Source: an uncultured Clostridia bacterium (GTDB lineage: Bacteria > Bacillota > Clostridia > Christensenellales > DTU072). Taken from it: a stretch of 64,000 bases of DNA. The stretch is from the NCBI GenBank assembly GCA_944349655.1, contig CALVNL010000001.1, forward strand, positions 119,795 through 183,794, in the 5' to 3' direction. Position numbers and translations under genes: made by a program. The number at the start of each line of letters is the position of its first letter. Positions within the stretch are counted from its first letter, which is position 1. Shown one piece after another: positions 1 to 64,000 of the stretch. Below the pieces are notes generated by a model. It was not told the origin of the DNA, made no database searches, and saw nothing but the letters and a program-made list of their open reading frames with translations.

Positions 1-256
1 GCTATACCGTATTCAATTCTTCTTTTGAAAGTCTGGGAATAAATCATACTTTACACCGTTTTCAAATCGCCTGCTATGTAGAAATTACCATGCTTATACC
101 TTCGAGAAGCGTAGTATGCGACGTAACCAACGAAATACTCGTTGCGGAGAACGTTATAGTAGGGGAAGTTCCCGAAACCTATCTCGGCGAAAATAGCACC
201 ACGGATTATCTCGATCTTATACCCGACTGACCCTTGTTCGGGTTTAATATTCGCCG

Positions 257-286
257 TTGACTCTGTATTAAAAATTATGTTAAAAT
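257..286 (+). promoter_or_regulatory. candidate sigma-A promoter for the MFS transporter gene
   Basis: TTGACT (257-262), 18-nt spacer ending in TGt, TAAAAT (281-286); GGGAG Shine-Dalgarno about 8 nt before the ATG at 308. Confidence 0.5.
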
Positions 287-307
287 AATTAAAACAGGGA
301 GCAAGGT

Positions 308-1786
308 ATGGAACAAAACAATAAACTTTCCCGAAAAACAGCTTTAGGCATTACTTTGTTCGGGATTTTCGGACAAATTGCCTGGTGTATCGAAAACAGT
401 TTTCTAAACTTATACGTTTACCGTACGGTCACGACGAAATTGTCGGTAGTCTCGGCAATGGTTGCCGCAAGCGCGGTGGTCGCTACTTTAACTACGATAA
501 TTATGGGCTGGGTTACGGATCGCGTCGGAAAACGCCGTCCTTTTATGGTATACGGATATATAATTTGGGGCGTATCGGTGATGATTTTCGCATTGTTTAC
601 TCCCGATAATATGCAGAACATTTTTCATACCGATCGCAATAAAGCCATAATTTTAGCTTCGGTCTTTATAGTAATAGCCGATTGCGTAATGACCTTTTTC
701 GGCTCCACCGCAAACGACGCCGCATTCAACGCCTGGGTGACCGACAACACCACCGTTTCCAACCGTGGGAAAACGGAAGCTTTTCTTTCTGTGCTTGCTT
801 CGGTAGCTTACGTTTTGGTTTTTGTTCCTTTCGAAGCTTTCGGTATAACCGCAAACAAATATTTCGACTCGGAAGGAAATCCCGTCGCGAGTATGACGGA
901 AGGCGGTAGCGTGGTAACGGGGAATTGGACGCTTTTTTATTGCTTGCTCGGAGGTTTGACGATATTAGCCGGTATAGTCGGAATTTTTCTTATAAAGGAT
1001 AACAAAAATCTTTTACCTAAAAAGGATTTGTCTTTTAAGGATTTATTTTACGGTTTCCGTCCTTCGGTAATAAAAAGAAACAAATATCTTTATTTGGTTC
1101 TGACGACTCTCGCCATCGGAGCGATTTCCTATAACTGTTTTTTCAATTACATTATCATTTATCTGCAAAACACCCTAAAATGCGACGAGTATGTCCCCGT
1201 CCTCGGATATCTCCTCCCTATGGGAATAATTTACGGCCTGAGCGCGATATCGGGAATAGTTGCCGGAATTCTCCTCGATAAAAGGAAAGATAAAGCCAAA
1301 TTTCTTATTCCCGGCATAATTCTGTCGGCGGTCGGAGCGTTAAGTATGTATTTCTTCAGTCCCGATTTTATGGAGATAGGCGGGACGATGCTGACTCTGT
1401 TTTGCGTGGGAGCTTTCGTTCAGGCTGTAGGCTATGCGATAATTTGCGTAGTATGTCTTGCGACTGTCAGAAATCTTACTCCCCCGGGAAAAGTAGGAAG
1501 ATTTCAGGGGATAAGAATGGTTTTTTACGTTATGCTCCCTATGTGTATTGGAAGTATTATCAGCGGTATCATATCTTCAAGCGACAAGTACATAACAGGT
1601 TACGACGAATACGGCCACGCCGTCTATACCTGTCCGCCTTTGATTTTCCTTTTAGCGGCGATAGTGGTGCTTTTGGCTTTTATAACGGCGATACCTTTAT
1701 TGAAAGCGTCTCCCGACAAACTTTCTAAACCTTCCGAAGAGGAGGAAAGCTCGCTTTCCGATAGATTAGATACTCCGTCAAAATAA
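308..1786 (+). CDS. MFS family transporter (12-TM type, substrate unknown)
   Basis: 492 aa, many hydrophobic segments; MFS motif-A-like TDRVGKRRPF after TM2; acidic/Ser-rich C-terminal tail. Confidence 0.8.
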   Translation: MEQNNKLSRKTALGITLFGIFGQIAWCIENSFLNLYVYRTVTTKLSVVSAMVAASAVVATLTTIIMGWVTDRVGKRRPFMVYGYIIWGVSVMIFALFTPDNMQNIFHTDRNKAIILASVFIVIADCVMTFFGSTANDAAFNAWVTDNTTVSNRGKTEAFLSVLASVAYVLVFVPFEAFGITANKYFDSEGNPVASMTEGGSVVTGNWTLFYCLLGGLTILAGIVGIFLIKDNKNLLPKKDLSFKDLFYGFRPSVIKRNKYLYLVLTTLAIGAISYNCFFNYIIIYLQNTLKCDEYVPVLGYLLPMGIIYGLSAISGIVAGILLDKRKDKAKFLIPGIILSAVGALSMYFFSPDFMEIGGTMLTLFCVGAFVQAVGYAIICVVCLATVRNLTPPGKVGRFQGIRMVFYVMLPMCIGSIISGIISSSDKYITGYDEYGHAVYTCPPLIFLLAAIVVLLAFITAIPLLKASPDKLSKPSEEEESSLSDRLDTPSK

Positions 1787-1869
1787 GAATTTAATAAAAT
1801 AAACTGCAATAATAATCTTATTTTTATCTTAATATTTATTTACGTCATATTATTCCGTTGCGGAAATTG

Positions 1870-1898
1870 TTGCGCGCATTATTTATAAGTGATATAAT
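1870..1898 (+). promoter_or_regulatory. candidate sigma-A promoter for pheST
   Basis: TTGCGC (1870-1875), 17-nt spacer, TATAAT (1893-1898); AGGAG SD before the ATG at 1934. Confidence 0.5.
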
Positions 1899-1933
1899 AT
1901 TATAAATTTTTATTTCAGGAGATTTTATTTTTT

Positions 1934-2953
1934 ATGCTGGACAAAATCAAATCCATTTCCGATTCCGTCAAAAAAATAATTTCCGAAGCGGACGGAAGCG
2001 GGGTATTGAACGATATGCGTGTAAAATACCTCGGTAAAAACGGCGAAATTACCGCCTTGCTCAAAAATCTTAAGAACTGTTCCCCCGAAGAAAAACCTTT
2101 CATCGGCAAACATATCAATATTTTACGCGAACAAGTAGAGAAGCTTCTTGCAGAACGGGAAAAAACTCTTGCCGAAATCGAACTCAACAAAAAAATCGAA
2201 AGCGAGAAAATCGACGTTACGCTTTCTCTTAATTATCCGAAAAAAGGCGGATTGCATCCGTTGACGCTTGCCAGGAACGAACTGGTTGACGCTTTTGTGG
2301 GAATGGGGTTCGAGGTCAAGGAAGGACCGGAAATCGAACTCGATTTCTATAATTTCCAACAGCTCAACATACCTAAGGACCACCCGTCGAGAGATGCGCA
2401 AGACACTTTTTATATAAACGACAATATTTTGCTCAGAACCCAGACCTCGGCAGTTCAGGCACGTACTATGGAAAGCGAAAAACCGCCTATAAGAATAGTT
2501 TGTCCCGGTAAGGTTTACCGTCTTGACGACGACGCCACACATTCTCCGATGTTCCAGCAGATCGAGGGACTTGTAGTGGATAAAAATATAAATTTATGCG
2601 ACCTTAAAGGAACTTTGGACGAGTTTGCCAGAAAGTTTTTCGGCGAAGACACCAAGACCCGTTTCCGTCCGTCTTATTTTCCGTTTACCGAACCCAGCGT
2701 CGAATTGGACGTCAGTTGTTTTATGTGTCACGGGAAAGGCTGCCGTCTTTGCAAAGGAACGGGTTGGATAGAAGTCCTCGGCGCAGGCGTAGTCAACCCC
2801 GTTGTTTTGAAAAACTGCGGCATAGATCCCGAAATTTATTCCGGTTTTGCTTTCGGGATAGGTATCGAAAGATGCGCAATGCTCAAATACGGTATTCCCG
2901 ATATGAGAATTCTTTTCGAAAACGATATCCGTTTTTTGTCGCAGTATAAATAG
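1934..2953 (+). CDS. pheS: phenylalanine--tRNA ligase alpha subunit
   Basis: 339 aa; class II aaRS core ([26 protein letters not shown]); followed by pheT. Confidence 0.95.
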
Positions 2954-2962
2954 GAGGTTGAA

Positions 2963-5341
2963 ATGAAAGTACCTTACAGTTGGTTAAAAGAATTTGTGGA
3001 CATAGATATAACGCCTGCGGAATTGGGCGACAAACTGGTTTCCGTCGGTTTCGAGATCGAAGAGGTTATCGAAATGCGCGATTCGATAAAAAACGTAGTC
3101 GCAGGGAAAATACTGTCGGTTGAAAAACATCCCGACAGCGACCATCTTTTGGTTTGTTCGGTAGATGTAGGAACGGGAAAAGTTCAGATAGTGACAGGCG
3201 CGCAAAACGTAAAGACGGGCGACGTCGTTCCCGTAGCTTTGGACGGAGCGGTACTGCCCGACGGTAAAAAAATAAATTCCGGAGCGTTAAGAGGCGTAAA
3301 GAGCGAAGGAATGATGTGTTCGGGAGGAGAACTTGCTTTAACCGAATCGGATTATCCCGGTGCAGGAGTGTACGGAATACTTATTTTGGACGCAAAAACT
3401 CAGCCCGGTACCGATATCAACGAAGTTATCGGCAACACCGAAACCGTACTGGACGTCGCCATCACGGCAAACCGTCCCGACTGCAACAGTATTTTGGGAA
3501 TTGCCCGCGAAGTGGCTGCCGTTACAGGTAAAAAACTCAGAATGCCGAATTTATCCTACACAGTAAGCGATTATAAAACCAAGGATTTTATTTCGGTAGA
3601 AAACCGCAATTTCGAGCTTTGTCCGAGATATATGGCCGGTGCCGTAACCGAAGTGACGGAATGCGAGTCTCCGAAAATAATACGCGACAGACTTAAAGCG
3701 GTAGGTATCAGACCCATCAACAATCTGGTGGACGTTACCAACTATGTGCTTACCGAAATAGGTCAACCGATGCACGCATTCGATCTTAAAAATCTTGCAG
3801 GCGGAAAAATAGTGGTCAGAAATGCCGCCGAAGGCGAAAAAATAACCGCTCTCGACGGGAAGGAATACTCTTTGAAAGTATCGCAACTCGCCATATGCGA
3901 CGCCGAAAAACCCGTTGCCATTGCAGGCGTAATGGGCGGAATGTACGCTTCCATAGGAAACGATACCGAAACGGTAATACTGGAAAGCGCGAGATTTGCC
4001 CGAGACAGTATCCGTCATACTTCCCGTGAACTCAATCTTCGTTCCGATTCTTCGGCAAGGTACGAAAAGGGTATAGATTTTTATTCTCAGGAATTAGGTC
4101 TTAAGCGTGCTCTTTCTTTATTTTCCGAATACGGTTGGGGAAAAATCGCCGAAGGATTTATTGACGCAAATATGGGTTGCACTTCGGAAAAAACCCTTGT
4201 TTACGATTATAAAGCCGTAAATTCGATTATCGGTATCGACGTGGAAAAAGAACGCATTATAAGGATATTGAACAATCTCGAACTTTCGACCACTGCCGAG
4301 GGCGACGTTTTGACGACTTTCGTTCCCGACTATCGCGAGGATATAGAAGGAGTAAACGATATAGCCGAAGAAGTCGTACGTTTTTACGGTTACGACGAAC
4401 TCGCTCCCAGGCTTATCAGCACCAAAAGAGGCGGAAAGTCTCCCGAGCAGCTCCGTTTCGATAAACTTAAAAATATGTTGGTCGGTTACGGCGCATACGA
4501 AACGGTCAGCTATTCGTTTATTTCCCCGAAAGCTTTCGATATGCTCTTGATGAAAGAAAACGATCCTTTAAGGAAAGCCGTGGAAATAAGCAATCCCTTA
4601 GGAGCGGATTTCAGTATTATGAGAACCACTCTGTCTTACAGTATGTTGAAAATAATCAATACCAACTATAAAAGAGGGAATAAAGAAGGGAGATTCTTCG
4701 AAATAGCGAACGTCTATCTGCCCGAAAGTTTACCTCTTGAAAAATTACCTGAAGAAAAGCAGCATATAGTAATCGCTTTTTACGGAGAAAACGAAGGTTT
4801 CTATAAACTGAAAGGGGTTTTGGAAGATATAAGCGAAACTTTTGCGTTGAATTTCGAATTCAAAAGAGAAGAAATAAGCTATTTGCATCCGGGCAGAACG
4901 GCTTCGGTGTATTCAGACGGTAAAAAAATCGGATACGTCGGAGAAGTTCATCCCTTGGTACAGGATACTTTTGAAATTGACAAGAGAATTTACTTAGCCG
5001 AACTCGACGCCGATTATATTTTTGAAAAAGGAATAGATATCAAACCTTACAAAGCTTTTTCCAAATATCAGGCGGTGGAAAGAGATCTGGCGTTACTTGC
5101 GCCTATCGACGAGGAAGCTGCAAAAATATTGGGCGTAATTTCTTCTGCCGCAGGAAATATTCTGGAAAAAATGGAAATATTCGACGTTTACGTCGGAGGT
5201 CAGGTTCCCAAGGGCAAAAAGAGCGTCGCCGTAAAACTTTTGTTCAGACTGCACGACGGTACCTTGACGGACAGCGAGATAAACGCTCGCATAGAGAAAA
5301 TCCTCGAAGCGTTGAAATCGGAAAATGTCTTTTTACGGTAA
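2963..5341 (+). CDS. pheT: phenylalanine--tRNA ligase beta subunit
   Basis: 792 aa; N-terminal MKVPYSWLKEFV, tRNA-binding, B3/4, B5 and FDX-ACB-like C-terminus; GGAGG SD. Confidence 0.95.
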   Translation: MKVPYSWLKEFVDIDITPAELGDKLVSVGFEIEEVIEMRDSIKNVVAGKILSVEKHPDSDHLLVCSVDVGTGKVQIVTGAQNVKTGDVVPVALDGAVLPDGKKINSGALRGVKSEGMMCSGGELALTESDYPGAGVYGILILDAKTQPGTDINEVIGNTETVLDVAITANRPDCNSILGIAREVAAVTGKKLRMPNLSYTVSDYKTKDFISVENRNFELCPRYMAGAVTEVTECESPKIIRDRLKAVGIRPINNLVDVTNYVLTEIGQPMHAFDLKNLAGGKIVVRNAAEGEKITALDGKEYSLKVSQLAICDAEKPVAIAGVMGGMYASIGNDTETVILESARFARDSIRHTSRELNLRSDSSARYEKGIDFYSQELGLKRALSLFSEYGWGKIAEGFIDANMGCTSEKTLVYDYKAVNSIIGIDVEKERIIRILNNLELSTTAEGDVLTTFVPDYREDIEGVNDIAEEVVRFYGYDELAPRLISTKRGGKSPEQLRFDKLKNMLVGYGAYETVSYSFISPKAFDMLLMKENDPLRKAVEISNPLGADFSIMRTTLSYSMLKIINTNYKRGNKEGRFFEIANVYLPESLPLEKLPEEKQHIVIAFYGENEGFYKLKGVLEDISETFALNFEFKREEISYLHPGRTASVYSDGKKIGYVGEVHPLVQDTFEIDKRIYLAELDADYIFEKGIDIKPYKAFSKYQAVERDLALLAPIDEEAAKILGVISSAAGNILEKMEIFDVYVGGQVPKGKKSVAVKLLFRLHDGTLTDSEINARIEKILEALKSENVFLR

Positions 5342-7673
5342 GCTCCCCGAGGTTATCTATATAGACGAGTATAAATGTCCTTTTAACAAGGATATGCCTT
5401 ACAGCGTCTGGCGTTACTACGGAAACAGAGCTTTCGAGTACTTTCCGATCTACCGCCTGGAAATTCTTGCGCCCGTAAACTTAAGTACTTACAAAGCCGC
5501 GATACGCAGCGGAGCCGACGCCGTTTATTTCGGCTACGGTACTCTTAACGCAAGGGCGGGCGCCGAAAATTTTTCCGATCTCAAACAAATCGTTTCCTAT
5601 TGCCATATACACGGAGTAAAAGCATATCTTGCGCTCAACGTTATGATCAAGGAAAGGGAACTGGAGGAAGCTAAGCTTATAGTTAAACAAGCGGAAGAAG
5701 CAAAGATAGACGCTTTTATCATAAGCGATTTTGCCTTGCTTCCCATAATCAGAAGATACTCTTCCGCAAGAGTACATCTCAGCACCCAGGCGGGAATTCA
5801 TAACGTTTACGGTGCGGAATTTGCGTTAAAATGCGGTTTTGACAGAATAATTCTAAGTCGCGAAGCGTCCCTTGCAGATATTAAAGAAATTCTGGAAAAA
5901 GTCGATATCGAAGTGGAAGTTTTCGGTCACGGTGCGCTGTGTTCCGGTTTTTCGGGCGCTTGTCTGTTTTCATCCATGCTTACGGGAAAAAGCGGAAATA
6001 GAGGTCGCTGTCTGCAGTTTTGTCGCAGAAACTTCACTTCTTTTATAAACGGCAAAAAAGCTAAAGTCGGATATCTCTTAAGCGCAAAAGATATTTGCAC
6101 TGCCGATAACATCGGTGTTTTGCAAAATCTCGGAGTTACGAGTCTTAAAATCGAAGGCAGATTGAAAAGCGAAGACTACGTTGACGGTGTAACCAGCGTT
6201 TACCGTATGGTAAGGGACGGAATGGAATTTACCGAAGAAATGTCAGACGCATTGAAAGCGCTCTTCAACAGGGGTAATTTTACTTTGCCTTATTGGTATT
6301 CCGCCGATAATATTATTTATACCAAAAAACCTAATCACATAGGACTAAAAGTCGGTAAAGTTTTTTCCGTTATTACCAAAAATCTCGTTCTCGTCGAAAG
6401 CGACAAGAAGATAGGTAAAGGGGATTGCTTCAAAGTAATGCGCGGCGAAACCGAAATCGGCGGACTGGAAGCTACGGGCGAGAAGCGGAAAATAGACGAC
6501 AGGACTTATTACGTCTGTTATTCGCGTTGCGCTGCGTGCAGAGGCGACGAAATTTTCCTCACTAAATCCTGCGCCGTACTGGAAGAAGACAAAAAAGCAA
6601 TAATGCAGATATGCGTAAGAATAGTCGGCGGCGAACCTATAAAAGTTTACGCTACTTGCCGAGGAAAACTTGTGGAATATACAGGTGAAATTGCGCTCAA
6701 AGCCGTAAGTATGCCTTTGAGTGCAGCCGATATAAAAAATCAATTTTCCAAAACAGGGGAAACCGAGTTCGATTTTCTGTTCTGCTCTGTACAGACCGAT
6801 AACGCATTCCTGACTAAAAAACGTCTTAACGAATTAAGACGGGAAATAATTTCCTTAATGGAAGAAAAACTCGTCAACGAATACGTAAGACCTGAAAGCA
6901 AAACTTACTCATATCCGAAGGAACAACCTAAAATCAACGGTAATTTCGCTTCCTTCGACGACGTGAACATCGGTAAGAAACTAAAGAAAAAATTCCGAAA
7001 TATTGTGTTTTCTCCGCAAAATTTCGACATAATCGATTTTAACGCGGCTTACCGCGACTTAAAGACCGCCGATAATAACGTCTTTATCAAGTTCCCGATT
7101 TTTATTCCTGCAAAGGCGACGGAAAAAGTCGAAAGCATACTCGGTATTTTTGACGGAGTAATAGCCGATAATCCGGGAATTTTCTATCTCGGTAAAAAAC
7201 TCGGCAAATTAACCGTCGCAGGGTGGACTCTGAATATAGCGAATACGAAAAATCTTCTTTTGAAAACGGCGGATCAGGTTATAGTTTCGGCTGAACTCAA
7301 TTACGGAGAACTTAAAAAGTTCAAAGGACTGACCGTTTACGCCTACGGACGGATACCGTTAATGTATCTAAATCATTGCCCGAGAAAGGTGAGCGGAATA
7401 TCCTGCAAAGATTGCTCGACGGTTAAAACCATAGTTTACAGGGACGAAAAAGGAGAATATCCTATCCGAAAGAAAACCGTAGCAAATTATTGCCAGCACG
7501 AACTTCTTAATTCCGAAATAACCGATATTATCGGTAAAATCGAAGGAATGAATTTATATTACGATTTTTGCGATTGCAATTACAATCAGATAGAAAAAAT
7601 ACTCGGAGAGCGTACCGAGGGTCTGAACGGAGGTAACTATAACAGGTTACATCTTTCGCGAGGGGTGGAATAA
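5325..7673 (+). CDS. peptidase U32 family protein (long form with C-terminal extension)
   Basis: 782 aa; LEILAPVN...GADAVYFG start of the U32 fold, Cys-rich GHGALC...CLQFCRR segment; start uncertain (5325 overlaps pheT by 17 nt; alternative ATG at 5394). Confidence 0.8.
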   Translation: MSFYGKLPEVIYIDEYKCPFNKDMPYSVWRYYGNRAFEYFPIYRLEILAPVNLSTYKAAIRSGADAVYFGYGTLNARAGAENFSDLKQIVSYCHIHGVKAYLALNVMIKERELEEAKLIVKQAEEAKIDAFIISDFALLPIIRRYSSARVHLSTQAGIHNVYGAEFALKCGFDRIILSREASLADIKEILEKVDIEVEVFGHGALCSGFSGACLFSSMLTGKSGNRGRCLQFCRRNFTSFINGKKAKVGYLLSAKDICTADNIGVLQNLGVTSLKIEGRLKSEDYVDGVTSVYRMVRDGMEFTEEMSDALKALFNRGNFTLPYWYSADNIIYTKKPNHIGLKVGKVFSVITKNLVLVESDKKIGKGDCFKVMRGETEIGGLEATGEKRKIDDRTYYVCYSRCAACRGDEIFLTKSCAVLEEDKKAIMQICVRIVGGEPIKVYATCRGKLVEYTGEIALKAVSMPLSAADIKNQFSKTGETEFDFLFCSVQTDNAFLTKKRLNELRREIISLMEEKLVNEYVRPESKTYSYPKEQPKINGNFASFDDVNIGKKLKKKFRNIVFSPQNFDIIDFNAAYRDLKTADNNVFIKFPIFIPAKATEKVESILGIFDGVIADNPGIFYLGKKLGKLTVAGWTLNIANTKNLLLKTADQVIVSAELNYGELKKFKGLTVYAYGRIPLMYLNHCPRKVSGISCKDCSTVKTIVYRDEKGEYPIRKKTVANYCQHELLNSEITDIIGKIEGMNLYYDFCDCNYNQIEKILGERTEGLNGGNYNRLHLSRGVE

Positions 7674-10027
7674 TGAACGACAGAACTTTAAGAACGTTGG
7701 AATACGGTAAAATACTCGAAAAAGTAGCCTTTTTAGCTTATACCGAAAAGGCAAAAAAAGATATCCTCGAATTGAAACCTTTTAGCGACGCGGAAAAAGT
7801 TAAAACGATGCTGGACGAAACCGAGGAAGCGGATCTCGTTTTGTTCGAACACGCAGTAAACCCGGCTATGAATTTCGACGACGTAACCGTCCCGTTGGAG
7901 AGAGCGGAAGTTCTGAGTATGCTTTCAATGGGGGAAGTTCTGAAGATAGAAAGAGTTTTAAGGGTTTCCAGAACTTTAAGAGGGCAGATTTTGAACTTGC
8001 CCGATGACAGAATCAAACTCTTGAAAGAAAAGGCCAACCTTATTTTTGTCGATAAAAAACTGGAAGACGACATTTCTTCGGCTATACTTTCCGATACCGA
8101 GATGAGCGACAAAGCTTCCCCTGAATTATACTCTATACGCTCCAAAATAAAAAAAATCAGCGAAAACATCAAAGCCAAACTCTATAATTACGTCAACGGT
8201 CCGACTTACTCCAAGTATATGCAGGACAACATCATTACCGTCAGAAACGACAGATACGTCGTGCCGCTCAAAGCCGAATACAAAGGGGTAATCCCGGGAC
8301 TTATCCACGATCAAAGTTCCTCCGGAGCCACTCTTTACGTCGAACCTATGGCGATCGTGGAATTGAATAACGACCTTAAAACTTGTTATCTGGAAGAAAA
8401 CGCCGAAATCGAACGTATCCTTCGGGCATTTACCGTACGCATCGGAAGCGAAGCGGGATTGATAAGATATACCTTCGAAGTTATTACCGAGTTAGACGTT
8501 ATTTTTGCAAAAGCAAGATACGCCAATGTCGTCAAAGGGATAAAACCCGTAATTACCGAAGAAAAAATATTGGATATTCAAGGCGGCCGTCATCCGCTTA
8601 TAGCTGCCGATAAAGTTGTGCCCAACGATATAAGGATAGGCGACGATTTCGGTATTTTACTGATAACGGGACCGAATACCGGCGGAAAAACCGTTTGTCT
8701 CAAACTTGCAGGACTCCTTACCTTAATGGGAATGAGCGGTTTATTCGTTCCTGCAAGATATGCAAAAATTCCTTGCTTTCCTAAAATTTATTGCGATATA
8801 GGGGACGAACAGAGTATAGAACAGAATTTATCCACCTTTTCTTCTCATATGAGTAACGTAGTAGGAATAATCGATCAAGCCGATTCCGATACCTTGGTTT
8901 TACTTGACGAACTCGGCTCAGGAACCGATCCTACGGAGGGAGCTTTGCTTGCGCTGAATATTACTTCTTATCTTAAGCAAATCAACGCAAAAGCCATCAT
9001 AACCACGCATTATAACGAATTAAAAGAATATGCGGTTACCACGGAGGGCGTTCAGAACGCCTCTATGGACTTCAATCCGAATACGTATTCTCCCACATAT
9101 AAATTGATAATAGGCTTACCGGGAGCGTCCAACGCACTGCTGATAGCCGAAAAGCTCGGATTGAAAAAAGAAATTGTGGAAAAGGCAAAACTCGGTATCG
9201 GTAGCGGCAGAACTCAATTCGAAAACGTACTTAAGTCGTTGGAAAAAGCCCGTCGCGAAACCGAAGAAAATCTTGCAATAAGCGAGAAAATGAAAAAAGA
9301 AGCGGCGGAAGAACTCAAAAACGCCGAAAAAGAACGGGAAAAACTTTTTGCTCAAAGGGAAAGACTCAACGTATCGGTAAAGAAAGAAACGAAACGTCTT
9401 GTCGAAGAAGCGATGGAAGAAGCGAACGAAATCATAACCGAACTCAGGAACCTTTTGGACGATCCCGACGAAGGTGCTGTTTTCCGCGCTCAGAAGCTCA
9501 GAAAATCCTTAAAAAAATATATAATCAACGAAGAAAACGAATTTAAAGGATTTGCCGAAGAAATCGACGGCGATATCGTCGTGGGCGACAAGGTTTTGGT
9601 AAAAGAACTTAATTCCGAAGGTGAAGTCATAAAACTCAATCCCGTTAAAGGCGAGGCAAAAGTCAAACTCGGCAAAATCGAAACCAACGTTAAAATATCC
9701 AATTTGCAAAGACTTAAGAAAACCGCCGCCAAAAAGGAAATTAAAGAACGACCGCAATCCAGAGCCGTATTATATAACGAACAGGTTTCCCCGGAAATCA
9801 ATCTTATCGGGAAAAACAGCGAGGAGGCTATTTATTTACTCGAGGAATATATAGACAAGTGCCTGAGGGTACAATTGCACGAAATAAGGATAATACACGG
9901 TTACGGAGAAGGAATATTGCGTAAAGCGGTACAAAACTATCTTAAAACCCGTAAAGAAATCGCGTCTTTCCGTAACGGCGAATTCAATGAAGGCGGGAAA
10001 GGGGTTACTTTTGCAATATTTAAGTGA
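7673..10027 (+). CDS. mutS2: endonuclease MutS2
   Basis: 784 aa; Walker A GPNTGGKT, MutS domain V, coiled-coil Lys/Glu linker, C-terminal Smr domain (IIHGYGEGILRKAV); TAATG overlap with the upstream stop. Confidence 0.93.
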   Translation: MNDRTLRTLEYGKILEKVAFLAYTEKAKKDILELKPFSDAEKVKTMLDETEEADLVLFEHAVNPAMNFDDVTVPLERAEVLSMLSMGEVLKIERVLRVSRTLRGQILNLPDDRIKLLKEKANLIFVDKKLEDDISSAILSDTEMSDKASPELYSIRSKIKKISENIKAKLYNYVNGPTYSKYMQDNIITVRNDRYVVPLKAEYKGVIPGLIHDQSSSGATLYVEPMAIVELNNDLKTCYLEENAEIERILRAFTVRIGSEAGLIRYTFEVITELDVIFAKARYANVVKGIKPVITEEKILDIQGGRHPLIAADKVVPNDIRIGDDFGILLITGPNTGGKTVCLKLAGLLTLMGMSGLFVPARYAKIPCFPKIYCDIGDEQSIEQNLSTFSSHMSNVVGIIDQADSDTLVLLDELGSGTDPTEGALLALNITSYLKQINAKAIITTHYNELKEYAVTTEGVQNASMDFNPNTYSPTYKLIIGLPGASNALLIAEKLGLKKEIVEKAKLGIGSGRTQFENVLKSLEKARRETEENLAISEKMKKEAAEELKNAEKEREKLFAQRERLNVSVKKETKRLVEEAMEEANEIITELRNLLDDPDEGAVFRAQKLRKSLKKYIINEENEFKGFAEEIDGDIVVGDKVLVKELNSEGEVIKLNPVKGEAKVKLGKIETNVKISNLQRLKKTAAKKEIKERPQSRAVLYNEQVSPEINLIGKNSEEAIYLLEEYIDKCLRVQLHEIRIIHGYGEGILRKAVQNYLKTRKEIASFRNGEFNEGGKGVTFAIFK

Positions 10028-10481
10028 ATACCGATTGGAATCGGCTGTAAATAAACACGCTAAAAAATACTCCGTGCTGGAAGCTGCTTCCTTAACTTTG
10101 AAGATAGCCGCTTTATTGCTTTTAATTATCTTTTTCAGATATTTTTATATTGCAATTGCGGTCTGGATATTGTCGGTAGCGGTAAACTTTTTCAAAAGGA
10201 ACCTTGTTTACCGTTACGTTTATGTAATAGGAAACGGCAAAATAAAGGTTTTTAAGGAATATAACTTGGAAAAACACGAATTATGCGTAGAAACGGATAT
10301 AGCAACGGAAATAACAGATTTCGGCTTTTACGAGCCGCAAGGCGACTTATATTACGGCGAGAACGACGGAAACGTCTTCGTCGTAAAATGTGCGGACAAA
10401 ACTTATTCTATAGTTGCTGATACGTATTTTTACGCTCTTACAGACTACTACAAGAGAGGTAATAATGATTTTTCTCGATAA
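9987..10481 (+). CDS. hypothetical membrane protein (2 predicted TM helices plus a soluble C-terminal domain)
   Basis: 164-aa ORF filling the mutS2-nifS gap; hydrophobic stretch LKIAALLLLIIFFRYFYIAIAVWILSVAVNFF; no recognisable motif; start uncertain. Confidence 0.4.
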   Translation: MKAGKGLLLQYLSEYRLESAVNKHAKKYSVLEAASLTLKIAALLLLIIFFRYFYIAIAVWILSVAVNFFKRNLVYRYVYVIGNGKIKVFKEYNLEKHELCVETDIATEITDFGFYEPQGDLYYGENDGNVFVVKCADKTYSIVADTYFYALTDYYKRGNNDFSR

Positions 10482-11586
10482 CGCAAGCACTACCAGAACA
10501 GACGACGAATGTGCGGCAATCGCTCTTAAATATATGACCGAAAATTACTTCAATCCTTCGGCGCCTTATCACGTTTCGGTGGAACTATCCAACGAGATAA
10601 ACCGTAGCAGGGAAAATATTTTACGCTTACTGAAAGGAGAAGGCAAAATAATATTTACCGCAAGCGGCACGGAAAGCGACAATACCGCATTGTTCTGCAC
10701 CAAAAAGAAGCACGGAAGCCGCATAGTTATTTCCGACGCCGAACATCCTGCCGTCAGAAAGTGCGGTGAAAATCTGACTTCTCTCGGTTACGACGTAGTT
10801 TACGCTCCCGTAGACGAAGCTGGACGGGTTAAGACGGAAGAATTCCGTAAACTGATAAACGAGGAAACTTCACTTATATCGATAATGCACGTCAATAACG
10901 AAACGGGCGCGATAAACGATATAAAAACTTTGGTATCCATGGCAAAGAAAATCAATCCTTCGGTTATTTTTCATTCCGACGGTGTACAGGCGGCAGGGAA
11001 AATAAAAGTTAACCTTAAAGACTTAAACGTAGATTTATACTCATTCAGCGGTCACAAAATACACTCTCCGAAGGGGATCGCCGGTCTATATATAAAGAAA
11101 GGCGTCAACATCAAACCTTATCTCATAGGCGGCGGACAGGAATTTTCGCTGCGTTCGTCCACAGAAAACGTTCCTGGCATTATGGCGATTGAGCACGCTT
11201 TAAGTAAGCAAATTACCGCTATGGATTTCAATTTATCCAAGGTTTCCGATTTAAGAAATAAAATCATAAATAATTTGGATAACGAGAAATACAAACTTAT
11301 TTCCACGGGCGAATGTTCACCGTATATTATTATGATTGCGTTAAAAAAGGTAAGAGGGGAAGTTATGTTACATTCTCTTGAAAAATACGGAATATGCATA
11401 GGAACGGGAAGCGCTTGTTCAAGCAAAAAAATTGACAAAAAGGCTTCATTTGGCGCCTACCTTCCCGAAGAATACAAAAGAGGGCTGATAAGAGTAAGTT
11501 TATCGAGATTTAACGAAGAAAACGACATTGAGTGTTTTATAAATTCACTTAATTTAGAATACAATACATTGATTAAATACATTTAA
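10465..11586 (+). CDS. cysteine desulfurase (NifS/IscS family)
   Basis: Start moved to the ATG at 10465 (MIFLDNASTT) behind an AGAGAGG SD; PLP-lysine motif SFSGHKIHSPKG; followed by thiI. Confidence 0.9.
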   Translation: MIFLDNASTTRTDDECAAIALKYMTENYFNPSAPYHVSVELSNEINRSRENILRLLKGEGKIIFTASGTESDNTALFCTKKKHGSRIVISDAEHPAVRKCGENLTSLGYDVVYAPVDEAGRVKTEEFRKLINEETSLISIMHVNNETGAINDIKTLVSMAKKINPSVIFHSDGVQAAGKIKVNLKDLNVDLYSFSGHKIHSPKGIAGLYIKKGVNIKPYLIGGGQEFSLRSSTENVPGIMAIEHALSKQITAMDFNLSKVSDLRNKIINNLDNEKYKLISTGECSPYIIMIALKKVRGEVMLHSLEKYGICIGTGSACSSKKIDKKASFGAYLPEEYKRGLIRVSLSRFNEENDIECFINSLNLEYNTLIKYI

Positions 11587-11595
11587 GAGGTTAAA

Positions 11596-12759
11596 ATGGA
11601 ACACATAATTTTAATTAGAATAGGTGAAATCTTTTTGAAAGGGCATAATAGGAATTTCTTTACTTCCTTATTAAAAAACAATATTTGCGAAGCTTTGAAG
11701 GATATAAAATGCAAAGTCGTTTCCACACAAAACCGTATGTTTTGCGAAGGATATAATCAAGACGAAGAGGAAGAGATTATTTCAAGATTAACTACGGTTT
11801 TCGGCATTTACAATATAAGTCCCGCTGTAAAATTGGCTACGAATCTTGAAAAAATCGCTGAGCTTTGTTGCCGGCTTTTTCCGAAGGAGGGAGTTTTCAG
11901 AGTAACCGTAAACAGGGCCGATAAAAAAATTCCTTTATCGTCGATGGATATTGCCCGTAATATCGGAGCCGAAATGTTAAAAGACTCTTCTTACCGAACG
12001 GTTAATCTTTATAAATATGATTTTGAAGTGAACGTTGACATAAGAGAGAACGGTTATTCTTATATTTTCTATCGTAAAATTGCCTGCGAGGGAGGACTTC
12101 CCGTGGGATGCGGCGGAAACGGAATGCTGCTTCTCAGCGGCGGAATAGACAGTCCCGTGGCTGCTTTTTTGATGGCAAAACGCGGTGTAAAAATTAAAGC
12201 CGTACATTTTCACAGTTTTCCTTATACCAGCGAAATGGCTAAAGAAAAGGTCATTAAACTGGCAAAAATAGTCTCTTGTTACTGCGGACCTATCGAGCTT
12301 TCCGTCGTTCCGTTTACCGAAATTCAATACGCAATCAAAGAAAACTGTCCCATAGAATATATGATAACGATTATGCGCAGGTTTATGATGCGTATTGCCG
12401 AAAAATTGGCTTATGAAAAAAATTGCGGCGCAATCGTCACGGGGGAGAGTCTCGGACAGGTGGCTAGTCAGACTATGGAAAGCATTATGGTTACCAACAG
12501 CGTAGTTTCTCTTCCTGTATTCCGTCCGCTCATCGGTTTCGATAAATCGGAAATTATTGAAATTTCGCGTAAAATCGACGCATTTGAAACCAGTATATTG
12601 CCTTACGAGGATTGCTGCACTGTATTTTTACCGAAAAATCCCGTTATAAAGCCAAAACTGAATTATGCTTTGGAACTCGAGGTCCCTTTGGATATAGAGA
12701 AATTAGTCGATGACGCCATAGCCGGGACCGAAACGGTTATTTGTGACTTCAGGGAATGA
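11596..12759 (+). CDS. thiI: tRNA 4-thiouridine synthase ThiI (no rhodanese domain)
   Basis: 387 aa; THUMP-like N-terminus, PP-loop SGGIDSPVA; AGAGG SD. Confidence 0.92.
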   Translation: MEHIILIRIGEIFLKGHNRNFFTSLLKNNICEALKDIKCKVVSTQNRMFCEGYNQDEEEEIISRLTTVFGIYNISPAVKLATNLEKIAELCCRLFPKEGVFRVTVNRADKKIPLSSMDIARNIGAEMLKDSSYRTVNLYKYDFEVNVDIRENGYSYIFYRKIACEGGLPVGCGGNGMLLLSGGIDSPVAAFLMAKRGVKIKAVHFHSFPYTSEMAKEKVIKLAKIVSCYCGPIELSVVPFTEIQYAIKENCPIEYMITIMRRFMMRIAEKLAYEKNCGAIVTGESLGQVASQTMESIMVTNSVVSLPVFRPLIGFDKSEIIEISRKIDAFETSILPYEDCCTVFLPKNPVIKPKLNYALELEVPLDIEKLVDDAIAGTETVICDFRE

Positions 12760-12765
12760 TAACTA

Positions 12766-15015
12766 TCAGGTGATAACCGTTCGGATACCGTCTGTAGCTA
12801 TTTTTTTACCTTCGAAATAGACTTCCAGCGTATAAATATATATCCTGCTTCTTTCCACCTTGTCGCTGAAAGAAAGCACGGTTTTTTCCTTTTCGTCGCC
12901 GACAATCGAGGTATATATCAATTTTTCTTCTTCGGCTATGCCTTTTTTGAAAACTCTGTATTCGTATTGCGGATTACAAAGGAATTGAAGTGTAACTTCT
13001 CCGTCCGCATACTCGGCATTAAATATCTGTTCGGGCATAAGAAAGTAGGGAGAATATTCTTCGGGGGCGTTTTTTATACTGAAATTATAGCTTTTACGAT
13101 AATATGACGGGGTTAAAGGATTGACAAGGCAGACCTTTCCGTCATTTTCCCTGGCGTAAAGATCCGTTTCGAGTTCCACCACGTTGGCAGGTGCGGTCGT
13201 GATTTTTCTCTTTGTCTGATTGTAAGGCAATATTTTATAAACTTGCGCCGAAACCAATGCGGGGAGACCTCCTCCTGTTATCGAAATGTTGTTCTCGGAA
13301 GCGTAATTTTCTCCGCCGTACCAGGCGCATAAAGTAAAATTATCGTTGTAACTTACGCACCAGGCGTCGGAATTATACCCGTTAACGCCGTCCACGGTTC
13401 CCGTTTTTGCAGCTACGGCATAAGGCAGGCAGGAAAGTTTATTCGCGGTGCCGTCCTGAACGGTTTTTATTAGCATATCGGTCATAAGAAAGGCGGCGTC
13501 TTCGTTCATTATCTTTTCGTTAAGATCGTTTTTGCGGTAAAGTATACGGTTTTTTTCGTCTCGGATTTCTTTTATAAAGCCGCATTCGGTATGATAACCT
13601 CCGTTTGCAAGGCAGAGATAGGCTTCGCATAACTCCACGGGTGTGGTTCCTTTAGTCATTCCGCCCAGACTTAAAGCAAGATTACTGTCCTCTTTTTCGG
13701 TCGTTATCCCTGCTTTATTGATAAAATCCAGGCAATAATCCCGATTCATTTTATTATATATTTCCACGGCGACGGTATTTATGGATCTTTTCACGGCAGT
13801 TTCCACGTCGGTGAGTCCTATATAAACGTCCCCGTAATTTTTAGGGGAGTAACCCGAAAAATTTTTCGGTTCGTCCACGACTATATCCGCAGGGGTTATA
13901 ACGTAACTGTTCAAGGCGGGAGCGTAAACGGCTATCGGTTTTATAGCCGAACCCGGTTGCCTTCGCAAGGAAAACACGTCGTATTTCTTGTTGGAAAAAT
14001 AAGCGCTTATTCCTCCTGTTTTGTTGTCGGCAATCGTTATCGAAGTGTAAGCGGTTTGTCCGTTTACGCACTGAGTGTAAAATTCTCCGCTCGATATAAG
14101 GGAAGTCAGTTTGTCCTGTATGACAGGGTCGTAATACGTATAAATTTTGTATGGAGACTTGATAAGTTCGGTTTCGCTTATACCGAGTTCGTCGGAAGCC
14201 TGACTGATTACGTTTCCGAAATACGGAGAATAATCGTCGTTTTCGGGTTTAATATATACGTAATTTTTTGCTTGCTCGTATTCTGTTTCGGAAATGTAAT
14301 CTTGCTCGTACATAAGTTTAAGTACGAGATTCATACGTTCTTTTGCCTTTTCGGGATTATTGACGGGGGAGTAGTTCTGGGGACTTTTGACTATTCCTGC
14401 CAAAATTGCGCTTTCGGCTATTCCTACTTCCGAGGGTTTCTTATCGAAATAGTATTTGCAGGCGCTGTCTATTCCGTAAACTCCGTTCCCGAAATAGATG
14501 GCATTGAGATACATTTCCAGAATTTCTTCCTTGGAATAATTCTTTTCGATGTCTTTGGCAAGTTTCATTTCCTTGATTTTTCTGACGATGGTTTTTTCCG
14601 AAGAAAGCATGGTATTCTTGGCGAGTTGCTGAGTTATAGTCGAACCGCCTTCCTTGTATCCGCCCGCTTTAATGTTTTTAACAAGCGCACCCGCAGTACG
14701 GTAATAATCGACTCCGTGATGATTAAAGAATCTTTTATCTTCCAGCGCAACGAACGAGTTTATGATATCCGTGCCTATATCCTCGTATTTGACGTATCGC
14801 GAAAGGGTGGAGTATTCGGTAATTTTACCGCTGCTGTCGTAAAAAACCACCTGAGCTCGTTCGGCAATAACCGCTTCTGCGTCGAGTTTTACCGAAAAAT
14901 ATATGCTCGCAAAAACCGTTGCCGCAATTATCGCGACAGCCAACAAGACAAAAAAGCATATAAGCAACAATTTTTTTCCTTTCACGGCTTTTTTCATAAC
15001 GGTAGTATGCTTCAA
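12766..15015 (-). CDS. class A penicillin-binding protein (transglycosylase/transpeptidase, PBP1A type)
   Basis: 749 aa; N-terminal TM, GT51 motifs EDKRFFNHHGVD and GGSTITQQ, transpeptidase SAIKP and KTGT; start uncertain (TTG at 15015 or ATG at 14997). Confidence 0.92.
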   Translation of the reverse strand: MKHTTVMKKAVKGKKLLLICFFVLLAVAIIAATVFASIYFSVKLDAEAVIAERAQVVFYDSSGKITEYSTLSRYVKYEDIGTDIINSFVALEDKRFFNHHGVDYYRTAGALVKNIKAGGYKEGGSTITQQLAKNTMLSSEKTIVRKIKEMKLAKDIEKNYSKEEILEMYLNAIYFGNGVYGIDSACKYYFDKKPSEVGIAESAILAGIVKSPQNYSPVNNPEKAKERMNLVLKLMYEQDYISETEYEQAKNYVYIKPENDDYSPYFGNVISQASDELGISETELIKSPYKIYTYYDPVIQDKLTSLISSGEFYTQCVNGQTAYTSITIADNKTGGISAYFSNKKYDVFSLRRQPGSAIKPIAVYAPALNSYVITPADIVVDEPKNFSGYSPKNYGDVYIGLTDVETAVKRSINTVAVEIYNKMNRDYCLDFINKAGITTEKEDSNLALSLGGMTKGTTPVELCEAYLCLANGGYHTECGFIKEIRDEKNRILYRKNDLNEKIMNEDAAFLMTDMLIKTVQDGTANKLSCLPYAVAAKTGTVDGVNGYNSDAWCVSYNDNFTLCAWYGGENYASENNISITGGGLPALVSAQVYKILPYNQTKRKITTAPANVVELETDLYARENDGKVCLVNPLTPSYYRKSYNFSIKNAPEEYSPYFLMPEQIFNAEYADGEVTLQFLCNPQYEYRVFKKGIAEEEKLIYTSIVGDEKEKTVLSFSDKVERSRIYIYTLEVYFEGKKIATDGIRTVIT

Positions 15016-15051
15016 GCCGATATAAATATTTATTTTCGGAAGAAATTTAAC

Positions 15052-15081
15052 TTGCGTTGAAACCTCTGCCTAATGTATAAT
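15052..15081 (+). promoter_or_regulatory. candidate sigma-A promoter for miaB (possibly a leaderless transcript)
   Basis: TTGCGT (15052-15057), 18-nt spacer, TATAAT (15076-15081); the ATG at 15089 is 7 nt after the -10, there is no SD, and an in-frame TAA lies at 15071. Confidence 0.45.
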
Positions 15082-15088
15082 ATTCGGT

Positions 15089-16402
15089 ATGAATAAGTTA
15101 TATTATATAAATACTTACGGCTGTCAGATGAACGTACACGAGTCTGAGAAAATAGCCGGAATACTGCGAGAATGCGGTTACAGCGAGGCAGCAACAGAAG
15201 AAGAAGCCGATTTGATCGTATTCAATACCTGTTGTATAAGGGATACCGCCGAGAAAAAGATATTCGGAAATATCGGCGACGTCAAAAAGTACAAAAAGAA
15301 CAATCCTTCTCTTATTGTGGCGGTAGTGGGTTGTATGTCCCAGCAATCGGGATATTCCGAAAAAATCAAAAAGTCTTATCCTTTCGTAAATATCGTTTTG
15401 GGGACAAGCAATCTGCCGGAATTAGCCGAAGCGGTAAAAAACGTGGAAAGTAAATTAAATAAATCTTTTATCAGCGTTCCCTGCAACGAACGACCGCAGA
15501 TAAAGGAGGATATTCCCGTATATCGCACCAGCGGAACAAACGCCTGGGTAAACATTATGTACGGCTGCGACAATTTCTGTTCTTATTGCATTGTTCCTTA
15601 CGTCAGAGGGAGAGAACGCAGTCGGGATATAGAAAACATAACCGACGAAATAAAGAGTTTACTCGATGAAGGTTATAAGGAAATAACTTTACTCGGTCAG
15701 AACGTGGACAGTTACCGTTTCGAAAATTTCCGTTTTGTCGATATACTGGAAAGAATTGCTCGCATAGAAGGGAAATTCAGAGTCAGATTTATGTCTTCGC
15801 ACCCTAAAGACTTCAACTCCGAAGTAATAGACGTCATTCGTTCCTGTCCGAATATCTGCAACAATATACATTTACCCGTTCAGTCCGGCAGCGACAGAAT
15901 TTTGTCTTTAATGAATCGTCGTTACACAAGAGCGCAATATTTGGATATTATTTCGGAAATTCGTGAAAAAATACCCGATTGCGGCATTACTACAGACATA
16001 ATGACAGGTTTTCCAACCGAAACGGAAGAGGATTTTGCCGACACGTTGGATTTGGTAAAAAAAGTCGGGTTTTCAAATGCCTTTACCTTCGTTTATTCTC
16101 CGAGGAAAGGAACCGTCGCCGCAGAAATGGAACAGTTACCTTCCGAGGTCAAAAAACGCAGAATAACAGAGCTAGTCAATCTCCAGAACGAAATAACAAA
16201 GCGTCTGAGTCTCGATTATATAGGAAAAACCGAGGAAGTTCTCGTAGAAGACCGCCATCCTAAATTAAAAAATCATTATTGCGGAAGAACGGACAGCGGA
16301 CGACTTGTAAATTTCTCCGGCGAATGCGCCATAGGCGAATTCGTTAAAGTGAAGGTTACTTCTTCGAAATCAGCGTCTTTATGGGGGGAATACGATGGCT
16401 AA
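15089..16402 (+). CDS. miaB: tRNA-i6A37 methylthiotransferase MiaB
   Basis: 437 aa; YINTYGCQMN UPF0004 domain, radical-SAM CDNFCSYC, C-terminal TRAM. Confidence 0.93.
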   Translation: MNKLYYINTYGCQMNVHESEKIAGILRECGYSEAATEEEADLIVFNTCCIRDTAEKKIFGNIGDVKKYKKNNPSLIVAVVGCMSQQSGYSEKIKKSYPFVNIVLGTSNLPELAEAVKNVESKLNKSFISVPCNERPQIKEDIPVYRTSGTNAWVNIMYGCDNFCSYCIVPYVRGRERSRDIENITDEIKSLLDEGYKEITLLGQNVDSYRFENFRFVDILERIARIEGKFRVRFMSSHPKDFNSEVIDVIRSCPNICNNIHLPVQSGSDRILSLMNRRYTRAQYLDIISEIREKIPDCGITTDIMTGFPTETEEDFADTLDLVKKVGFSNAFTFVYSPRKGTVAAEMEQLPSEVKKRRITELVNLQNEITKRLSLDYIGKTEEVLVEDRHPKLKNHYCGRTDSGRLVNFSGECAIGEFVKVKVTSSKSASLWGEYDG

Positions 16403-19031
16403 AGCGGTAAAGTTGTCACCGATGATGGCTCATTACAAGGAATTAAAGAAAAAATATTCCGATACCATACTTCTGTATCGTCTCGGGGATTTTTACGAAA
16501 TGTTTTTCGACGACGCAAAGACAGCCAGCAAAATTCTCGACCTTACTCTTACGGGCAGGGATTGCGGCTTGGAGGAAAGAGCTCCTATGTGCGGAGTGCC
16601 TTATCACGCCGTCGATAACTATGTGACAAGACTTCTTAACGCCGGCTTAAAAGTGGCTATATGCGAACAGTTGACTAATCCCGGAGATCAAAAAGGAATG
16701 GTAAAAAGGGACGTGGTCAGAGTAATTACTCCCGGCACGAACACGAACGAAGAAATGCTGGACGCTACGGTAAATCATTATCTGTGTTCGGTAGCCGGAT
16801 TCAAAAAGGATTACGCTGTCGGCTTGCTCGATATAGTAACGGGAGAATTTTCGGTAAGAAGTTTCCCTGAAAGCGTCCTTTCCGACGTTGAAGATTATCT
16901 TTTGAGCAATGCGCCGTCGGAAATAATATCGGATTCCGCAACCGCAGCCGAGGGGCGTTTGCTAAATTCCGTGATAAGCGAAAAAATCGTTAAATTTACG
17001 CCTTATTACGACTATGCGTTTGATTTTGACAACGCTTGCGCAATGCTGAAAAAGCATTTCGGCGTATTCGATATGGACGCGCTGGATCTTGCCGACAAAA
17101 AAGCCGCCGTATGTGCGGCAGGCGGAATTATCGATTACGTTTACAATACGCAGAAACGTTCTCTCGGACATATAAAAAACTTGTCCGTTGTCGGCGACAA
17201 AAACGTAATGACGATAGATTACAACACGAGAAAAAATCTCGAACTTACCGAATCGCAAGCCGATAACAAAAAAGCGGGAAGTCTTCTTTGGGTTTTGGAT
17301 AAAACCAAAACGGGAATGGGGGCAAGGCTGCTGCGCCACTGGGTACTTAACCCTTTGACTTCGGCGGAAGCTATCGAGGAAAGACAACAAGCCGTAGGAG
17401 AACTTATAAAAAACGCCTCGGTCAGAAGCAGTATCGGTTCGCTTTTGTCGGAAGTACGTGACTTGGAAAGACTTGTCACAAAGATTTCTTACGGGACCAT
17501 ATTGCCGAGGGACTGCCTATCGTTGAGCGCTTCTTTGAAAATTATACCTTTTCTTAAACAGGCGTTATCCAAACTGAAAGCTCCGTTAATCAATACTTTT
17601 AATGAGAAATTAGGGGATTTTTCCTATATAACCGATATTCTCGACAGCGCAATCGACGTTGATTGTCCTGCCACGACCAAGGACGGCGGTTATATAAAAA
17701 ATAATTTCAACGAAGAACTGGATAGCGCCAGAGCTTTGAAAAACGGTGCAAAACAACTAATCGATAAATTTGAAGAAGATCAGAGAGTTTTAACGGGCGT
17801 TGCGGCGTTAAAGGTAAGATATAACCGTATTTTCGGTTATTACATAGAAATTCCCAACAGTAAGAAACCCGATCGTCTCCCTGCCGATTATATGCGTAAA
17901 CAAACAATTGCCAACGGAGAAAGATACGTCAACGACGAGCTTATGCGTTTGGAAAAAGAAATCCTCGGTTCTTCCGACAAAATTCTGGAACTCGAAGAAG
18001 CCATTTACACGGAATTAAAAACTTTCCTTGCGTCAAATACCGCAAAAATTCAGCTTGCCGCGGAAATAATCGCCAATACCGACTGTCTGTACTCTTTGGC
18101 GGAAGTTGCCTATACCAACAACTACGTCCGTCCGAAATTCTTAAAAAACAGCAAAGTTCTGCACATACAGGACGGCAGACATCCCGTGGTAGAGAAATTG
18201 CTTAACGCAAACGATTTTGTGGCAAACGACCTTACTTTGGATAAAGAGGACACCGCTATAATTATTACAGGTCCGAATATGGCGGGCAAAAGTACTTATA
18301 TCCGACAAGTCGCTTTACTTGCGTTGATGGCGCATATAGGTAGTTTTGTACCTGCGGCAAAAATGGAACTCGGTTTGATAGACAGGATTTTTACCCGAGT
18401 AGGCGCAAGCGACAATCTTTCCCGAGGACAAAGCACTTTTATGGTGGAAATGTTGGAAATGGCTAATATCCTTAACAACGCCACTTCCTCCAGTTTGCTT
18501 ATACTCGACGAAATAGGGAGAGGCACCTCCACTTTGGACGGTTTAAGCATCGCGTGGGCTATAGTGGAATATCTGGTTATAAAAACCAAGGCAAAGACCC
18601 TTTTTGCAACGCACTATCACGAATTGACGGAATTGGAAAAATTATTGCCGGGAATTAAGAATTACCGTATCCTCGTTCACGAACAGGACGACGGAATTTC
18701 CTTTCTTTATAAAATAGCCCGAGGCGGAGCAAATAAAAGTTTCGGTATAGAAGTTGCAAAAATCGCAGGTATAAACGACGACGTTATCAAACGATCCAAG
18801 GATATTCTGAACGTATTGAGCGCCACCCACGAATTAAAGGGAGACGTAGGATTAGTTATGAGCGAACTTGCCGAGAACAGTTCCGTTCAAGGTAAACAGA
18901 TGACGTTTTTTGCCGAAGACGAACGTTTTACCGAAATTAAAAACGTATTGAACGCAACGGACGTCAATCGTTGTACCCCCATCGAGGCTTTAACCATACT
19001 CAGCGATCTGAAAAAAATAATAAAAAAATAG
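16395..19031 (+). CDS. mutS: DNA mismatch repair protein MutS
   Basis: 878 aa; GDFYEMFFDDA mismatch-binding N-terminus, Walker A GPNMAGKST, DEIGRGTST. Confidence 0.96.
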   Translation: MAKAVKLSPMMAHYKELKKKYSDTILLYRLGDFYEMFFDDAKTASKILDLTLTGRDCGLEERAPMCGVPYHAVDNYVTRLLNAGLKVAICEQLTNPGDQKGMVKRDVVRVITPGTNTNEEMLDATVNHYLCSVAGFKKDYAVGLLDIVTGEFSVRSFPESVLSDVEDYLLSNAPSEIISDSATAAEGRLLNSVISEKIVKFTPYYDYAFDFDNACAMLKKHFGVFDMDALDLADKKAAVCAAGGIIDYVYNTQKRSLGHIKNLSVVGDKNVMTIDYNTRKNLELTESQADNKKAGSLLWVLDKTKTGMGARLLRHWVLNPLTSAEAIEERQQAVGELIKNASVRSSIGSLLSEVRDLERLVTKISYGTILPRDCLSLSASLKIIPFLKQALSKLKAPLINTFNEKLGDFSYITDILDSAIDVDCPATTKDGGYIKNNFNEELDSARALKNGAKQLIDKFEEDQRVLTGVAALKVRYNRIFGYYIEIPNSKKPDRLPADYMRKQTIANGERYVNDELMRLEKEILGSSDKILELEEAIYTELKTFLASNTAKIQLAAEIIANTDCLYSLAEVAYTNNYVRPKFLKNSKVLHIQDGRHPVVEKLLNANDFVANDLTLDKEDTAIIITGPNMAGKSTYIRQVALLALMAHIGSFVPAAKMELGLIDRIFTRVGASDNLSRGQSTFMVEMLEMANILNNATSSSLLILDEIGRGTSTLDGLSIAWAIVEYLVIKTKAKTLFATHYHELTELEKLLPGIKNYRILVHEQDDGISFLYKIARGGANKSFGIEVAKIAGINDDVIKRSKDILNVLSATHELKGDVGLVMSELAENSSVQGKQMTFFAEDERFTEIKNVLNATDVNRCTPIEALTILSDLKKIIKK

Positions 19032-19034
19032 CCT

Positions 19035-20969
19035 ATGCCTAAAATAAATTTACTCGACAAAACAGTATATAATCGAATTTCCGCAGGAGAAGTCGTGGAA
19101 AATCCCGCTTCCGTAGTGAAAGAACTGGTAGAAAACAGTATCGACGCAGGTGCGGATTCGATAACCGTAAGCATAGAAAACGGCGGTATAAAAAGCATTA
19201 CCGTGAACGATAACGGTTGCGGTATGGAAAAAGAGGATCTCGATCTTTCCATACTTCCGCACGCAACGAGTAAAATTAGCGCAGCGGAAGAACTGGATAC
19301 CGTTTCCACATTGGGTTTCAGAGGCGAAGCCCTCGCCAGTATTGCCGCAGTCAGCGAATTTACATTAAAAAGCCGTTACTTCGAATCGGATATAGCCTAT
19401 AGTTTGGAAGTAAAAGGCGGAGAGAAGGTTTCGCTGAACGCCTGCGCATTGAATTGCGGCACTTCCGTTAGCGTAAAAAGTCTTTTTTTCAACACGCCTG
19501 CAAGATATAAATTTCTGAAGAACACAAAAGGAGAAGAAAACTCCGTAACAGCGCTTATGGCGGAACTTATATTAGCCAATACTGACATATCTTTCCGTTA
19601 CGACGCAGACGGGAAAACGGTATATCGGACTAACGGCGAAGGCTTGGAAGAAGCAATATTCGCCATTTACGGCCCGCAGGTAGGAAACAGTCTTATCCCC
19701 GTAGATTTATCCGATAAAAAAATCAGAATAACAGGTTTTACCGCGCAACCCGCTACCGACGCTATTAAAAATAACAGAAAAAATCAAACTTTTATCATCA
19801 ACGGCAGAATCATCGACGAAGCAGCTTTTTCTGCGGTAATTCAGAACGCTTACGGGGAAAGATTGATGAAACGAACTTTTCCTACGGTCGTACTGGACAT
19901 AATTATGCCTTTCGACGAAGTTGACGTAAACGTTCATCCGAACAAGAGAGAAGTGCGTTTTGCCAATCCTAACGTCATAAACGGTCTCATATACCACGCA
20001 ATAAAAAAAGCTCTGGAAAATTACGAAGCCGTTGCCGCCGAAAAACTGAATTCCGTTTTCGGCATAAAATCATCCGACCTTTCTTTTTCTTCGGGAAAAA
20101 ATATTTTTTCAGGGTCAAGCGAAATCCTCGAAACCGTAAATACCGTAAAAGATAGCGAAAAACCTGACGATAAATCGGTTTTCAAATATCTTTTCGGAAG
20201 CAAAAAACAATCGGCGGAAACCGAGGAAGGTTATCCAAAAGTTTATAATTCCGAAAAAACAGATAAAAATAATAGTATAGTGACCAATAACTCTGTTTTA
20301 ACGGAAAAAATACCGAATAATACCGATTTACCAAGAAATAACTTACTCGTTTTTAACGATCCGATGAGAGAAAAGTCCTTCTACGATGAAGTATCGTCCT
20401 CTCAATACAGAATTGTGGGACAGGTTTTTTCCACTTACCTTTTAGCTGAAATCGGTGAAGATCTTTATTTTATCGACCAACACGCCGCACACGAAAGAAT
20501 AATTTTCGACAAGTTGCTTGCGCAAAGCGAAAAAAACGTAGCCGTGCAGGATCTTATCATCCCTTTTGCTTACCGAGCTGAGGAAAACTCGGTTGAATAT
20601 TTGAAAAATATCAGGGACGATTTTGCAAAACTCGGATTTAATTTGGATTTTACCGACGGTTACGTTTACCTCAAAAGTATTCCGGCATTCCTCGATAACC
20701 TGGATTATAATGCTTTTCTGTCGGAAATAGTACTTTATAATAAAAAATTAGACAGCTTTGCTTCTTCGGAAACGATTAAGGATATAATAGCTCGTACCGC
20801 GTGTCGCCGCGCCATAAAAGGCGGAAGGGGGTTGTCGGAGGAAGAAATAAAAACCGTCCTTGACTTTTTCTTTGAAAAAGGAGTTCCGATGCAATGTCCT
20901 CACGGCAGACCGACTTTGATAAAACTCACAAAAAGAGAAATCGAAAAAATGTTCGGGAGAAAAATCTGA
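19035..20969 (+). CDS. mutL: DNA mismatch repair protein MutL
   Basis: 644 aa; GHKL ATPase motifs (ISAGEVVENPASVVKELVENSIDAG, GFRGEAL), endonuclease motif DQHAAHERI. Confidence 0.95.
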   Translation: MPKINLLDKTVYNRISAGEVVENPASVVKELVENSIDAGADSITVSIENGGIKSITVNDNGCGMEKEDLDLSILPHATSKISAAEELDTVSTLGFRGEALASIAAVSEFTLKSRYFESDIAYSLEVKGGEKVSLNACALNCGTSVSVKSLFFNTPARYKFLKNTKGEENSVTALMAELILANTDISFRYDADGKTVYRTNGEGLEEAIFAIYGPQVGNSLIPVDLSDKKIRITGFTAQPATDAIKNNRKNQTFIINGRIIDEAAFSAVIQNAYGERLMKRTFPTVVLDIIMPFDEVDVNVHPNKREVRFANPNVINGLIYHAIKKALENYEAVAAEKLNSVFGIKSSDLSFSSGKNIFSGSSEILETVNTVKDSEKPDDKSVFKYLFGSKKQSAETEEGYPKVYNSEKTDKNNSIVTNNSVLTEKIPNNTDLPRNNLLVFNDPMREKSFYDEVSSSQYRIVGQVFSTYLLAEIGEDLYFIDQHAAHERIIFDKLLAQSEKNVAVQDLIIPFAYRAEENSVEYLKNIRDDFAKLGFNLDFTDGYVYLKSIPAFLDNLDYNAFLSEIVLYNKKLDSFASSETIKDIIARTACRRAIKGGRGLSEEEIKTVLDFFFEKGVPMQCPHGRPTLIKLTKREIEKMFGRKI

Positions 20970-21877
20970 TGTATATTTTTATAGTCGGACCGACCTGTAG
21001 CGGAAAAAGCGCTCTTGCCGTTAAAATAGCTAAAGAAATCAACGGCGAAATAATAGGGGCGGATTCTATGCAGATATATAAATATATGGATATAGGTACG
21101 GCCAAAACCCCGATTGCGGAAAGAGAAGGCGTTATACACCATATGATAGACATAATCGAACCCGACGAAAACTTCAGCGTTGCCGAATATGCTGCGCGTG
21201 CCGAGGCCGTTGCGGCAGATATAGAAAAACGCGGTAAAGTTCCGATAATCTGCGGAGGAACGGGATTATATATAAATGCGCTTCTTTACGGATATGAAAT
21301 GCGTTCATACGACCCGCAATTAAGGGAAAAATTGAAATCGGAACTGGATAAAGAGGGGATTGACGCATTTTATAACAGATTAACGGAACTCGATCCTCTC
21401 GCCGTACAAATTCATAAAAACAACGTTAAACGCGTTTTAAGAGCTATGGAAGTCATCCTGAGCGACGGAAAATCCATTTTGGAACAGAAAGACAAGCAAG
21501 ATGCTCCTCGTCCGCATCTGATGTATGCGCTTGAATGGGAGCGCACTCAACTGTATGATAAAATAAATTACCGCGTAGAAGAAATGTTCGATAACGGGTT
21601 GAAAGAAGAAATCGATTTCCTTTTAGACGGAAAAACAGACTTCGGTTCTCAAAGTATGCAAGCAATAGGATATAAGGAATTCTACGATTTTTACTATAAC
21701 GGTTTACCCTTGGAAATCGTGAAAGAAAACATAAAAAAACATACACGCAATTATGCTAAAAGACAACTAACGTGGTTCAAAAGCATACAATCCTGCAAAT
21801 GGGTGAATATTGAATGTTTTCCTGCAATAATTGAAAATATTAAACACGATTATTACAAATTTGCTTCTAATTTATAA
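20969..21877 (+). CDS. miaA: tRNA dimethylallyltransferase MiaA
   Basis: Start moved to the ATG at 20969 (TGATG overlap with the mutL stop); MYIFIVGPTCSGKS P-loop; about 302 aa. Confidence 0.92.
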   Translation: MYIFIVGPTCSGKSALAVKIAKEINGEIIGADSMQIYKYMDIGTAKTPIAEREGVIHHMIDIIEPDENFSVAEYAARAEAVAADIEKRGKVPIICGGTGLYINALLYGYEMRSYDPQLREKLKSELDKEGIDAFYNRLTELDPLAVQIHKNNVKRVLRAMEVILSDGKSILEQKDKQDAPRPHLMYALEWERTQLYDKINYRVEEMFDNGLKEEIDFLLDGKTDFGSQSMQAIGYKEFYDFYYNGLPLEIVKENIKKHTRNYAKRQLTWFKSIQSCKWVNIECFPAIIENIKHDYYKFASNL

Positions 21878-21893
21878 TATAAAGGTATCTAAA

Positions 21894-23120
21894 ATGGAAT
21901 TATTACAAGCTAAAGAAAGAATAAAACAAGCTGAACTTGCTTCAAAAGTATTATTTGACGATATATCGGAAACAGCTTTGTTCAATCAAGAAAAAATACT
22001 CAACGCTTTTTTCAAAAACAAGGTCAATTATTCACATTTTAACGGAACGACCGGCTACGGTTACGACGATATCGGCAGAGATAATCTCAATCGGATTTTT
22101 GCCGACGTATTCGGTGCCGAAGACGCTTTGGTCAGCCCGTTGATAGCGAACGGAACCCACGCATTGACGTTGGCTTTGTTCGGAATTCTTCGTCCGGGTG
22201 ATTTACTTTACAGCGTAGCGGGCAAGCCTTACGATACGTTAGACGAAGTTATAAACGGAAAAGGCAACGGTTCGCTAAAAGATTTTGGCATAGATTATCT
22301 ATATAGCGATTTTTCCGACGGCAAATTCGATTTCGAAAATATCGCTCGTGTTTTGAAAGATAAAAAACCTAAAGCCGTATTTATACAACGTTCAAAAGGA
22401 TATTTATGGCGAGAAGCGTTATCTTTGGCTGAAATTGCCGAAGTTATATCTTTTATTCGTAATATTCGTCCGGAAACCGTTATTATGGTCGATAATTGTT
22501 ACGGTGAATTTACCGAAAAACAAGAACCGTGCGAAGTCGGAGCCGATATCGCCATAGGTTCGCTTATAAAAAATCCGGGAGGCGGCATAGCTCCGACGGG
22601 TGGTTATATTGTCGGTAAAAAAACTCTTATCGAACAAATTTCCTACCGATTGACGGCGCCTTCACTCGGATCTGAAGTAGGTTCTTACGCGCAAGGTTAC
22701 AGATTGTTTTACCAAGGATTGTTTATGGCTCCATCCGTTGTGGCAAACGTTTTGAAATTCAATACCGTCGCAAGTCGCGTTCTTACCGATTGCGGCTGTC
22801 AAACGATGCCTCAATGCGGTAAACGTCCGTACGATATAATAAATTCGATTAAATTCGATACGGCGGAAGAACTTATCGAATTCTGCCGCATTATACAAAG
22901 CGTTTCTCCGATAGACAGCTACGTAACCCCGGAACCGTGGGATATGCCTGGATATCCGCACCAAGTGATTATGGCGGCAGGGACATTTGTTCAGGGAGCT
23001 TCGCTGGAACTTACCGCAGACGGTACGGTAAGAGAACCGTTTGTCGCTTATATGCAAGGCGGACTTACGTACGAGCATTGTATGATTGCGCTAAGAAAAA
23101 TTCTGACAGAGATGTTCTGA
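21894..23120 (+). CDS. methionine gamma-lyase family PLP-dependent protein (YnbB / aluminium-resistance-protein type)
   Basis: Start moved to the ATG at 21894 (MELLQAKERIKQAE); conserved YGYDDIGRD and IKNPGGGIAPTGGY segments typical of this family; usual neighbour of miaA/hfq in Firmicutes. Confidence 0.8.
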   Translation: MELLQAKERIKQAELASKVLFDDISETALFNQEKILNAFFKNKVNYSHFNGTTGYGYDDIGRDNLNRIFADVFGAEDALVSPLIANGTHALTLALFGILRPGDLLYSVAGKPYDTLDEVINGKGNGSLKDFGIDYLYSDFSDGKFDFENIARVLKDKKPKAVFIQRSKGYLWREALSLAEIAEVISFIRNIRPETVIMVDNCYGEFTEKQEPCEVGADIAIGSLIKNPGGGIAPTGGYIVGKKTLIEQISYRLTAPSLGSEVGSYAQGYRLFYQGLFMAPSVVANVLKFNTVASRVLTDCGCQTMPQCGKRPYDIINSIKFDTAEELIEFCRIIQSVSPIDSYVTPEPWDMPGYPHQVIMAAGTFVQGASLELTADGTVREPFVAYMQGGLTYEHCMIALRKILTEMF

Positions 23121-23269
23121 TATGGGTAAACTTTGTTTCGGAATAATAAATTTTACCGTAAAAATTTAACAATGAAAATTGTTGTAAAATATATAAATAA
23201 AATTTGTGCAAAGTTTTTTAATTTACAAATATACGCCTAATTTATAACTATATTTAGTCCCCCTTGCTT

Positions 23270-23305
23270 TATCATTTCGCAAAACCTGTATTTTGCGAAA
23301 TGATA
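23270..23305. repeat. perfect 15-bp inverted repeat with a 6-bp asymmetric spacer; candidate recombinase core (dif-like) site
   Basis: TATCATTTCGCAAAA (23270-23284), CCTGTA, TTTTGCGAAATGATA (23291-23305); no U-tract on either strand, so it does not look like an intrinsic terminator; 197 bp upstream of the recombinase gene. Confidence 0.5.
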
Positions 23306-23486
23306 TATAAATAAAATTTTAAGAATAAAACCTTTCCCTACGCTGTAAAAAAGTATTTTTAATACATATTTTTCAAAAAATCGACTCATTACACCCTATA
23401 AATTTATATAAAAATAAAGTTCTATATCATTTTAACTGATTTTTATATATTTTACCTTAAGAATATAGATTTTTTAACTCAATATA

Positions 23487-23495
23487 TGATATAAT
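23487..23495 (+). promoter_or_regulatory. extended -10 promoter element for the recombinase gene (leaderless transcript predicted)
   Basis: TGaTATAAT at 23487-23495; the ATG at 23502 lies 6 nt after the -10 hexamer and no SD is present. Confidence 0.45.
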
Positions 23496-23501
23496 ATTTT
23501 T

Positions 23502-24584
23502 ATGGAATTTACCGAAGAACGAGATTTGAAATATCTGACAAAACTAAGAAAGGAACTTATACCCTGTCTTCCTTCTTTTTGCGCTGATTTTTTTACAGGT
23601 ATCGGTATGCGCACAACCGCCCTCACAAGATATAATTACGGAACGGATCTGAAACTTTTTTTCGACTATCTGGTTTCCGATGGAGCTCCGTTTTCGGGAA
23701 TGACGGCCTCGGACATAACCGTTAAAGACCTCGAAGGTTTAACAAAGATAGACATAGAACGCTATCTCGACTATATTACGGCCTATTACTCCTCCAACAA
23801 AAACGCTTATCTCAAGAACCGCGACGTTACAAAGTCCCGTAAGTTAAGTTCGGTAAGATCGCTTTTTACATATCTTTATAAATCCGATATGCTTTCCGAA
23901 AACGTAACTTTAAAAGTAGATATGCCTAAAATTCGTGAAAAAGAAATTATAAGGCTTGAAGACGACGAAGTTATTGACGTGTTAAACGAATTCGGAAAAA
24001 GCGATACTTTTTTATCCGACAGGAAAAATTCCTATAATAACAATAACACGAAAATTCGCGATAACGCTATACTCACTCTGCTTCTCGGTACCGGTATCCG
24101 TGTCAGCGAATGCGTCGGGCTTAACGTTAAAGATATCGATTTTACAAACAATTCGTTTACGGTTACGAGAAAAGGAGAAAAACGCTCTATCCTTTATATG
24201 AGCGATGATATCGCTGCAGTTTTGAGCGATTATCTTGACTTCAGACAGGCTCTTCTTGAAAAACATCGTTCGGAAGACCCCGAAGCGTTATTTCTTTCCC
24301 TTAGAGATACCCGCATATCTGTTCGCGCAGTTGAGCTGATCGTAAAAAAATATGCCGCTGAAGTAACTCCCTTAAAAAAAATCACCCCGCACAAACTCAG
24401 AAGTACTTACGGTACGGCATTATACCGTTCTACAAAAGATATCTATGTGGTTGCGGAAGTTTTGGGACATAAGGATATAAATACTACCAAAAAACATTAC
24501 GCCGCAATCAGTGAAGACATCAAGAAAGAAGCTGCAGGAAAAGTCCGTTTCAAACCCGACAACAATCCCGATTCCCCTCTTTAA
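23502..24584 (+). CDS. tyrosine site-specific recombinase, Xer family (XerS-like size and motifs)
   Basis: 360 aa; catalytic GIRVSE (Arg), HKLRST (His-x-x-Arg), LGHKDINTTKKHY (His...Tyr); VTRKGEKR strand-turn motif resembles the XerS TRKGGKR rather than the XerC/D GKGxKER (recalled from memory). Confidence 0.85.
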   Translation: MEFTEERDLKYLTKLRKELIPCLPSFCADFFTGIGMRTTALTRYNYGTDLKLFFDYLVSDGAPFSGMTASDITVKDLEGLTKIDIERYLDYITAYYSSNKNAYLKNRDVTKSRKLSSVRSLFTYLYKSDMLSENVTLKVDMPKIREKEIIRLEDDEVIDVLNEFGKSDTFLSDRKNSYNNNNTKIRDNAILTLLLGTGIRVSECVGLNVKDIDFTNNSFTVTRKGEKRSILYMSDDIAAVLSDYLDFRQALLEKHRSEDPEALFLSLRDTRISVRAVELIVKKYAAEVTPLKKITPHKLRSTYGTALYRSTKDIYVVAEVLGHKDINTTKKHYAAISEDIKKEAAGKVRFKPDNNPDSPL

Positions 24585-24651
24585 GAGCTAAAATTATTTC
24601 TAATTAAATAAAAAATTATAATTATATTCTAAATTTCGACATAAATTGCAG

Positions 24652-24680
24652 TTGACTTAAAGGGAATATAACTTTATAAT
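24652..24680 (+). promoter_or_regulatory. near-consensus sigma-A promoter for the PadR-like gene
   Basis: TTGACT (24652-24657), 17-nt spacer, TATAAT (24675-24680); AAGGAG SD at 24698-24703, ATG at 24711. Confidence 0.65.
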
Positions 24681-24689
24681 TTAGTTATA
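24667..24689. promoter_or_regulatory. inverted repeat overlapping the -10 box; candidate autoregulatory operator
   Basis: TATAACT (24667-24673), N9, AGTTATA (24683-24689) straddles the TATAAT box. Confidence 0.35.
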
Positions 24690-24710
24690 CGAATTTTAAG
24701 GAGTTTATCC

Positions 24711-26258
24711 ATGGAAACGGTAAATACCGATATGTTGCGAGGGAGAGTAGATATATTCGTCCTCAAAGCATTAAGCGAAAACGACGGATACGGATACGAT
24801 ATCCTGAATTACATTCATTCACGCACCGAAGGTCATTATGAAATGAAACAGTCTTCGATTTACAGCGTACTTAAAAGGCTGGAAAAGCAAGGCTATGTTT
24901 ATTCCTATAACGGCGACGAAACCAACGGGGCAAAAAGAAGATACTATTCCCTTACCGAAGCCGGGAGAAAAATGCTCGATGACGAGGAAAAAGAATGGGC
25001 TTATACCAGGACTTTGCTGGATAACCTCGTTTCCGACCGTAATTTCGACCTGAAAACCGATACGCCTCCCTTCAGACCCTCCGATTTGCGTCCGTTAACG
25101 AGAAGAGGTCCGAGGTCTGAGGATAGCGACCAGTCGGAACAGGAAAACAACTCGTTAAAGCAGGTTGAATCCGATAATGATTCCGTAAAGACAGAAAAAA
25201 CCGAAATTACCGTAAACGTGTATCCTATTACCGAGAACGTGACGGTAAAAGAAGAAGTAAAGGAAATAAAATCCGAAACATCGGATAGCGAACAAGTTTT
25301 AATTTCCGAAACCTCTTTACCTGTCGAAGGAAATTCCGCCGTGCAAGAATCTGCGTCCGTTTCACCGACGGAAGACACCTCTTTTACCGATATATCCGAT
25401 AATCGTGACGATATCGTGCAGTCCTCCGAAAAATCGATAACTACCGATGAAATATCGAAAGTGGCGGCAACTACCGATACTGCGGAAAATCTGTATGTAC
25501 CTTTCTCGCCATCACAAGAAAAAAGATTAAACGAAAGCATCACGCCTTCTAAAGTTTCAATAGAGGAAAAATCAAGCGAAAAAGTACTTTATAATCGTCC
25601 CGTTACCGAGAAAGCAAAAGTTTATACGTCCGGTTTCTCAAACAACGGCGAAAGCTATATCGATTTTTTCAGTAATCTTTTTAATGAAAAGAAACCCGAA
25701 GAAAAACCTTCCGTTTCCCGTAACGAAAAAGCGGATAATATAGATTGCTCGCATATTAACGACCTCAGAACCGTCCTTGACAAAGAAGGCATCAGGCTTC
25801 GGAACTACGAACCTATAAATGCGGGAAAAACGTCCATAAAATATGTTTTGGTGAATAAGATATTCCGAGACAGCATTGTTTTGTCATATCTTTTTACCGT
25901 GTTAAGTATGCTTATCGTATATTTTGTCAAAGATTTCGGGGTTTCGCTTAACGCATTGCTAATAGTTTGCGGAATAATGTTGATATTTCCCATTGTCGCG
26001 TTATTTGTATGCTTTAACAACCCCCTGAAGAGGAAAAAAGATAATTTAAGACCGAAGATTGTTCTTTCGATATGTCTTATAATTTATCTGGCATACTTTA
26101 TCGTAAATTTAATTATAAATCTTCTGATACCTAACGGAAACAGTCTCAATTCCCCTGCTACATATGCTCCGGCGGTTGCAGGACTGGTTATTCCTTTCTT
26201 CGGTTGTATTTTCGCATTACTTTACAAAACCGGAAATTATCATCTTAAAAACAAATAA
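24711..26258 (+). CDS. PadR-family winged-helix regulator fused to a long acidic/Ser-Thr-rich linker and a C-terminal 4-TM domain
   Basis: 515 aa; N-terminal about 100 aa is typical PadR (IFVLKALSENDGYGYDI...SSIYSVLKRLEKQGYV...RRYYSLTEAGR); about 250 aa of low complexity; hydrophobic helices in the last about 150 aa. Confidence 0.8.
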   Translation: METVNTDMLRGRVDIFVLKALSENDGYGYDILNYIHSRTEGHYEMKQSSIYSVLKRLEKQGYVYSYNGDETNGAKRRYYSLTEAGRKMLDDEEKEWAYTRTLLDNLVSDRNFDLKTDTPPFRPSDLRPLTRRGPRSEDSDQSEQENNSLKQVESDNDSVKTEKTEITVNVYPITENVTVKEEVKEIKSETSDSEQVLISETSLPVEGNSAVQESASVSPTEDTSFTDISDNRDDIVQSSEKSITTDEISKVAATTDTAENLYVPFSPSQEKRLNESITPSKVSIEEKSSEKVLYNRPVTEKAKVYTSGFSNNGESYIDFFSNLFNEKKPEEKPSVSRNEKADNIDCSHINDLRTVLDKEGIRLRNYEPINAGKTSIKYVLVNKIFRDSIVLSYLFTVLSMLIVYFVKDFGVSLNALLIVCGIMLIFPIVALFVCFNNPLKRKKDNLRPKIVLSICLIIYLAYFIVNLIINLLIPNGNSLNSPATYAPAVAGLVIPFFGCIFALLYKTGNYHLKNK

Positions 26259-26290
26259 GCTATTAAACCTTAAATAACAACATCTATTAA

Positions 26291-26330
26291 AAAAAACCGC
26301 CTTGATTTAAGAATGTTCAGGCGGTTTATT
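26291..26330. terminator. bidirectional rho-independent terminator between convergent genes
   Basis: AAAAAACCGCCT ... AGGCGGTTTATTT: GC-rich stem (26294-26302 / 26319-26327) flanked by an A-run and a T-run. Confidence 0.75.
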
Positions 26331-26359
26331 TATATGTAAGTTTTAGTATAGATTTTTTT

Positions 26360-27454
26360 TCAGAATGAAATAGGTTTATCTTCCTTTTCCAGAATTTTTT
26401 CCGATGTTTCGTTCGCTTGTTTTAGTTCTTCTATTTTTTTTGCTTTTTGAGCATTTACGATATTGGTAAGCCGAGCGTTGGTCTCCTGATAAATTTCATC
26501 GGGAGTTTTTTCATTTTTAACTATATGATCAGAGGTAGGAGTTTTAATTTTATAAATAGCGTTGATATCGGTAATTATAGGTTTTCCGGTAATTTTAGAC
26601 AAAAATTTAAGCATAAAGCTTTCAATTTTATCGGCAAACTTCCACATTAAAATAAATACCGCAACAAAAGCTGCCACTATTAGTATCCATACCGCAATCC
26701 CCCAACCGGAAAAGGGAATGGACATTATATTATCTACCAGTAAGACCGTCCCTGCTACGTTAATCGGTCTGGAAATGAGCTGCACCAAAATAAATACGGG
26801 ATAACTCATTGTGGTAAGTCCGGCGATAAGGCATAACATATCGTCGGGGAAAACGGGAAATATAAACATATAAATAAGCATAGCTTTATCTTTCCCTTTA
26901 ACGAAATTATTATATTTAATGAGCACTTCCTCACCGATGCACCATTTAACCAATTTAACACCGAAAGTGCGTCCTAAGAAAAATGCAACGAAAGAACCTA
27001 TCCACAACCCTATGCAGCAAAGCAAAATTGCTTCCCAGGCAGGATAAAGCATTGCTCCCGCCGCGGTTACTATAGTACTGGGAATGGGTATAAAAGTCAC
27101 TTGCAAAAACTGTATAAGCACAAAAATAGCTTTTCCGGCTATCCCGAATCCTTTAATCAATTCCACCAGTTCTTCGGCGCTGTCGATATTTTCAAAGACG
27201 CCTGTTTTGGCAATTATCGCGGTTATACCGATGATAAGGATCCCGCAAATCACTCCTAAAAATGTAAATTTATATATTTTTTCCTTTTCAAGAAAAATTC
27301 CTAAAGCAAAAAGACCGATAATAACGGGTATAAAGCAAAAAATTACTATTTGAATTATTTTAGAAAAATAGCTGAAAGACAAAGAAGCGACCACGATATA
27401 AAATATCGAGCAAATTATTCCGATTATAAGTCGCTTTTTCTTTTTATCGGACAT
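26360..27454 (-). CDS. TVP38/TMEM64 (DedA-related) family membrane protein with a charged C-terminal tail
   Basis: 364 aa; multiple TM helices, conserved VTFIPIPSTIVTAAGAMLY-type segment; about 90-aa hydrophilic tail. Confidence 0.75.
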   Translation of the reverse strand: MSDKKKKRLIIGIICSIFYIVVASLSFSYFSKIIQIVIFCFIPVIIGLFALGIFLEKEKIYKFTFLGVICGILIIGITAIIAKTGVFENIDSAEELVELIKGFGIAGKAIFVLIQFLQVTFIPIPSTIVTAAGAMLYPAWEAILLCCIGLWIGSFVAFFLGRTFGVKLVKWCIGEEVLIKYNNFVKGKDKAMLIYMFIFPVFPDDMLCLIAGLTTMSYPVFILVQLISRPINVAGTVLLVDNIMSIPFSGWGIAVWILIVAAFVAVFILMWKFADKIESFMLKFLSKITGKPIITDINAIYKIKTPTSDHIVKNEKTPDEIYQETNARLTNIVNAQKAKKIEELKQANETSEKILEKEDKPISF

Positions 27455-27895
27455 TCAATCCTCCAGCATCTTTATTTCTTTTCTCGCTAATTCGTCGCAA
27501 CGGTTATTATATTCGTTGTCGCTATGCCCTTTGACTTTAACAAAATTAACGTTATGTTTTTTTACCTCAATAAGCAAGGCTTTCCATAAATCCACGTTTT
27601 TAACCGCATTTCCTTGTGCCGTCCTCCAGTTTTTTGCCTGCCAATCGTTAATCCACCCTTTGAAAAAAGGTTCGAGAGAATATGCGCTGTCACTGTAAAT
27701 AGTTACGTCGCAACGTTCCTTGAGCTGTAAGAGAGCGTTGATTATCGCGAATAATTCCATTCGGTTATTGGTTGTTTCCGGATAACCGCCGGAAATAACT
27801 TTTTCGTGTCCTTTATATATTAAAATCGCTGCCCATCCGCCCTTACCCGGATTATTGCTGCAAGCTCCGTCTGTATAGATATCAACGTGTTTCAT
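27455..27895 (-). CDS. rnhA: ribonuclease HI
   Basis: 146 aa; IYTDGACSNNPGKGGWAAIL, catalytic D-E-D-D pattern (NNRMEL, SDSAY, GHSDNEYNNRCDELA). Confidence 0.93.
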   Translation of the reverse strand: MKHVDIYTDGACSNNPGKGGWAAILIYKGHEKVISGGYPETTNNRMELFAIINALLQLKERCDVTIYSDSAYSLEPFFKGWINDWQAKNWRTAQGNAVKNVDLWKALLIEVKKHNVNFVKVKGHSDNEYNNRCDELARKEIKMLED

Positions 27896-28695
27896 TATAA
27901 TTTCTCACTTAATAATGCGGATTTTTTCCTGCAAGCCTCAACTCCTTCGGCAACAATCTCCACTAAATTTCTATCTTTATATACTTCCACGGCCTCTATG
28001 GTCGTTCCTCCTTTGGAACAAACTTTATCTACCAAGGTATCGAGATTTTCTTCACTATTCAATGCAAGATCAGCAGCGCCTATGATGGTATTAAGTGCAA
28101 GTTGTTTACTTTCTTCGTAGCTGAGTCCCCCGTTCATTCCGCCTTCTATCATTCCTTTAGCAAACATATAAACGTAAGCAGGACCGCTTCCACTGACAGA
28201 AGTTACGGCATCGAATTTACTTTCATCGAGAATAACCACTCCGCCGCAAGCCGAAAGCATTTTTTCTACGAATAGTTTTTCCGTTTCGTCGGTTCCGTCG
28301 AAAGCAACTCCGCAAACTCCCTTTCCGTTTGCGCAAGGTGTATTAGGCATTATTCTGACGATACTTCCTCGAAAATTGTTCAACTTCGATTTGAGAACGT
28401 TTATTTTTACTCCCGCCATTATAGACATTACTTTCGTAATCTGTCCGAAATCCGTTTCCTTACATAATTCCGCGTAATGCTGCGGTTTTACGGCAAATAA
28501 AATCCTTTCCGACGAGGAAACCAATTCCGAAAAGGAATTACAAACGGAAATTTCATAAGGAAAAGCTTTGATTTTCTCTTCAGCAATATCAAAAACGGCA
28601 ACTTCTTGCGGTTTTAATATATTTTCCGACAAAATTCTTTTAATGATGGCTTGTCCCATCACCCCGAATCCCACAACACCTATTTGGTATTTCAT
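27895..28695 (-). CDS. proC: pyrroline-5-carboxylate reductase
   Basis: 266 aa; N-terminal Rossmann VGFGVMGQAI, C-terminal GGTTIEA signature. Confidence 0.92.
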   Translation of the reverse strand: MKYQIGVVGFGVMGQAIIKRILSENILKPQEVAVFDIAEEKIKAFPYEISVCNSFSELVSSSERILFAVKPQHYAELCKETDFGQITKVMSIMAGVKINVLKSKLNNFRGSIVRIMPNTPCANGKGVCGVAFDGTDETEKLFVEKMLSACGGVVILDESKFDAVTSVSGSGPAYVYMFAKGMIEGGMNGGLSYEESKQLALNTIIGAADLALNSEENLDTLVDKVCSKGGTTIEAVEVYKDRNLVEIVAEGVEACRKKSALLSEKL

Positions 28696-28715
28696 AACAA
28701 ACTCTCCTCTTTTTC

Positions 28716-28744
28716 TTGACTAAACGTCATATTTATTTTATAAT
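28716..28744 (+). promoter_or_regulatory. consensus sigma-A promoter for tRNA-Trp
   Basis: TTGACT (28716-28721), 17-nt spacer, TATAAT (28739-28744); the tRNA 5' end is at 28760. Confidence 0.7.
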
Positions 28745-28759
28745 ATCAAAGTAACTTAC

Positions 28760-28834
28760 AGGGGAGTGGCTCAATGGTAGAGCAGCGGTCTCCAAAACCG
28801 CTGGTTGCGTGTTCGAATCGCGTCTCCCCTGCCA
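28760..28834 (+). tRNA. trnW: tRNA-Trp (anticodon CCA), 3' CCA encoded
   Basis: Cloverleaf by hand: acceptor AGGGGAG/CTCCCCT, D arm GCTC-AATGGTA-GAGC, anticodon arm GCGGT-CTCCAAA-ACCGC, T arm GCGTG-TTCGAAT-CGCGT, discriminator G plus CCA. Confidence 0.93.
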
Positions 28835-29078
28835 AAACGGTTCCGAATGGAATCGTTTTTTTATGGGGAGCAAGATTGAATACCAACCGTTGTCCTTGAA
28901 AGGTCAACCTTGCTAACTAAACTAATCGCGTCTCCCCTGCCAAAACGGTTCCGAATGGAATCGTTTTTTTGTGGGGAGCAAGATTGAATACCAACCGTTG
29001 TCCTTGAAAGGTCAACCTTGCTAACTAAACTAATCGCGTCTCCCCTGCCAAAACGGTTCCGAACGGAATCGTTTTATT
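28816..29078. repeat. 108-bp tandem repeat (about 2.4 copies) whose unit holds the last 19 nt of tRNA-Trp, its terminator and an 89-nt spacer segment
   Basis: Unit starts at 28816, 28924 and 29032; copies 1 and 2 differ at a single base (A/G just after the T-run); copy 3 is truncated and its T-run contains the stop codon of the minus-strand DUF1003 gene. Confidence 0.9.
28835..28862 (+). terminator. rho-independent terminator of tRNA-Trp
   Basis: ACGGTTCC-GAAT-GGAATCGT stem-loop followed by T7; repeated at 28943-28970 and, in variant form, at 29051-29078. Confidence 0.75.
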
Positions 29079-29610
29079 TTTTATTCGTTTTATTGATCTT
29101 TTCTTCTGTATTATCGGCTTCTTTCTTTTTTATATAGTTCAAGATTGTTTCTTGTTTAGCAAGGATTTTGTTCACTTTATTGTATAAATCCTCAATCATA
29201 ATTTCGGTCTTGAGATTTACTTTATAATCATTCAAAGCTCTCTGTCTATCCTTGTCTTCCTGTCTATTTTGACTCATCATAATCAAAGGAGCTTGTATTG
29301 CCGCAACACAGGATAAAACAAGGTTAAGCAGAATAAAAGGATAAGGATCAAAAGCTTGCGAAGCAAGCAGAATGTTGACAAACATCCATATGACCAATAC
29401 ACTGACAAAAGAAATTATAAAAGCCCAACTACCAGCGAATTTTGCAATTTTATCGGCGGCTCTTTGTCCGATACCATCGCTTTTCTTCGCTCTTTTCTCC
29501 GTATTGACCGATATTTTGCTTTCAGCAAGCAAACGCAATATTTCTTCGTCGGTCATATCGTGTTTTATATCCTGAATAATTTCGCTGACTATACTTTTCT
29601 TTTCCTGCAT
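29074..29610 (-). CDS. DUF1003 family membrane protein
   Basis: 178 aa; two TM helices followed by MMSQNRQEDKDRQRALNDYKVNLKTE, the pattern I associate with DUF1003. Confidence 0.7.
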   Translation of the reverse strand: MQEKKSIVSEIIQDIKHDMTDEEILRLLAESKISVNTEKRAKKSDGIGQRAADKIAKFAGSWAFIISFVSVLVIWMFVNILLASQAFDPYPFILLNLVLSCVAAIQAPLIMMSQNRQEDKDRQRALNDYKVNLKTEIMIEDLYNKVNKILAKQETILNYIKKKEADNTEEKINKTNKK

Positions 29611-29627
29611 AATAAATATTTAAAAAA

Positions 29628-31055
29628 TTAAACTCTTACCTCGCTCTTATCGGTTAATTTCCCCTCATATTTACGGAAAATATTTCTTAAAGATGCAACG
29701 TATTCTTTTACCTGTTCGGGAGCTCTGCCGATAAAATTAGCAGGTTTCAGTATATCGTCGAGTTTATCGGTTACGGCGTTAAAAGCAGGATCGTTTTTTA
29801 TGCGGGAAATCAGATCGTTGCTTTTCCCGTATAATTTGACCTGTTTTCCGGCTTCCATGGAATGAACTCTTATCGCTTCGTGCAATTCCTGACGGTTTCC
29901 GCCCTGTTTAACACATTCCATCAAAATATTTTCGGTTGCCATAAAAGGAAGTTCCTGTTTCAAATGCTTATTTATTACTTTTTCGTAAACAACCAATCCG
30001 TTTATGATATTCATATAAAGTTCCAGGACTGCGTCTGCTCCCATAAAGGCCTGCGCCATAACGATACGACGATTTGCGGAGTCGTCGAGAGTCCTTTCCA
30101 TCCATTGAGTAGAAGCGGTTATAGCTGTATTCAAAGGCAGACTAACAACGTATCTTGCTAATGACCCCAGTCTTTCGCTACGCATAGGATTACGCTTATA
30201 TGCCATCGCCGAAGATCCGATTTGCGATTTTTCAAAGGGCTCCTCTATTTCTTTCATATTTTGCAAAATACGGATATCGTTGCTGAACTTATATCCACTC
30301 TGAGCAATCATACTTAATACCGAAGTTATACTGTAATCGAGCTTACGGGTATAAGTTTGTCCCGACACGGCAAATGCCGACTTAAATCCCATTTTTTCCA
30401 CAACTTTCTTTTCAAGTTCTTTGACTTTTTTCCCGTCTCCGTCGAAAAGTTCCAAAAAACTCGCCTGCGTACCTGTAGTTCCTTTTACTCCTCTTAGTTT
30501 AAGATTGTTTTTCAGGAACGTGAGATTTTCATAATCCATTTCAAGGTCTTGAAGCCATAAAGTAGCTCTTTTCCCGACGGTTACTAACTGTGCAGGTTGC
30601 AAATGAGTAAAGCCTAAAGTAGGAGTCTTGCGATACTTTAATGCAAACTCCGATAATTTTTTCATAACGCTTACCAATTTGACTTCCAGAAGTTCCAATG
30701 CGTCTCTGTAAATAATAACGTCCGCGTTGTCGGTAACAAAACAACTCGTAGCACCGAGATGAATTATGGGAGAGGCAGCGGGACATTGTAAACCAAAAGC
30801 GTAAATATGCGCCATAACGTCATGCCTTACTATTCTTTCACGTTCAGCCGCAACTTCGAAATCGATATCGTCGAGATGATCTCGCATCTGTGACAATTGT
30901 TCATCGGTAATATTGAGTCCGAGTTCTTTTTCGGATTCGGCAAGAGCAAGCCATAAGCGACGGAAAAGCCCTATTCTTTTCTGTTCGGAAAAATTTGCTA
31001 TCATTTCTTTGCTCGCATATCTCGTTGTAAGCGGATTTGTGTAAACATCGTGCAT
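29628..31055 (-). CDS. purB: adenylosuccinate lyase
   Basis: 475 aa; fumarate-lyase signature GSSAMAYKRNP, typical PurB N-terminus (YTNPLTTRYASKEM). Confidence 0.95.
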   Translation of the reverse strand: MHDVYTNPLTTRYASKEMIANFSEQKRIGLFRRLWLALAESEKELGLNITDEQLSQMRDHLDDIDFEVAAERERIVRHDVMAHIYAFGLQCPAASPIIHLGATSCFVTDNADVIIYRDALELLEVKLVSVMKKLSEFALKYRKTPTLGFTHLQPAQLVTVGKRATLWLQDLEMDYENLTFLKNNLKLRGVKGTTGTQASFLELFDGDGKKVKELEKKVVEKMGFKSAFAVSGQTYTRKLDYSITSVLSMIAQSGYKFSNDIRILQNMKEIEEPFEKSQIGSSAMAYKRNPMRSERLGSLARYVVSLPLNTAITASTQWMERTLDDSANRRIVMAQAFMGADAVLELYMNIINGLVVYEKVINKHLKQELPFMATENILMECVKQGGNRQELHEAIRVHSMEAGKQVKLYGKSNDLISRIKNDPAFNAVTDKLDDILKPANFIGRAPEQVKEYVASLRNIFRKYEGKLTDKSEVRV

Positions 31056-31080
31056 CGATTAATTTTCTCCTTAATAATGT

Positions 31081-31113
31081 AAAAGCCACCTAAAATATAA
31101 GTAGGTGGCTTTA
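31081..31113 (-). terminator. rho-independent terminator after ispH/rpsA
   Basis: AGCCACCT (31084-31091) / AGGTGGCT (31103-31110) stem; T-run on the minus strand (A-run at 31081-31084 on plus). Confidence 0.65.
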
Positions 31114-31134
31114 TAAATCAATTTGACAAAAGAA

Positions 31135-33372
31135 TTATTTTTCCTCGTCGTTCAGTTTGATGTTAAACCAGTCACCGAGAGTAATTCCGGAATTTCCGGA
31201 AACATATTCTCTGGGTTCATCGTCAACTTCATCCTTGATCCGTTTTGCTTTTCTTTCCTTCTTATCGCCTTTTTCAGCGGATTTTGCACTACGTTTTTCT
31301 TCTTCGTCCTCAGCTTCGAAAACAGGTTCTGCCGGAAGAAGTTCCTTGATACTCAGATTGATTTTGTCTCCGTCGTATTTAAGAACTTTGACTTCAACTT
31401 CATCTCCTTCATTAAGCACGTCATGTACATCGTTGGTACGGGTACGTTTAATCTGACTGATATGAACCAATCCGTCTATTCCGGGCTCGATTTCCACGAA
31501 AGCACCGAAACTGACTATTCTGACGACCTTACCTTTAACTACGGAACCTTCGGGGTATTTCTCTTGTGCTATCTCGATAGGATGTTTTTGCAACTGTTTG
31601 TATCCGAGAGAAATTTTTCCGGTTTCTCTGTTAGCGGAAAGCACGATAAAATCGTAAGTTTTATTGAGTTCGAGATATTCGGAAGGATCGGTTATTTTCT
31701 TTTTAACCCAAGTGAGTTCCTGATTGCGGACCAAGCCGTCCATAAGTTTCAGACTTACGAACACGCCGAAGTCGGTAAATCTCTTGACTTTGCCTTTAAC
31801 TATGGCACCTTCGTATATGCCCGCCCAGAATTCTTCTTCTTTAGCGGCTTTTTCCGCTTCGAGAATAACTTTCTGGCTTGCCACGATACGCTTAGCGTTA
31901 CGAGGTTTCTTCAGATTGCCCTCTTCGTCGTATTCTTCTTTAGGCGGTAAAGCCTTAAGACGTAAAGGTTTTCCGACATAATCGGCAAGATTTTTTACAA
32001 AACCGATACGGATTTGCGACGCGGGAACAAAAACGGTATAAGTTCCGATTTTGCCGAGAAGCCCGCCTTTGATTTCCTGAGTGCAAGCAAGAGTAAATTC
32101 TTCTCCTGCAAGTATTTTCTTTACGTGTTCATCGTCAGCCTTGAGAGCGTCGTAAGCTTTTTTGCTGAGATTGATGGCTTTTTCTTTGCTTCCGCTTTCT
32201 TTGGGGATAATAATGGCTTCGATTTCGTCGCCTACGTTATAATTGGCAGGATCGTAAGAGCCGTCCGTTTCAGCTTCTTCTTTTGCGATAAAACCGCAAT
32301 CGTTCTTTCCTCCGCCGTCAACGGAAACCGTTATACCCGTCACGTCAGCTTTAACTACGTGAGTTTTAAGACGCATACCTTCGCGATAATTGCGGGTCTG
32401 AATCTTTTTCATGGCGTCTGCCATTGTGGTGATCTCGGCTTCGGCTTTTTCTTCGCGTTTCTCGCCGTTATCCGCATTAACTGCGGCGCTCACTTCTTCT
32501 TTGACTTCATCAACTGCGTTGTTGATTACGTTTTGCTCGTTCATCCTGTTAAAAACCTCCATAGTCAACTCTTCGGGAGTCGACGCGCCGGACAATATTC
32601 CGGTCTTACCTGATTTGATATTTATCTGCAACGACTTAACATCGTTAACATTCTCGATAAAAAAGACGTTTTTACAAAAATTTGCGGCGGTAGAAAATAA
32701 TTTATTGCAATTAGAACTGCTTTTGTCTCCGACAATAATGATATTTTCGCAAGCCGAAGCGATTTCTTCCGCTTTATTTTGTCTTTCCACTGTAGTATAA
32801 CAAATACTGTCGAAAAATTCAACTGTTTTAGATAAATTTTCGGCGATTATTTTAATATTATTCTTTATTTCACAATATTTTTTTAAGGGATAAGTCGTCT
32901 GAACGCAGACAAAATACTTGTCTGAAAGCGAAAAATCTATTTCCTCGGCGGAATTGACTATCATACAACCGTCCGTCTGTCCCGCCGAACCGATAATTTC
33001 AGCGTGAAAAGGGTCGCCGATAATAACGATTTTCCAGCCTTCTTCGGCTTTCGAGATAATTTCCTTATGAATTTTTTTAACGAAAGGACAAGTCGCGTCT
33101 ATTACAGTACGTTGATTTTTTAATAATTCTTCCGTTCCTTTATCGCATCCGTGCGCGCTTATTATTACGGGTACCTTATCGTCCGGCAATTTTTCTTTAT
33201 AATAAACGCCTTTTTCCGATAAAACCGACACCACGCTTTTATTATGAATAATCGGGTGTAACGTATAGACTTTACCGTATTCGGAAGCGGCGGAGAGACA
33301 TTTTTCCACCGCTCTTTTTACCCCCGCGCAAAATCCGTACGGACCTAAAATTATCGACATACGTATTGGCAA
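31135..33372 (-). CDS. ispH: bifunctional 4-hydroxy-3-methylbut-2-enyl diphosphate reductase (IspH) / ribosomal protein S1-like fusion
   Basis: 745 aa; N-terminal about 280 aa IspH/LytB (GFCAGVKRAV, HGCDKG, ATCPFV), followed by four S1 OB-fold repeats and an acidic/Lys-rich tail. Confidence 0.9.
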   Translation of the reverse strand: MPIRMSIILGPYGFCAGVKRAVEKCLSAASEYGKVYTLHPIIHNKSVVSVLSEKGVYYKEKLPDDKVPVIISAHGCDKGTEELLKNQRTVIDATCPFVKKIHKEIISKAEEGWKIVIIGDPFHAEIIGSAGQTDGCMIVNSAEEIDFSLSDKYFVCVQTTYPLKKYCEIKNNIKIIAENLSKTVEFFDSICYTTVERQNKAEEIASACENIIIVGDKSSSNCNKLFSTAANFCKNVFFIENVNDVKSLQINIKSGKTGILSGASTPEELTMEVFNRMNEQNVINNAVDEVKEEVSAAVNADNGEKREEKAEAEITTMADAMKKIQTRNYREGMRLKTHVVKADVTGITVSVDGGGKNDCGFIAKEEAETDGSYDPANYNVGDEIEAIIIPKESGSKEKAINLSKKAYDALKADDEHVKKILAGEEFTLACTQEIKGGLLGKIGTYTVFVPASQIRIGFVKNLADYVGKPLRLKALPPKEEYDEEGNLKKPRNAKRIVASQKVILEAEKAAKEEEFWAGIYEGAIVKGKVKRFTDFGVFVSLKLMDGLVRNQELTWVKKKITDPSEYLELNKTYDFIVLSANRETGKISLGYKQLQKHPIEIAQEKYPEGSVVKGKVVRIVSFGAFVEIEPGIDGLVHISQIKRTRTNDVHDVLNEGDEVEVKVLKYDGDKINLSIKELLPAEPVFEAEDEEEKRSAKSAEKGDKKERKAKRIKDEVDDEPREYVSGNSGITLGDWFNIKLNDEEK

Positions 33373-34004
33373 ATAAGGTCAACGACTTGTTCTATGGTCA
33401 TATCGGAAGTATCGATGACAACTGCCTTTTCGGGAATAACCAGCGGAGCGAATTTTCTGGTCATATCTTGTTTATCGCGGGCTTCGATATCTTTTTTGAT
33501 TTCATCGAAAGGAATTTCCTCCCCTTTCAAAGCCAACTCTTTTCTTCTTCTCTCTGCTCTGACGTCGGAAGAAGCCGTCATATAAAATTTATAATCGGCA
33601 TCCGGCAAAACAAAACTGCCGCAATCGCGACCGTCCATTATGCAATCGGTAATCGACGCGATTTTCCTTTGCAATTCAACGAGTTTAATACGGACTGCGG
33701 GAATTTTGGAAATAGTACTCGCCGCCATAGAAATATTATGCTCTCTGATATAGGGCGTCACGTTTTCGCCGTTGACGGAAACCTGCTGAATACCGTTTTC
33801 CTCCCAAAGTTTCATATCGAGATTTTCAAGCAAAGCGATAACTTTTGCTTCGTCCTCAACGGAAACGCCTTTTTTTAAGGCATAGTAAGCTATCGCCCTA
33901 TACATTGCTCCCGTGTCAAGATAAGAAAAGGATAATTTTTTAGCTATTAGTTTAGCGACCGTACTTTTCCCGCTTCCTCCGGGACCGTCGATGGTGATAT
34001 TCAT
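33351..34004 (-). CDS. cmk: cytidylate kinase
   Basis: 217 aa; ITIDGPGGSGKSTVAK P-loop, DTGAMYRA motif. Confidence 0.94.
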   Translation of the reverse strand: MNITIDGPGGSGKSTVAKLIAKKLSFSYLDTGAMYRAIAYYALKKGVSVEDEAKVIALLENLDMKLWEENGIQQVSVNGENVTPYIREHNISMAASTISKIPAVRIKLVELQRKIASITDCIMDGRDCGSFVLPDADYKFYMTASSDVRAERRRKELALKGEEIPFDEIKKDIEARDKQDMTRKFAPLVIPEKAVVIDTSDMTIEQVVDLICQYVCR

Positions 34005-34019
34005 AAATTCTTTCCTCCG

Positions 34020-35276
34020 TTATTTAATATTCGAACCGGCGCAATATCCGGTTGAGAGCGCAATCTGTATATTAAAACCTCCGGTGAAAGCGTCAACGTC
34101 TAAAACTTCACCGGCAAAATAAAGATTTTCTACAAGTTTACTTCTCATATCGGCAGGATTAACTTCTTTTACAGAAACACCCCCTGCCGTAACCACGGCA
34201 CCGCTCAATTCCTCGCACCCTTCTATACCGAAAGTCCAGTTTTTCAAAGTTTTAACTAAAGAAAAACGTTCTTCTTTGGTGACTGAATTGATTTTTTTAT
34301 CGGGTTTAATTCCGCAAGCGGTTATGACGGAAGGAATAAGTCCCGACGGCAATAAAGCGTCGAGAGAATTTTTGAAATCCTTATTTAACGTTACTGAAAA
34401 ATCACGTAGAATACGAGAATTCAATTCCTCTTCACTCAATGCAGGCTTCAAATCGATCTGAAGTTTCAGGGAAGTAAAATCCATTCTGTTTATTTTGGAA
34501 GACAGGGTTAAAATAACTGGGCCGCTCACGCCTCTATCGGTAAAAATCATTTCCCCGAATTCCTCGAACAGCATTTTTCCGTTTCGAACTACCGAAACCC
34601 GAACGTTTTTCAAAGAGACTCCCCGCAATCTGCTTAAATTCCCGAAAGAAAAGGTTTTTCCGCCCGAACCGTACATATTCGATAGACGCAAACCCGTTAA
34701 GGCGGCGACTACGGGAACTACAGTATGTCCCGTCTCTTCGGCAAAACGGTATCCGTCCCCGTCGCTTCCCGTAGACGGATAGCTCATTCCCCCCGTAGCT
34801 ACGATAACAGCGTCGCAATCGGTATACGAATGTTTATCCGTAACGATTTCTATAATTTTATTGTCTGAAGAATTAAGGGATAAAACTTTTTCGTTCAAAC
34901 GAACTTCCACGCCGCTTTGATTAAGCAACTTCGAAAAGGCTTTTATGATATCGCTGGACTTGTCCGAGGAAGGAAAAACCCTGTTCCCCCTTTCGATTTT
35001 AAGTTCGGTTCCGCCGCTTTCCACCAAAGACATCGTTTCCGCTGCTCCGAAATTACGCAGTGCGGAATAAAGAAATTTGGGATTTGTTACGACGTTTGAA
35101 ATAAACTCGTCAAAAGAACAGGCGTTGGTTAAATTGCAACGCCCTTTTCCGGTAATATAAAGTTTTTTACCGATTTTTTCGTTCTTTTCGAGCAACGTAA
35201 CCGAGTGTCCTTTTCGGGAAGCCGCTATAGACGCGGCTATCCCTGCGGGCCCGGCTCCGATAACGTAAACTTTCAT
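34020..35276 (-). CDS. NAD(P)/FAD-dependent oxidoreductase, HI0933/BaiN-like flavoprotein
   Basis: 418 aa; VIGAGPAGIAASIAA dinucleotide fold, GKGRCNLTN motif, C-terminal FAGEVLDVDAFTGGFN. Confidence 0.85.
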   Translation of the reverse strand: MKVYVIGAGPAGIAASIAASRKGHSVTLLEKNEKIGKKLYITGKGRCNLTNACSFDEFISNVVTNPKFLYSALRNFGAAETMSLVESGGTELKIERGNRVFPSSDKSSDIIKAFSKLLNQSGVEVRLNEKVLSLNSSDNKIIEIVTDKHSYTDCDAVIVATGGMSYPSTGSDGDGYRFAEETGHTVVPVVAALTGLRLSNMYGSGGKTFSFGNLSRLRGVSLKNVRVSVVRNGKMLFEEFGEMIFTDRGVSGPVILTLSSKINRMDFTSLKLQIDLKPALSEEELNSRILRDFSVTLNKDFKNSLDALLPSGLIPSVITACGIKPDKKINSVTKEERFSLVKTLKNWTFGIEGCEELSGAVVTAGGVSVKEVNPADMRSKLVENLYFAGEVLDVDAFTGGFNIQIALSTGYCAGSNIK

Positions 35277-37000
35277 TATCCGATATAAGCTATTACGTCC
35301 CCGGTGTTTATTTTGTCTCCTTCCTTTACGGTCACGGAAACTATACCGTCTTTTGTCGCGGCTATTTCGTTTTCCATTTTCATAGCTTCGAGTATAATAA
35401 CAGCGTCTCCTTTTTTCACTGCGGTACCGTTTGCGGCTTTTATTTTCAAAACCGTTCCCGGCATAGGCGCCGTTACGGGCGTGCCTTCGCCTTTAACGGA
35501 AGGCGCAGCTTTAACTTCTGCCACGGGAGCAGCCGCAGGTTGCGGTGCGGGAGCGACAGTAGTAGACGCGTTTTCGGGTCTGATATAGTCGCTGTCCTTT
35601 ACTTCCACTTCATACGTTTCTCCGTCCACCGTAACGGTAAATTTTCTTTTATGAATTTCCTCTCTCCACTTAAAGAATTTTTCCGATACTTGCGGGAACA
35701 TACAATAACTGAGAACATCCTCGTCCTTAGTATAATAAGGCATCATCTCCGCCTTATATTTTTCATACTCGGGCTCTAAAAGATCGGCAGGACGACAAGT
35801 GATACGTTTTTCGTCGCCTATACATTTCTTTACGATTTCGGGATCGGGTTCCGCGGGAAGTTTTCCGTATTCACCTTTAAGAACGCCTTTTGTCTCTTTG
35901 GTAACCATTTTATAACGTTCCCCGGTAACTACGTTGAGTACGGCCTGTGTTCCGACTATCTGACTGGTAGGCGTAACGAGCGGAGGATAACCGAGATCTT
36001 TTCTTACTCTGGGCACTTCTTCCAGAACGGCAAGATATTTATCGCTGGCTCCCTGTTCTTTCAACTGATTGATAAGATTGCTGAGCATGCCGCCGGGTAC
36101 CTGGTAAATAAGCGCGTTCACGTCCACTTTCAATACTTTGGGGTTGAGGAATCCGTCTTTGGTAAGTCTTTCGGCAACTTTAGTAAAATGTTTGGCGATT
36201 TCGTTCAGAAGTTCGAGATCCAGACCCGTATCGAACTTTGTACCCTTAAGCGTAGCCACGATGGGTTCGGTAGCGGGCTGGCTGGTACCGTTGGCTAAAG
36301 GAGAAAGTGCGGTATCGATAATATCCACGCCGGCTTCGATAGCTTTCATATAGGTCATATCGCCCGTTCCCGAGGTATTATGGGTATGCAGATGTACTGG
36401 AATTTTAACGGAACTCTTTATCGCTTTGACGAGTTCGAACGCGTCGTAAGGCAACAAAAGGTTAGCCATATCCTTTATGCAAAGAATATCCGCCCCCATC
36501 TTTTCAAGTTCTTTTGCAAGATTGACGAAATAATCGATATTATGAACGGGACTGGTCGTATAACTGAGCGCGGCTTCCACTATTCCGCCGTATTTCTTCG
36601 TGGACATAATGGCTTGACGGAGATTACGGATATCGTTAAGCGCGTCGAAAATACGCAGTATATCGATACCGTTTTCAATGGATTTTTTAACGAACATATC
36701 CACAACGTCGTCGGCGTAGTGCTTATAACCTAAAAGGTTCTGACCTCTAAGCAGCATCTGAAGTTTGGTATTGGGTAAACCTTCTTTCAATGCACGAAGT
36801 CTGTCCCACGGGTCTTCGTGTAAAAATCTGAGACAGGAGTCGTAAGTAGCGCCACCCCAACATTCCACCGAAAAATATCCGACTTTGTCCATTTTATCGA
36901 GAATGGGCAACATTTCTTCGGTTTTCATTCTGGTAGCCGCTTGCGACTGGTGTGCGTCACGCAAAATAGTTTCCGTTATAAGTAATTGTTTTTTAGCCAT
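35276..37000 (-). CDS. oadA: oxaloacetate decarboxylase alpha subunit (5S-type carboxyltransferase with C-terminal biotinyl domain)
   Basis: 574 aa; ITETILRDAHQS TIM-barrel carboxyltransferase start, Ala/Pro linker, biotinylation motif EAMKMENEI. Confidence 0.88.
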   Translation of the reverse strand: MAKKQLLITETILRDAHQSQAATRMKTEEMLPILDKMDKVGYFSVECWGGATYDSCLRFLHEDPWDRLRALKEGLPNTKLQMLLRGQNLLGYKHYADDVVDMFVKKSIENGIDILRIFDALNDIRNLRQAIMSTKKYGGIVEAALSYTTSPVHNIDYFVNLAKELEKMGADILCIKDMANLLLPYDAFELVKAIKSSVKIPVHLHTHNTSGTGDMTYMKAIEAGVDIIDTALSPLANGTSQPATEPIVATLKGTKFDTGLDLELLNEIAKHFTKVAERLTKDGFLNPKVLKVDVNALIYQVPGGMLSNLINQLKEQGASDKYLAVLEEVPRVRKDLGYPPLVTPTSQIVGTQAVLNVVTGERYKMVTKETKGVLKGEYGKLPAEPDPEIVKKCIGDEKRITCRPADLLEPEYEKYKAEMMPYYTKDEDVLSYCMFPQVSEKFFKWREEIHKRKFTVTVDGETYEVEVKDSDYIRPENASTTVAPAPQPAAAPVAEVKAAPSVKGEGTPVTAPMPGTVLKIKAANGTAVKKGDAVIILEAMKMENEIAATKDGIVSVTVKEGDKINTGDVIAYIG

Positions 37001-37032
37001 AGAGACAACCTCCCGTTATCGAATATATAAAA

Positions 37033-38472
37033 TTAACCGAACATGGCGAGCAGAACGCCTGCGGCAACTGCGCTGCCGATAACGCCTGCTACGTTCGGAC
37101 CCATTGCGTGCATAAGCAAATAATTGTTCGGATCTTCTTTCCTGCCCACGTCTTGAGCTACTCTCGCCGCCATCGGAACGGCACTCACGCCCGCCGCACC
37201 GATAAGAGGATTGATCTTTCCGCCGGAAATTTTGTTCATAAGTTTTCCGAGCAGAACGCCGCCAGCCGTACCGAAGCTGAAAGCTAAAACGCCGAGCACG
37301 ATAATTCCGAGAGTGGATACGCTAAGGAATACCGGTGCAAAAGCTTTGGTTCCGACGACCACGCCGAGGAATATCGTAATTATATTGATTAGTTCGTTCT
37401 GAGCGGTATTGGAAAGACGAGGAACGACTCCGCTTTCCTTAATAAGGTTACCGAGCATCAGCATACCGATAAGAGGTAAAGCCGCAGGAAGAATTATACC
37501 GCAGATACCGGTAACGACTATGGGGAAAATTATCTTTTCCTTTTTGGAAACGGGTCTCAACTGTTCCATACGGATAAGACGCTCTTTTTTGGTAGTCAGT
37601 AACTTCATTATCGGCGGTTGGATAACCGGCACCAACGCCATATAAGAATAAGCCGCGATTGCTATAGCCGGCAAAAGATCCATAGTTTTGCCGTTGAACA
37701 TCGTACCTATGGCACTATTTGCCATTTTCTGAGTTAGATAAATAGCGGTAGGTCCGTCGGCTCCGCCGATGATTGCGATAGCCGCAGCGGCCTGTTCGTT
37801 GAAACCGAAGAACAACGCCCCGAAGAAAGTCAGGAATATCCCCAACTGAGCCGCCGCCCCGAGCAGAAGGGATTTCGGATTTGCTATCAACGGTCCGAAG
37901 TCGGTCATAGCTCCTATCCCGAGGAAAATAAGCGGCGGGAAGATAACCCAGTCCACACCTTTATAAAGATAATAGAATAGACCTTTATCGGCAATTATTC
38001 CGCTGGTATAAACTATTTCTCCTCCCAACGAAGGATCCCAGAGATTACTGTTCTTTACCGCTTCGACAAGACTCTCAAGCGAAGCGTTCAAAGTATCTGC
38101 ACTCGCCGGATTATAGACCACGTTGAATGTTTCGCAAAGCTGTTGAAGAGTACCAGATGCTATAACGGTATTGGTGGCGCTGTCGGTAAACGTATATCCC
38201 GTAGTTCCGTAAAGAATGTTATAAGCTCCGGGGATATTTATAATAAACATACCGAAAGCTATACTCAAAAGCAAATTAGGTTCAAACTTTTTGACTATAG
38301 CGAGATATACAAGGAAGGAAGCGATAACGAGCATAAGGAGCATACCCCATATACCCCAGCTGTAACCTTCCATAACGTAATATTCGGGAACGGGATTTGC
38401 TATACCCGTGGACTCCCACAAATTTTTCAGAGACTCGCCTAAACTTGCGGCGGTAAGCGAATTAAAAATCAT
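37033..38472 (-). CDS. oadB: sodium ion-translocating decarboxylase beta subunit
   Basis: 479 aa polytopic membrane protein; conserved GAMTDFGPLIANP and GGADGPTAIY segments of the OadB/GcdB/MmdB family. Confidence 0.9.
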   Translation of the reverse strand: MIFNSLTAASLGESLKNLWESTGIANPVPEYYVMEGYSWGIWGMLLMLVIASFLVYLAIVKKFEPNLLLSIAFGMFIINIPGAYNILYGTTGYTFTDSATNTVIASGTLQQLCETFNVVYNPASADTLNASLESLVEAVKNSNLWDPSLGGEIVYTSGIIADKGLFYYLYKGVDWVIFPPLIFLGIGAMTDFGPLIANPKSLLLGAAAQLGIFLTFFGALFFGFNEQAAAAIAIIGGADGPTAIYLTQKMANSAIGTMFNGKTMDLLPAIAIAAYSYMALVPVIQPPIMKLLTTKKERLIRMEQLRPVSKKEKIIFPIVVTGICGIILPAALPLIGMLMLGNLIKESGVVPRLSNTAQNELINIITIFLGVVVGTKAFAPVFLSVSTLGIIVLGVLAFSFGTAGGVLLGKLMNKISGGKINPLIGAAGVSAVPMAARVAQDVGRKEDPNNYLLMHAMGPNVAGVIGSAVAAGVLLAMFG

Positions 38473-38849
38473 TTATTCCCTCCGATAATGGTTGCTAAAA
38501 TATCCCCCGTATTCACTTTATCTCCGCAATTAACGCAGATATGAACGACACCGTCGGCGGTGGCGGCAATTTCGTTTTCCATCTTCATAGCCTCGAGAAC
38601 GACTACGGCTTGACCGACTTTTACCGAAGAACCTTCGGAAACTTTGACGGAAAGCACCGTGCCCGGCATCGGAGCCGTAACCTTAATTCCGTCACCGACG
38701 GGAGTTTTTACGGGAACCGGTGAAGCAGATTTGATTTCGGCTTCATTCTTTACCGGAGCTACAGGAGCTGCAACCTGATTGCCCAAGGTAGTTTCTTCCA
38801 CCGTAACTTCGAATTTTTTTCCGTTAATACTTACAGAATATGATTTCAT
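38469..38849 (-). CDS. free-standing biotin carboxyl carrier (biotinyl/lipoyl domain) protein
   Basis: 126 aa; Ala/Pro/Val linker then LEAMKMENEI biotin attachment motif; resembles the GcdC/MmdC-type carrier. Confidence 0.85.
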   Translation of the reverse strand: MKSYSVSINGKKFEVTVEETTLGNQVAAPVAPVKNEAEIKSASPVPVKTPVGDGIKVTAPMPGTVLSVKVSEGSSVKVGQAVVVLEAMKMENEIAATADGVVHICVNCGDKVNTGDILATIIGGNK

Positions 38850-38864
38850 TTCCGTCCTCCTATA

Positions 38865-39230
38865 TTACAGCTTACGGACCGAAACGATTTCGGGATTATC
38901 GTGTTTTTTACCGTCGTTAGCGTTTTCACGAAGATATATTTCCACTGCGGAACGAATCGCAAGCATTTTTTCGGCGGAAATATCGGTTTCGGACTTTTCA
39001 GCTTCGGGAATCTTCTCTTCCGTCAAAGAAGCGGCCGCGGATGCTTTTTTAGCTTTAGATGAAGCTTTACTTTTATCCAACCATTGTGTAAGATACTTCA
39101 GTATCAAATTTATAAACATTATCAAAACAATTAAAAGAGCCAGTACGACAAAAGTCATGCCCAGCCCTAACAAAGTGGTGATACCGCCAACGGAAAACAT
39201 TTCTCCTACGGTCAATGCGCTTAAAGTCAT
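38865..39230 (-). CDS. oadG: OadG-family decarboxylase gamma subunit (single-TM anchor)
   Basis: 121 aa; N-terminal TM helix GLGMTFVVLALLIVLIMFINLI; first gene of the decarboxylase cluster. Confidence 0.7.
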   Translation of the reverse strand: MTLSALTVGEMFSVGGITTLLGLGMTFVVLALLIVLIMFINLILKYLTQWLDKSKASSKAKKASAAASLTEEKIPEAEKSETDISAEKMLAIRSAVEIYLRENANDGKKHDNPEIVSVRKL

Positions 39231-39373
39231 TTATATACCTCCGAAAACAGTCGGCTTAAAATAAGCCAACTTATCACGTATACCATTATATAAAAAAAAT
39301 CATCTGAACGCAAGGCAATAAACGAAATTGCCTTACAAAAAATAAAACAAAAGATAATCGGAAAAATTTAATA

Positions 39374-40084
39374 TTAAAGTCTCTTGAGGAAAGATACTTC
39401 TTTATCCGTAAGATAACGATATGCGCCTCTGCTCAGTCCGCCTAAGCGGATTTCTCCTATCTTGATGCGTTTAAGAAACTCTACTTCTTTTCCCACAAAT
39501 TCGAACATACGATGTATCTGACGGTTTTTACCTTCATAAATAGTTACTTCGTAGCGAGCAACGTCGTCTTTTTGATCGAGGAATTTAACTTTACATCTGC
39601 GGAGTTTAACACCGTCGAGAGTAACGCCGTTTCTTAATGCCGCAAGATCGCTTTCCTGCAATAATCCTTTAACCTTTGCGATATAAGTTTTAGGAATTTC
39701 GGTTGAGGGATGAGTAAGTTTGTTAGCCACGTCCCCGTCGTTTGTCAAAAGAAGCAATCCTTCGGTGTCGTAATCCAATCTTCCTACGGGGAAAAGTCTG
39801 GTATCCGAAAAATCGGAAAGGTAGTCCATTACCGTTTTACGCCCCTTGTCGTCTTTCAAAGTACAAACGCATCCTTTAGGTTTATGCATCATTATATATA
39901 TGGTTCTTTTTACCGGGACTATTTTATTACCCGACACCGTAACCGTATCGTTATATTCGTCCACTTCGAAAGAAAGCGCGGTAACGGTTTTGCCGTTAAC
40001 TTTAACCAGACCTTGATTTATGTATTCTTCCGCTTTCCGGCGGGAACAAATTCCGCCGGAAGCAATATATTTATTGATACGCAT
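39374..40084 (-). CDS. rluB: pseudouridine synthase, RsuA/RluB family
   Basis: 236 aa; S4 domain (MRINKYIASGGICSRRKAEE), catalytic GRLDYDTEGLLLLTNDG. Confidence 0.9.
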   Translation of the reverse strand: MRINKYIASGGICSRRKAEEYINQGLVKVNGKTVTALSFEVDEYNDTVTVSGNKIVPVKRTIYIMMHKPKGCVCTLKDDKGRKTVMDYLSDFSDTRLFPVGRLDYDTEGLLLLTNDGDVANKLTHPSTEIPKTYIAKVKGLLQESDLAALRNGVTLDGVKLRRCKVKFLDQKDDVARYEVTIYEGKNRQIHRMFEFVGKEVEFLKRIKIGEIRLGGLSRGAYRYLTDKEVSFLKRL

Positions 40085-40157
40085 AAATTATACCCTCACA
40101 TTTTTTTTAATAATAACCTTAAAACGTTAAATAATCAAGTAAAACGTGTCGACAAAA

Positions 40158-40997
40158 CTAATTTATGGATTCGAAAGCTTTATCCATAAGCCTACAGCAA
40201 TCGTTGAACATATCGTATCTGTTGAGTACCACGCTTACCACGGTAACGCCGTTTCGTGTCGCGCTTGCTATAAGACATCTTCCGCTGTCGGTGGTAAAGC
40301 CGGTTTTTATTCCGTTACCACCCTCGTAAAGGGATAAGATTTTATTTTTATTTGTCCAATATTTTTTATTTTCGCCGTTTCCTACCGTAATAAATTTAGT
40401 GGAAACGATTTGTCTGAAGGTTTCGTTTTGCATGGCTTCAGAACCTATGAAAGCGAGATCGTAAGCGGAAGTATAATGATTTTTATCCTGCAAACCGTGC
40501 GGATTGACAAAGTGCGTATTGGTCAAACCCATACTTTCCGCTCGTAAATTCATCATTTCCGCAAAATTTTCCACGCTTCCGGCAACGTGTATAGCCAAAG
40601 CAACGGCAGCGTCGTTACCGCTCCGCAACATTAAACCGTACAGCAATTCTCGGACCGTATATTTATCGCCTTTTCTTAAATAAATCGAACTACCCTCTAC
40701 GCCTACGGCTTCGTCAGGCACGGAAACGATTTCGTCTAGGTTACAGTTTTCAACCGTTACCAAGGCGGTCATGGTTTTAGTCGTACTTGCCATAGGTAAA
40801 CGTAAATCCTTGTTGCTTTCCGCAAAAACTTCTTTGGTATCGGCACGCATTACTATATAGGAAGAACCTTGTTCCGCATAAGCTTTTTCATTATAAAAGG
40901 CAGGCATTTCCGCAAAAAGAAAAGCAGCGAGGACTACAAAACACAGAAGTCCTATTTCGATAAAAAATCCAATACGGTTTCGGCGTACTTTTCCCAT
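40158..40997 (-). CDS. D-alanyl-D-alanine carboxypeptidase (S11, low-molecular-weight PBP)
   Basis: 279 aa; N-terminal TM/signal, SxxK (MASTTK), SGN, KTG motifs; start overlaps ytfJ and is uncertain. Confidence 0.88.
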   Translation of the reverse strand: MGKVRRNRIGFFIEIGLLCFVVLAAFLFAEMPAFYNEKAYAEQGSSYIVMRADTKEVFAESNKDLRLPMASTTKTMTALVTVENCNLDEIVSVPDEAVGVEGSSIYLRKGDKYTVRELLYGLMLRSGNDAAVALAIHVAGSVENFAEMMNLRAESMGLTNTHFVNPHGLQDKNHYTSAYDLAFIGSEAMQNETFRQIVSTKFITVGNGENKKYWTNKNKILSLYEGGNGIKTGFTTDSGRCLIASATRNGVTVVSVVLNRYDMFNDCCRLMDKAFESIN

Positions 40998-41290
40998 CTG
41001 TTATCCCCTCCCTCTATATTGACAAACTTGACCTTTTCCCCGTTTATTACCAGAAAACCTAAAGGCTGAATATTTGCGCCGCCGCCAAGCCCTCCGACAG
41101 GCAATTCCTTGTCCTTTTTTGATTTAGCGTCCAGCTCTCCTCCGATTCCGGCGAATCCGATAGTCATACGCGATACAGGTACGACGGTCAAGTCGTATTC
41201 GTTTACTACGGGAGTACCTATAATGCAATCCGAATCCAACGCGGATTTTACGTCGGACACAGCCTTATGCAATAATTCCGTTATCTCCAT
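40952..41290 (-). CDS. ytfJ: GerW/YtfJ family sporulation protein
   Basis: 112 aa; Gly-rich LGGGANIQPLGFLVINGEKVKFV segment typical of YtfJ. Confidence 0.85.
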   Translation of the reverse strand: MEITELLHKAVSDVKSALDSDCIIGTPVVNEYDLTVVPVSRMTIGFAGIGGELDAKSKKDKELPVGGLGGGANIQPLGFLVINGEKVKFVNIEGGDNRWEKYAETVLDFLSK

Positions 41291-41771
41291 TTCTCCTCCT
41301 GAATTCCAATTTTATTATTTGAAAAAGGAAAGAAAATATTATAAAAAGATTAAACTTGACGGTAAATTTTACTTGAAAATACAATTCGTCCCCTTTCGAA
41401 ATCACAAAAAAACTATCATTCCCGATATAACGTTTTGAAAGTATTTTATTAAAATATTCCGAGAAAAATTCTAAAAAGAAAAACATTAGAAAAGGAAATT
41501 TATCAGAAATAAGAATTTCCACTTTTAATACGTCAAAAATCGGTTTGGGAATATTTTTGATTTTATTTATAATGTCTTTTTTTAAGCCGAAATTAACATT
41601 TTTATTTTTATTTATTGATTTGTTGTTTTCGTTATTTTGCGACTTAAATAGCGTATTAAAAGATAAAAATAAACCTGGTCGTTTTTCTTCGCTAAAAACG
41701 ACGATTTCCATATTAAAAGGACATAACAATACAATTATTATTGCAAGATAGGATATAAATAAGAATACCAC
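41265..41771 (-). CDS. hypothetical membrane-anchored protein, YtfI-like (DUF2953) by position
   Basis: 168 aa; N-terminal TM, Asn/Lys-rich; lies immediately upstream of ytfJ and overlaps it, as ytfI does in Bacillus. Confidence 0.45.
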   Translation of the reverse strand: MVFLFISYLAIIIVLLCPFNMEIVVFSEEKRPGLFLSFNTLFKSQNNENNKSINKNKNVNFGLKKDIINKIKNIPKPIFDVLKVEILISDKFPFLMFFFLEFFSEYFNKILSKRYIGNDSFFVISKGDELYFQVKFTVKFNLFIIFSFLFQIIKLEFRRRNGDNGIIA

Positions 41772-41803
41772 ATAAATAGTATGGGTTATTTTAGAATAAT
41801 TTT

Positions 41804-42499
41804 TCAGTCGATAACAACTATATCTTCGTCTTTTAAGAAGTCCGGAGTTTCGTCGTCCATTTCATCAAAATATGCGTCGTTGCTTTCTTCCTTTATTACA
41901 CTTGCCGCGACATCGGCACCTATATTCTCATCCTCAATACGATATAGGTTTTCGGTATTTTTATTATATTTATCAGAGTTTTTCACATACTCCATAAGTT
42001 TATCGTAATCAGGTAATTCGCCAAGGTTATGTAACTGAAATCTTTTAAGAAAATTATCGTTAGTAGCAAAAAGGGCAGGTCTTCCTATCGTATCCTTTCT
42101 CCCTACGATCTCAATAAGTTCAGCACGCATCAACACGCTTATAGCATAGTCGCTACTGACGCCCCCTCTCACTTCCTCTATTTCCGCACGAGTAACGGGT
42201 TGACGATAAGCGATAATGGCTAAAGTCTGTAAAACGGTAGAGGTAAGTTGTTTTTCTTTAATCGGACGCAATATGTCGGCAAGTTTATCTCCGAATTCGG
42301 GATTTGTTTCGAATTGATACTTTTCGTTGAATTGTATCAACCTTATTCCCTTATCGCCCGAATATTCGTTCTGCAAAGATTTTAATGCCGATTTTATTTC
42401 CTTTTCGGTGTATTCGTCCTTGAAAGCGTCCTTAATTATCTGATAAGAAACGCCTTTTGCCGCCGCAAATATTAAAGCCTCAATCATACTCTTCAACAT
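41804..42499 (-). CDS. scpB: segregation and condensation protein B
   Basis: 231 aa; EALIFAA..., [23 protein letters not shown]-type winged helix; acidic tail. Confidence 0.92.
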   Translation of the reverse strand: [231 protein letters not shown]

Positions 42500-43286
42500 T
42501 TTCCAATATCTCCTCTTCTTTTGCCATCAGCATTTCGTCGTTGGGGTTATGTTCCAGAATTATATCGCCCGTTTCATCCTGACGGGCTAAAGCTATTTGT
42601 ATTTTAACCAATTCCAGAATAGCCAGAAATACGTTAATAATTTCTATTTTTGTAAACGTATTATCGAAAAGCGAGAAAAAATTTAATGTTTTTTCCGTTC
42701 TCAACGCCGCCGCAAGCTCTTTGACCTTATCCGCTACGGTAAATTTTTCTTTGGTTATGGTTTTAGGTACGTTATCGGTACTGTGGTATTCGATTTTTTC
42801 CAACAACAGCTTATAAGCGTCCAGCAACTTATCCAAAGTCAAATTCTTGGCAATAAGCTTGTAATCTTTTTCGTCGTATTGAGGTTCGTTAAAAAATACG
42901 TTCACTACTTCCAAAGGTTTAAGTTTTTCGGGGAAAGAAAGCAAAAGTCTTTTTTCAACATCGGAAATTATTTGCATTTCCATTTCCGAAAGCTCTTCCT
43001 GATAATCGTCGTAGAACTCTTCCTGCGGAAGCACTTTGGAGGATTTTATCTCTATCAGCGTGGCCGCCATAATTATATATTGCGAAACGTATTCGTAGTC
43101 GAGTTCTTTCAGCGTCTTGACGTATTCGACGTATTGTCTGGTAATATCGCTGACAAAAATATCCATAACGTTTATTTTGGACTCTCTTACCATATTTACC
43201 AACAAATCGATAGGCCCGTCGAAAGCCTGATTTTCGATGTGAAACTTAACGTCTTCGGTTGTACTGTCCAAAAAATTATGCGTCAC
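42480..43286 (-). CDS. scpA: segregation and condensation protein A
   Basis: 268 aa; FDGPIDLLVNMV kleisin N-terminus, C-terminal winged helix (FLAILELVK). Confidence 0.92.
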   Translation of the reverse strand: MTHNFLDSTTEDVKFHIENQAFDGPIDLLVNMVRESKINVMDIFVSDITRQYVEYVKTLKELDYEYVSQYIIMAATLIEIKSSKVLPQEEFYDDYQEELSEMEMQIISDVEKRLLLSFPEKLKPLEVVNVFFNEPQYDEKDYKLIAKNLTLDKLLDAYKLLLEKIEYHSTDNVPKTITKEKFTVADKVKELAAALRTEKTLNFFSLFDNTFTKIEIINVFLAILELVKIQIALARQDETGDIILEHNPNDEMLMAKEEEILENVEEYD

Positions 43287-43990
43287 GATACCACCAACCC
43301 TATCAATTTCGTTATTAACGAATTAACCAACGAGAAAATATCGAGATAATCGAGATTGACCGCTCTCAAAACGTTTCCCAATAAAACCAACGCAAGAATG
43401 CAATATCCTCCGTAACGATACATAAACCTCGAATAAGCGTTACCGGGTTTAAGGAAAACGTCCAGAAGACGGAAGCCGTCCAAAGGATATATCGGCAAAA
43501 GGTTAAAAAACGCCAACATAAAATTGATATTTATAAACAACAGCAAGAAATAATATCCGAACAACTGAAATACGTAAGCCGTAGGGTTAACGTAAACGAT
43601 AAATAAAGGATACAAGAGATATAACAAAAGCAATCCTATCCCGCACATAATGATGTTGGAAATCACCCCTGCCGATGAAACTAAAAGCATTCCTTTTTTA
43701 TAGTTTTTGAAGTTATTAGGATTTACGGGTACGGGTTTTGCCCAGCCGAAACCCACCAAAACAATTAAGATAAGGCCCACCAAATCGAAGTGAACCACAG
43801 GATTAAGGGTTAGTCTGTTTGCCATTTTTGCCGTCGGGTCACCGCACTTCAAAGCGACGAATCCGTGAGCTATTTCGTGCACGATGATAGCTATTCCCGC
43901 AGCAAGAACCAGAGAAAGCAAACAAATCAGTATTTCGGGGACAGACGCCCCGTTCCTGAGAAGACTGTAAACAAACATAAAAAACCTCAA
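43283..43990 (-). CDS. site-2 protease family (M50) membrane metalloprotease
   Basis: 235 aa; HEIAHG zinc motif in a TM helix, NLLPIYPLDG second motif. Confidence 0.85.
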   Translation of the reverse strand: MRFFMFVYSLLRNGASVPEILICLLSLVLAAGIAIIVHEIAHGFVALKCGDPTAKMANRLTLNPVVHFDLVGLILIVLVGFGWAKPVPVNPNNFKNYKKGMLLVSSAGVISNIIMCGIGLLLLYLLYPLFIVYVNPTAYVFQLFGYYFLLLFININFMLAFFNLLPIYPLDGFRLLDVFLKPGNAYSRFMYRYGGYCILALVLLGNVLRAVNLDYLDIFSLVNSLITKLIGLVVS

Positions 43991-44087
43991 GCATTATAAT
44001 ATCAATTTTTATTTTATAAGTCAAATAATATACTTTTAAGATATATACATTTATATATTCTTAAAGCTCTTTCTCCCTCTTAAAATT

Positions 44088-44125
44088 TATAAAAATAAAA
44101 CCGGACCGAAAATCAGTCCGGTTTT
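44088..44125 (-). terminator. rho-independent terminator after the dac gene
   Basis: AAAACCGGAC (44097-44106) / GTCCGGTTTT (44116-44125) stem; T-rich tract follows on the minus strand. Confidence 0.7.
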
Positions 44126-44145
44126 GCAAGGAAACGTTAATATTT

Positions 44146-45327
44146 TCAGAAAAGCCAATTTTTTAATACTTTTTCCAAAGCGTCTTTGTAATTGAGTTTT
44201 TCAATATCGCGGACGGAAAAAATATTGGCTTCGCTTACGACTTCGCCGTTCTTGATAATTTTAACCCTGCCCAGAGGCGTTTCCTTGGATATGGGGGCTT
44301 TGAGATTTTCCTCCAGTTCGATTACTACCTCGTAGTCGTTCTGAACGTTTTTCCTTGAGAAAAACTTTAAGTCTCGATCGACGTATAATTCAAAGCTGTC
44401 TTCTTTTGCTTTATCTACCTGTAAATCGTTGGCTATCGCTTCACCTTTGGAAATTATAGTTTTTACCTCATAATTCGCGAAAGCATAATTAAACAGATCG
44501 GTAACTTCCTTGAATCTCGCTTTGCTGTTTTCGGCGCCGAGAACCACAGAAACCACTCTTAAACCGTTATTCATTGCGCTTGCCGCAAGACAGTGTCCGG
44601 CTTCATCGGTATAACCGGTTTTCCCTGCGTCGCAATTCTTATAGAAACGGATAAGTTTGTTGGTGTTTACGAGTTCGGTAACTCTTCCGTCGGGATGTTT
44701 ATATTCTTCCATCCAGATTTTAGAGTAATCGTAATAATGACTTTTGGAAAGCAATTTCGAAAACATTATCGAAACGTCTCTCGCCGTGGAATATTGTTCG
44801 CCCGAATTCGGCAGACCCGTAGCGTTGCAAAAAACGGTATTATTCATACCCAAGTTTTTCGCATATTCGTTCATCTTATCGACAAAACTGTGAATATCCC
44901 CCGAAATTCTTTCACCGAGAGCCGTTGCCGCGTCGTTAGCACTGCAAACGGTTACGCCTTTAATAAGGTCGCTGACGGTATAACTTTCGCCTTCATCCAG
45001 AAACATTTGCGAACCGCCCATTCCTGCTGCGTATTCGCTGACAGTAATTTTCTCCTCGAAACTAAGCCTTCCGGCGTCGATTTCGTCAAAAGTTATGAGT
45101 AAGGTCATAATTTTTACCATACTCGCTATGGGACGTTTTTCATCGGAATTTTTATCGACGATAACGGTCCCGGTATCGTAATCGAGCAATAAGGCCGATT
45201 GGGAAGTATAAGCGTCGAGATTAAAAAATTCGTCCTTACCTTGCGCGGCAAAAACCGATGTGCTTATCGGTACGGAAAGCAAAGCCACCACGGCAATTAT
45301 ACTTAATATCAGAATAATTTTCTTCAT
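44146..45327 (-). CDS. D-alanyl-D-alanine carboxypeptidase (S11, DacA/DacF type with C-terminal beta domain)
   Basis: 393 aa; signal peptide, SxxK (ASMVKIMT), SAND, KTGYT motifs. Confidence 0.9.
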   Translation of the reverse strand: MKKIILILSIIAVVALLSVPISTSVFAAQGKDEFFNLDAYTSQSALLLDYDTGTVIVDKNSDEKRPIASMVKIMTLLITFDEIDAGRLSFEEKITVSEYAAGMGGSQMFLDEGESYTVSDLIKGVTVCSANDAATALGERISGDIHSFVDKMNEYAKNLGMNNTVFCNATGLPNSGEQYSTARDVSIMFSKLLSKSHYYDYSKIWMEEYKHPDGRVTELVNTNKLIRFYKNCDAGKTGYTDEAGHCLAASAMNNGLRVVSVVLGAENSKARFKEVTDLFNYAFANYEVKTIISKGEAIANDLQVDKAKEDSFELYVDRDLKFFSRKNVQNDYEVVIELEENLKAPISKETPLGRVKIIKNGEVVSEANIFSVRDIEKLNYKDALEKVLKNWLF

Positions 45328-45376
45328 ACTAACTGTCTCCTTTGTCGTTAGTTTTTGAAAAATTATTCCTTTTATA

Positions 45377-45979
45377 CTAAAAAATCAGAACAAAAATTAT
45401 AATCGTCGCAATCGTAAAAGCCAAATTCCAGCAAAGACACCGCAAGTAATATTTTTTGAGATTATTCAAAAGAAATGCGCCGTTACATTTCAAAGGAGTA
45501 ACATATTTCCAGGAACAAAAGTTCACGGTGTTATCCAAAAGAGTAAGAAAATAAATCAGATATATAACGGCATTTATTATAAAAAGCGGAATATAAAGGA
45601 ATATAAGCCCTATTATTCCTCCCAGATCGAAACACAATGCCCTGAAAACGGTTTTCCAGAAAAACGTTGAAATTATATAAATTAAAGGATAATTCAATAA
45701 AAATACCAGCGAATTAAAGGTAAGCAAAGCCGCAAGACATAAAAAAATCCCTGGAACAATCATTACTTTAAGAAAGAAAAAGAAATAATTGAAACTTCCG
45801 TCGGAAATTTTTGAAGCCAAGGAAGGCGTTTCTCCGAACTCGTCCACCGAAGCCACGGCAGAAAGCAATCCGGCAAAAACGGCTACGGTAAAAATTACGG
45901 AAAAAAGTTTATTTTTCAGAAAAAGTCTTCTGAAAGAAAGCAAACGGTTTTTAACCCAAAAAGAAAGACGACCGAACAT
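45377..45979 (-). CDS. polytopic membrane protein, function unknown (weak SpoIIM-like resemblance)
   Basis: 200 aa, about 5 TM helices; architecture and a KISDGS segment after TM1 recall B. subtilis SpoIIM (recalled from memory, not aligned). Confidence 0.4.
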   Translation of the reverse strand: MFGRLSFWVKNRLLSFRRLFLKNKLFSVIFTVAVFAGLLSAVASVDEFGETPSLASKISDGSFNYFFFFLKVMIVPGIFLCLAALLTFNSLVFLLNYPLIYIISTFFWKTVFRALCFDLGGIIGLIFLYIPLFIINAVIYLIYFLTLLDNTVNFCSWKYVTPLKCNGAFLLNNLKKYYLRCLCWNLAFTIATIIIFVLIF

Positions 45980-46032
45980 AGTATAAAATATGCCATATTC
46001 AGTCGAATATTCGTTTATAAGAATTTATTTTG

Positions 46033-47055
46033 TCAATAAGTCATCCATTCGGCATAAATGCCGTACCCTTTGGTGGAATCGGAATTGAAAACGTGAGTAA
46101 CCGCACCTACTAGTTTGCCGTCCTGTACGATGGGAGAGCCGCTCATGCCCTGCAAAATACCGCCTGTCTCCTGCTTCAACTCCTTATCTACTACGCGTAT
46201 TACCATACTTTTTTCCGCAGGAACGTCTTGTTTGAAAGTTTTAACGATATCGATCTCGTAGTACTTCGGAGTTTTTCCCGAAATTGTGGTATAAATATAT
46301 GCTTTCCCGGGTTTAACATCGGTAGCTTTACCGACCTCGATTTCCTCCAGTCCTTCGGTATTGCCGAGATATTTTCCGTATAATCCCTTAAAGGAGTTTA
46401 CATCGATTTCACCTATAACGCTTTTGAAATCCACATTACCCCTTAAAGCACCGGGACCTTCTTCGTCGGCCACCTTAAATCCGATTATTTCGCAGGAAAA
46501 AATATTACCTTTGTTGTAAATTGAATTATTCCCGAACTCATCGCTTATCATATGCCCGAGAGCTGCGTAACGACCGTTTTTACCTATGAAAGTCATCGTT
46601 CCGATTCCGCTTAATACATTTTTAATTTGCAATCCGAGTTTTTTTCTGTTCTGTGTAACGTCCAAAACGGGAACGATCGTATAATCGGACACGGTGTCGC
46701 CTCTTCGTACCGTAACGACAACTTTTTCCGAAGAAGATACTATATCGTTAAAAGTATTTATATCTGTAATTTTTTCTCCGTTAACAAACAGGATAATATC
46801 GCCTTTGGACAGTCCTGCTTTAAGCGCAGGAGAAAAACTGCCTTCGGTTGTTGTGACGTTAATTATTTCACTTACGATAAAGTTATCGCTGTATGAGGCT
46901 ATCCCTACCGGAAAACCGCCGAGATAAACTATGTTTCCCTCTTCTGCGGCAATCGCAGAAAAATTTGAAATATTAAAAATACTTGCTGAAACAATTATTA
47001 TAAATAACGTTAACAACAAGCATAAAGTAATTCTTTTACTAATCTTAAAATGCAT
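46033..47055 (-). CDS. spoIVB: SpoIVB peptidase (S55) sporulation signalling protease
   Basis: Start moved to the ATG at 47055 (MHFKISKR) behind an AAAGGGG SD; TM, PDZ (GDIILFVNGEKI), S55 domain (GIGTMTFI...ALGH, GMSGSPIV). Confidence 0.92.
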   Translation of the reverse strand: MHFKISKRITLCLLLTLFIIIVSASIFNISNFSAIAAEEGNIVYLGGFPVGIASYSDNFIVSEIINVTTTEGSFSPALKAGLSKGDIILFVNGEKITDINTFNDIVSSSEKVVVTVRRGDTVSDYTIVPVLDVTQNRKKLGLQIKNVLSGIGTMTFIGKNGRYAALGHMISDEFGNNSIYNKGNIFSCEIIGFKVADEEGPGALRGNVDFKSVIGEIDVNSFKGLYGKYLGNTEGLEEIEVGKATDVKPGKAYIYTTISGKTPKYYEIDIVKTFKQDVPAEKSMVIRVVDKELKQETGGILQGMSGSPIVQDGKLVGAVTHVFNSDSTKGYGIYAEWMTY

Positions 47056-47190
47056 AATTTTAACCCCTTTATCCGTCCTTTTTAGTAATGTGTTTTTGAC
47101 GGACAAATATACTCTCAGATTATTCCAGTAACTGGAAAAGAGGGAATAAGAGTTCTAAATTAAGCTATAAAATAAAGATAATTCCAAAAT

Positions 47191-48879
47191 TTATTTTAAT
47201 TTGTAATTATTTGCCCAGGTTTTTAATTCCTTGGCGCCCGACAAACCGATTTCGCTATTCTCCACGGCTCCGGTTAGTCTCATTATTTCTTTATAGATTT
47301 CATCGCCTTTTAATTCTTTTATATAGGTGTTGGTTTTGTTGTCTGATACTCTTTTTTCGATAAGGTAGTTAACGTCTCCCATCGACGCTAATTGCGGTAA
47401 ATGCGTAATGGCAATAACCTGTCTCGATTTAGCTATATCGTACAGTTTGCAAGCAACCACTTTAGCTATAACTCCTGAAATTCCCGTGTCGATTTCGTCA
47501 AAAATAAGAGTTCCTATCTTATCGACTTCGGCTATAATATTTTTCAGAGCCAGCATAAATCTGCTCGCCTCTCCTCCGCTCGCTATCTTTATAAGCGGCT
47601 TAAGAGGTTCTCCCGGGTTTGGCGACAGCAAAAATTCCACGGAGTCTCCGCCGTTGGCATTCATTTCCGCAACGCTTTCGGCATAATCGATTTTTACCTC
47701 GAAACGCGAATTCTTCATTCCGAGTTCGGATAAATTCTTTCTTATGGCCTCGCTGAATTTTTCGGCGGTACGCGTTCTTTCTTTATGCAATTTTTCCGCT
47801 ACCGATACAATTTGCTTTTCGGTTGTGGTTTTTTCTTTGTTTAACTTATCCAACTGCGCTTCGGCGTCTGCAAGCAATTCGTATTCGGACACACATTTAT
47901 CGTAATATTCTCTAATTTCTTCCGGATCGGAGCCGTATTTTTTCTTCAAAAGCCTGATCGCGTCCAATCGCTTCTCCACGCTTTCGATATCGATATCCAA
48001 GCCGAGATTTTCAAGATTGTCTTTTAACTCTTCGTACACGTCGTCGGCTTCGATTGCAAGACTGTCCAATCTGTCGTAAAGCTTTTCATAAGCTTCGTCA
48101 TATTTGGCGATAGGCCGCAAGCATCGCATAGAGTTTTTCAGTCCGTTCAACGCTCCGGAAAAATCGTCGCCGAGACTTTGAGCCGCACCGTCAAGCCCTT
48201 CGGCAATCTTTTGCGAATTGTTAAAACGGTTCCTGGCGTTTACAAGTTCGGTTTCTTCGTTTTTATCGGTCCAGTTAACTCGATCAATCTCGTTTATCTT
48301 ATAAGAAAGGACGTCCATAGCCCTTTCTCTTTCTTCTTCCGAAGCAAAACCGTCTATACGCTCCTGAATTTTACGGTATTTAGCCATCAATTCTCTGAAC
48401 TCTTTTTTTAAGTCCTCCGATTTATCGCAGAACGCGTCCAATAACAGTATATGGTTGGACGGTTTCATCAAGGATTGATGTTCGTTCTGAGAATGTATAT
48501 CTACGAGATTCGCAACTAACGCGCGCAAAAAAGAAAGATTAACCACCCTGCCGTTTATACGGCAATCGCTCCTTTCGTTGGTCATTGTCCTGGTCACGAT
48601 AACCGTATCATCCTCGCAATCTATCCCGTAATCGGAAAGCATGGCTTTTATTTCTTCGAAATTGACGATATTTTCAAAAACGACTTCCACTCGCGCCGTC
48701 GTTTCCCCGTATCTGATAAGACTTCTGTCTGCTTTATCTCCGAGAACAAAATTGATGGAATCGATAATTATGGATTTTCCCGCTCCGGTTTCGCCGCTAA
48801 GAATATTCAATCCGGGCTTAAGATTGAGAGTCAATTCACCTATTAAGGCTATATTTTTAATATTCAGACAGGAAATCAT
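47191..48879 (-). CDS. recN: DNA repair protein RecN
   Basis: 562 aa; Walker A GETGAGKS, long coiled coil, signature ASGGEASR, Walker B LIFDEIDTG. Confidence 0.95.
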   Translation of the reverse strand: MISCLNIKNIALIGELTLNLKPGLNILSGETGAGKSIIIDSINFVLGDKADRSLIRYGETTARVEVVFENIVNFEEIKAMLSDYGIDCEDDTVIVTRTMTNERSDCRINGRVVNLSFLRALVANLVDIHSQNEHQSLMKPSNHILLLDAFCDKSEDLKKEFRELMAKYRKIQERIDGFASEEERERAMDVLSYKINEIDRVNWTDKNEETELVNARNRFNNSQKIAEGLDGAAQSLGDDFSGALNGLKNSMRCLRPIAKYDEAYEKLYDRLDSLAIEADDVYEELKDNLENLGLDIDIESVEKRLDAIRLLKKKYGSDPEEIREYYDKCVSEYELLADAEAQLDKLNKEKTTTEKQIVSVAEKLHKERTRTAEKFSEAIRKNLSELGMKNSRFEVKIDYAESVAEMNANGGDSVEFLLSPNPGEPLKPLIKIASGGEASRFMLALKNIIAEVDKIGTLIFDEIDTGISGVIAKVVACKLYDIAKSRQVIAITHLPQLASMGDVNYLIEKRVSDNKTNTYIKELKGDEIYKEIMRLTGAVENSEIGLSGAKELKTWANNYKLK

Positions 48880-49322
48880 CAGATATACTCCTTAAGCTGC
48901 GCATATATTTGGGGTACGTCTTCAAGCGTTTTTGCGATAACGAGAATGGTATCGTCTCCGGCTAAAGTGCCGACTATATTGGGTAAATCCAATTTGTCGA
49001 GAAGAAGACAGGCCGCGTTAGCGCTGCCGTCGTAAGTTTTAATAACTATCAGATTCATCGCGGTATCCATTTTGATTACGCTTTCCTTGAACAAAGTGGA
49101 TAATTTTCCCATTTTATGTTCGGTATTATGGAGAGCGTATCTGAATTTCTTTTCTTTTCCCGATACCTTTATCAATCCGAGTTCGTTTATATCTCTGCTT
49201 ACCGTCGCTTGCGTAACGCTATATCCGGCTTTTGTCAACTCGCTTACCAGTTCGTTTTGTGTGTTTATTTCTTTTTCGGTAATAATTCTGATTATTGCTT
49301 CCTGACGCGACGATCTTGGCAT
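48879..49322 (-). CDS. argR: arginine repressor
   Basis: 147 aa; N-terminal wHTH (QNELVSELTKAGYSVTQATVSRDI), C-terminal oligomerisation domain GTLAGDDTILV. Confidence 0.93.
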   Translation of the reverse strand: MPRSSRQEAIIRIITEKEINTQNELVSELTKAGYSVTQATVSRDINELGLIKVSGKEKKFRYALHNTEHKMGKLSTLFKESVIKMDTAMNLIVIKTYDGSANAACLLLDKLDLPNIVGTLAGDDTILVIAKTLEDVPQIYAQLKEYI

Positions 49323-49334
49323 AGAAAAACCTCG

Positions 49335-49383
49335 TAAGTATTTTTATGCAATTATTATAAAATAAATAGAATTTTTATGCAAT
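49335..49383 (-). promoter_or_regulatory. two ARG-box-like sites upstream of argR
   Basis: Minus strand ATTGCATAAAAATTCTAT (49383-49366) and ATTGCATAAAAATACTTA (49352-49335), 31 nt apart, flank a TATAAT; each matches most positions of TNTGAATWWWWATTCANW (consensus from memory). Confidence 0.45.
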
Positions 49384-50109
49384 AAAACCGGACTTCTTTT
49401 TCAATAAAATTAAATATTCCTGATTTTTTTCTTCAAAAGGATGCGGAGCTTCCGTCAATCCCTCTTCCGCAAGTCCCAACTCCTTGCAAAATTGCTCCAC
49501 GCTTTTTACCGCCGACAATCTGAGTTTTTCGTTTTTAACGATACCTTTTTTAGTCAAATCTTTTGCCGAACATTCGAATTGCGGTTTGATAAGGGCTATA
49601 ATTATTCCGTCTTGCGTAAGTACTTCGCTTATCGGACCGAGAACAAGTTTAAGCGAGATGAAACTTACGTCGACTACGGCAATTTGCGGAATAACGGTAA
49701 ATTGCTCCTTTTTTATAAATCGAGCATTGGTTTTATCCATAATCTCTACGCGAGAGTCTTTTTTCAATCTTTCCGGTAAAGCACATTCGCCTACGTCCAA
49801 ACAATACACTTTCCGAGCGCCGTTTTTTAACAGTACGTCGGTAAATCCCCCGTTGGACGCGCCTACGTCCAGACAAACTTTTCCCTTAGGCTCTATAGCG
49901 AAACTTTCCAACGCTTTTATGAGCTTTATACCGCCGAGGGATGCTTCGTAATTTTCGGTAACGATTACTTCATCTTTCTTTTCTACGTCAAAGGAACATT
50001 TAGACACGGTTTTTCCGTTTACGGAAACTCTTCCCAACGCTATGAGGTTTGCCGCCCTCGTGCGACTTTCGGCAAGTCCGTTATCGAAGAGATATTTATC
50101 CAATCTCAT
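49375..50109 (-). CDS. tlyA: TlyA family 16S/23S rRNA (cytidine-2'-O)-methyltransferase
   Basis: 244 aa; S4 domain, FtsJ-type SAM motif LDVGASNGGFTD. Confidence 0.92.
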   Translation of the reverse strand: MRLDKYLFDNGLAESRTRAANLIALGRVSVNGKTVSKCSFDVEKKDEVIVTENYEASLGGIKLIKALESFAIEPKGKVCLDVGASNGGFTDVLLKNGARKVYCLDVGECALPERLKKDSRVEIMDKTNARFIKKEQFTVIPQIAVVDVSFISLKLVLGPISEVLTQDGIIIALIKPQFECSAKDLTKKGIVKNEKLRLSAVKSVEQFCKELGLAEEGLTEAPHPFEEKNQEYLILLKKKSGFIA

Positions 50110-50825
50110 TTTTTATTCCTCGGACGATAAAAGACTCCGAGAACCCTTCCCGCAAACATAACCATATCTTTTGAATTTTTTATCGCTATGCTTTTGAAAA
50201 AAGCCTTGCCTCCGACAGTTACCGCCGAAACCACGGAACTCATTATAATATTGAAAATATACATATTGGGATTGTCTGCGGCAAATTTAAGAACTATTGC
50301 GGCGGCGCAAGTACCGCTGATAATCCCTGCCATATCGCCGACTACGTCGTTGCAAATGTTTGCTACCTTTTCGGCGTTTTTTACCAGTTTTACGGCAACG
50401 GAAGCCCCTGCGACTTTTCTTGCAGCCATTGACAGCAAGGGCGCGGGATCGCAGCTGGTAACGGCCACCCCTATCGCGTCGAAAACGATAGCGATTACTA
50501 TCAACAGACAAAGCAACAATACGGAAATTATAACGTTGGATTTAGAAGACGTAATTTCCGTTATAAAGCTAACGAAAAAGGATAAAAATAAAGTGATTAT
50601 GGTGATTTTTATAGTCCAGACAGTACCCTTGGAAAGTTTCCTGCGGGGTTTGTCCTTTTTTTTGTCTTCATTTTTGGCTTTCGCGTCCTTAACGCCGTCT
50701 TTTGCCTGAACTTCTTCTTTTTTAACGTTGGACTCCGGATTACAACTCTCGTCACTACATTCGACGGTATCAGAAAATGAATTGTCTTCCTTCGATTTCC
50801 ATTCTCCCGATGCGGATTGTTTCAT
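50106..50825 (-). CDS. oapA: small 4-TM membrane protein, candidate OLE-associated protein A
   Basis: 239 aa; about 70-aa Lys/Glu/Asp-rich N-terminal extension, then four hydrophobic helices with a DVVGD motif; immediately downstream of the structured RNA, GGGAG SD. Confidence 0.6.
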   Translation of the reverse strand: MKQSASGEWKSKEDNSFSDTVECSDESCNPESNVKKEEVQAKDGVKDAKAKNEDKKKDKPRRKLSKGTVWTIKITIITLFLSFFVSFITEITSSKSNVIISVLLLCLLIVIAIVFDAIGVAVTSCDPAPLLSMAARKVAGASVAVKLVKNAEKVANICNDVVGDMAGIISGTCAAAIVLKFAADNPNMYIFNIIMSSVVSAVTVGGKAFFKSIAIKNSKDMVMFAGRVLGVFYRPRNKK

Positions 50826-50845
50826 ATTGCTCCCAAAAAAAATAC

Positions 50846-51414
50846 AGGTGGCATAAGCTAAGTAAACCTTGCGTCATAGGTTCGGTAGGATTTCCCCGTA
50901 GACCACTTGCCGTCGCCGTACAAGCAGTTTCCTATTATAGCCTACGTGACCGGATTACTCCGAGTCAGACCGAATTGCCACTCAGAACACACTATAATCC
51001 TTAGCCTATGTCAGTCTAGAAGATTTCCTTTACAGATTTGAAACAGTTTATCCTCTTTTGCAAAGAGGGTTTCATCGGACAATAGATCGGATTTATCGGC
51101 CAACAAATCCTTTCGTGATTCCGAATCCGCCGCCTTCACTCAAGGCAAGCTACACTGCACACAGCTATTTGTTACCGCATTACAGGTTTAATCCCATTCA
51201 GCAAAAGAGTGGATACTTCTGCCGATATGGGTCTCCGCGATAATTGGGTCGGCTTCCGTATGCCGTTACGGAACGCCCAAAAATCTTAACTCCCAGCACC
51301 AGCCCTGGTTTGGGCAACCAAAGCCAGCACAAGAAACTTCATCGATATGCTCTTTAACGGTATTTTAACCCCGTCTTCGACTGTTTCGCACCTGACTAGA
51401 ATACTGTGCCACCT
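50846..51414 (-). ncRNA. ole: large structured non-coding RNA, candidate OLE (ornate, large, extremophilic) RNA
   Basis: ORF-free gap between ispA and the membrane protein; GC-richer than its flanks; closing helix AGGTGGCA/TGCCACCT plus several internal hairpins; operon context nusB-folD-xseAB-ispA-[RNA]-membrane protein-tlyA-argR-recN matches the published OLE context; ends approximate. Confidence 0.7.
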
Positions 51415-51424
51415 TCTATTGATT

Positions 51425-51453
51425 ATATTATCATATATTCTTAAAATAATCAA
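51425..51453 (-). promoter_or_regulatory. candidate promoter directly upstream of the structured RNA
   Basis: Minus strand TTGATT (51453-51448), 17-nt spacer ending in TGa, TAATAT (51430-51425); the predicted start lies a few nt before the closing helix. Confidence 0.4.
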
Positions 51454-51508
51454 ATTATTTCAAGTTTACTTGTAAATTCAAAAAATTGAGAAAAAACCTT
51501 TTATTCAG

Positions 51509-52321
51509 CTATTTGGTTCTATTCAAGAGGAACTCCGTCAGATTGCGTAAATTATCGGCATTTTCAAACGGCTCTAAAGCCTTAAACGCTATTTTCCCGA
51601 GTTTTGCAACCATATCGGCGGTATGCTCCTTTCCAGTTACGCCGAGGTAAGATTTAGGTTCGGATTTATTCTCGTCCAAAAGGTCGTCTTTTAATTGAAA
51701 ACACAACCCTATTGCGGAAGCGAAAGTTCCGAGCGCGTTAAATTTTTCTCTGTCGGCGCAAACGAAAGCCGGACAAAGAGCCGCAGCGCAAATCAATGCA
51801 CCCGTTTTTTTCATACATAATTCGGTAATCAACGTTTCGTCAAATGCATCTATAGAAAATTCCATCGCCTGACCGCCTATCATACCTTCCGCTCCGGCGC
51901 ATTTTGCTAAATAAGAAGCCGCCGTAATAAGATCAGGGTCGGTTTTAACCGCTTCGAAAAGATTTTCATAAGCAAGATTAAGCAACGCGTCTCCGGCAAG
52001 AAGCGCTATGGCTTCCCCGAAGGCTTTATGACAGGACGTTTTTCCCCTGCGAAAATCGTCGTCGTCCATGCACGGCAAATCGTCGTGAATCAAACTATAA
52101 TTATGGATAAGCTCCAAAGAAACGGCAAGCGGTAAAATTTTTTCCGAGGACACATCGACAAAATCGGCGGAAAGCAACATAAGATAAGGTCTGACTCTTT
52201 TACCCGAAGAAAAGACCGAGTATTCCATAGCCGAAAATAACCTTTCCGGATAAAGAGGTCGCTTCTCGTCAAAAAGCTTTCTTAGTGCATCTTCGGTTTT
52301 TTTAAGATAAGAATCAATCAT
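51509..52321 (-). CDS. ispA: farnesyl diphosphate synthase (polyprenyl synthetase family)
   Basis: Start moved to the ATG at 52321 (MIDSYLKK; ATGATTGA overlap with the xseB stop); DDxxD motifs LIHDDLPCMDDDDFRRG and FQLKDDLLD. Confidence 0.92.
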   Translation of the reverse strand: MIDSYLKKTEDALRKLFDEKRPLYPERLFSAMEYSVFSSGKRVRPYLMLLSADFVDVSSEKILPLAVSLELIHNYSLIHDDLPCMDDDDFRRGKTSCHKAFGEAIALLAGDALLNLAYENLFEAVKTDPDLITAASYLAKCAGAEGMIGGQAMEFSIDAFDETLITELCMKKTGALICAAALCPAFVCADREKFNALGTFASAIGLCFQLKDDLLDENKSEPKSYLGVTGKEHTADMVAKLGKIAFKALEPFENADNLRNLTEFLLNRTK

Positions 52322-52529
52322 CGTCCACCTCGGTTTCGACTTGAAGCTTTTCAAGTTCCTTGTTGAGAATTTCCATTTTGCCTTTTGCTTCGTTAAGTTC
52401 CTTGATGCTTTCCTTGGCGAGCTTAAGACCTTGTTCGTATAAATTCAGCCCTTCTTCAACTCCTATCTTTTCCTCAGAAAGTTTCTTGATTATTTGTTCA
52501 AGTTCTTTTGCATTTTTTTCGTAATTCAT
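52314..52529 (-). CDS. xseB: exodeoxyribonuclease VII small subunit
   Basis: 71 aa helical protein; LEQIIKKLSEE...LEEGLNLYEQG signature. Confidence 0.9.
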   Translation of the reverse strand: MNYEKNAKELEQIIKKLSEEKIGVEEGLNLYEQGLKLAKESIKELNEAKGKMEILNKELEKLQVETEVDDD

Positions 52530-52533
52530 ATAA

Positions 52534-53712
52534 TTACTCCTTCACGATTATAGCATTGATTTTTCCGTCGATACCGATAATACTTACTTTATCGTTTTCT
52601 TTAAGTTCTTTGGTTTTATAGATATATCTATCGTTGGATATTATTCTAAAATAACCTTTATTTAATAATTTTAAGGGATTAAGACTTTCAATATATGATA
52701 ATTTTTGTAATAATGTGCTTTCTTCTCGCTCTAAACTTAAGTTTTGATAAATTTTTATCTTTTCAATATTTTTTAACACAGAAAGGGTTTCTTTTGAAAT
52801 AATATCTTCTGTTACTTCTTGCATTTCCTCACAATTATCAATAAATTCATCTATTGTATTTTGCAAAAAATAATTTATATGTTTGGAAATAAAATTTATT
52901 TTTTCAAAAAAATCTTTTTTAAGATTCTGAACGCTATAACCTATTTTTTCCGCTGCGGCAGTCGGCGTTATTGCACGATAATCGGCTACGAAATCACACA
53001 ACGTATAATCCGTCTCATGCCCTATCGCACTGATAACGGGGGTGTTCGTATTATATATTGCGCGAACGAGGCGTTCGTCGTTGAAATAAAAAAGGTCTTC
53101 GGTCGACCCGCCCCCTCTCGCTATTACGATAACGTCGAAACCGTACTGATCCGCATTATTCAAAGCCTGCAGAACGTCGGTCACGCAGCTTTCGCCCTGA
53201 ACTCTTACGTCTATAACCGTTATATCCGTTACGGAATTGTATTTTCGAACTGTAGTTATAAAGTCCTGCACCGCAGCGCCTTTGATGCTTGTTATGACCG
53301 CTACTCTTTTCGGGAACTCAGGCAATTCTTTCTTGTGAAGCTCGGAAAAAAGTCCTTCTTTTTCCAATCTGTCCTTCAGCTCTGCCAGTTGCCTGTTGAT
53401 AAGCCCCGCACCAAAATAACTTACCTCGTAAGCCCTAAGGTTCACCTGTCCGTTCTTTGAATAAAAATCGACGCTGCCCCTTACTAAAACTTTGTCGCCG
53501 TTTACAGGTACAAATTTCCCTTTTACGTTAAAGTATGTGATTTTTATCTGACTTTTGGAATCTTTAAGCGTAAAATAGCAATGCCCGTTAACCACCGAAC
53601 AACCGCTTACTTCACCGACTACCGGTACGTTGCGAAGCAATTCTTCGTTAAGGAAAACGTTATTGATATAAAAATTAAGTTCTTCTACGGTTATATAATT
53701 TCTTTCAGACAT
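52534..53712 (-). CDS. xseA: exodeoxyribonuclease VII large subunit
   Basis: 392 aa; N-terminal OB fold, catalytic region IARGGGSTEDLFYFNDE, GHETDYTLCDFVAD. Confidence 0.94.
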   Translation of the reverse strand: MSERNYITVEELNFYINNVFLNEELLRNVPVVGEVSGCSVVNGHCYFTLKDSKSQIKITYFNVKGKFVPVNGDKVLVRGSVDFYSKNGQVNLRAYEVSYFGAGLINRQLAELKDRLEKEGLFSELHKKELPEFPKRVAVITSIKGAAVQDFITTVRKYNSVTDITVIDVRVQGESCVTDVLQALNNADQYGFDVIVIARGGGSTEDLFYFNDERLVRAIYNTNTPVISAIGHETDYTLCDFVADYRAITPTAAAEKIGYSVQNLKKDFFEKINFISKHINYFLQNTIDEFIDNCEEMQEVTEDIISKETLSVLKNIEKIKIYQNLSLEREESTLLQKLSYIESLNPLKLLNKGYFRIISNDRYIYKTKELKENDKVSIIGIDGKINAIIVKE

Positions 53713-54544
53713 TCTCCAAAAAAGCGTCGACCGTGTTTTTCATCAGCATAGCTACCGTCATAGGTCCGACTCCTCCCGGAACAGGAGTAATATAGGAACA
53801 TTTATCCTTGACGTTCTCATAATCCACGTCTCCGCAAAGTTTACCGTCTACGCGGTTTATTCCCACGTCTACAACAACGGCTCCGTCTTTCACCATATCT
53901 GCAGTCACAAAATGCGGTTTACCTATCGCCACCACTAAAATATCGGCTTCTGCGGCGATTTTACCGATATTTTCGGTTTTGGAATGACATACGGTAACCG
54001 TTGCGTTCTGTTTCAGCAACATAAGAGCCATAGGTTTTCCTACGGTATTGCTTCTGCCGATAACCACCGCTTTTTTACCCGCTACGGGTATTGAATAATA
54101 TTTAAGCAACTCCATTACTCCGCCGGGCGTGCAACTGGGAAAGCATTTTTCGCCAAGCACGAGTTTTCCCATCTGAAACGGACTGAATCCGTCCACGTCT
54201 TTTTGAGGATCGATTTTGGAAAGAATTTTCCTTTCGTCTATCCCTTTGGGCAAAGGAAGCTGTACCAGAATGCCGTAAACGTCTTTGTTTGCATTCAACT
54301 CTTCTATAATATCCGTTATTTCTTTTTCCGATACGTCGGAAGGTAATTCGTAATGAAAACTTTTAATCCCTACTTCGGCGCAGGAATTGATTTTATTTCT
54401 GACGTAAACTTTGCTTGCGGGGTCTTCTCCTGCTATAATAACGGCAAGACCGCAGGTTTTACCTGCGGCTATATGCGGTTCAAGTTGTTTTTTTAGTTGT
54501 TGTTTCAGATCTGAAGCGACTTTTTTTCCGTCTATAAGTATCAT
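53705..54544 (-). CDS. folD: bifunctional methylenetetrahydrofolate dehydrogenase/cyclohydrolase
   Basis: 279 aa; GEDPASKVYVRNK, VIGRSNTVGKPMALML, PVPGGVGPMT motifs. Confidence 0.95.
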   Translation of the reverse strand: MILIDGKKVASDLKQQLKKQLEPHIAAGKTCGLAVIIAGEDPASKVYVRNKINSCAEVGIKSFHYELPSDVSEKEITDIIEELNANKDVYGILVQLPLPKGIDERKILSKIDPQKDVDGFSPFQMGKLVLGEKCFPSCTPGGVMELLKYYSIPVAGKKAVVIGRSNTVGKPMALMLLKQNATVTVCHSKTENIGKIAAEADILVVAIGKPHFVTADMVKDGAVVVDVGINRVDGKLCGDVDYENVKDKCSYITPVPGGVGPMTVAMLMKNTVDAFLENV

Positions 54545-54948
54545 TTTTTCTCCGAAAGATTTTTATTCACCGCTGAAAGTATTCCGTTAACAAATACGTT
54601 ACTTTTGTCGGTGGAATATTTTTTTACCAGGTCCACCGCTTCGTTTATCGTGACAGCGGGCGGAATATCGTTCATATATTTTAATTCGTAAACTGCCAAA
54701 AGCAAGGCGCTTAAATCGGGCTTATAAATTCTGTCCAATGAAAACCCTTGCGAATATTCGGAAATAATTTCGGAAAGTTCCTCGTAACGGTTGATAACTC
54801 CGTAATAAACTTTTTCCATATAAGCGACGTCGCTATCATCCATTTCCCCCAAAGAAAATACCGAATAAGTCCTGCTATTCGGCGTTTTGTTAAATAAAAA
54901 TTCAAAAATCAATTTATATGTATTTTCTCTGGCTATTTTTCTGGACAT
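54541..54948 (-). CDS. nusB: transcription antitermination factor NusB
   Basis: 135 aa; RKIARENTYKLIFE start, INEAVDLVKKY, FVNGIL motifs. Confidence 0.92.
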   Translation of the reverse strand: MSRKIARENTYKLIFEFLFNKTPNSRTYSVFSLGEMDDSDVAYMEKVYYGVINRYEELSEIISEYSQGFSLDRIYKPDLSALLLAVYELKYMNDIPPAVTINEAVDLVKKYSTDKSNVFVNGILSAVNKNLSEKK

Positions 54949-54959
54949 ATCTCCTCACT

Positions 54960-55295
54960 TCAGGCAAAGATCACGTTGGAAACGTTTACGTTAATATTTT
55001 TTATTTTGAACGGAGTACTTTCTTTGATTAAGCCGATAATGTTTTCCTGAAGTTTACAGACAACCTGCGGTACCGCATATCCGTAACGGACGTTGATATA
55101 TACGTCTACGGTTACTTCGTTGTCGTAAATATAAACGTGGATGTTTTTGGTATTCATCGTCGTCATCCCGAATTTTGATTTAATGACGTTATATTCCCTC
55201 GCCACGCCTTCCGTTTGGGCAATAGCCGTATTTACGAAGGAAATTATCATATTTTTATAACGGGACAGGTCTTCCTGCTTAATCGAGTCTCTCAT
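54960..55295 (-). CDS. Asp23/Gls24 family envelope stress protein
   Basis: 111 aa; conserved position upstream of nusB (yqhY equivalent); V.V.V beta-rich pattern of DUF322. Confidence 0.75.
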   Translation of the reverse strand: MRDSIKQEDLSRYKNMIISFVNTAIAQTEGVAREYNVIKSKFGMTTMNTKNIHVYIYDNEVTVDVYINVRYGYAVPQVVCKLQENIIGLIKESTPFKIKNINVNVSNVIFA

Positions 55296-55351
55296 AATAT
55301 ACCTCTGTAAAAGTATATCATAAGAGACCCGTCAAAAGCAAGCGATATGTT

Positions 55352-55849
55352 TTATACGTAAGGGATAACTATGACGTTTTCGCAACCGTAATCCGTTTCG
55401 GAAGCAATAATATCCATAATTTGTGCCGTTTCTTCCATAGTGAGTTCACTGTCGGCAACTACTACGTTTACGTTCTCGCTGCTTATGGTCACTACGCAAT
55501 CGGTGAATCCCTTTGCCTTAATAAGTCCTTCGAGGGCAAGTTCGGTTTCCATACAGCCTACAAGTTCGAGTTTCTTGTTCTGAGCGCTGGCTATGGTTTC
55601 TTCGTCGGAATTTGCGCTGGAAATTATATCTTCGAGATAAAGTATCTCCTGCGCTCTTGTAGCTTCTCTATCGCTTCTGTAAGTTTCAAAGAAGGTGGGA
55701 AGCCCGGCATCGACGGGTTCTTGCGTCGACTCATTTTGTCTGACCGTCAGAAAATAGTTCAGACAACCTGTCGCTACAAGCAACACGACGAGAGAAACAA
55801 GAATAATGATTTTTTTCTTGTTAACTTTAATATTTTTGATACCTTTCAT
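55352..55849 (-). CDS. spoIIIAH: stage III sporulation protein AH
   Basis: 165 aa; N-terminal TM, YscJ/FliF-like C-terminal domain; last gene of the spoIIIA cluster. Confidence 0.8.
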   Translation of the reverse strand: MKGIKNIKVNKKKIIILVSLVVLLVATGCLNYFLTVRQNESTQEPVDAGLPTFFETYRSDREATRAQEILYLEDIISSANSDEETIASAQNKKLELVGCMETELALEGLIKAKGFTDCVVTISSENVNVVVADSELTMEETAQIMDIIASETDYGCENVIVIPYV

Positions 55850-55882
55850 AAAACTGCCTCCATGTATGTTTTATTGTTTTTT

Positions 55883-56455
55883 TTATTTCATTGGATAGAT
55901 TTCCACGCTTGACGCGCTGACCTGCAGCACCGCTTGAACCGCTCGCATTATCGCAAGTCGGGTTACCGCGCTGTCCGCTCCTTCCGCCACAACGATGACC
56001 CCGAGAATTTCCGGCATGAGTTCCTTTATAACGTATGGTTCACTTTTTCCGCTGTTATTCACTATTATCGGAGACTCGGTAGAGCTCGTCGTACTCGTAA
56101 CGTTTCCGGATCCGCTTTGCGAAGTACTGGTGTTTGTGGTAACGGTATTCGCCGTTATCTTTTCCCCTGTGGATTTTGCCGTAATCAGTACCGAAGATTT
56201 TCCCACTCCGTTTATATCGGAAAGAACTGCCGCGAGTTTTTCTTCCAGCTCAGACACCGAAATGCTCGTTACTTCTTCTTCGGATAACGTTTCGTTATTT
56301 GTTTCACCTGAAGAAGTTTGCTTGTTCCCCACACCGGCAAATATGACTATCATAAGCGCGACGGCTATAACGCCGATGATTATTTCTATATGCTTTATCG
56401 ATTTAATTTTTTCGATAAGGTCTTTTATCTTGTTTTTAGTCTTAGACTCCGCCAT
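55883..56455 (-). CDS. spoIIIAG: stage III sporulation protein AG
   Basis: 190 aa; TM helix, Ser/Thr-rich insert, C-terminal GVIVVAEGA...VQAVLQV motif. Confidence 0.85.
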   Translation of the reverse strand: MAESKTKNKIKDLIEKIKSIKHIEIIIGVIAVALMIVIFAGVGNKQTSSGETNNETLSEEEVTSISVSELEEKLAAVLSDINGVGKSSVLITAKSTGEKITANTVTTNTSTSQSGSGNVTSTTSSTESPIIVNNSGKSEPYVIKELMPEILGVIVVAEGADSAVTRLAIMRAVQAVLQVSASSVEIYPMK

Positions 56456-56936
56456 AAATAATTATTTTATCCTCCGATACGGTAAGAATTTCGCCGACCG
56501 TTTCCTTTATCTTCTCGGTAAGTATTATATTCTCTTCATACCCGGTTATGACTGCCGCATACAAGTCCACCGATATATAGCTTATAGTTATTTTTTCTCC
56601 GTCATCGTAAGTATAGATATTCACGTCTGCGTCTTTTATTCCCACCGACGAAAGTTTGTTTTCCACCTCTTTTTCCGCTTCTTCCCGCTTCATTCCGTCT
56701 ATAAAAGCAAGAGTATTTTCGTCCACGACGGTTTGAGAAACTTCGGTTTGCGGGAAAATATCCGTCCAGTCGAAATCGCTTTTTACGAATTTTATAACGG
56801 GAACAAATACAACTACGATAACCACCAGCCTTATTACGCCGGAAACGTATTTTTTTATTTTACCTTCCGTCAAAAGAAGTTCTAACAGTACCGACAGCAA
56901 AACAACTGCCGTAACGCTCAAAAGCCATTCTTTCAT
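56442..56936 (-). CDS. spoIIIAF: stage III sporulation protein AF
   Basis: 164 aa; two N-terminal TM helices; position between AE and AG. Confidence 0.8.
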   Translation of the reverse strand: MKEWLLSVTAVVLLSVLLELLLTEGKIKKYVSGVIRLVVIVVVFVPVIKFVKSDFDWTDIFPQTEVSQTVVDENTLAFIDGMKREEAEKEVENKLSSVGIKDADVNIYTYDDGEKITISYISVDLYAAVITGYEENIILTEKIKETVGEILTVSEDKIIIYGGV

Positions 56937-58132
56937 AATACGCCGAAATTACAGGTATAAATTATCATCATAACGATAAGGAGCGCCGCAAACCCTGCGC
57001 AAAGTACGGCAACGATCAGGATTTTGAAACTGTCGGAAACAGCATACAACAAAGAGGAAAACTTTTCATCGGAAACAGGTTGCAGAAGAGCGGCGGTAAA
57101 CTTTAATCCGAGCATAAGTATAATCGTTTTCAAAAGCGGAACGAGAACGGCAAAAAGTAAAATGATTACCGCGCACAAGCCTAAAGCGTTTTTTACCACT
57201 ATGCATCCTGCAAGCACGATATCGAAGCCGTCTTTAAGATAATTCCCTATTATCGGAACATAACTCGACAAAGCGAATTTTGCTCCTCTTATGGCGAGAT
57301 TATCCAGCCCTGCGCCTGTTATCCCCTGCGACGTCAGCAGCGTTACGAACGTCCCGAAAGCTATTCCGAGTATCCATTCCGCCGCACTTTTTACGGTTTT
57401 GGAAAATTTATCGAGTTTGACGTTATCCGACAGATGCCCCACTAAAGAAAACACGAAAGTTACGTAAAAAAGAGGCATAATCACCGTTTTTATCATAACG
57501 ATAAGCACGTTTCCGAAAATAAGGATCAACGGCTGATATACGGCGGCGGAAGCGCTTCCGCCGAGTGCCGTAACCAAAGTTATAAGCACGGGAAAAGACA
57601 CTTCGGAAAATTTCCCCATAAATTCAAAAGTTCTTACGGCTGAAGAAATATTTTTTGCAGTCATAACGCCTATCACCGTAACCACCAATCCGAAACAGGC
57701 AAGATAAAGTATTTTTTGGGTGGACGAAGAAGAAAAATCCGCATTCAGATTCTGTAAGACTGCGTAAAGTATTGCAAAAACCGCAATCAAAATAAGCTGC
57801 GGAAGAATATTTACCGTTTCGCCTAAAAGAATTTCCGAACAAAACTTAAGAAAATATGAAAAATCCAGCTCGGATTTTCCCGCAAGAATATCGTTGACAA
57901 GTGTTCTTACGCTGTTAGCTACCGAAACGTCGTTATATTCTCTTAAAAGGTTCAACAACTCGTCGAAACCCGTTAAATCCAGTCCGTTCAGGGTATCGTT
58001 TACCGTATCGTCAAGATTTTTTTCGGTTTCTTCTTCGTTTCCCTCGGCAAAAACAGTTGTTCCCGAAGGTATAAAAAGTAAAACCGCCAAAAAAGAGAGT
58101 AAAAGTATGACAAACATCACTCTCTTTTTCAT
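56933..58132 (-). CDS. spoIIIAE: stage III sporulation protein AE
   Basis: 399 aa; signal peptide plus about 7 TM helices; largest membrane component of the cluster. Confidence 0.88.
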   Translation of the reverse strand: MKKRVMFVILLLSFLAVLLFIPSGTTVFAEGNEEETEKNLDDTVNDTLNGLDLTGFDELLNLLREYNDVSVANSVRTLVNDILAGKSELDFSYFLKFCSEILLGETVNILPQLILIAVFAILYAVLQNLNADFSSSSTQKILYLACFGLVVTVIGVMTAKNISSAVRTFEFMGKFSEVSFPVLITLVTALGGSASAAVYQPLILIFGNVLIVMIKTVIMPLFYVTFVFSLVGHLSDNVKLDKFSKTVKSAAEWILGIAFGTFVTLLTSQGITGAGLDNLAIRGAKFALSSYVPIIGNYLKDGFDIVLAGCIVVKNALGLCAVIILLFAVLVPLLKTIILMLGLKFTAALLQPVSDEKFSSLLYAVSDSFKILIVAVLCAGFAALLIVMMIIYTCNFGVL

Positions 58133-58509
58133 AATATTCCTCCTATGACTTCGATAATTCCCGTAATTATCGGCATTGCCATTATAAAAATAGTTATTTT
58201 ACCGGCAAATTGAATTTTTTGCGCCAACGATTTACTGCCGCCGTCCTCGCATACTCCTGCCGAATATTCGGTAACGTAACCTATTCCGATTATTTTCAAT
58301 ACAGAAGAAAAAACGTCGTTATTTATACCGCTTTTCTCTGCAAGAGTAGAAAAAGCGTTGACGGCTTCTATAATTCCGTCGGAGAGCAGAATAACCACAG
58401 CCGCACCCGCGCAGACTATAACAAAAATTCCGAATTCCGGCTTTACGTTTTTTATCACGTTGAAGCATACCAATGCGACGAAACATAAGCCGAGTATTTT
58501 CAGAAACAT
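58129..58509 (-). CDS. spoIIIAD: stage III sporulation protein AD
   Basis: 126 aa; 4 TM helices, conserved LKIIGIGYVTEY-type segment. Confidence 0.88.
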   Translation of the reverse strand: MFLKILGLCFVALVCFNVIKNVKPEFGIFVIVCAGAAVVILLSDGIIEAVNAFSTLAEKSGINNDVFSSVLKIIGIGYVTEYSAGVCEDGGSKSLAQKIQFAGKITIFIMAMPIITGIIEVIGGIL

Positions 58510-58512
58510 TCT

Positions 58513-58716
58513 TCAGTATAAATAAAATATCTGTTTAAGCGTATCGAATAAATTCCCCAGTAAATCTATAACCATCGTAAGTACCAGGACCAGACCTGTA
58601 AGCGTCACCAGAGTAGCTATTTCTTTTTTGTCGCTTTTTTCCAGGATATTATTGATAACGGCGGTAATAATTCCTATGCCGGCAATTTTGAAAATAATAT
58701 CTATACTCATTTTCAC
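58513..58716 (-). CDS. spoIIIAC: stage III sporulation protein AC
   Basis: 67 aa; two TM helices, IFKIAGIGIITAV start typical of SpoIIIAC. Confidence 0.88.
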   Translation of the reverse strand: MKMSIDIIFKIAGIGIITAVINNILEKSDKKEIATLVTLTGLVLVLTMVIDLLGNLFDTLKQIFYLY

Positions 58717-58722
58717 CTCACG

Positions 58723-59178
58723 TTAAAGTAAAATAATAAAAACAACAACTCCCAACATAGGAATCAGTTTCCGCACCAAGCCGCCTTTTACGGAATAATT
58801 TTTTTCTGCGGCGGAAAGAGCCTTTTCGGTTTTTGTCCTGACCAAACTAAGATATCCTTTCTGCGAATAGGTGTCCATTGCCGAGATACCTTCGATAAAC
58901 TCCTCCACTTCCTTACACTCTGCAGGAAAATATCTGTCCGTAACTTTCTCTATGTATTTTTTCTTCAGGAACTTACTTATTTCGTTGTCGCAAGAATAGG
59001 AATAACCTTCGATAAGCGGCATTATTTCGGTTTTATAAAATCCGATTTGTCCTTCCGTATAGGCTATAAAATCCAAAAAATCGGTTAAAAATCTGACTTT
59101 ACGAGCATATATTCCCGACAGAGAAGCACCGAGTATAAAGGAAGCCACTACTATCAGGATACCCGACAACAAGTTCAT
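58723..59178 (-). CDS. spoIIIAB: stage III sporulation protein AB
   Basis: 151 aa; N- and C-terminal TM helices around a helical GspF-like domain; position after AA. Confidence 0.82.
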   Translation of the reverse strand: MNLLSGILIVVASFILGASLSGIYARKVRFLTDFLDFIAYTEGQIGFYKTEIMPLIEGYSYSCDNEISKFLKKKYIEKVTDRYFPAECKEVEEFIEGISAMDTYSQKGYLSLVRTKTEKALSAAEKNYSVKGGLVRKLIPMLGVVVFIILL

Positions 59179-59999
59179 AATTTTTCTCCGTGCGAACTTT
59201 GTACAATAGATACTATGCTTCCCGGGTGCGGATTAGACGAAAGAATTATTCTGTTACGGAATATACTTTTCAAAGGTTCGGACACGTCTTTGTCGGAATG
59301 ATAAGAAGCAAGAACCTTTACCCCCGATAACGCAATCCGTCTTACGGCTGAAAAGTCTTCTTCCCCGAACAATTCGTCGCAAACCACAATCTGCGGCGCC
59401 ATCGTGCGTATTGCCCTTTCGTAAACCAATCTTTTCGGCACGCCTTGCATAACGTCGGCCCTTTGTCCCGTCCTGAGCGTTTTGCCTTTGCCGCAAATTT
59501 CCTCTCTTTCATCTACTATAAGTACGTCGTAACGCATTGAAAGAAGCCTCGCGGCTTCCCTTAAAAGAGTCGTCTTCCCCGCTCCCGGGGGAGAAATTAT
59601 TAAAGTATTTTCAAAGTCGTCCAAAAGATAAGAGATATCTTTCGCGCAGCCTATTACTTCGTGAGGAAATCTTATACAAAGCGAAAATATTTTTTTCAAA
59701 GAAACAAATTCGCCCTCCGTATTCACGCCTTCCCCGACAATGCCTATCCTGATTCCGTTACTGTAATCTATATAACCGTTACTTATCTGAGCTTCGTAAG
59801 CATATAAAGAATTATTCGCCGCTACGGATACTATTTCCGACAACATCTTTTCCGTCACGGTCTGGTCGAGAAAAATATCGCCTTTTTCGGTTTTAAGATG
59901 TATGTCTTTCCCCGTTCGTAAACGGATTTCATAAATTTTTGCACCGTTAATTATCGAATTTATTTTTTCGCATATTTTTCCACCCAATAATTTTTGCAT
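59175..59999 (-). CDS. spoIIIAA: stage III sporulation protein AA (AAA-type ATPase)
   Basis: 274 aa; Walker A SPPGAGKTTLLRE, Walker B LIVDE; the start codon has no SD and abuts the efp terminator. Confidence 0.88.
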   Translation of the reverse strand: MQKLLGGKICEKINSIINGAKIYEIRLRTGKDIHLKTEKGDIFLDQTVTEKMLSEIVSVAANNSLYAYEAQISNGYIDYSNGIRIGIVGEGVNTEGEFVSLKKIFSLCIRFPHEVIGCAKDISYLLDDFENTLIISPPGAGKTTLLREAARLLSMRYDVLIVDEREEICGKGKTLRTGQRADVMQGVPKRLVYERAIRTMAPQIVVCDELFGEEDFSAVRRIALSGVKVLASYHSDKDVSEPLKSIFRNRIILSSNPHPGSIVSIVQSSHGEKL

Positions 60000-60034
60000 A
60001 AAAAAACACCCCGAAATAAAATATTCCGAGGTGT
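60000..60034 (-). terminator. rho-independent terminator after efp
   Basis: Minus strand ACACCTCG ... CGGGGTGT stem (60034-60027 / 60013-60006) followed by T7 (60006-60000), immediately before the spoIIIAA ATG. Confidence 0.6.
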
Positions 60035-60056
60035 ATAGGTTTTATGAAAAAGGGGA

Positions 60057-60620
60057 TTAAACTCTGGACATATAGGTGCCGTCTCTGGTATCCACTCTTA
60101 TTTTTTCGCCGGCGTTTACGAACAGAGGTACCTGTATTACGTAACCCGTTTCGAGAGTTGCCGATTTGGATCCGGGCTGAGCGGTTGCTCCGGGGATACC
60201 GGGTTCGGCGTCGATAACTTCGAGTTCGACAAAGTTCTGCGGGTCGCAACTGAAAGCGTTGCCTTTATAGAAGGCTAAATCGCAGATATCTCCTTCCTTT
60301 ATGAAACGAAGAGCGTCCTCGACTATTTCTTTATTGAGCGGAACCATATCGAAGGTTTCGTTATCCATAAAGTAGTAAAGATCGCCGTCGTTGTAGCTGT
60401 AGGACATTTTCTTACGTTCGATGTGAGCGAGTTCGTATTTTTCACTGGGGTTGAAAGTACGTTCGATAACGCCGCCCGTCATAACGTTTCTGATTTTAGC
60501 GCGAACGAAAGCTGCGCCCTTTCCGGGTTTGACGTGTTGGAAATCGACGATAACCTGAACGGTGCCGTCCAGTTCGAAAGTAATGCCTTTTCTGAAATCA
60601 CCGGCCATAATATATGCCAT
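60057..60620 (-). CDS. efp: elongation factor P
   Basis: 187 aa; [16 protein letters not shown] loop with the modified-Lys context; three OB/KOW-like domains. Confidence 0.96.
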
Positions 60621-60650
60621 AAATAAATCCTCCGTAAAAATAACTAAATT

Positions 60651-61673
60651 CTATATTATTATCATATTTTTCGGGCTTTTTGTCAAGTTCTTCGTCCCGT
60701 TTTCGTCAAAATAAATTACGTCTTCTATCCTTATGCCGAATTCTCCCTCGAAATATAATCCGGGTTCGACGCTTAATACGTTCCCGATAGTGATAATTTC
60801 CTCGCATTTCGGAGAAAAAGACGGATTTTCGTGGCAATCTATTCCTATTCCGTGTCCCAAGGAATGTATAAAATACTTATCCAGTTTCTTTTCTCTGAAG
60901 TATCCTCTCGCAAGTTCGTCGCACTCTCTTCCGCTCATTCCGACTTTAATATTTTGCAAAGCGAGGTTCTGCGCCGAAAGTACGGATTCGTAAACATAGC
61001 GTATTTTGTCAGAAGGCTTCCCGAAAAAAACGGTTCTGGTCATATCGGAACAATAACCGCCGAATTTTGCTCCGAAATCCATAGTTACGGCCATCCCCTT
61101 TTCCAATTTTATATCGGTTCTGTGTGCGTGAGGTTTTGCGGTATTTTCGCCGAAAGCCACAATGGACGAAAATGCGAGAGCTTCGGCGCCTTCCGCAAAC
61201 AATGTTCCTTCCAATGCGGAAGCAAGCTGCCGTTCGGTTATACCTTCTCTTATTTCGTTCAATATTTTTCCGAAAGTTCTGTCCGTTATCGACTGCGCTT
61301 TTTCCATTGCCGATATTTCACTTGAGCTTTTAATCTTCCGTAACGCCGATATTTCCTCGTCTATAAAACGAAATTCCTCGATACCGAGTTTTTTCAGTTC
61401 AAGATATTTGTCAAGCGGTAAATTTTTTTCCACCGAAATCGAGGAAAAACGTTTGCTTTGAAGGTACGGAAACAGATCTTTTATATCGTTTACGCAGAAA
61501 TCGAAGGCTTTTCCTTTTATCTCCTCAAAGTATCTGGCATCGGTGTAATACGACGGAACGCTATTTTTTTCCAACAGAAAGACTGCGTCTGCGTTTTCAT
61601 ATCCGCTTAAGTAAAATAAATTCGACGCGTCGCAAATAAAACAAGCGTCGGTAAAATAATCGAATGTTTTCAT
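60651..61673 (-). CDS. pepP: Xaa-Pro aminopeptidase (M24B family)
   Basis: 340 aa; metal ligands in DFGAKFGGYCSDMTRT, HSLGHGIGIDCHE, SVEPGLY, IRIED. Confidence 0.9.
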   Translation of the reverse strand: MKTFDYFTDACFICDASNLFYLSGYENADAVFLLEKNSVPSYYTDARYFEEIKGKAFDFCVNDIKDLFPYLQSKRFSSISVEKNLPLDKYLELKKLGIEEFRFIDEEISALRKIKSSSEISAMEKAQSITDRTFGKILNEIREGITERQLASALEGTLFAEGAEALAFSSIVAFGENTAKPHAHRTDIKLEKGMAVTMDFGAKFGGYCSDMTRTVFFGKPSDKIRYVYESVLSAQNLALQNIKVGMSGRECDELARGYFREKKLDKYFIHSLGHGIGIDCHENPSFSPKCEEIITIGNVLSVEPGLYFEGEFGIRIEDVIYFDENGTKNLTKSPKNMIII

Positions 61674-61723
61674 ATTTATATTTTACTCTCCGTTGCTTTC
61701 TCGGTCAACGGAAAATTTTAATT

Positions 61724-62092
61724 TTAAGGTTTGGAACGGGCTTTGGAAATCAACGCTACGACAAAACCTATAAAAATCGCTCCCGCCAAGCCTGCCGCCG
61801 CAGCTTTTACGCCTCCGGTCAACGCTCCGAAAAGACCGCTTATCCTTGCGCCCTCTATCGCGCCTTTGGCGAGATTGCTTCCGAATCCGAGAATAGGAAT
61901 AGTAACTCCGGCGTGGGCAAAATCTTTAAGATATCCGAATACGCCTATGGCTTCCAGGAATACTCCCGCCAACAAAAATATTACCAGAATTCTCGCCGAC
62001 GTGAGTTTGGTTAAATTTATCAATATTTGTCCTATCAGACAAATAAAACCTCCTACCGCAAAAACTGTAAGATAAGTTAAAAATATTTCCAT
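61724..62092 (-). CDS. spoVAE: stage V sporulation protein AE (SpoVAEB type)
   Basis: 122 aa; membrane protein with the GFGSNLAKGAIEG motif shared with SpoVAC/SpoVAEB. Confidence 0.88.
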   Translation of the reverse strand: MEIFLTYLTVFAVGGFICLIGQILINLTKLTSARILVIFLLAGVFLEAIGVFGYLKDFAHAGVTIPILGFGSNLAKGAIEGARISGLFGALTGGVKAAAAGLAGAIFIGFVVALISKARSKP

Positions 62093-63093
62093 TATAAGAC
62101 CTCCAACGAAACGGCGTGCGCAATGGCAGGGATAGTTTCTCCCTGCAAAGAAGAGGTTTTCGATAGCAAAGCTCCCGTTGGAATCAGCAAAATCTTACGC
62201 TTTAATCCTCTCTGCATAAGCTTATAAAGATATGAGCAAAAGACGAGACTGCTGCATCCTGCTCCGCTTCCGCCCTGTCCCACGCCCTGGGCTTCTCTGT
62301 TATAGACAAGTATGCCGCAATCGGTATAATTTTCATCCAGATCATATCCCTTTTCTTTTATCATGGATAATAACAGCCTTCCGCCGGCGTGTCCGAGATC
62401 CCCTGTTACTATCATATCGTAATAATCGGGTTTTCTACCCGTATCCCGAAAATGTGCGTCAAGAGTTTCAAGCGTTGCCGGGAGCATAACCGCCCCCATA
62501 TCGTTTGCGTCGTTTACTCCGTAATCTACTACTTTCCCTATTGTTCCGGCGGTTATTTTTACTCCTCGTTCCTCTTTTTTATCCAGGATACAACCTCCTG
62601 CGCCCGTTACCGTCCATTGAGCCAAAGGAGAACGCTGATTGCCCAATTCGAGAGGAAAACGGTATTGCCTTTCCGCCGTGGCAAAATGACTTGTGGTAGA
62701 ACATATAACTCTTTCGGCAAGCTCGTTTTGCAGCATTGACGCACCCAAAATCAAAGCCTCTCCGAAAGTAGCACAAGCGTTGTAAAGTCCGAAGAAGGGA
62801 ATATCGAATTCTCTCAGCGCAAAATTACAACCTATTATTTCGTCCAACAAATCTCCTGCAAAAACCAGGTCAATTTCGCCGTCGTTAAGGCAGGATTTAT
62901 TTAATAATTGCTTTATAACCCGTCTTTGCATTTCGATTTCAGCGTGCTCATAGCTTTTTTGTTTAAGAATATCGTCTTTAAGAATATAGTCGAAATAATC
63001 TTTAAGCGGACCTTCGCCTTCTTTCGGTCCTGCAATAGTCGCTACTTGCGATACGGATACGGGTTTGTCAAAAAAAATCGTCTGTCCTTTCAT
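62092..63093 (-). CDS. spoVAD: stage V sporulation protein AD
   Basis: 333 aa; thiolase/KAS-III-like fold, typical SpoVAD N-terminus (GQTIFFDKPVSVSQVATIAGPKEGEGPL). Confidence 0.93.
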   Translation of the reverse strand: MKGQTIFFDKPVSVSQVATIAGPKEGEGPLKDYFDYILKDDILKQKSYEHAEIEMQRRVIKQLLNKSCLNDGEIDLVFAGDLLDEIIGCNFALREFDIPFFGLYNACATFGEALILGASMLQNELAERVICSTTSHFATAERQYRFPLELGNQRSPLAQWTVTGAGGCILDKKEERGVKITAGTIGKVVDYGVNDANDMGAVMLPATLETLDAHFRDTGRKPDYYDMIVTGDLGHAGGRLLLSMIKEKGYDLDENYTDCGILVYNREAQGVGQGGSGAGCSSLVFCSYLYKLMQRGLKRKILLIPTGALLSKTSSLQGETIPAIAHAVSLEVL

Positions 63094-63102
63094 GGCTTTA
63101 TT

Positions 63103-63552
63103 TCAGATAAAAAGATAAATTACTCCTACGATGACCGAAGCTGAAATTCCGAACACGATAACAGGTCCGGCTATACTGAACATATTAGCGCAAAGTCCGA
63201 GTACTATTCCTTCGCGACGGTGTTCTATGGCAGGACTTACAACGGAATTTGCAAATCCCGTAATCGGAACTATACTACCCGCTCCACCGAAATTGCCGAT
63301 ACGGTCGTATATCCCGAATCCCGTAAGTATCCCGGTCAAAGCTATCATAATTATGGTCGTTAATCCGCCTATTTCGGTTTCGTCTGCGTTTTTCAGTAAA
63401 AATTTCAATAAATCCGTAATACCCTGTCCGATACAGCAAATAATTCCACCTGTTATAAAAGCTCTTATCATCGTGGAAATATGCCTGGTCTTAGGCATAT
63501 TTTCCCTTACCTTTTCAAGGTAAACCTTAGTTTCCTCTTTATCTGGTTTCAT
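63103..63552 (-). CDS. spoVAC: stage V sporulation protein AC
   Basis: 149 aa; 4 TM helices, ITGFANSVVSPAIE motif. Confidence 0.92.
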   Translation of the reverse strand: MKPDKEETKVYLEKVRENMPKTRHISTMIRAFITGGIICCIGQGITDLLKFLLKNADETEIGGLTTIIMIALTGILTGFGIYDRIGNFGGAGSIVPITGFANSVVSPAIEHRREGIVLGLCANMFSIAGPVIVFGISASVIVGVIYLFI

Positions 63553-63617
63553 CGGTAAACTCCTTTATTTCTACAGGATTGTAAATTTCCGTTTTATCAA
63601 TATATTCTATTCGCATA

Positions 63618-63653
63618 ATAAAAACACTCTACGATTATTGTTTACGTAGAGCG
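63618..63653 (-). terminator. candidate terminator/attenuator between sigF and spoVAC
   Basis: CGTAGAG / CTCTACG 7-bp stem (63645-63651 / 63627-63633) followed by a T-run on the minus strand. Confidence 0.45.
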
Positions 63654-63692
63654 TAAAATTATACTTTTAATCTCCCTTTTCGCCGAATAAAT

Positions 63693-64000
63693 TCAAACGA
63701 GTTCTTTACGGATTCTTTCCAGTATTTTAGCTTCCAATCTGCTTATCTGCACCTGAGAAACTCCGAGTTCTTTTGCGATTTCGCTTTGTGTTTTATCTCG
63801 GTAATACCGCATAAAAATTATTTTTTTGTCCCTTTCGTCGAAACTGTCGATAATTTCCCTCAATACGAGTTTTTCTATATAGTCGTCCTGCGTTCCCTTG
63901 GCGCTTAATTTATCCTCAAGACTGAGACCGTCGTCGTCTTTCTCGGCATACAACGAAACAGGATATCTTGCGCTGTCCAGGATAAATACTACGTCGGTTT
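63693..64000 (-). CDS. sigF: sporulation sigma factor (SigF-like), 3' part; the gene continues beyond the window edge
   Basis: Region 4 HTH TQSEIAKELGVSQVQISRLEAKILERI; the frame stays open upstream of the listed start to position 64000; directly upstream of spoVA, as sigF is in Bacillus. Confidence 0.8.
   Translation of the reverse strand, partial: TDVVFILDSARYPVSLYAEKDDDGLSLEDKLSAKGTQDDYIEKLVLREIIDSFDERDKKIIFMRYYRDKTQSEIAKELGVSQVQISRLEAKILERIRKELV

Follow-up and report, generated by a model that had tools for sequence, protein, structure and literature searches.

A perfectly palindromic dif-like site next to a XerS-like recombinase gene: a candidate single-recombinase Xer/dif module at a GC-skew switch in Clostridia

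Introduction

The placement of a Xer/dif system at the replication terminus is a well-known concept. The XerC/XerD-dif system of E. coli (CodV/RipX in B. subtilis) relies on two enzymes. The Xer systems served by a single recombinase in the reviews and surveys searched were XerS, XerH, XerL, and the archaeal XerA, and none of these sources mentions Clostridia. XerS and difSL constitute the system of the Streptococcaceae (Le Bourgeois 2007, PMC1914069; Nolivos 2010, PMC2965235); the arms of difSL read TTTCCGAAAA and TTTTCTTGAAA and belong to a 31-bp site in which they are unequal and imperfect (PMC5357621). XerH/difH was described in Epsilonproteobacteria (PMC5241119, PMC3325230) and XerL/dif in Legionellales (PMC9765430).

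The locus analyzed here lies in a 64-kb stretch of DNA, called the window when its whole length is meant. The following features were assigned:

21831–23120, plus strand: ynbB-type gene (Met_gamma_lyase family, by Pfam family match), the last gene of the left replichore
23150–23260, no strand: GC-skew switch point from computed GC skew, cumulative maximum at 23208
23270–23305, no strand: putative dif-like recombination site, assigned from its sequence, its single occurrence in the window and its match to the family consensus; left arm 23270–23284, central region CCTGTA 23285–23290, right arm 23291–23305
23487–23495, plus strand: putative extended -10 element TGATATAAT, 6 nt before the ATG, so that a leaderless mRNA is possible
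23502–24584, plus strand: gene for a XerS-like tyrosine recombinase of 360 aa (Pfam Phage_integrase, 7e-34; NCBIfam XerS, 193 bits)
24711–26258, plus strand: gene for a membrane-anchored PadR-like protein (PadR domain at residues 17–90, 1e-19)
26258–26360, no strand: gene-orientation switch, long ORFs being nearly all on the plus strand up to 26258 and nearly all on the minus strand from 26360

The module resembles XerS/difSL in having a single recombinase of approximately 356–360 aa that aligns end to end, in forming a single terminus-located module in which the site directly precedes the gene, and in the TTC-G-AAAA / TTTT-C-GAA layout shared by the inner arms. The window protein has the length (~356 aa) and the full-length architecture of XerS, and the site adjoins its gene. 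The host clade is different (Clostridia versus Streptococcaceae) and the site is not of the difSL type: its arms are symmetric and 14–15 bp long, perfect 15-6-15 in the window and symmetric 14-6-14 in the family, whereas those of the 31-bp difSL are unequal and imperfect.

By description, XerL/dif is alike in its single recombinase, in a mobile element that exploits the site and in dif arms formed by long inverted repeats (10–12 bp) without interruption (PMC9765430), but in Legionella pneumophila xerL and dif are >400 kb apart, whereas the window gene adjoins its site. XerH is of similar size (363 aa in the PDB chain), is encoded beside its site, and its structure was among the best fold matches of the predicted model of the window protein; the sequence match, however, was weak (7e-11) and confined to the catalytic domain, and difH has asymmetric arms instead of a symmetric palindrome. 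With XerC/XerD-dif the module shares the superfamily, the catalytic residues, and the terminus location, and E. coli XerD was the best sequence match among solved structures (1.3e-27). That system needs two enzymes against one here, and its 28-bp dif is unrelated in sequence to the palindrome.

If the reading developed below is true, an important group of anaerobes from gut and rumen would use a fifth single-recombinase family, whose fully symmetric site is loxP-like. The site would then be a simple sequence marker of the replication terminus for thousands of metagenome-assembled genomes and would account for the lysogeny of small integrase-less phages in these bacteria. One protein and one site would make a compact recombination tool, and the order of strand exchange on a symmetric site would pose a mechanistic question. 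The window provides a clean, typical example of the site-xer module.

Results

Palindrome and Recombinase

Direct reading of positions 23270–23305 gave TATCATTTCGCAAAA-CCTGTA-TTTTGCGAAATGATA, i.e., a perfect inverted repeat with 15-bp arms and an asymmetric 6-bp center, as the initial annotation had stated. The upstream position with respect to the recombinase gene was also correct, but the spacing given there (197 bp) was not, the distance from the end of the palindrome to the ATG being 196 nt. No other match to the 36-mer was found across the 64-kb window at a tolerance of up to three mismatches, and 100 shuffles of the window yielded none. No other perfect inverted repeat in the window reached an arm length of 15 bp; inverted repeats with 12-bp arms did not occur in ten shuffles. 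A multicopy element had been named beforehand as an outcome that would speak against a recombination site. Over the sequences covered, the palindrome does not look REP-like: it has one copy in the 64-kb window, and its counterparts occur singly in the related loci of ~21 kb each.

Translation of the ORF 23502–24584 gave a 360-aa protein that includes FTVTRKGEKRSILY and KKITPHKLRSTYG, so both the length and the motifs on which the XerS assignment had been founded are present. Simple tyrosine recombinases of the two-domain type carry the catalytic R-K-H-R-H/W-Y set and combine a core-binding with a catalytic domain, with no arm-binding domain. The window protein conforms to this type: Pfam recognized Phage_integrase and a weak SAM-like N-terminal domain, and the catalytic R200, K224, H297, R300, H323, and Y333 were invariant in 19 homologues. 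These residues aligned to those of XerD except Y333, which falls just beyond the end of the printed alignment. With the catalytic residues all present, the protein is predicted to be an active Xer-type enzyme. Its AlphaFold model (pLDDT 76) matched XerA, XerH, XerD, and IntI, the first three being the best.

Placement of the protein among the Xer families was based on HMM scores. The XerS model NF003462 of NCBIfam gave 193.1 bits over model positions 9–356 of 360, against an equivalog cut-off of 267 bits, and scores for XerC (TIGR02224, 155.8 bits versus a cut-off of 335) and XerD (TIGR02225, 152.1 versus 330) also lay below the level of membership. XerS was the top NCBIfam family in all 19 homologues tested, with the best E-value of 1.9e-59. 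The preference for XerS over XerC/XerD thus stands as far as the best-matching family is concerned, but it does not extend to membership: since the score falls under the equivalog cut-off, the protein is XerS-like and not a member of the XerS family.

GC Skew in the Window

The cumulative GC skew of the 64-kb window reached its maximum 62 bp left of the palindrome; a skew extreme far from the locus had been named as an outcome that would refute the reading. Skew values were approximately +0.04 left and −0.11 right of the switch, with the change from plus to minus at 22–26 kb, which gives the module, on local skew, the terminus location typical of the Xer/dif class. The PBP gene at 12766–15015, on the minus strand, is an exception to the orientation of the left side. 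Because gene orientation correlates with GC skew, the two do not count as independent lines of evidence. The local gene order is mutS-mutL-miaA-ynbB, site-xer-PadR, rnhA-proC, and this housekeeping synteny is conserved.

Conservation of the Site in Related Clostridia

A XerS/dif-type module had been thought unusual for Clostridia. It is not rare, as a relative of the recombinase is encoded in at least 599 GTDB species genomes. Of the 80 related Clostridia loci, 54 had exactly one strong site, which without exception lay upstream of the xer homologue, at positions from −70 to −4192. Site PWM scores ranged from 20 to 37, with the second-best score per locus not exceeding 12 except in two loci. 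The family site is a 14-6-14 palindrome with the core TATTCGCAAAA-N6-TTTTGCGAATA and the consensus (t)a(t/a)C-TATTCGCAAAA-N6-TTTTGCGAATA-G(a/t)t(a). Its central spacer measured exactly 6 bp in 55/55 sites, and inverted arms around a center of 6–8 bp are the architecture of the Xer/dif class. The closest relatives (71–77% identity) had the same synteny and xCTGTA centers.

The arms of the individual sites were identical or co-varied (TATGCG..CGCATA, TTTTCG..CGAAAA, ACTGCG..CGCAGT). Such co-variation supports the notion that both arms would be read by one protein, and agrees with the earlier argument that the symmetry of the arms fits a single-recombinase system. The orientation of the central region was not significantly biased, either relative to xer (28:25) or relative to the mutS flank (16:7, p = 0.09).

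The same converging housekeeping blocks flanked the site in the relatives; the mutS-mutL-miaA-ynbB block was kept on one side of it and xer was found on either side. Of the 47 loci in which skew could be assessed, 39 showed a plus-to-minus change across the site and none showed the opposite change. A site near the gene was absent from 26 of the 80 relatives, among which 9–10 extended upstream of the gene by less than 0.7 kb and 14 by the full 10 kb; none of these 14 site-less loci showed the skew flip (Fisher p = 1.4e-8 for site-bearing versus site-less loci). The skew switch was tracked by the site and not by the gene.

In loci with 1–4 kb between site and xer, a mobile insertion was considered and rejected, the gap being filled with a seryl-tRNA-synthetase-like gene, recognized by eye, and a gene for a protein of ~310 aa. 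The polar motif GGGNAGGG was oriented to the site in a ratio of 60:5 across the loci; within the window this ratio was 3:0. It was rejected as a candidate FtsK-orienting motif: the signal is confounded by the coding-strand purine bias, and its skewed distribution may only reflect gene orientation, since the top de novo words were purine-rich or Shine-Dalgarno-like.

Viral Contigs and Metagenomic Reads

The exact site was found on 35 IMG/VR viral contigs, of which 33 had no xer homologue on the available stretch. In locus L117, the host xer and a perfect site are followed by Microviridae genes (for Rep, pilot protein, capsid, and a structural protein) and then by a degenerate second site, so that a Microviridae prophage devoid of an integrase is bracketed by two site copies beside the host xer. 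The microvirus in L093 ends 25 bp before the site, which precedes a host ORF of serS size (441 aa) and xer, and L110, a microvirus contig of 5.3 kb, carries the site outside its coding sequences. Gokushoviruses integrate at E. coli dif via XerCD (PMC7062461), and integrase-less Microviridae appear to use the palindromic site likewise. Microvirus integration in the relatives indicates, indirectly, that natural recombination may occur at the site.

Four metagenome runs containing the host organism were also inspected. SNPs numbered 0 within the palindrome and ~16 in the flanking intergenic DNA; as ~1.5 would be expected in the palindrome by chance, the difference is not significant. No recombination joints at the site were seen in the site-spanning contigs of these runs. 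Runs containing the window sequence were labeled mostly as chicken-gut or bird metagenomes.

Discussion

Altogether, the palindrome is probably the chromosomal dimer-resolution (dif-type) site of this Christensenellales bacterium and the adjacent 360-aa recombinase its single enzyme, a reading that we hold with considerable confidence. The candidate single-recombinase dif module proposed in the initial annotation is backed by its position at the skew switch, its conservation, and the co-variation of its arms. We regard it as a family-level variant of the single-recombinase Xer/dif systems, which is widespread and of which no description was found in the literature searched. We infer a role in dimer resolution, binding of the enzyme to the site, the cleavage positions, and septal control by FtsK/SpoIIIE.

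In the proposed mechanism, a recombinase monomer would occupy each of the identical arms (an 11-bp core extended to 14–15 bp), and the two sites of a chromosome dimer would synapse as a homotetramer. Tyr333 would act as the active site and cut at both borders of the 6-bp center, whereupon strands would be exchanged in two sequential pairs via a Holliday junction, the one added crossover converting the dimer to monomers. The asymmetric center would set the parallel alignment of the sites.

The palindrome could be the true site of this enzyme and still play an accessory part beside a canonical XerCD/dif system, in terminus decatenation or mobile-element traffic. Lactobacillus helveticus possesses xerC, xerD, and xerS together, and a classical dif was predicted for most Firmicutes including many Clostridia (both Kono et al., PMC3025954). 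We nevertheless find this arrangement unlikely. The site sits at the skew switch in dozens of genomes, the place expected of the main dif, and neither the window nor any of the 80 loci encoded a second Xer paralogue. A canonical XerCD/dif system had been named as a potential refutation, but no convincing canonical 28-bp dif turned up in the 64-kb window (23 kb left and 40 kb right of the skew switch) on approximate matching to the dif sites of E. coli and B. subtilis or with a XerD-arm pattern. The related loci were not enriched in such matches either (24 versus 14.8 expected from shuffles). The best-looking one, in L048, overlaps a ribosome-binding site (Shine-Dalgarno) in a 29-bp spacer, and those in L007 and L010, ~10 kb away from the palindromic site, fall by their coordinates within or next to the intergenic region between PBP and miaB and resemble AT-rich promoter DNA.

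It is far less probable that the palindrome is an operator, bound by the PadR-like protein, by LexA or by the recombinase for autoregulation, with no crossover taking place there. Operators are typically perfect palindromes, a PadR-like gene recurs beside the module and, where the site is far from xer, a single half-site is often found 58–107 bp upstream of the gene, which hints at regulatory binding by the recombinase. The palindrome, however, ends ~180 bp from the putative -10 element in the window and thus does not overlap it; in the relatives the site may be as much as 4.2 kb away from xer, with serS and another gene in between, and it follows the skew switch rather than a promoter. No PadR gene was present directly downstream of xer in 46 of the 54 site-bearing loci. 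The LexA/Cheo box is GAAC-N4-GTTC, and the palindrome sequence does not correspond to it. An operator role also sits poorly with the 33 of 35 site-carrying phage contigs that lack xer and with the phage integrated between two copies of the site.

A mere hairpin, serving as a terminator or mRNA stabilizer downstream of ynbB, is hardly tenable. The palindrome lies 150 bp past the ynbB stop codon and its RNA would fold with −17.8 kcal/mol (z = −5.9 versus shuffles), but no T-tract follows it and the terminator scan made no call, in line with the initial view that it is not a typical terminator. Moreover, the 6-bp spacer is invariant, and the sequence of the arms, beyond their pairing, is conserved from Christensenellales to Enterocloster beside differing upstream genes.

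That the gene and the site represent the integrase and att site of a mobile element, or their remnant, is scarcely credible: the Pfam name Phage_integrase, the two best phage-database hits at 45% identity and the occurrence of relatives on large plasmids favor it, but those two records are unverified faecal contigs that resemble chromosome fragments because both the site and the skew flip are present on them, the subsequent phage hit is at most 32% identical, a second site copy is absent from the window, housekeeping genes lie on both flanks in conserved synteny and, as had been anticipated, the best scores belong to Xer families with XerS in first place.

The dif-type reading may be extended further, to a module that would be the sole dimer-resolution system in much of Clostridia, having replaced XerCD, with the PadR-like protein as an accessory factor and phages integrating at the site; taken as a whole, this extension is a doubtful one. 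Given perfectly symmetric arms, the order of strand exchange would be dictated by the central region or an outside factor. The PadR-like protein would hold the synapse at the membrane or septum, or activate it there, and integrase-less microviruses would integrate at the site, possibly joined by tailed phages in which the site is situated just upstream of the terminase genes. The C-terminus of the PadR-like protein showed a membrane-transporter match (MFS_1) under the Pfam cut-off, and roughly half of the 80 loci encoded a PadR-N homologue, either directly downstream of xer or divergently across the site.

The Palindrome and Its Position

The initial annotation had described a palindrome of two perfect arms around a 6-bp centre. 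The sequence was found as described, lacked a T-tract and was not called in the terminator scan. It was the sole match in the window when up to three mismatches were allowed (none in 100 shuffles) and the only perfect inverted repeat with arms of at least 15 bp. Its predicted RNA fold amounted to −17.8 kcal/mol. The features of the region are as follows.

Left of the site: pheS, pheT, mutS2, thiI, a PBP, miaB, mutS, mutL, miaA, ynbB
23270–23305: palindrome, TATCATTTCGCAAAA-CCTGTA-TTTTGCGAAATGATA
23502–24584, + strand: xer recombinase gene, 360-aa product
24711–26258: membrane-anchored PadR-like gene
Right of the site: rnhA, proC, purB, ispH-rpsA, cmk and others

A half-site-like sequence, TTTCCGCAAAA, occurred three times in the window (40556, 40817 and 40907), all inside 350 bp; the copies probably represent a repeated coding or intergenic element with no relation to the palindrome.

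Family searches demonstrated housekeeping DNA from end to end of the window. Nearly all long ORFs were on the + strand up to 26258 and nearly all on the − strand from 26360 onward, and the GC skew was approximately +0.04 on the left and −0.11 on the right. The skew check proposed with the annotation placed the cumulative maximum, on the scale of the window, at 23208, only 62 bp from the palindrome. Leading strands of Firmicutes are G-rich; the switch in skew together with the switch in gene orientation is therefore the signature of converging replication forks, i.e., of the terminus.

The Recombinase

The motifs named in the annotation were present in the 360-aa product, and its assignment to XerS held in part: XerS was the best NCBIfam match (193 bits, aligned end to end over model positions 9–356 of 360), but the score was below the 267-bit family cut-off. 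XerA (158 bits), XerC (156 bits) and XerD (152 bits) followed, each under its own cut-off, and all 19 homologues tested gave the same ranking. The protein is closest to XerS, yet outside the XerS family. Pfam recognized a Phage_integrase catalytic domain (7e-34) and, weakly, a SAM-like N-terminal domain. Residues R200, K224, H297, R300, H323 and Y333, corresponding to the XerD catalytic residues, were invariant among the homologues, and the AlphaFold model (pLDDT 76) had its best fold matches in XerA, IntI4, XerH and XerD. Altogether, the invariant residues, family scores and fold matches indicate that this is a simple Xer-type recombinase, active-looking.

Single-recombinase systems have been described for XerS of Streptococcaceae (PMC1914069, PMC2965235), XerH of Epsilonproteobacteria (PMC5241119, PMC3325230), XerL of Legionellales (PMC9765430) and XerA of archaea; the reviews and surveys searched made no mention of Clostridia or Christensenellales as hosts. 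The window module is similar to XerS/difSL in the size of the enzyme, its best HMM match, the adjoining gene and site, and the inner arms TTC.G.AAAA/TTTT.C.GAA. Unlike that system, it has a protein under the XerS cut-off and long, perfectly symmetric arms, for which XerL offers a precedent. Hence, the module would be a variant within the known single-recombinase Xer/dif systems.

Conservation of the Site

The recombinase matched more than 8000 database proteins, the majority of them from metagenome-assembled genomes of Clostridia. Scanning one genome per GTDB species gave at least 599 loci, the best 80 of which (45–59% identity) were used. In 54 of the 80, position-weight scanning detected a single strong 11-6-11 site, TATTCGCAAAA-N6-TTTTGCGAATA, scoring 20–37; second-best scores were 12 or less save in two loci. 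Without exception, the site lay upstream of the xer homologue (−70 to −4192) and had a 6-bp spacer, and its conserved palindrome reached 14 bp per arm (..aaC/atC TATTCG.. ..CGAATA Gtt/Gat..). The arms changed together (TATGCG with CGCATA, TTTTCG with CGAAAA, ACTGCG with CGCAGT), as expected if a single protein reads both. The nearest relatives (71–77% identity) shared the order mutS-mutL-miaA-ynbB-site-xer-PadR-rnhA, with TCTGTA as the centre versus CCTGTA in the window. Across the 54 loci and the window, the centre followed a loose consensus, GCTGTG or the complementary CACAGC. Both orientations with respect to xer were found (28:25), and with respect to the mutS flank there was only a weak tendency to one orientation (16:7, p = 0.09).

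The dif/Xer reading of the initial annotation was thus supported by the terminus skew, the conservation of the site in 54 of 80 loci and the arm co-change, and we consider it highly probable that palindrome and recombinase form such a module. Among the alternative readings, an accessory system beside XerCD is the most probable. No canonical dif was found in the 64 kb around the skew switch, and neither the window nor the 80 loci contained an Xer paralogue.

An integrase of a mobile element is unlikely. The two best phage-database matches (45% identity) were unverified faecal contigs, themselves bearing the site and the skew flip, and identity fell to 32% or less from the third match onward. 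These two, L081 (MT835555.1) and L082 (MT835478.1), are GenBank records of 'Bacteriophage sp.' from human faeces; they have the xer homologue in addition to the site and the +/− flip and look like pieces of a bacterial chromosome terminus, and a prophage may be present elsewhere on the contig. In L082, a perfect 11-7-11 palindrome, TGTTTACATAA-TACATAC-TTATGTAAACA, whose arms are similar to the one bound by XerD in canonical dif, lies at 5912, at a distance of 2.7 kb from the main site.

Site Versus Gene at the Terminus

Among 47 loci with at least 4 kb on either side of the site, the skew was positive on the left and negative on the right in 39 and showed the opposite pattern in none. No flip was seen in the 14 loci where 10 kb of sequence preceded the gene but a site could not be detected (Fisher p = 1.4e-8). 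The two converging gene blocks that flank the site stayed the same, with xer on one side of the site or the other; the terminus is marked by the site rather than by the gene. Many genomes had a seryl-tRNA-synthetase-like gene (assigned by eye) and a ~310-aa gene between site and xer. This pair was of low GC, both genes pointing to the site (L006, L009, L020, L028, L032, L036, L042, L047, L071, L072).

Such variation speaks against an operator and against a terminator, either of which would stay with a particular gene. A PadR or LexA operator is unlikely, given that the site can lie kilobases from xer and is carried by phages, and that in 46 of the 54 loci with a site no PadR gene directly follows xer.

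Lone half-sites, most of them similar to the right arm (TTTTGCGAATAg-like), were present in the xer promoter region, 58–107 bp upstream, in nine loci (L005, L009, L018, L020, L036, L042, L047, L056, L060), the full site then being 1–4 kb from xer. Their position suggests that the recombinase may regulate its own gene; no comparable half-site was found in the window xer promoter.

The PadR-like gene was also near the site in L119 (7213–8487), L121 (7223–8821) and many of the 80 loci, either directly downstream of xer or divergent beyond the site. Its product combines a winged helix at the N terminus with a long linker of low complexity and a C-terminal region that gave a sub-threshold match to the membrane-transporter family MFS_1. 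The gene may be functionally linked to the terminus or to the Xer module.

Viral and Plasmid Occurrences

In the organism of the window itself, contigs of four metagenome runs (chicken gut being the label of two) ran across the site with no joints, and hence gave no direct sign of recombination. An exact-pattern scan of IMG/VR found the site in 35 viral contigs, mostly with the extended flanks too; two of the 35 had a xer homologue in the stretches examined. In L117, the host xer and the perfect site were followed by the complete gene complement of a Microviridae phage (replication initiator, pilot, major capsid and structural proteins) and by a degenerate second site, the two sites bracketing a prophage at 3570–8504. 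The microvirus of L093 (263–4686) stopped 25 bp short of the site, beyond which came a serS-sized host ORF (441 aa) and xer, and the 5.3-kb microvirus contig L110 bore the site in non-coding DNA. No integrase-sized recombinase gene was found in these three microviruses. Gokushoviruses were experimentally shown to integrate at E. coli dif via XerC/XerD (PMC7062461); the pattern here is the same and gives indirect evidence, from relatives, of recombination at the site.

Tailed-phage fragments (terminase large subunit, portal) had a complete site lying a few hundred bp before the terminase gene (L098, 1008; L115, 1043; L116, 1278; L104, 468). Tailed phages without integrase using the host Xer would be unusual, if true.

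The Butyrivibrio hungatei plasmid pNP144 (L083, 144 kb) encodes a 39%-identical recombinase with its own 11-6-11 palindrome, ATTGCGTTAAA-CATATC-TTTAGCGCAAT, at −132 from the xer-like gene and a second, convergent tyrosine recombinase gene. The pNP144 module may be a plasmid multimer-resolution version, and similar genes were also present on other large Firmicutes plasmids.

Follow-up and report, generated by a model that had tools for sequence, protein, structure and literature searches.

The window, that is, the whole 64-kb stretch of DNA that was analysed, carries the gene order spoIIIA-asp23-nusB-folD-xseA-xseB-ispA-ole-oapA-tlyA-argR-recN-spoIVB. The genes around the 683-bp gap at 50826-51508 (the nusB to recN cluster, with ispA and a membrane protein gene on either side of the gap) were as named in the initial annotation. 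This context is canonical for the family of OLE (ornate, large, extremophilic) RNAs: ole lies within the nusB to recN cluster, after ispA and before oapA. Sporulation genes were present in the window (spoIIIAA-AH, spoIVB, spoVAC/D/E and ytfJ), and the host, an uncultured and spore-forming member of the gut Clostridia, belongs to the Bacillota, as is expected of OLE carriers, which are typically anaerobic or extremophilic. Compared with full-length OLE loci and their hosts, no dxs is found between oapA and tlyA, and the host, an uncultured gut anaerobe, is no classical extremophile. Pfam scans of the approximately 60 ORFs of the 64-kb window detected neither OapB (KOW/YbzG-like) nor OapC (L7Ae-like); the genes for OapB (YbzG) and OapC (YbxF) are normally unlinked to ole. 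OLE RNA is reportedly the subject of Puerta-Fernandez et al. 2006, and OapA of Halalkalibacterium halodurans is said to be that of Block et al. 2011.

The gap had been annotated as having no credible ORF, and this was borne out: solely ORFs of 42-75 aa were found, on both strands and mostly with TTG or GTG starts. The gap had also been described as GC-richer than its flanks. The G+C content of the RNA (46%) is indeed above that of the immediate AT-rich spacers (30-35% for 51400-51599) but falls within that of the adjoining genes (40-47%), and the contrast is modest. The features of the locus are collected in Table 1.

Table 1. Features of the ole locus (window coordinates)
Feature	Position	Strand	Basis or detail
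ispA-type polyprenyl (farnesyl) diphosphate synthase, upstream neighbour of ole	51509..52354	-	domain searches
Putative sigma-A promoter of ole	51422..51453	-	TATAAT 51427-51422, 7 nt before P1
OLE RNA gene	50832..51428	-	extent of RF01071 match
OLE core, P1 5' strand through P1 3' strand	51414-50846	-	569 nt
P1 5' strand, AGGUGG	51409..51414	-	57-sequence covariation
P3 (CAGGU) and P3.1 (GAAACAGU) 5' strands	51380..51394	-	covariation
Hairpin with A-rich loop GUUAAAAU	51356..51375	-	95.3% paired, 57 sequences
J4a/5, AUCGAUGAAG, predicted 5' half of OapC k-turn	51337..51346	-	invariant in 57/57 sequences
P5/P5.1 hairpin, loop GCCCA 51315-51311	51290..51336	-	96.9% paired
P6/P6.1, P6.1 loop ACGGCA 51266-51261	51239..51285	-	alignment consensus helices
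P7 hairpin (51231-51193) and P8 hairpin (51185-51155)	51155..51231	-	alignment consensus helices
Long P9 arm, palindromic GGCC loop 51101-51098	51051..51146	-	alignment consensus helices
P3.1 (ACUGUUUC) and P3 (AUCUG) 3' strands	51033..51047	-	covariation
P13 hairpin, predicted OapB site	50947..50967	-	GNRA loop GUAA 50958-50955, bulged C 50962; 92.1% paired
P14.1 hairpin, GCGA tetraloop 50916-50913	50905..50925	-	RF01071 match and alignment
P1 3' strand, CCACCU	50846..50851	-	57-sequence covariation
U8 tract after P1	50835..50842	-	read in sequence
oapA, 239 aa	50106..50825	-	SD GGGAG 50834-50830

The minus strand of the window was searched with the Rfam OLE covariance model (RF01071), as had been proposed for the candidate OLE RNA between ispA and a protein with four transmembrane helices. 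The candidate was confirmed from end to end: the match scored 467.9 bits (gathering score 50, E = 3.5e-134) and spanned positions 1-616 of the 616 positions of the model, without truncation. The pairs of the RF01071 consensus structure were canonical in 141 of 154 cases (92%), and the minimum free energy of the window RNA was -201.4 kcal/mol (z = -4.66), a stability that was reached by none of 100 shuffles.

For the comparison with homologous loci, the window and 56 OLE loci from other Bacillota (57 sequences in total) were aligned with MAFFT, so that the alignment is not fitted to structure. The 56 loci were kept from at least 120 loci found by a pattern scan of reference genomes, about half of which were removed by a 3'-motif regular expression. 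Across the 57 sequences, 86.1% of the cells of the consensus structure were paired, compared with 41-47% when the partners were slid. Changes on both sides were seen in 132 of the 160 consensus pairs, and the observed values were reached by 0 of 500 shuffles. Covariation in homologous loci, a further check that had been proposed, supports the fold, including P1 and P3/P3.1, which lie outside the Rfam structure line and yet covary.

In the consensus register, P1 was 96.7% paired in the 57 sequences (27-70% when slid) and six of its seven pairs change on both sides; in the window's own register the figure was only 42%, because the 1-nt deletion of the window shifts the MAFFT columns. The closing helix had been annotated as 8 bp long, and its strands were read in the sequence as AGGTGGCA (51414-51407) and TGCCACCT (50853-50846). 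Its position and its identity with the covarying P1 stand, but the last two pairs (C51408-G50852 and A51407-U50853) share nucleotides with the closure of P12 and compete with it, and P1 proper has 6 bp. P3/P3.1 has 13 bp, which fits the published length of P3 plus P3.1, about 12 bp (PMC12265935), and was 85.8% paired (30-54% when slid), with a covariation score of 0.629 against 0.08-0.19.

Of the four internal hairpins that had been read from the sequence, three correspond to helices of the consensus: P6.1 (UUCCGUA/UACGGAA), P5/P5.1 (the 15-bp G.U-rich hairpin) and the tip of P9 (GGAUUU/AAAUCC). The fourth, CCUCUUU/AAAGAGG (51068-51052), probably lies outside the conserved fold, since it cannot form together with the helices at the base of P9, which show covariation and pairing of 90-94%. 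The hairpin with the A-rich loop, in which UAAAA is invariant in 57/57 sequences, is from its position and loop probably P4, for which a role as A-A dimerisation bridge has been described (PMC12265935, PMC12286853). In P5/P5.1, 13 pairs have changes on both sides in the 57 sequences, and the GCCCA loop of P5.1 is complementary to GGC in the P6.1 loop, which fits the described P5.1/P6.1 kissing loops (PMC12265935); a symmetric P9 kissing loop has also been described (PMC12286853). Judged by their sequences, the predicted dimerisation loops are all kept in the window RNA (GUUAAAAU, GCCCA, ACGGCA and GGCC).

The predicted protein-binding sites were inspected in the same way. C85 corresponds to 51344 and its proposed partner G144 to 51285; the C85A mutation abolishes OapC binding and function (PMC9723947), and the nucleotides of the putative OapC k-turn (J4a/5, C85-G144) are kept in the window RNA. 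The GGG/CCC pairs of P6/P6.1 (G151-153, C182-183) are invariant in the 57 sequences, and the invariant GGG/CCC of P6 is the bS21 determinant in H. halodurans (PMC12054373). OapB needs a GNRA loop and a one-nucleotide bulge (PMC7936274); P13 of the window, which reads UGACU-C-GGA[GUAA]UCC-GGUCA at 50967-50947, has both the GNRA tetraloop and the single bulge of a predicted OapB site. P14.1 has been described as a weak secondary OapB site (PMC7936274). The tip of P13 is absent in L008, L031, L064, L093 and L106, which are some of the nearest aligned relatives of the window RNA among the matches listed.

When compared with full-length OLE (RF01071; Fernando & Breaker 2024, PMC11332333), the window RNA has every consensus helix as well as P1, P3/P3.1, P7 and P8, and shares the following: the P13 GNRA loop with its single bulge, the P14.1 GCGA loop and J4a/5 (AUCGAUGAAG), the A-rich P4, GCCCA, GGCA and P9 GGCC loops, the U-rich 3' tail, and the ispA-ole-oapA context with a putative promoter directly upstream. 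In OLE variant 1, P7-P9 are shortened and the OapB site is usually missing, variant 2 is defined as being without P7 and P8, and both occur in the TANB77 and RF39 gut lineages (PMC11332333). Like these variants, the window RNA comes from a gut habitat (Clostridia MAGs) and has P7-P9 stems that are rather short, its P7 being 5 nt shorter than in the RF01071 model, but it retains P7, P8 and the entire P13 OapB site. Since P7, P8 and P13 are all complete, assignment to variant 1 or 2 was dropped and the RNA was filed as full-length type. It had been put forward as a divergent example; it is instead a typical full-length member, detected by routine annotation with Rfam, of a family of which more than 2,800 representatives are known across Bacillota (PMC11332333).

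Among the 56 other loci, 222 columns are highly conserved (≥90%). Of these, about 215 (approximately 97%) are kept in the window RNA, the large near-invariant nucleotide blocks being present, and it departs at about 7. It carries A at 51407, where G is found in 56/56 other loci, and compared with these loci has lost one nucleotide where P12 meets P1. Missing as well are GU after CUAGACU and a small hairpin (model positions 424-435), the latter being likewise absent or reduced in several other Clostridia (alignment columns 552-585). The same locus is present in two independent public assemblies (99.8% identical), so the odd positions of the window are not assembly errors. Samples that contain this organism include those behind ENA ERZ24773517 and Logan ERR4096591. 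The nearest OLE among the matches listed in the reference-genome pattern scan was that of Ca. Stercoripulliclostridium (class Clostridia).

The ORF downstream of ole aligns with the window protein in 50 of the 56 other loci. The DxxxD motif of the window protein is DVVGD (residues 160-164), and D160, G163, D164 and TVGGK are invariant when compared with the 50 homologues. Four membrane helices were predicted (residues 66-95, 98-124, 141-184 and 189-216; AlphaFold2, pLDDT ~80-88), with which the hydropathy peaks concur. Residues 1-65 form a K/E/D-rich tail that is predicted to be disordered (pLDDT <50) and whose length is kept in the closest homologues. The protein scored 28.3 bits against Pfam CNNM, 0.1 bit short of the cut-off of 28.4, and had no other domain; it had no match in NCBIfam, and searches of the PDB by sequence, with the single protein and with a profile, gave chance-level matches only. 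With Foldseek, the top four PDB matches of the model were 7m1t_B, 7m1t_A, 7m1u_A (MtCorB) and 7cfg (CorC), with probabilities of 0.87-1.00 and low TM-scores (0.32-0.37). The link to CorB/CorC comes from the fold search and not from the sequence searches.

The window protein is approximately 30-37% identical to OapA of Bacillaceae OLE loci. It resembles OapA of H. halodurans in its place right after ole, its four membrane helices, DxxxD within CNDV(I/V)GD, the TVGGKA motif and a distant CNNM/CorB-like fold with no CBS or CorC domains, and differs from it by the disordered tail, which adds ~65 residues, many of them K, E or D, to the N terminus. The best fold matches of H. halodurans OapA are the same, of CorB/CorC type (PMC11332333). 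With the MpfA/CorB/CNNM Mg2+ transporters the window protein shares the transmembrane fold (7m1t, 7m1u, 7cfg) and the borderline Pfam CNNM score, but it is without CBS-pair or CorC domains, has four membrane helices and not three, and bears the DxxxD motif that is missing from CNNM domains (PMC11332333). An anticorrelation with mpfA has been reported for OLE (PMC11332333). The 239-aa ORF is OapA, characterised by four membrane helices, the invariant DxxxD and a CorB/CNNM-like predicted fold, and its earlier reading as the OapA partner, positioned after ole, was upheld.

The promoter proposed in the initial annotation (TTGATT at 51453-51448, a 17-nt spacer and TGaTAATAT at 51433-51425) reads as stated in sequence, spacing and positions. 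Its hexamers were absent from the promoter-scan list of the region because only 8 of 12 positions match, and a perfect TATAAT, which overlaps the proposed promoter, lies 3 nt downstream of this -10; a second promoter candidate lies at 51481-51454. A perfect TATAAT was found 4-25 nt upstream of P1 in 40 of 56 OLE loci, compared with 0-1 of 56 in control intervals, and ole of B. halodurans has its own promoter (PMC9723947). At the 3' end, the U8 tract annotated before the Shine-Dalgarno (SD) and start codon was verified (T8 50842-50835, GGGAG 50834-50830, ATG 50825), and ole directly adjoins oapA, the ATG of which lies 9 nt past the tract. What precedes the U8 tract is the long-range helix P1, not a local GC-rich hairpin, and the terminator scan (50835-50860) found no hairpin terminator. 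The family consensus 3' tail is also U-rich (model positions 600-610).

Taken together, we are nearly certain that 50832-51428 (minus strand) is a full-length OLE RNA gene and that its membrane partner OapA is the product of the gene that follows, 50106-50825. That the gap codes instead for one or more small proteins is vanishingly improbable: ORFs of 42-75 aa are present on both of its strands, but most begin with TTG or GTG, the region is conserved as paired RNA, with compensatory changes, and not codon by codon, and the whole interval is accounted for by the covariance-model match. It is also very unlikely that the locus is a decaying, non-functional OLE relic in a gut bacterium which no longer needs OLE. 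Such decay would be in keeping with the deviation at an otherwise invariant G (51407), the loss of GU after CUAGACU and of the 424-435 hairpin, the 1-nt deletion at the P12/P1 junction, the failure to find OapB and OapC within the 64-kb window, and the reduced OLE variants known in related gut lineages (PMC11332333). Against it, ~97% of the conserved columns are kept and 92% of the consensus pairs are canonical, the match reaches 468 bits across the full model, oapA is intact with every invariant residue present, the promoter box is conserved, independent assemblies agree at 99.8% identity, and other Clostridia likewise lack the small hairpin or have it in reduced form.

Just as improbable as the relic reading is that the structured element serves only in cis, as a leader (5' UTR) controlling oapA, and is no stable ribonucleoprotein RNA. 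The 3' end of the RNA lies 1 nt before the Shine-Dalgarno sequence of oapA, and a long-range helix with U8 just upstream of the SD could attenuate read-through; the terminator scan, however, was without a hairpin terminator. Moreover, the RNA of this family is known to be abundant and stable, with a length of ~600 nt, to dimerise and to have OapA, OapB and OapC as binding partners (PMC9723947, PMC7936274, PMC12286853), and the predicted binding and dimerisation elements are all conserved in the window RNA. Regulation of oapA could also coexist with a ribonucleoprotein role.

For the full-length OLE RNA reading, the functional steps are inferred from the OLE RNAs of Halalkalibacterium halodurans and Clostridium, as follows: ole would have a promoter of its own and would probably be included in the nusB-to-recN operon transcript as well, and the RNA would accumulate stably at ~570-600 nt. 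It would dimerise via the P4, P5.1/P6.1 and P9 loops, an OapA dimer would keep it at the cell membrane (OapA:RNA binding of 2:1), and OapB and OapC would be bound at P13 and at the k-turn, respectively. The resulting ribonucleoprotein may aid the cell under stress, for instance from short-chain alcohols, cold, excess Mg2+ or poor carbon sources.

The ~65-residue tail of OapA, the rebuilt P1/P12 junction and the missing hairpin after CUAGACU leave an outside chance that the gut-clostridial lineage of the window assembles a slightly different OLE particle. If so, the three changes might alter the set of protein partners or the architecture of the 3' domain.

At this locus, a 683-bp 'empty' gap is in all likelihood a gene, and the hypothetical membrane protein beside it is OapA. 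Across the 56 loci, the distance between TATAAT and P1 is conserved, in favour of ole being transcribed independently as a general trait of the family. The window RNA is also a case of full-length OLE, with its predicted OapB site intact, in a gut lineage among whose relatives reduced variants are frequent.

The whole window was scanned with Rfam 15 at gathering thresholds, and two matches were obtained: one tRNA, identified as tRNA-Trp by ARAGORN, and one OLE RNA (RF01071), on the minus strand in the gap 50826-51508 between ispA and oapA (Table). The OLE match was decisive (467.9 bits versus a threshold of 50, E = 3.5e-134) and covered the model from 1 to 616 of 616 without truncation. The initial annotation had proposed a candidate OLE RNA between ispA and a membrane protein; this full-length match, together with covariation and the hallmarks of OapA downstream, bears the proposal out. 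The Rfam OLE structure was transferred to the window sequence and the transfer was verified against the DNA: 141 of the 154 consensus pairs for which it has both nucleotides were canonical. The 582-nt core had an MFE of -201.4 kcal/mol (shuffled sequences: -168.5 +/- 7.1; z = -4.66) and 0/100 shuffles folded as well.

The minus strand was read directly across window positions 50700-51600, and all coordinates of the initial annotation were correct. The gap held no credible ORF, as it had stated: only short frames were found (42-75 aa), mostly with TTG or GTG as start codon. The gap had also been described as GC-richer than its flanks. This was true of the immediate spacer (46% for the OLE RNA, up to 49% in 200-nt windows, versus 30-35% at 51400-51599) but not of the neighbouring genes (40-47%), and the contrast thus lies mainly with the spacer.

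Coordinates of the OLE locus and of other features in the window
Feature	Position	Strand	Sequence or remark
OLE RNA (RF01071)	50832-51428	minus	
8-bp closing helix (P1), 5' strand	51414-51407	minus	AGGTGGCA
8-bp closing helix (P1), 3' strand	50853-50846	minus	TGCCACCT, complement of AGGTGGCA
P3	51394-51390 with 51037-51033	minus	CAGGU with AUCUG
P3.1	51387-51380 with 51047-51040	minus	GAAACAGU with ACUGUUUC
P9-tip tetranucleotide	51098-51101		GGCC
Hairpin of the initial annotation	51068-51052		CCUCUUU/AAAGAGG
Proposed promoter	51453-51448; 51433-51425	minus	TTGATT, 17-nt spacer, TGaTAATAT
Promoter candidate (scan)	51481-51454		
TATAAT	51427-51422		perfect
U8 tract	50842-50835	minus	eight T, then GGGAG 50834-50830, ATG at 50825
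OapA N-terminal tail	50631-50825 (residues 1-65)		
tRNA-Trp(CCA)	28760-28834		
Tyrosine integrase	23502-24584	plus	
PadR-MFS fusion	24711-26258	plus	
IspH/LytB-S1 fusion	31135-33372	minus	745 aa
Decarboxylase cluster	35276-39230	minus	
ORF after spoIVB	45377-45979	minus	200 aa
ORF between spoIIIAF and spoIIIAH	55883-56455	minus	190 aa

Relatives were collected by an exact-pattern scan (CAGTATTCTAGTCA-N(35-60)-ATCGATGAAG, one genome per species), which returned at least 120 loci. Among the matches listed, almost all were from Bacillota, including Bacillaceae, Alicyclobacillus, Clostridium, Syntrophomonadaceae and Christensenellales-like MAGs. The pattern also matched loci L066, L072 and L090, whose records are labelled as Varibaculum (Actinomycetota) and as MAGs of Fibrobacter and Deltaproteobacteria. 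These non-Bacillota labels probably stem from binning errors, contamination or gene transfer, and the literature gives the same caution for its 24 non-Bacillota OLE hits.

The window RNA and 56 complete loci were aligned with MAFFT, fitted to no structure, and the Rfam structure was then projected. Standard pairs occupied 86.1% of 8,838 cells, versus 41-47% when the 3' partners were slid by 1-3 columns. Changes on both sides were found at 132 of 160 pairs, and the covariation score was 0.525 (0.12-0.16 when slid), values matched by 0/500 shuffles. The covariation in homologous loci supports the fold. Two further helices are missing from the Rfam structure line. P1, the 8-bp helix that the initial annotation had placed as closing the RNA, was 96.7% paired in the consensus register, with 6/7 pairs changed on both sides and exchanges such as GGAUGGU/ACCAUCC, GAAUGAC/GUCAUUC and CGCUGGC/GCCAGCG among loci. 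It is a covarying family helix; the last two of the 8 pairs compete with the last two of P12. P3/P3.1 (13 bp) was 85.8% paired, versus 30-54% when slid, and its length fits the roughly 12 bp described for P3 + P3.1 (PMC12265935). Three of the four internal hairpins proposed initially are consensus helices (P6.1, P5/P5.1 and the P9 tip). The fourth, CCUCUUU/AAAGAGG, is also predicted by the single-sequence MFE fold but clashes with the base of P9, where the consensus pairs the same nucleotides elsewhere; because those P9 pairs are 90-94% paired and covary, the hairpin is probably incidental.

Conservation of this copy was assessed over the 222 alignment columns conserved at 90% or more among the 56 other loci, and the window departed at about 7 of them. 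It has A at 51407, where G is invariant in the other 56, as well as two substitutions that a few relatives have too (G-to-A at 51351, C-to-U at 51148). It lacks the GU after CUAGACU and a small hairpin at model positions 424-435 (reduced in other Clostridia too), and one nucleotide is deleted at the P12/P1 junction. These unusual positions are not assembly errors: in one independent public assembly (L001) both the 5' and the 3' junction read identically, and in another (L002), which covers the 3' junction only, that junction matches.

Judged by sequence, every element mapped in the literature is present. P13 has the GUAA (GNRA) loop and single bulged C of the OapB-binding site (PMC7936274), and the P14.1 loop is GCGA. 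J4a/5 is the invariant AUCGAUGAAG, and C85 and its proposed partner G144 are retained, these being the k-turn nucleotides required for OapC (PMC9723947). The invariant GGG/CCC pairs of P6, which are important in H. halodurans for the binding of bS21 (PMC12054373), are kept, as are all four dimerisation loops described from cryo-EM (A-rich, GCCCA, GGCA and, at the P9 tip, the palindrome GGCC; PMC12265935, PMC12286853). Since P7 and P8 are present, the RNA is of the full-length type and not reduced variant 1 or 2 of Fernando & Breaker (PMC11332333). In several Christensenellales-like relatives (L008, L031, L064, L093, L106) the P13 tip with the OapB GNRA loop is missing (columns 630-650 of alignment A1), which matches the reduced variant of the literature, whereas the window RNA retains the complete site. 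At the P9 tip, L005 has CGCG, L093 and L106 have GCGC, and L023 has AGCU; such palindrome-to-palindrome switches agree with the symmetric kissing loop visualised by cryo-EM.

By Pfam and NCBIfam, which agree with the operon context read initially (nusB to recN), the minus-strand order is efp, spoIIIAA-AH, asp23, nusB, folD, xseA, xseB, an ispA-type prenyl diphosphate synthase gene, OLE, a 239-aa ORF, tlyA, argR, recN and spoIVB. The order agrees with the published neighbourhood of OLE (PMC12265935) in all but one respect: between oapA and tlyA there is no dxs, unlike in the H. halodurans cluster. The 239-aa ORF is OapA, the partner expected downstream: in 50 other loci the ORF that immediately follows ole can be aligned with it (41-50% identity to gut Clostridia, 30-37% to Bacillaceae), and it carries FDxxGxAxT, CNDV(I/V)GD and TVGGKA. 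The second contains the DxxxD motif that separates OapA from CNNM domains (PMC11332333); D160, G163, D164 and TVGGK were invariant across 50 database homologues, and the Pfam CNNM match was borderline (28.3 bits, cut-off 28.4). Four long membrane helices were predicted by hydropathy and an AlphaFold2 model (mean pLDDT 71.7, core about 80-88). PDB sequence searches gave no match; the fold search was topped by MtCorB (7m1t, 7m1u) together with the transmembrane domain of CorC (7cfg), with probabilities of 0.87-1.00 but TM-scores of only 0.32-0.37, the same relationship as reported for H. halodurans OapA (PMC11332333). The N-terminal 53-65 residues are predicted to be disordered and are rich in K, E and D. 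Bacillaceae OapA is without such a tail. The closest homologues retain one about as long, and in related gut lineages the charged extensions, at the N or the C terminus, are longer still.

The hexamers of the promoter proposed initially lie exactly where placed; they match 8/12 positions and were not listed by the promoter scan, which gave another candidate. A perfect TATAAT stands 7 nt before P1, and one ends 4-25 nt upstream of P1 in 40/56 loci, versus 0-1/56 in four control intervals further upstream; the full TTGACA-16/17-TATAAT occurs in many gut-clostridial loci. This conserved position suggests that ole generally has a promoter of its own immediately upstream throughout the family, in agreement with B. 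halodurans ole, which lies in an operon yet has its own promoter (PMC9723947). The terminator scan found no hairpin terminator after the OLE RNA; the U8 tract comes after P1, a long-range helix, and a U-rich tail is likewise part of the family consensus.

Elsewhere in the window, two ORFs were without Pfam match: one immediately following spoIVB, a frequent location of spo0A in Clostridia, and one at the position expected for spoIIIAG. About 18 kb from ispA, the fusion of IspH/LytB with S1 RNA-binding domains adds a second gene of the isoprenoid pathway. The integrase and PadR-MFS genes are a few kb away from the window's single tRNA gene, and the region 23502-28834 may be an integrated-element remnant. 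A Na+-translocating decarboxylase cluster of oxaloacetate decarboxylase type encodes alpha, beta and gamma subunits and a small biotin carrier protein.

The OapA sequence was found exactly in two metagenome assemblies, and its homologues were labelled Clostridia or Clostridiales MAGs. The closest OLE among the matches listed was from Ca. Stercoripulliclostridium merdigallinarum (78% identity), and many sporulation genes lie within the window. From these relatives and genes, the host is taken to be an uncultured, spore-forming gut clostridial bacterium. Genes for OapB and OapC are normally unlinked to ole, and none was found within the 64-kb window. By analogy with the genetics and biochemistry of H. 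halodurans and the Clostridium cryo-EM structures, the locus would yield a stable RNA, about 570-600 nt long, dimerised and tethered to the membrane by OapA, with P13 as the binding site of OapB and the k-turn as that of OapC; as in H. halodurans, the particle would help cells to grow under stress from alcohol, cold, Mg2+ and carbon source. Of this, the window itself shows the gene, the fold, the conserved binding and dimerisation elements, oapA and a promoter-like box upstream of P1. The locus is a typical representative of a well-described family, which routine Rfam annotation would pick up. Its lineage-specific details are small: the OapA N-terminal tail, the altered P1/P12 junction, the small hairpin that is missing and the lack of dxs.
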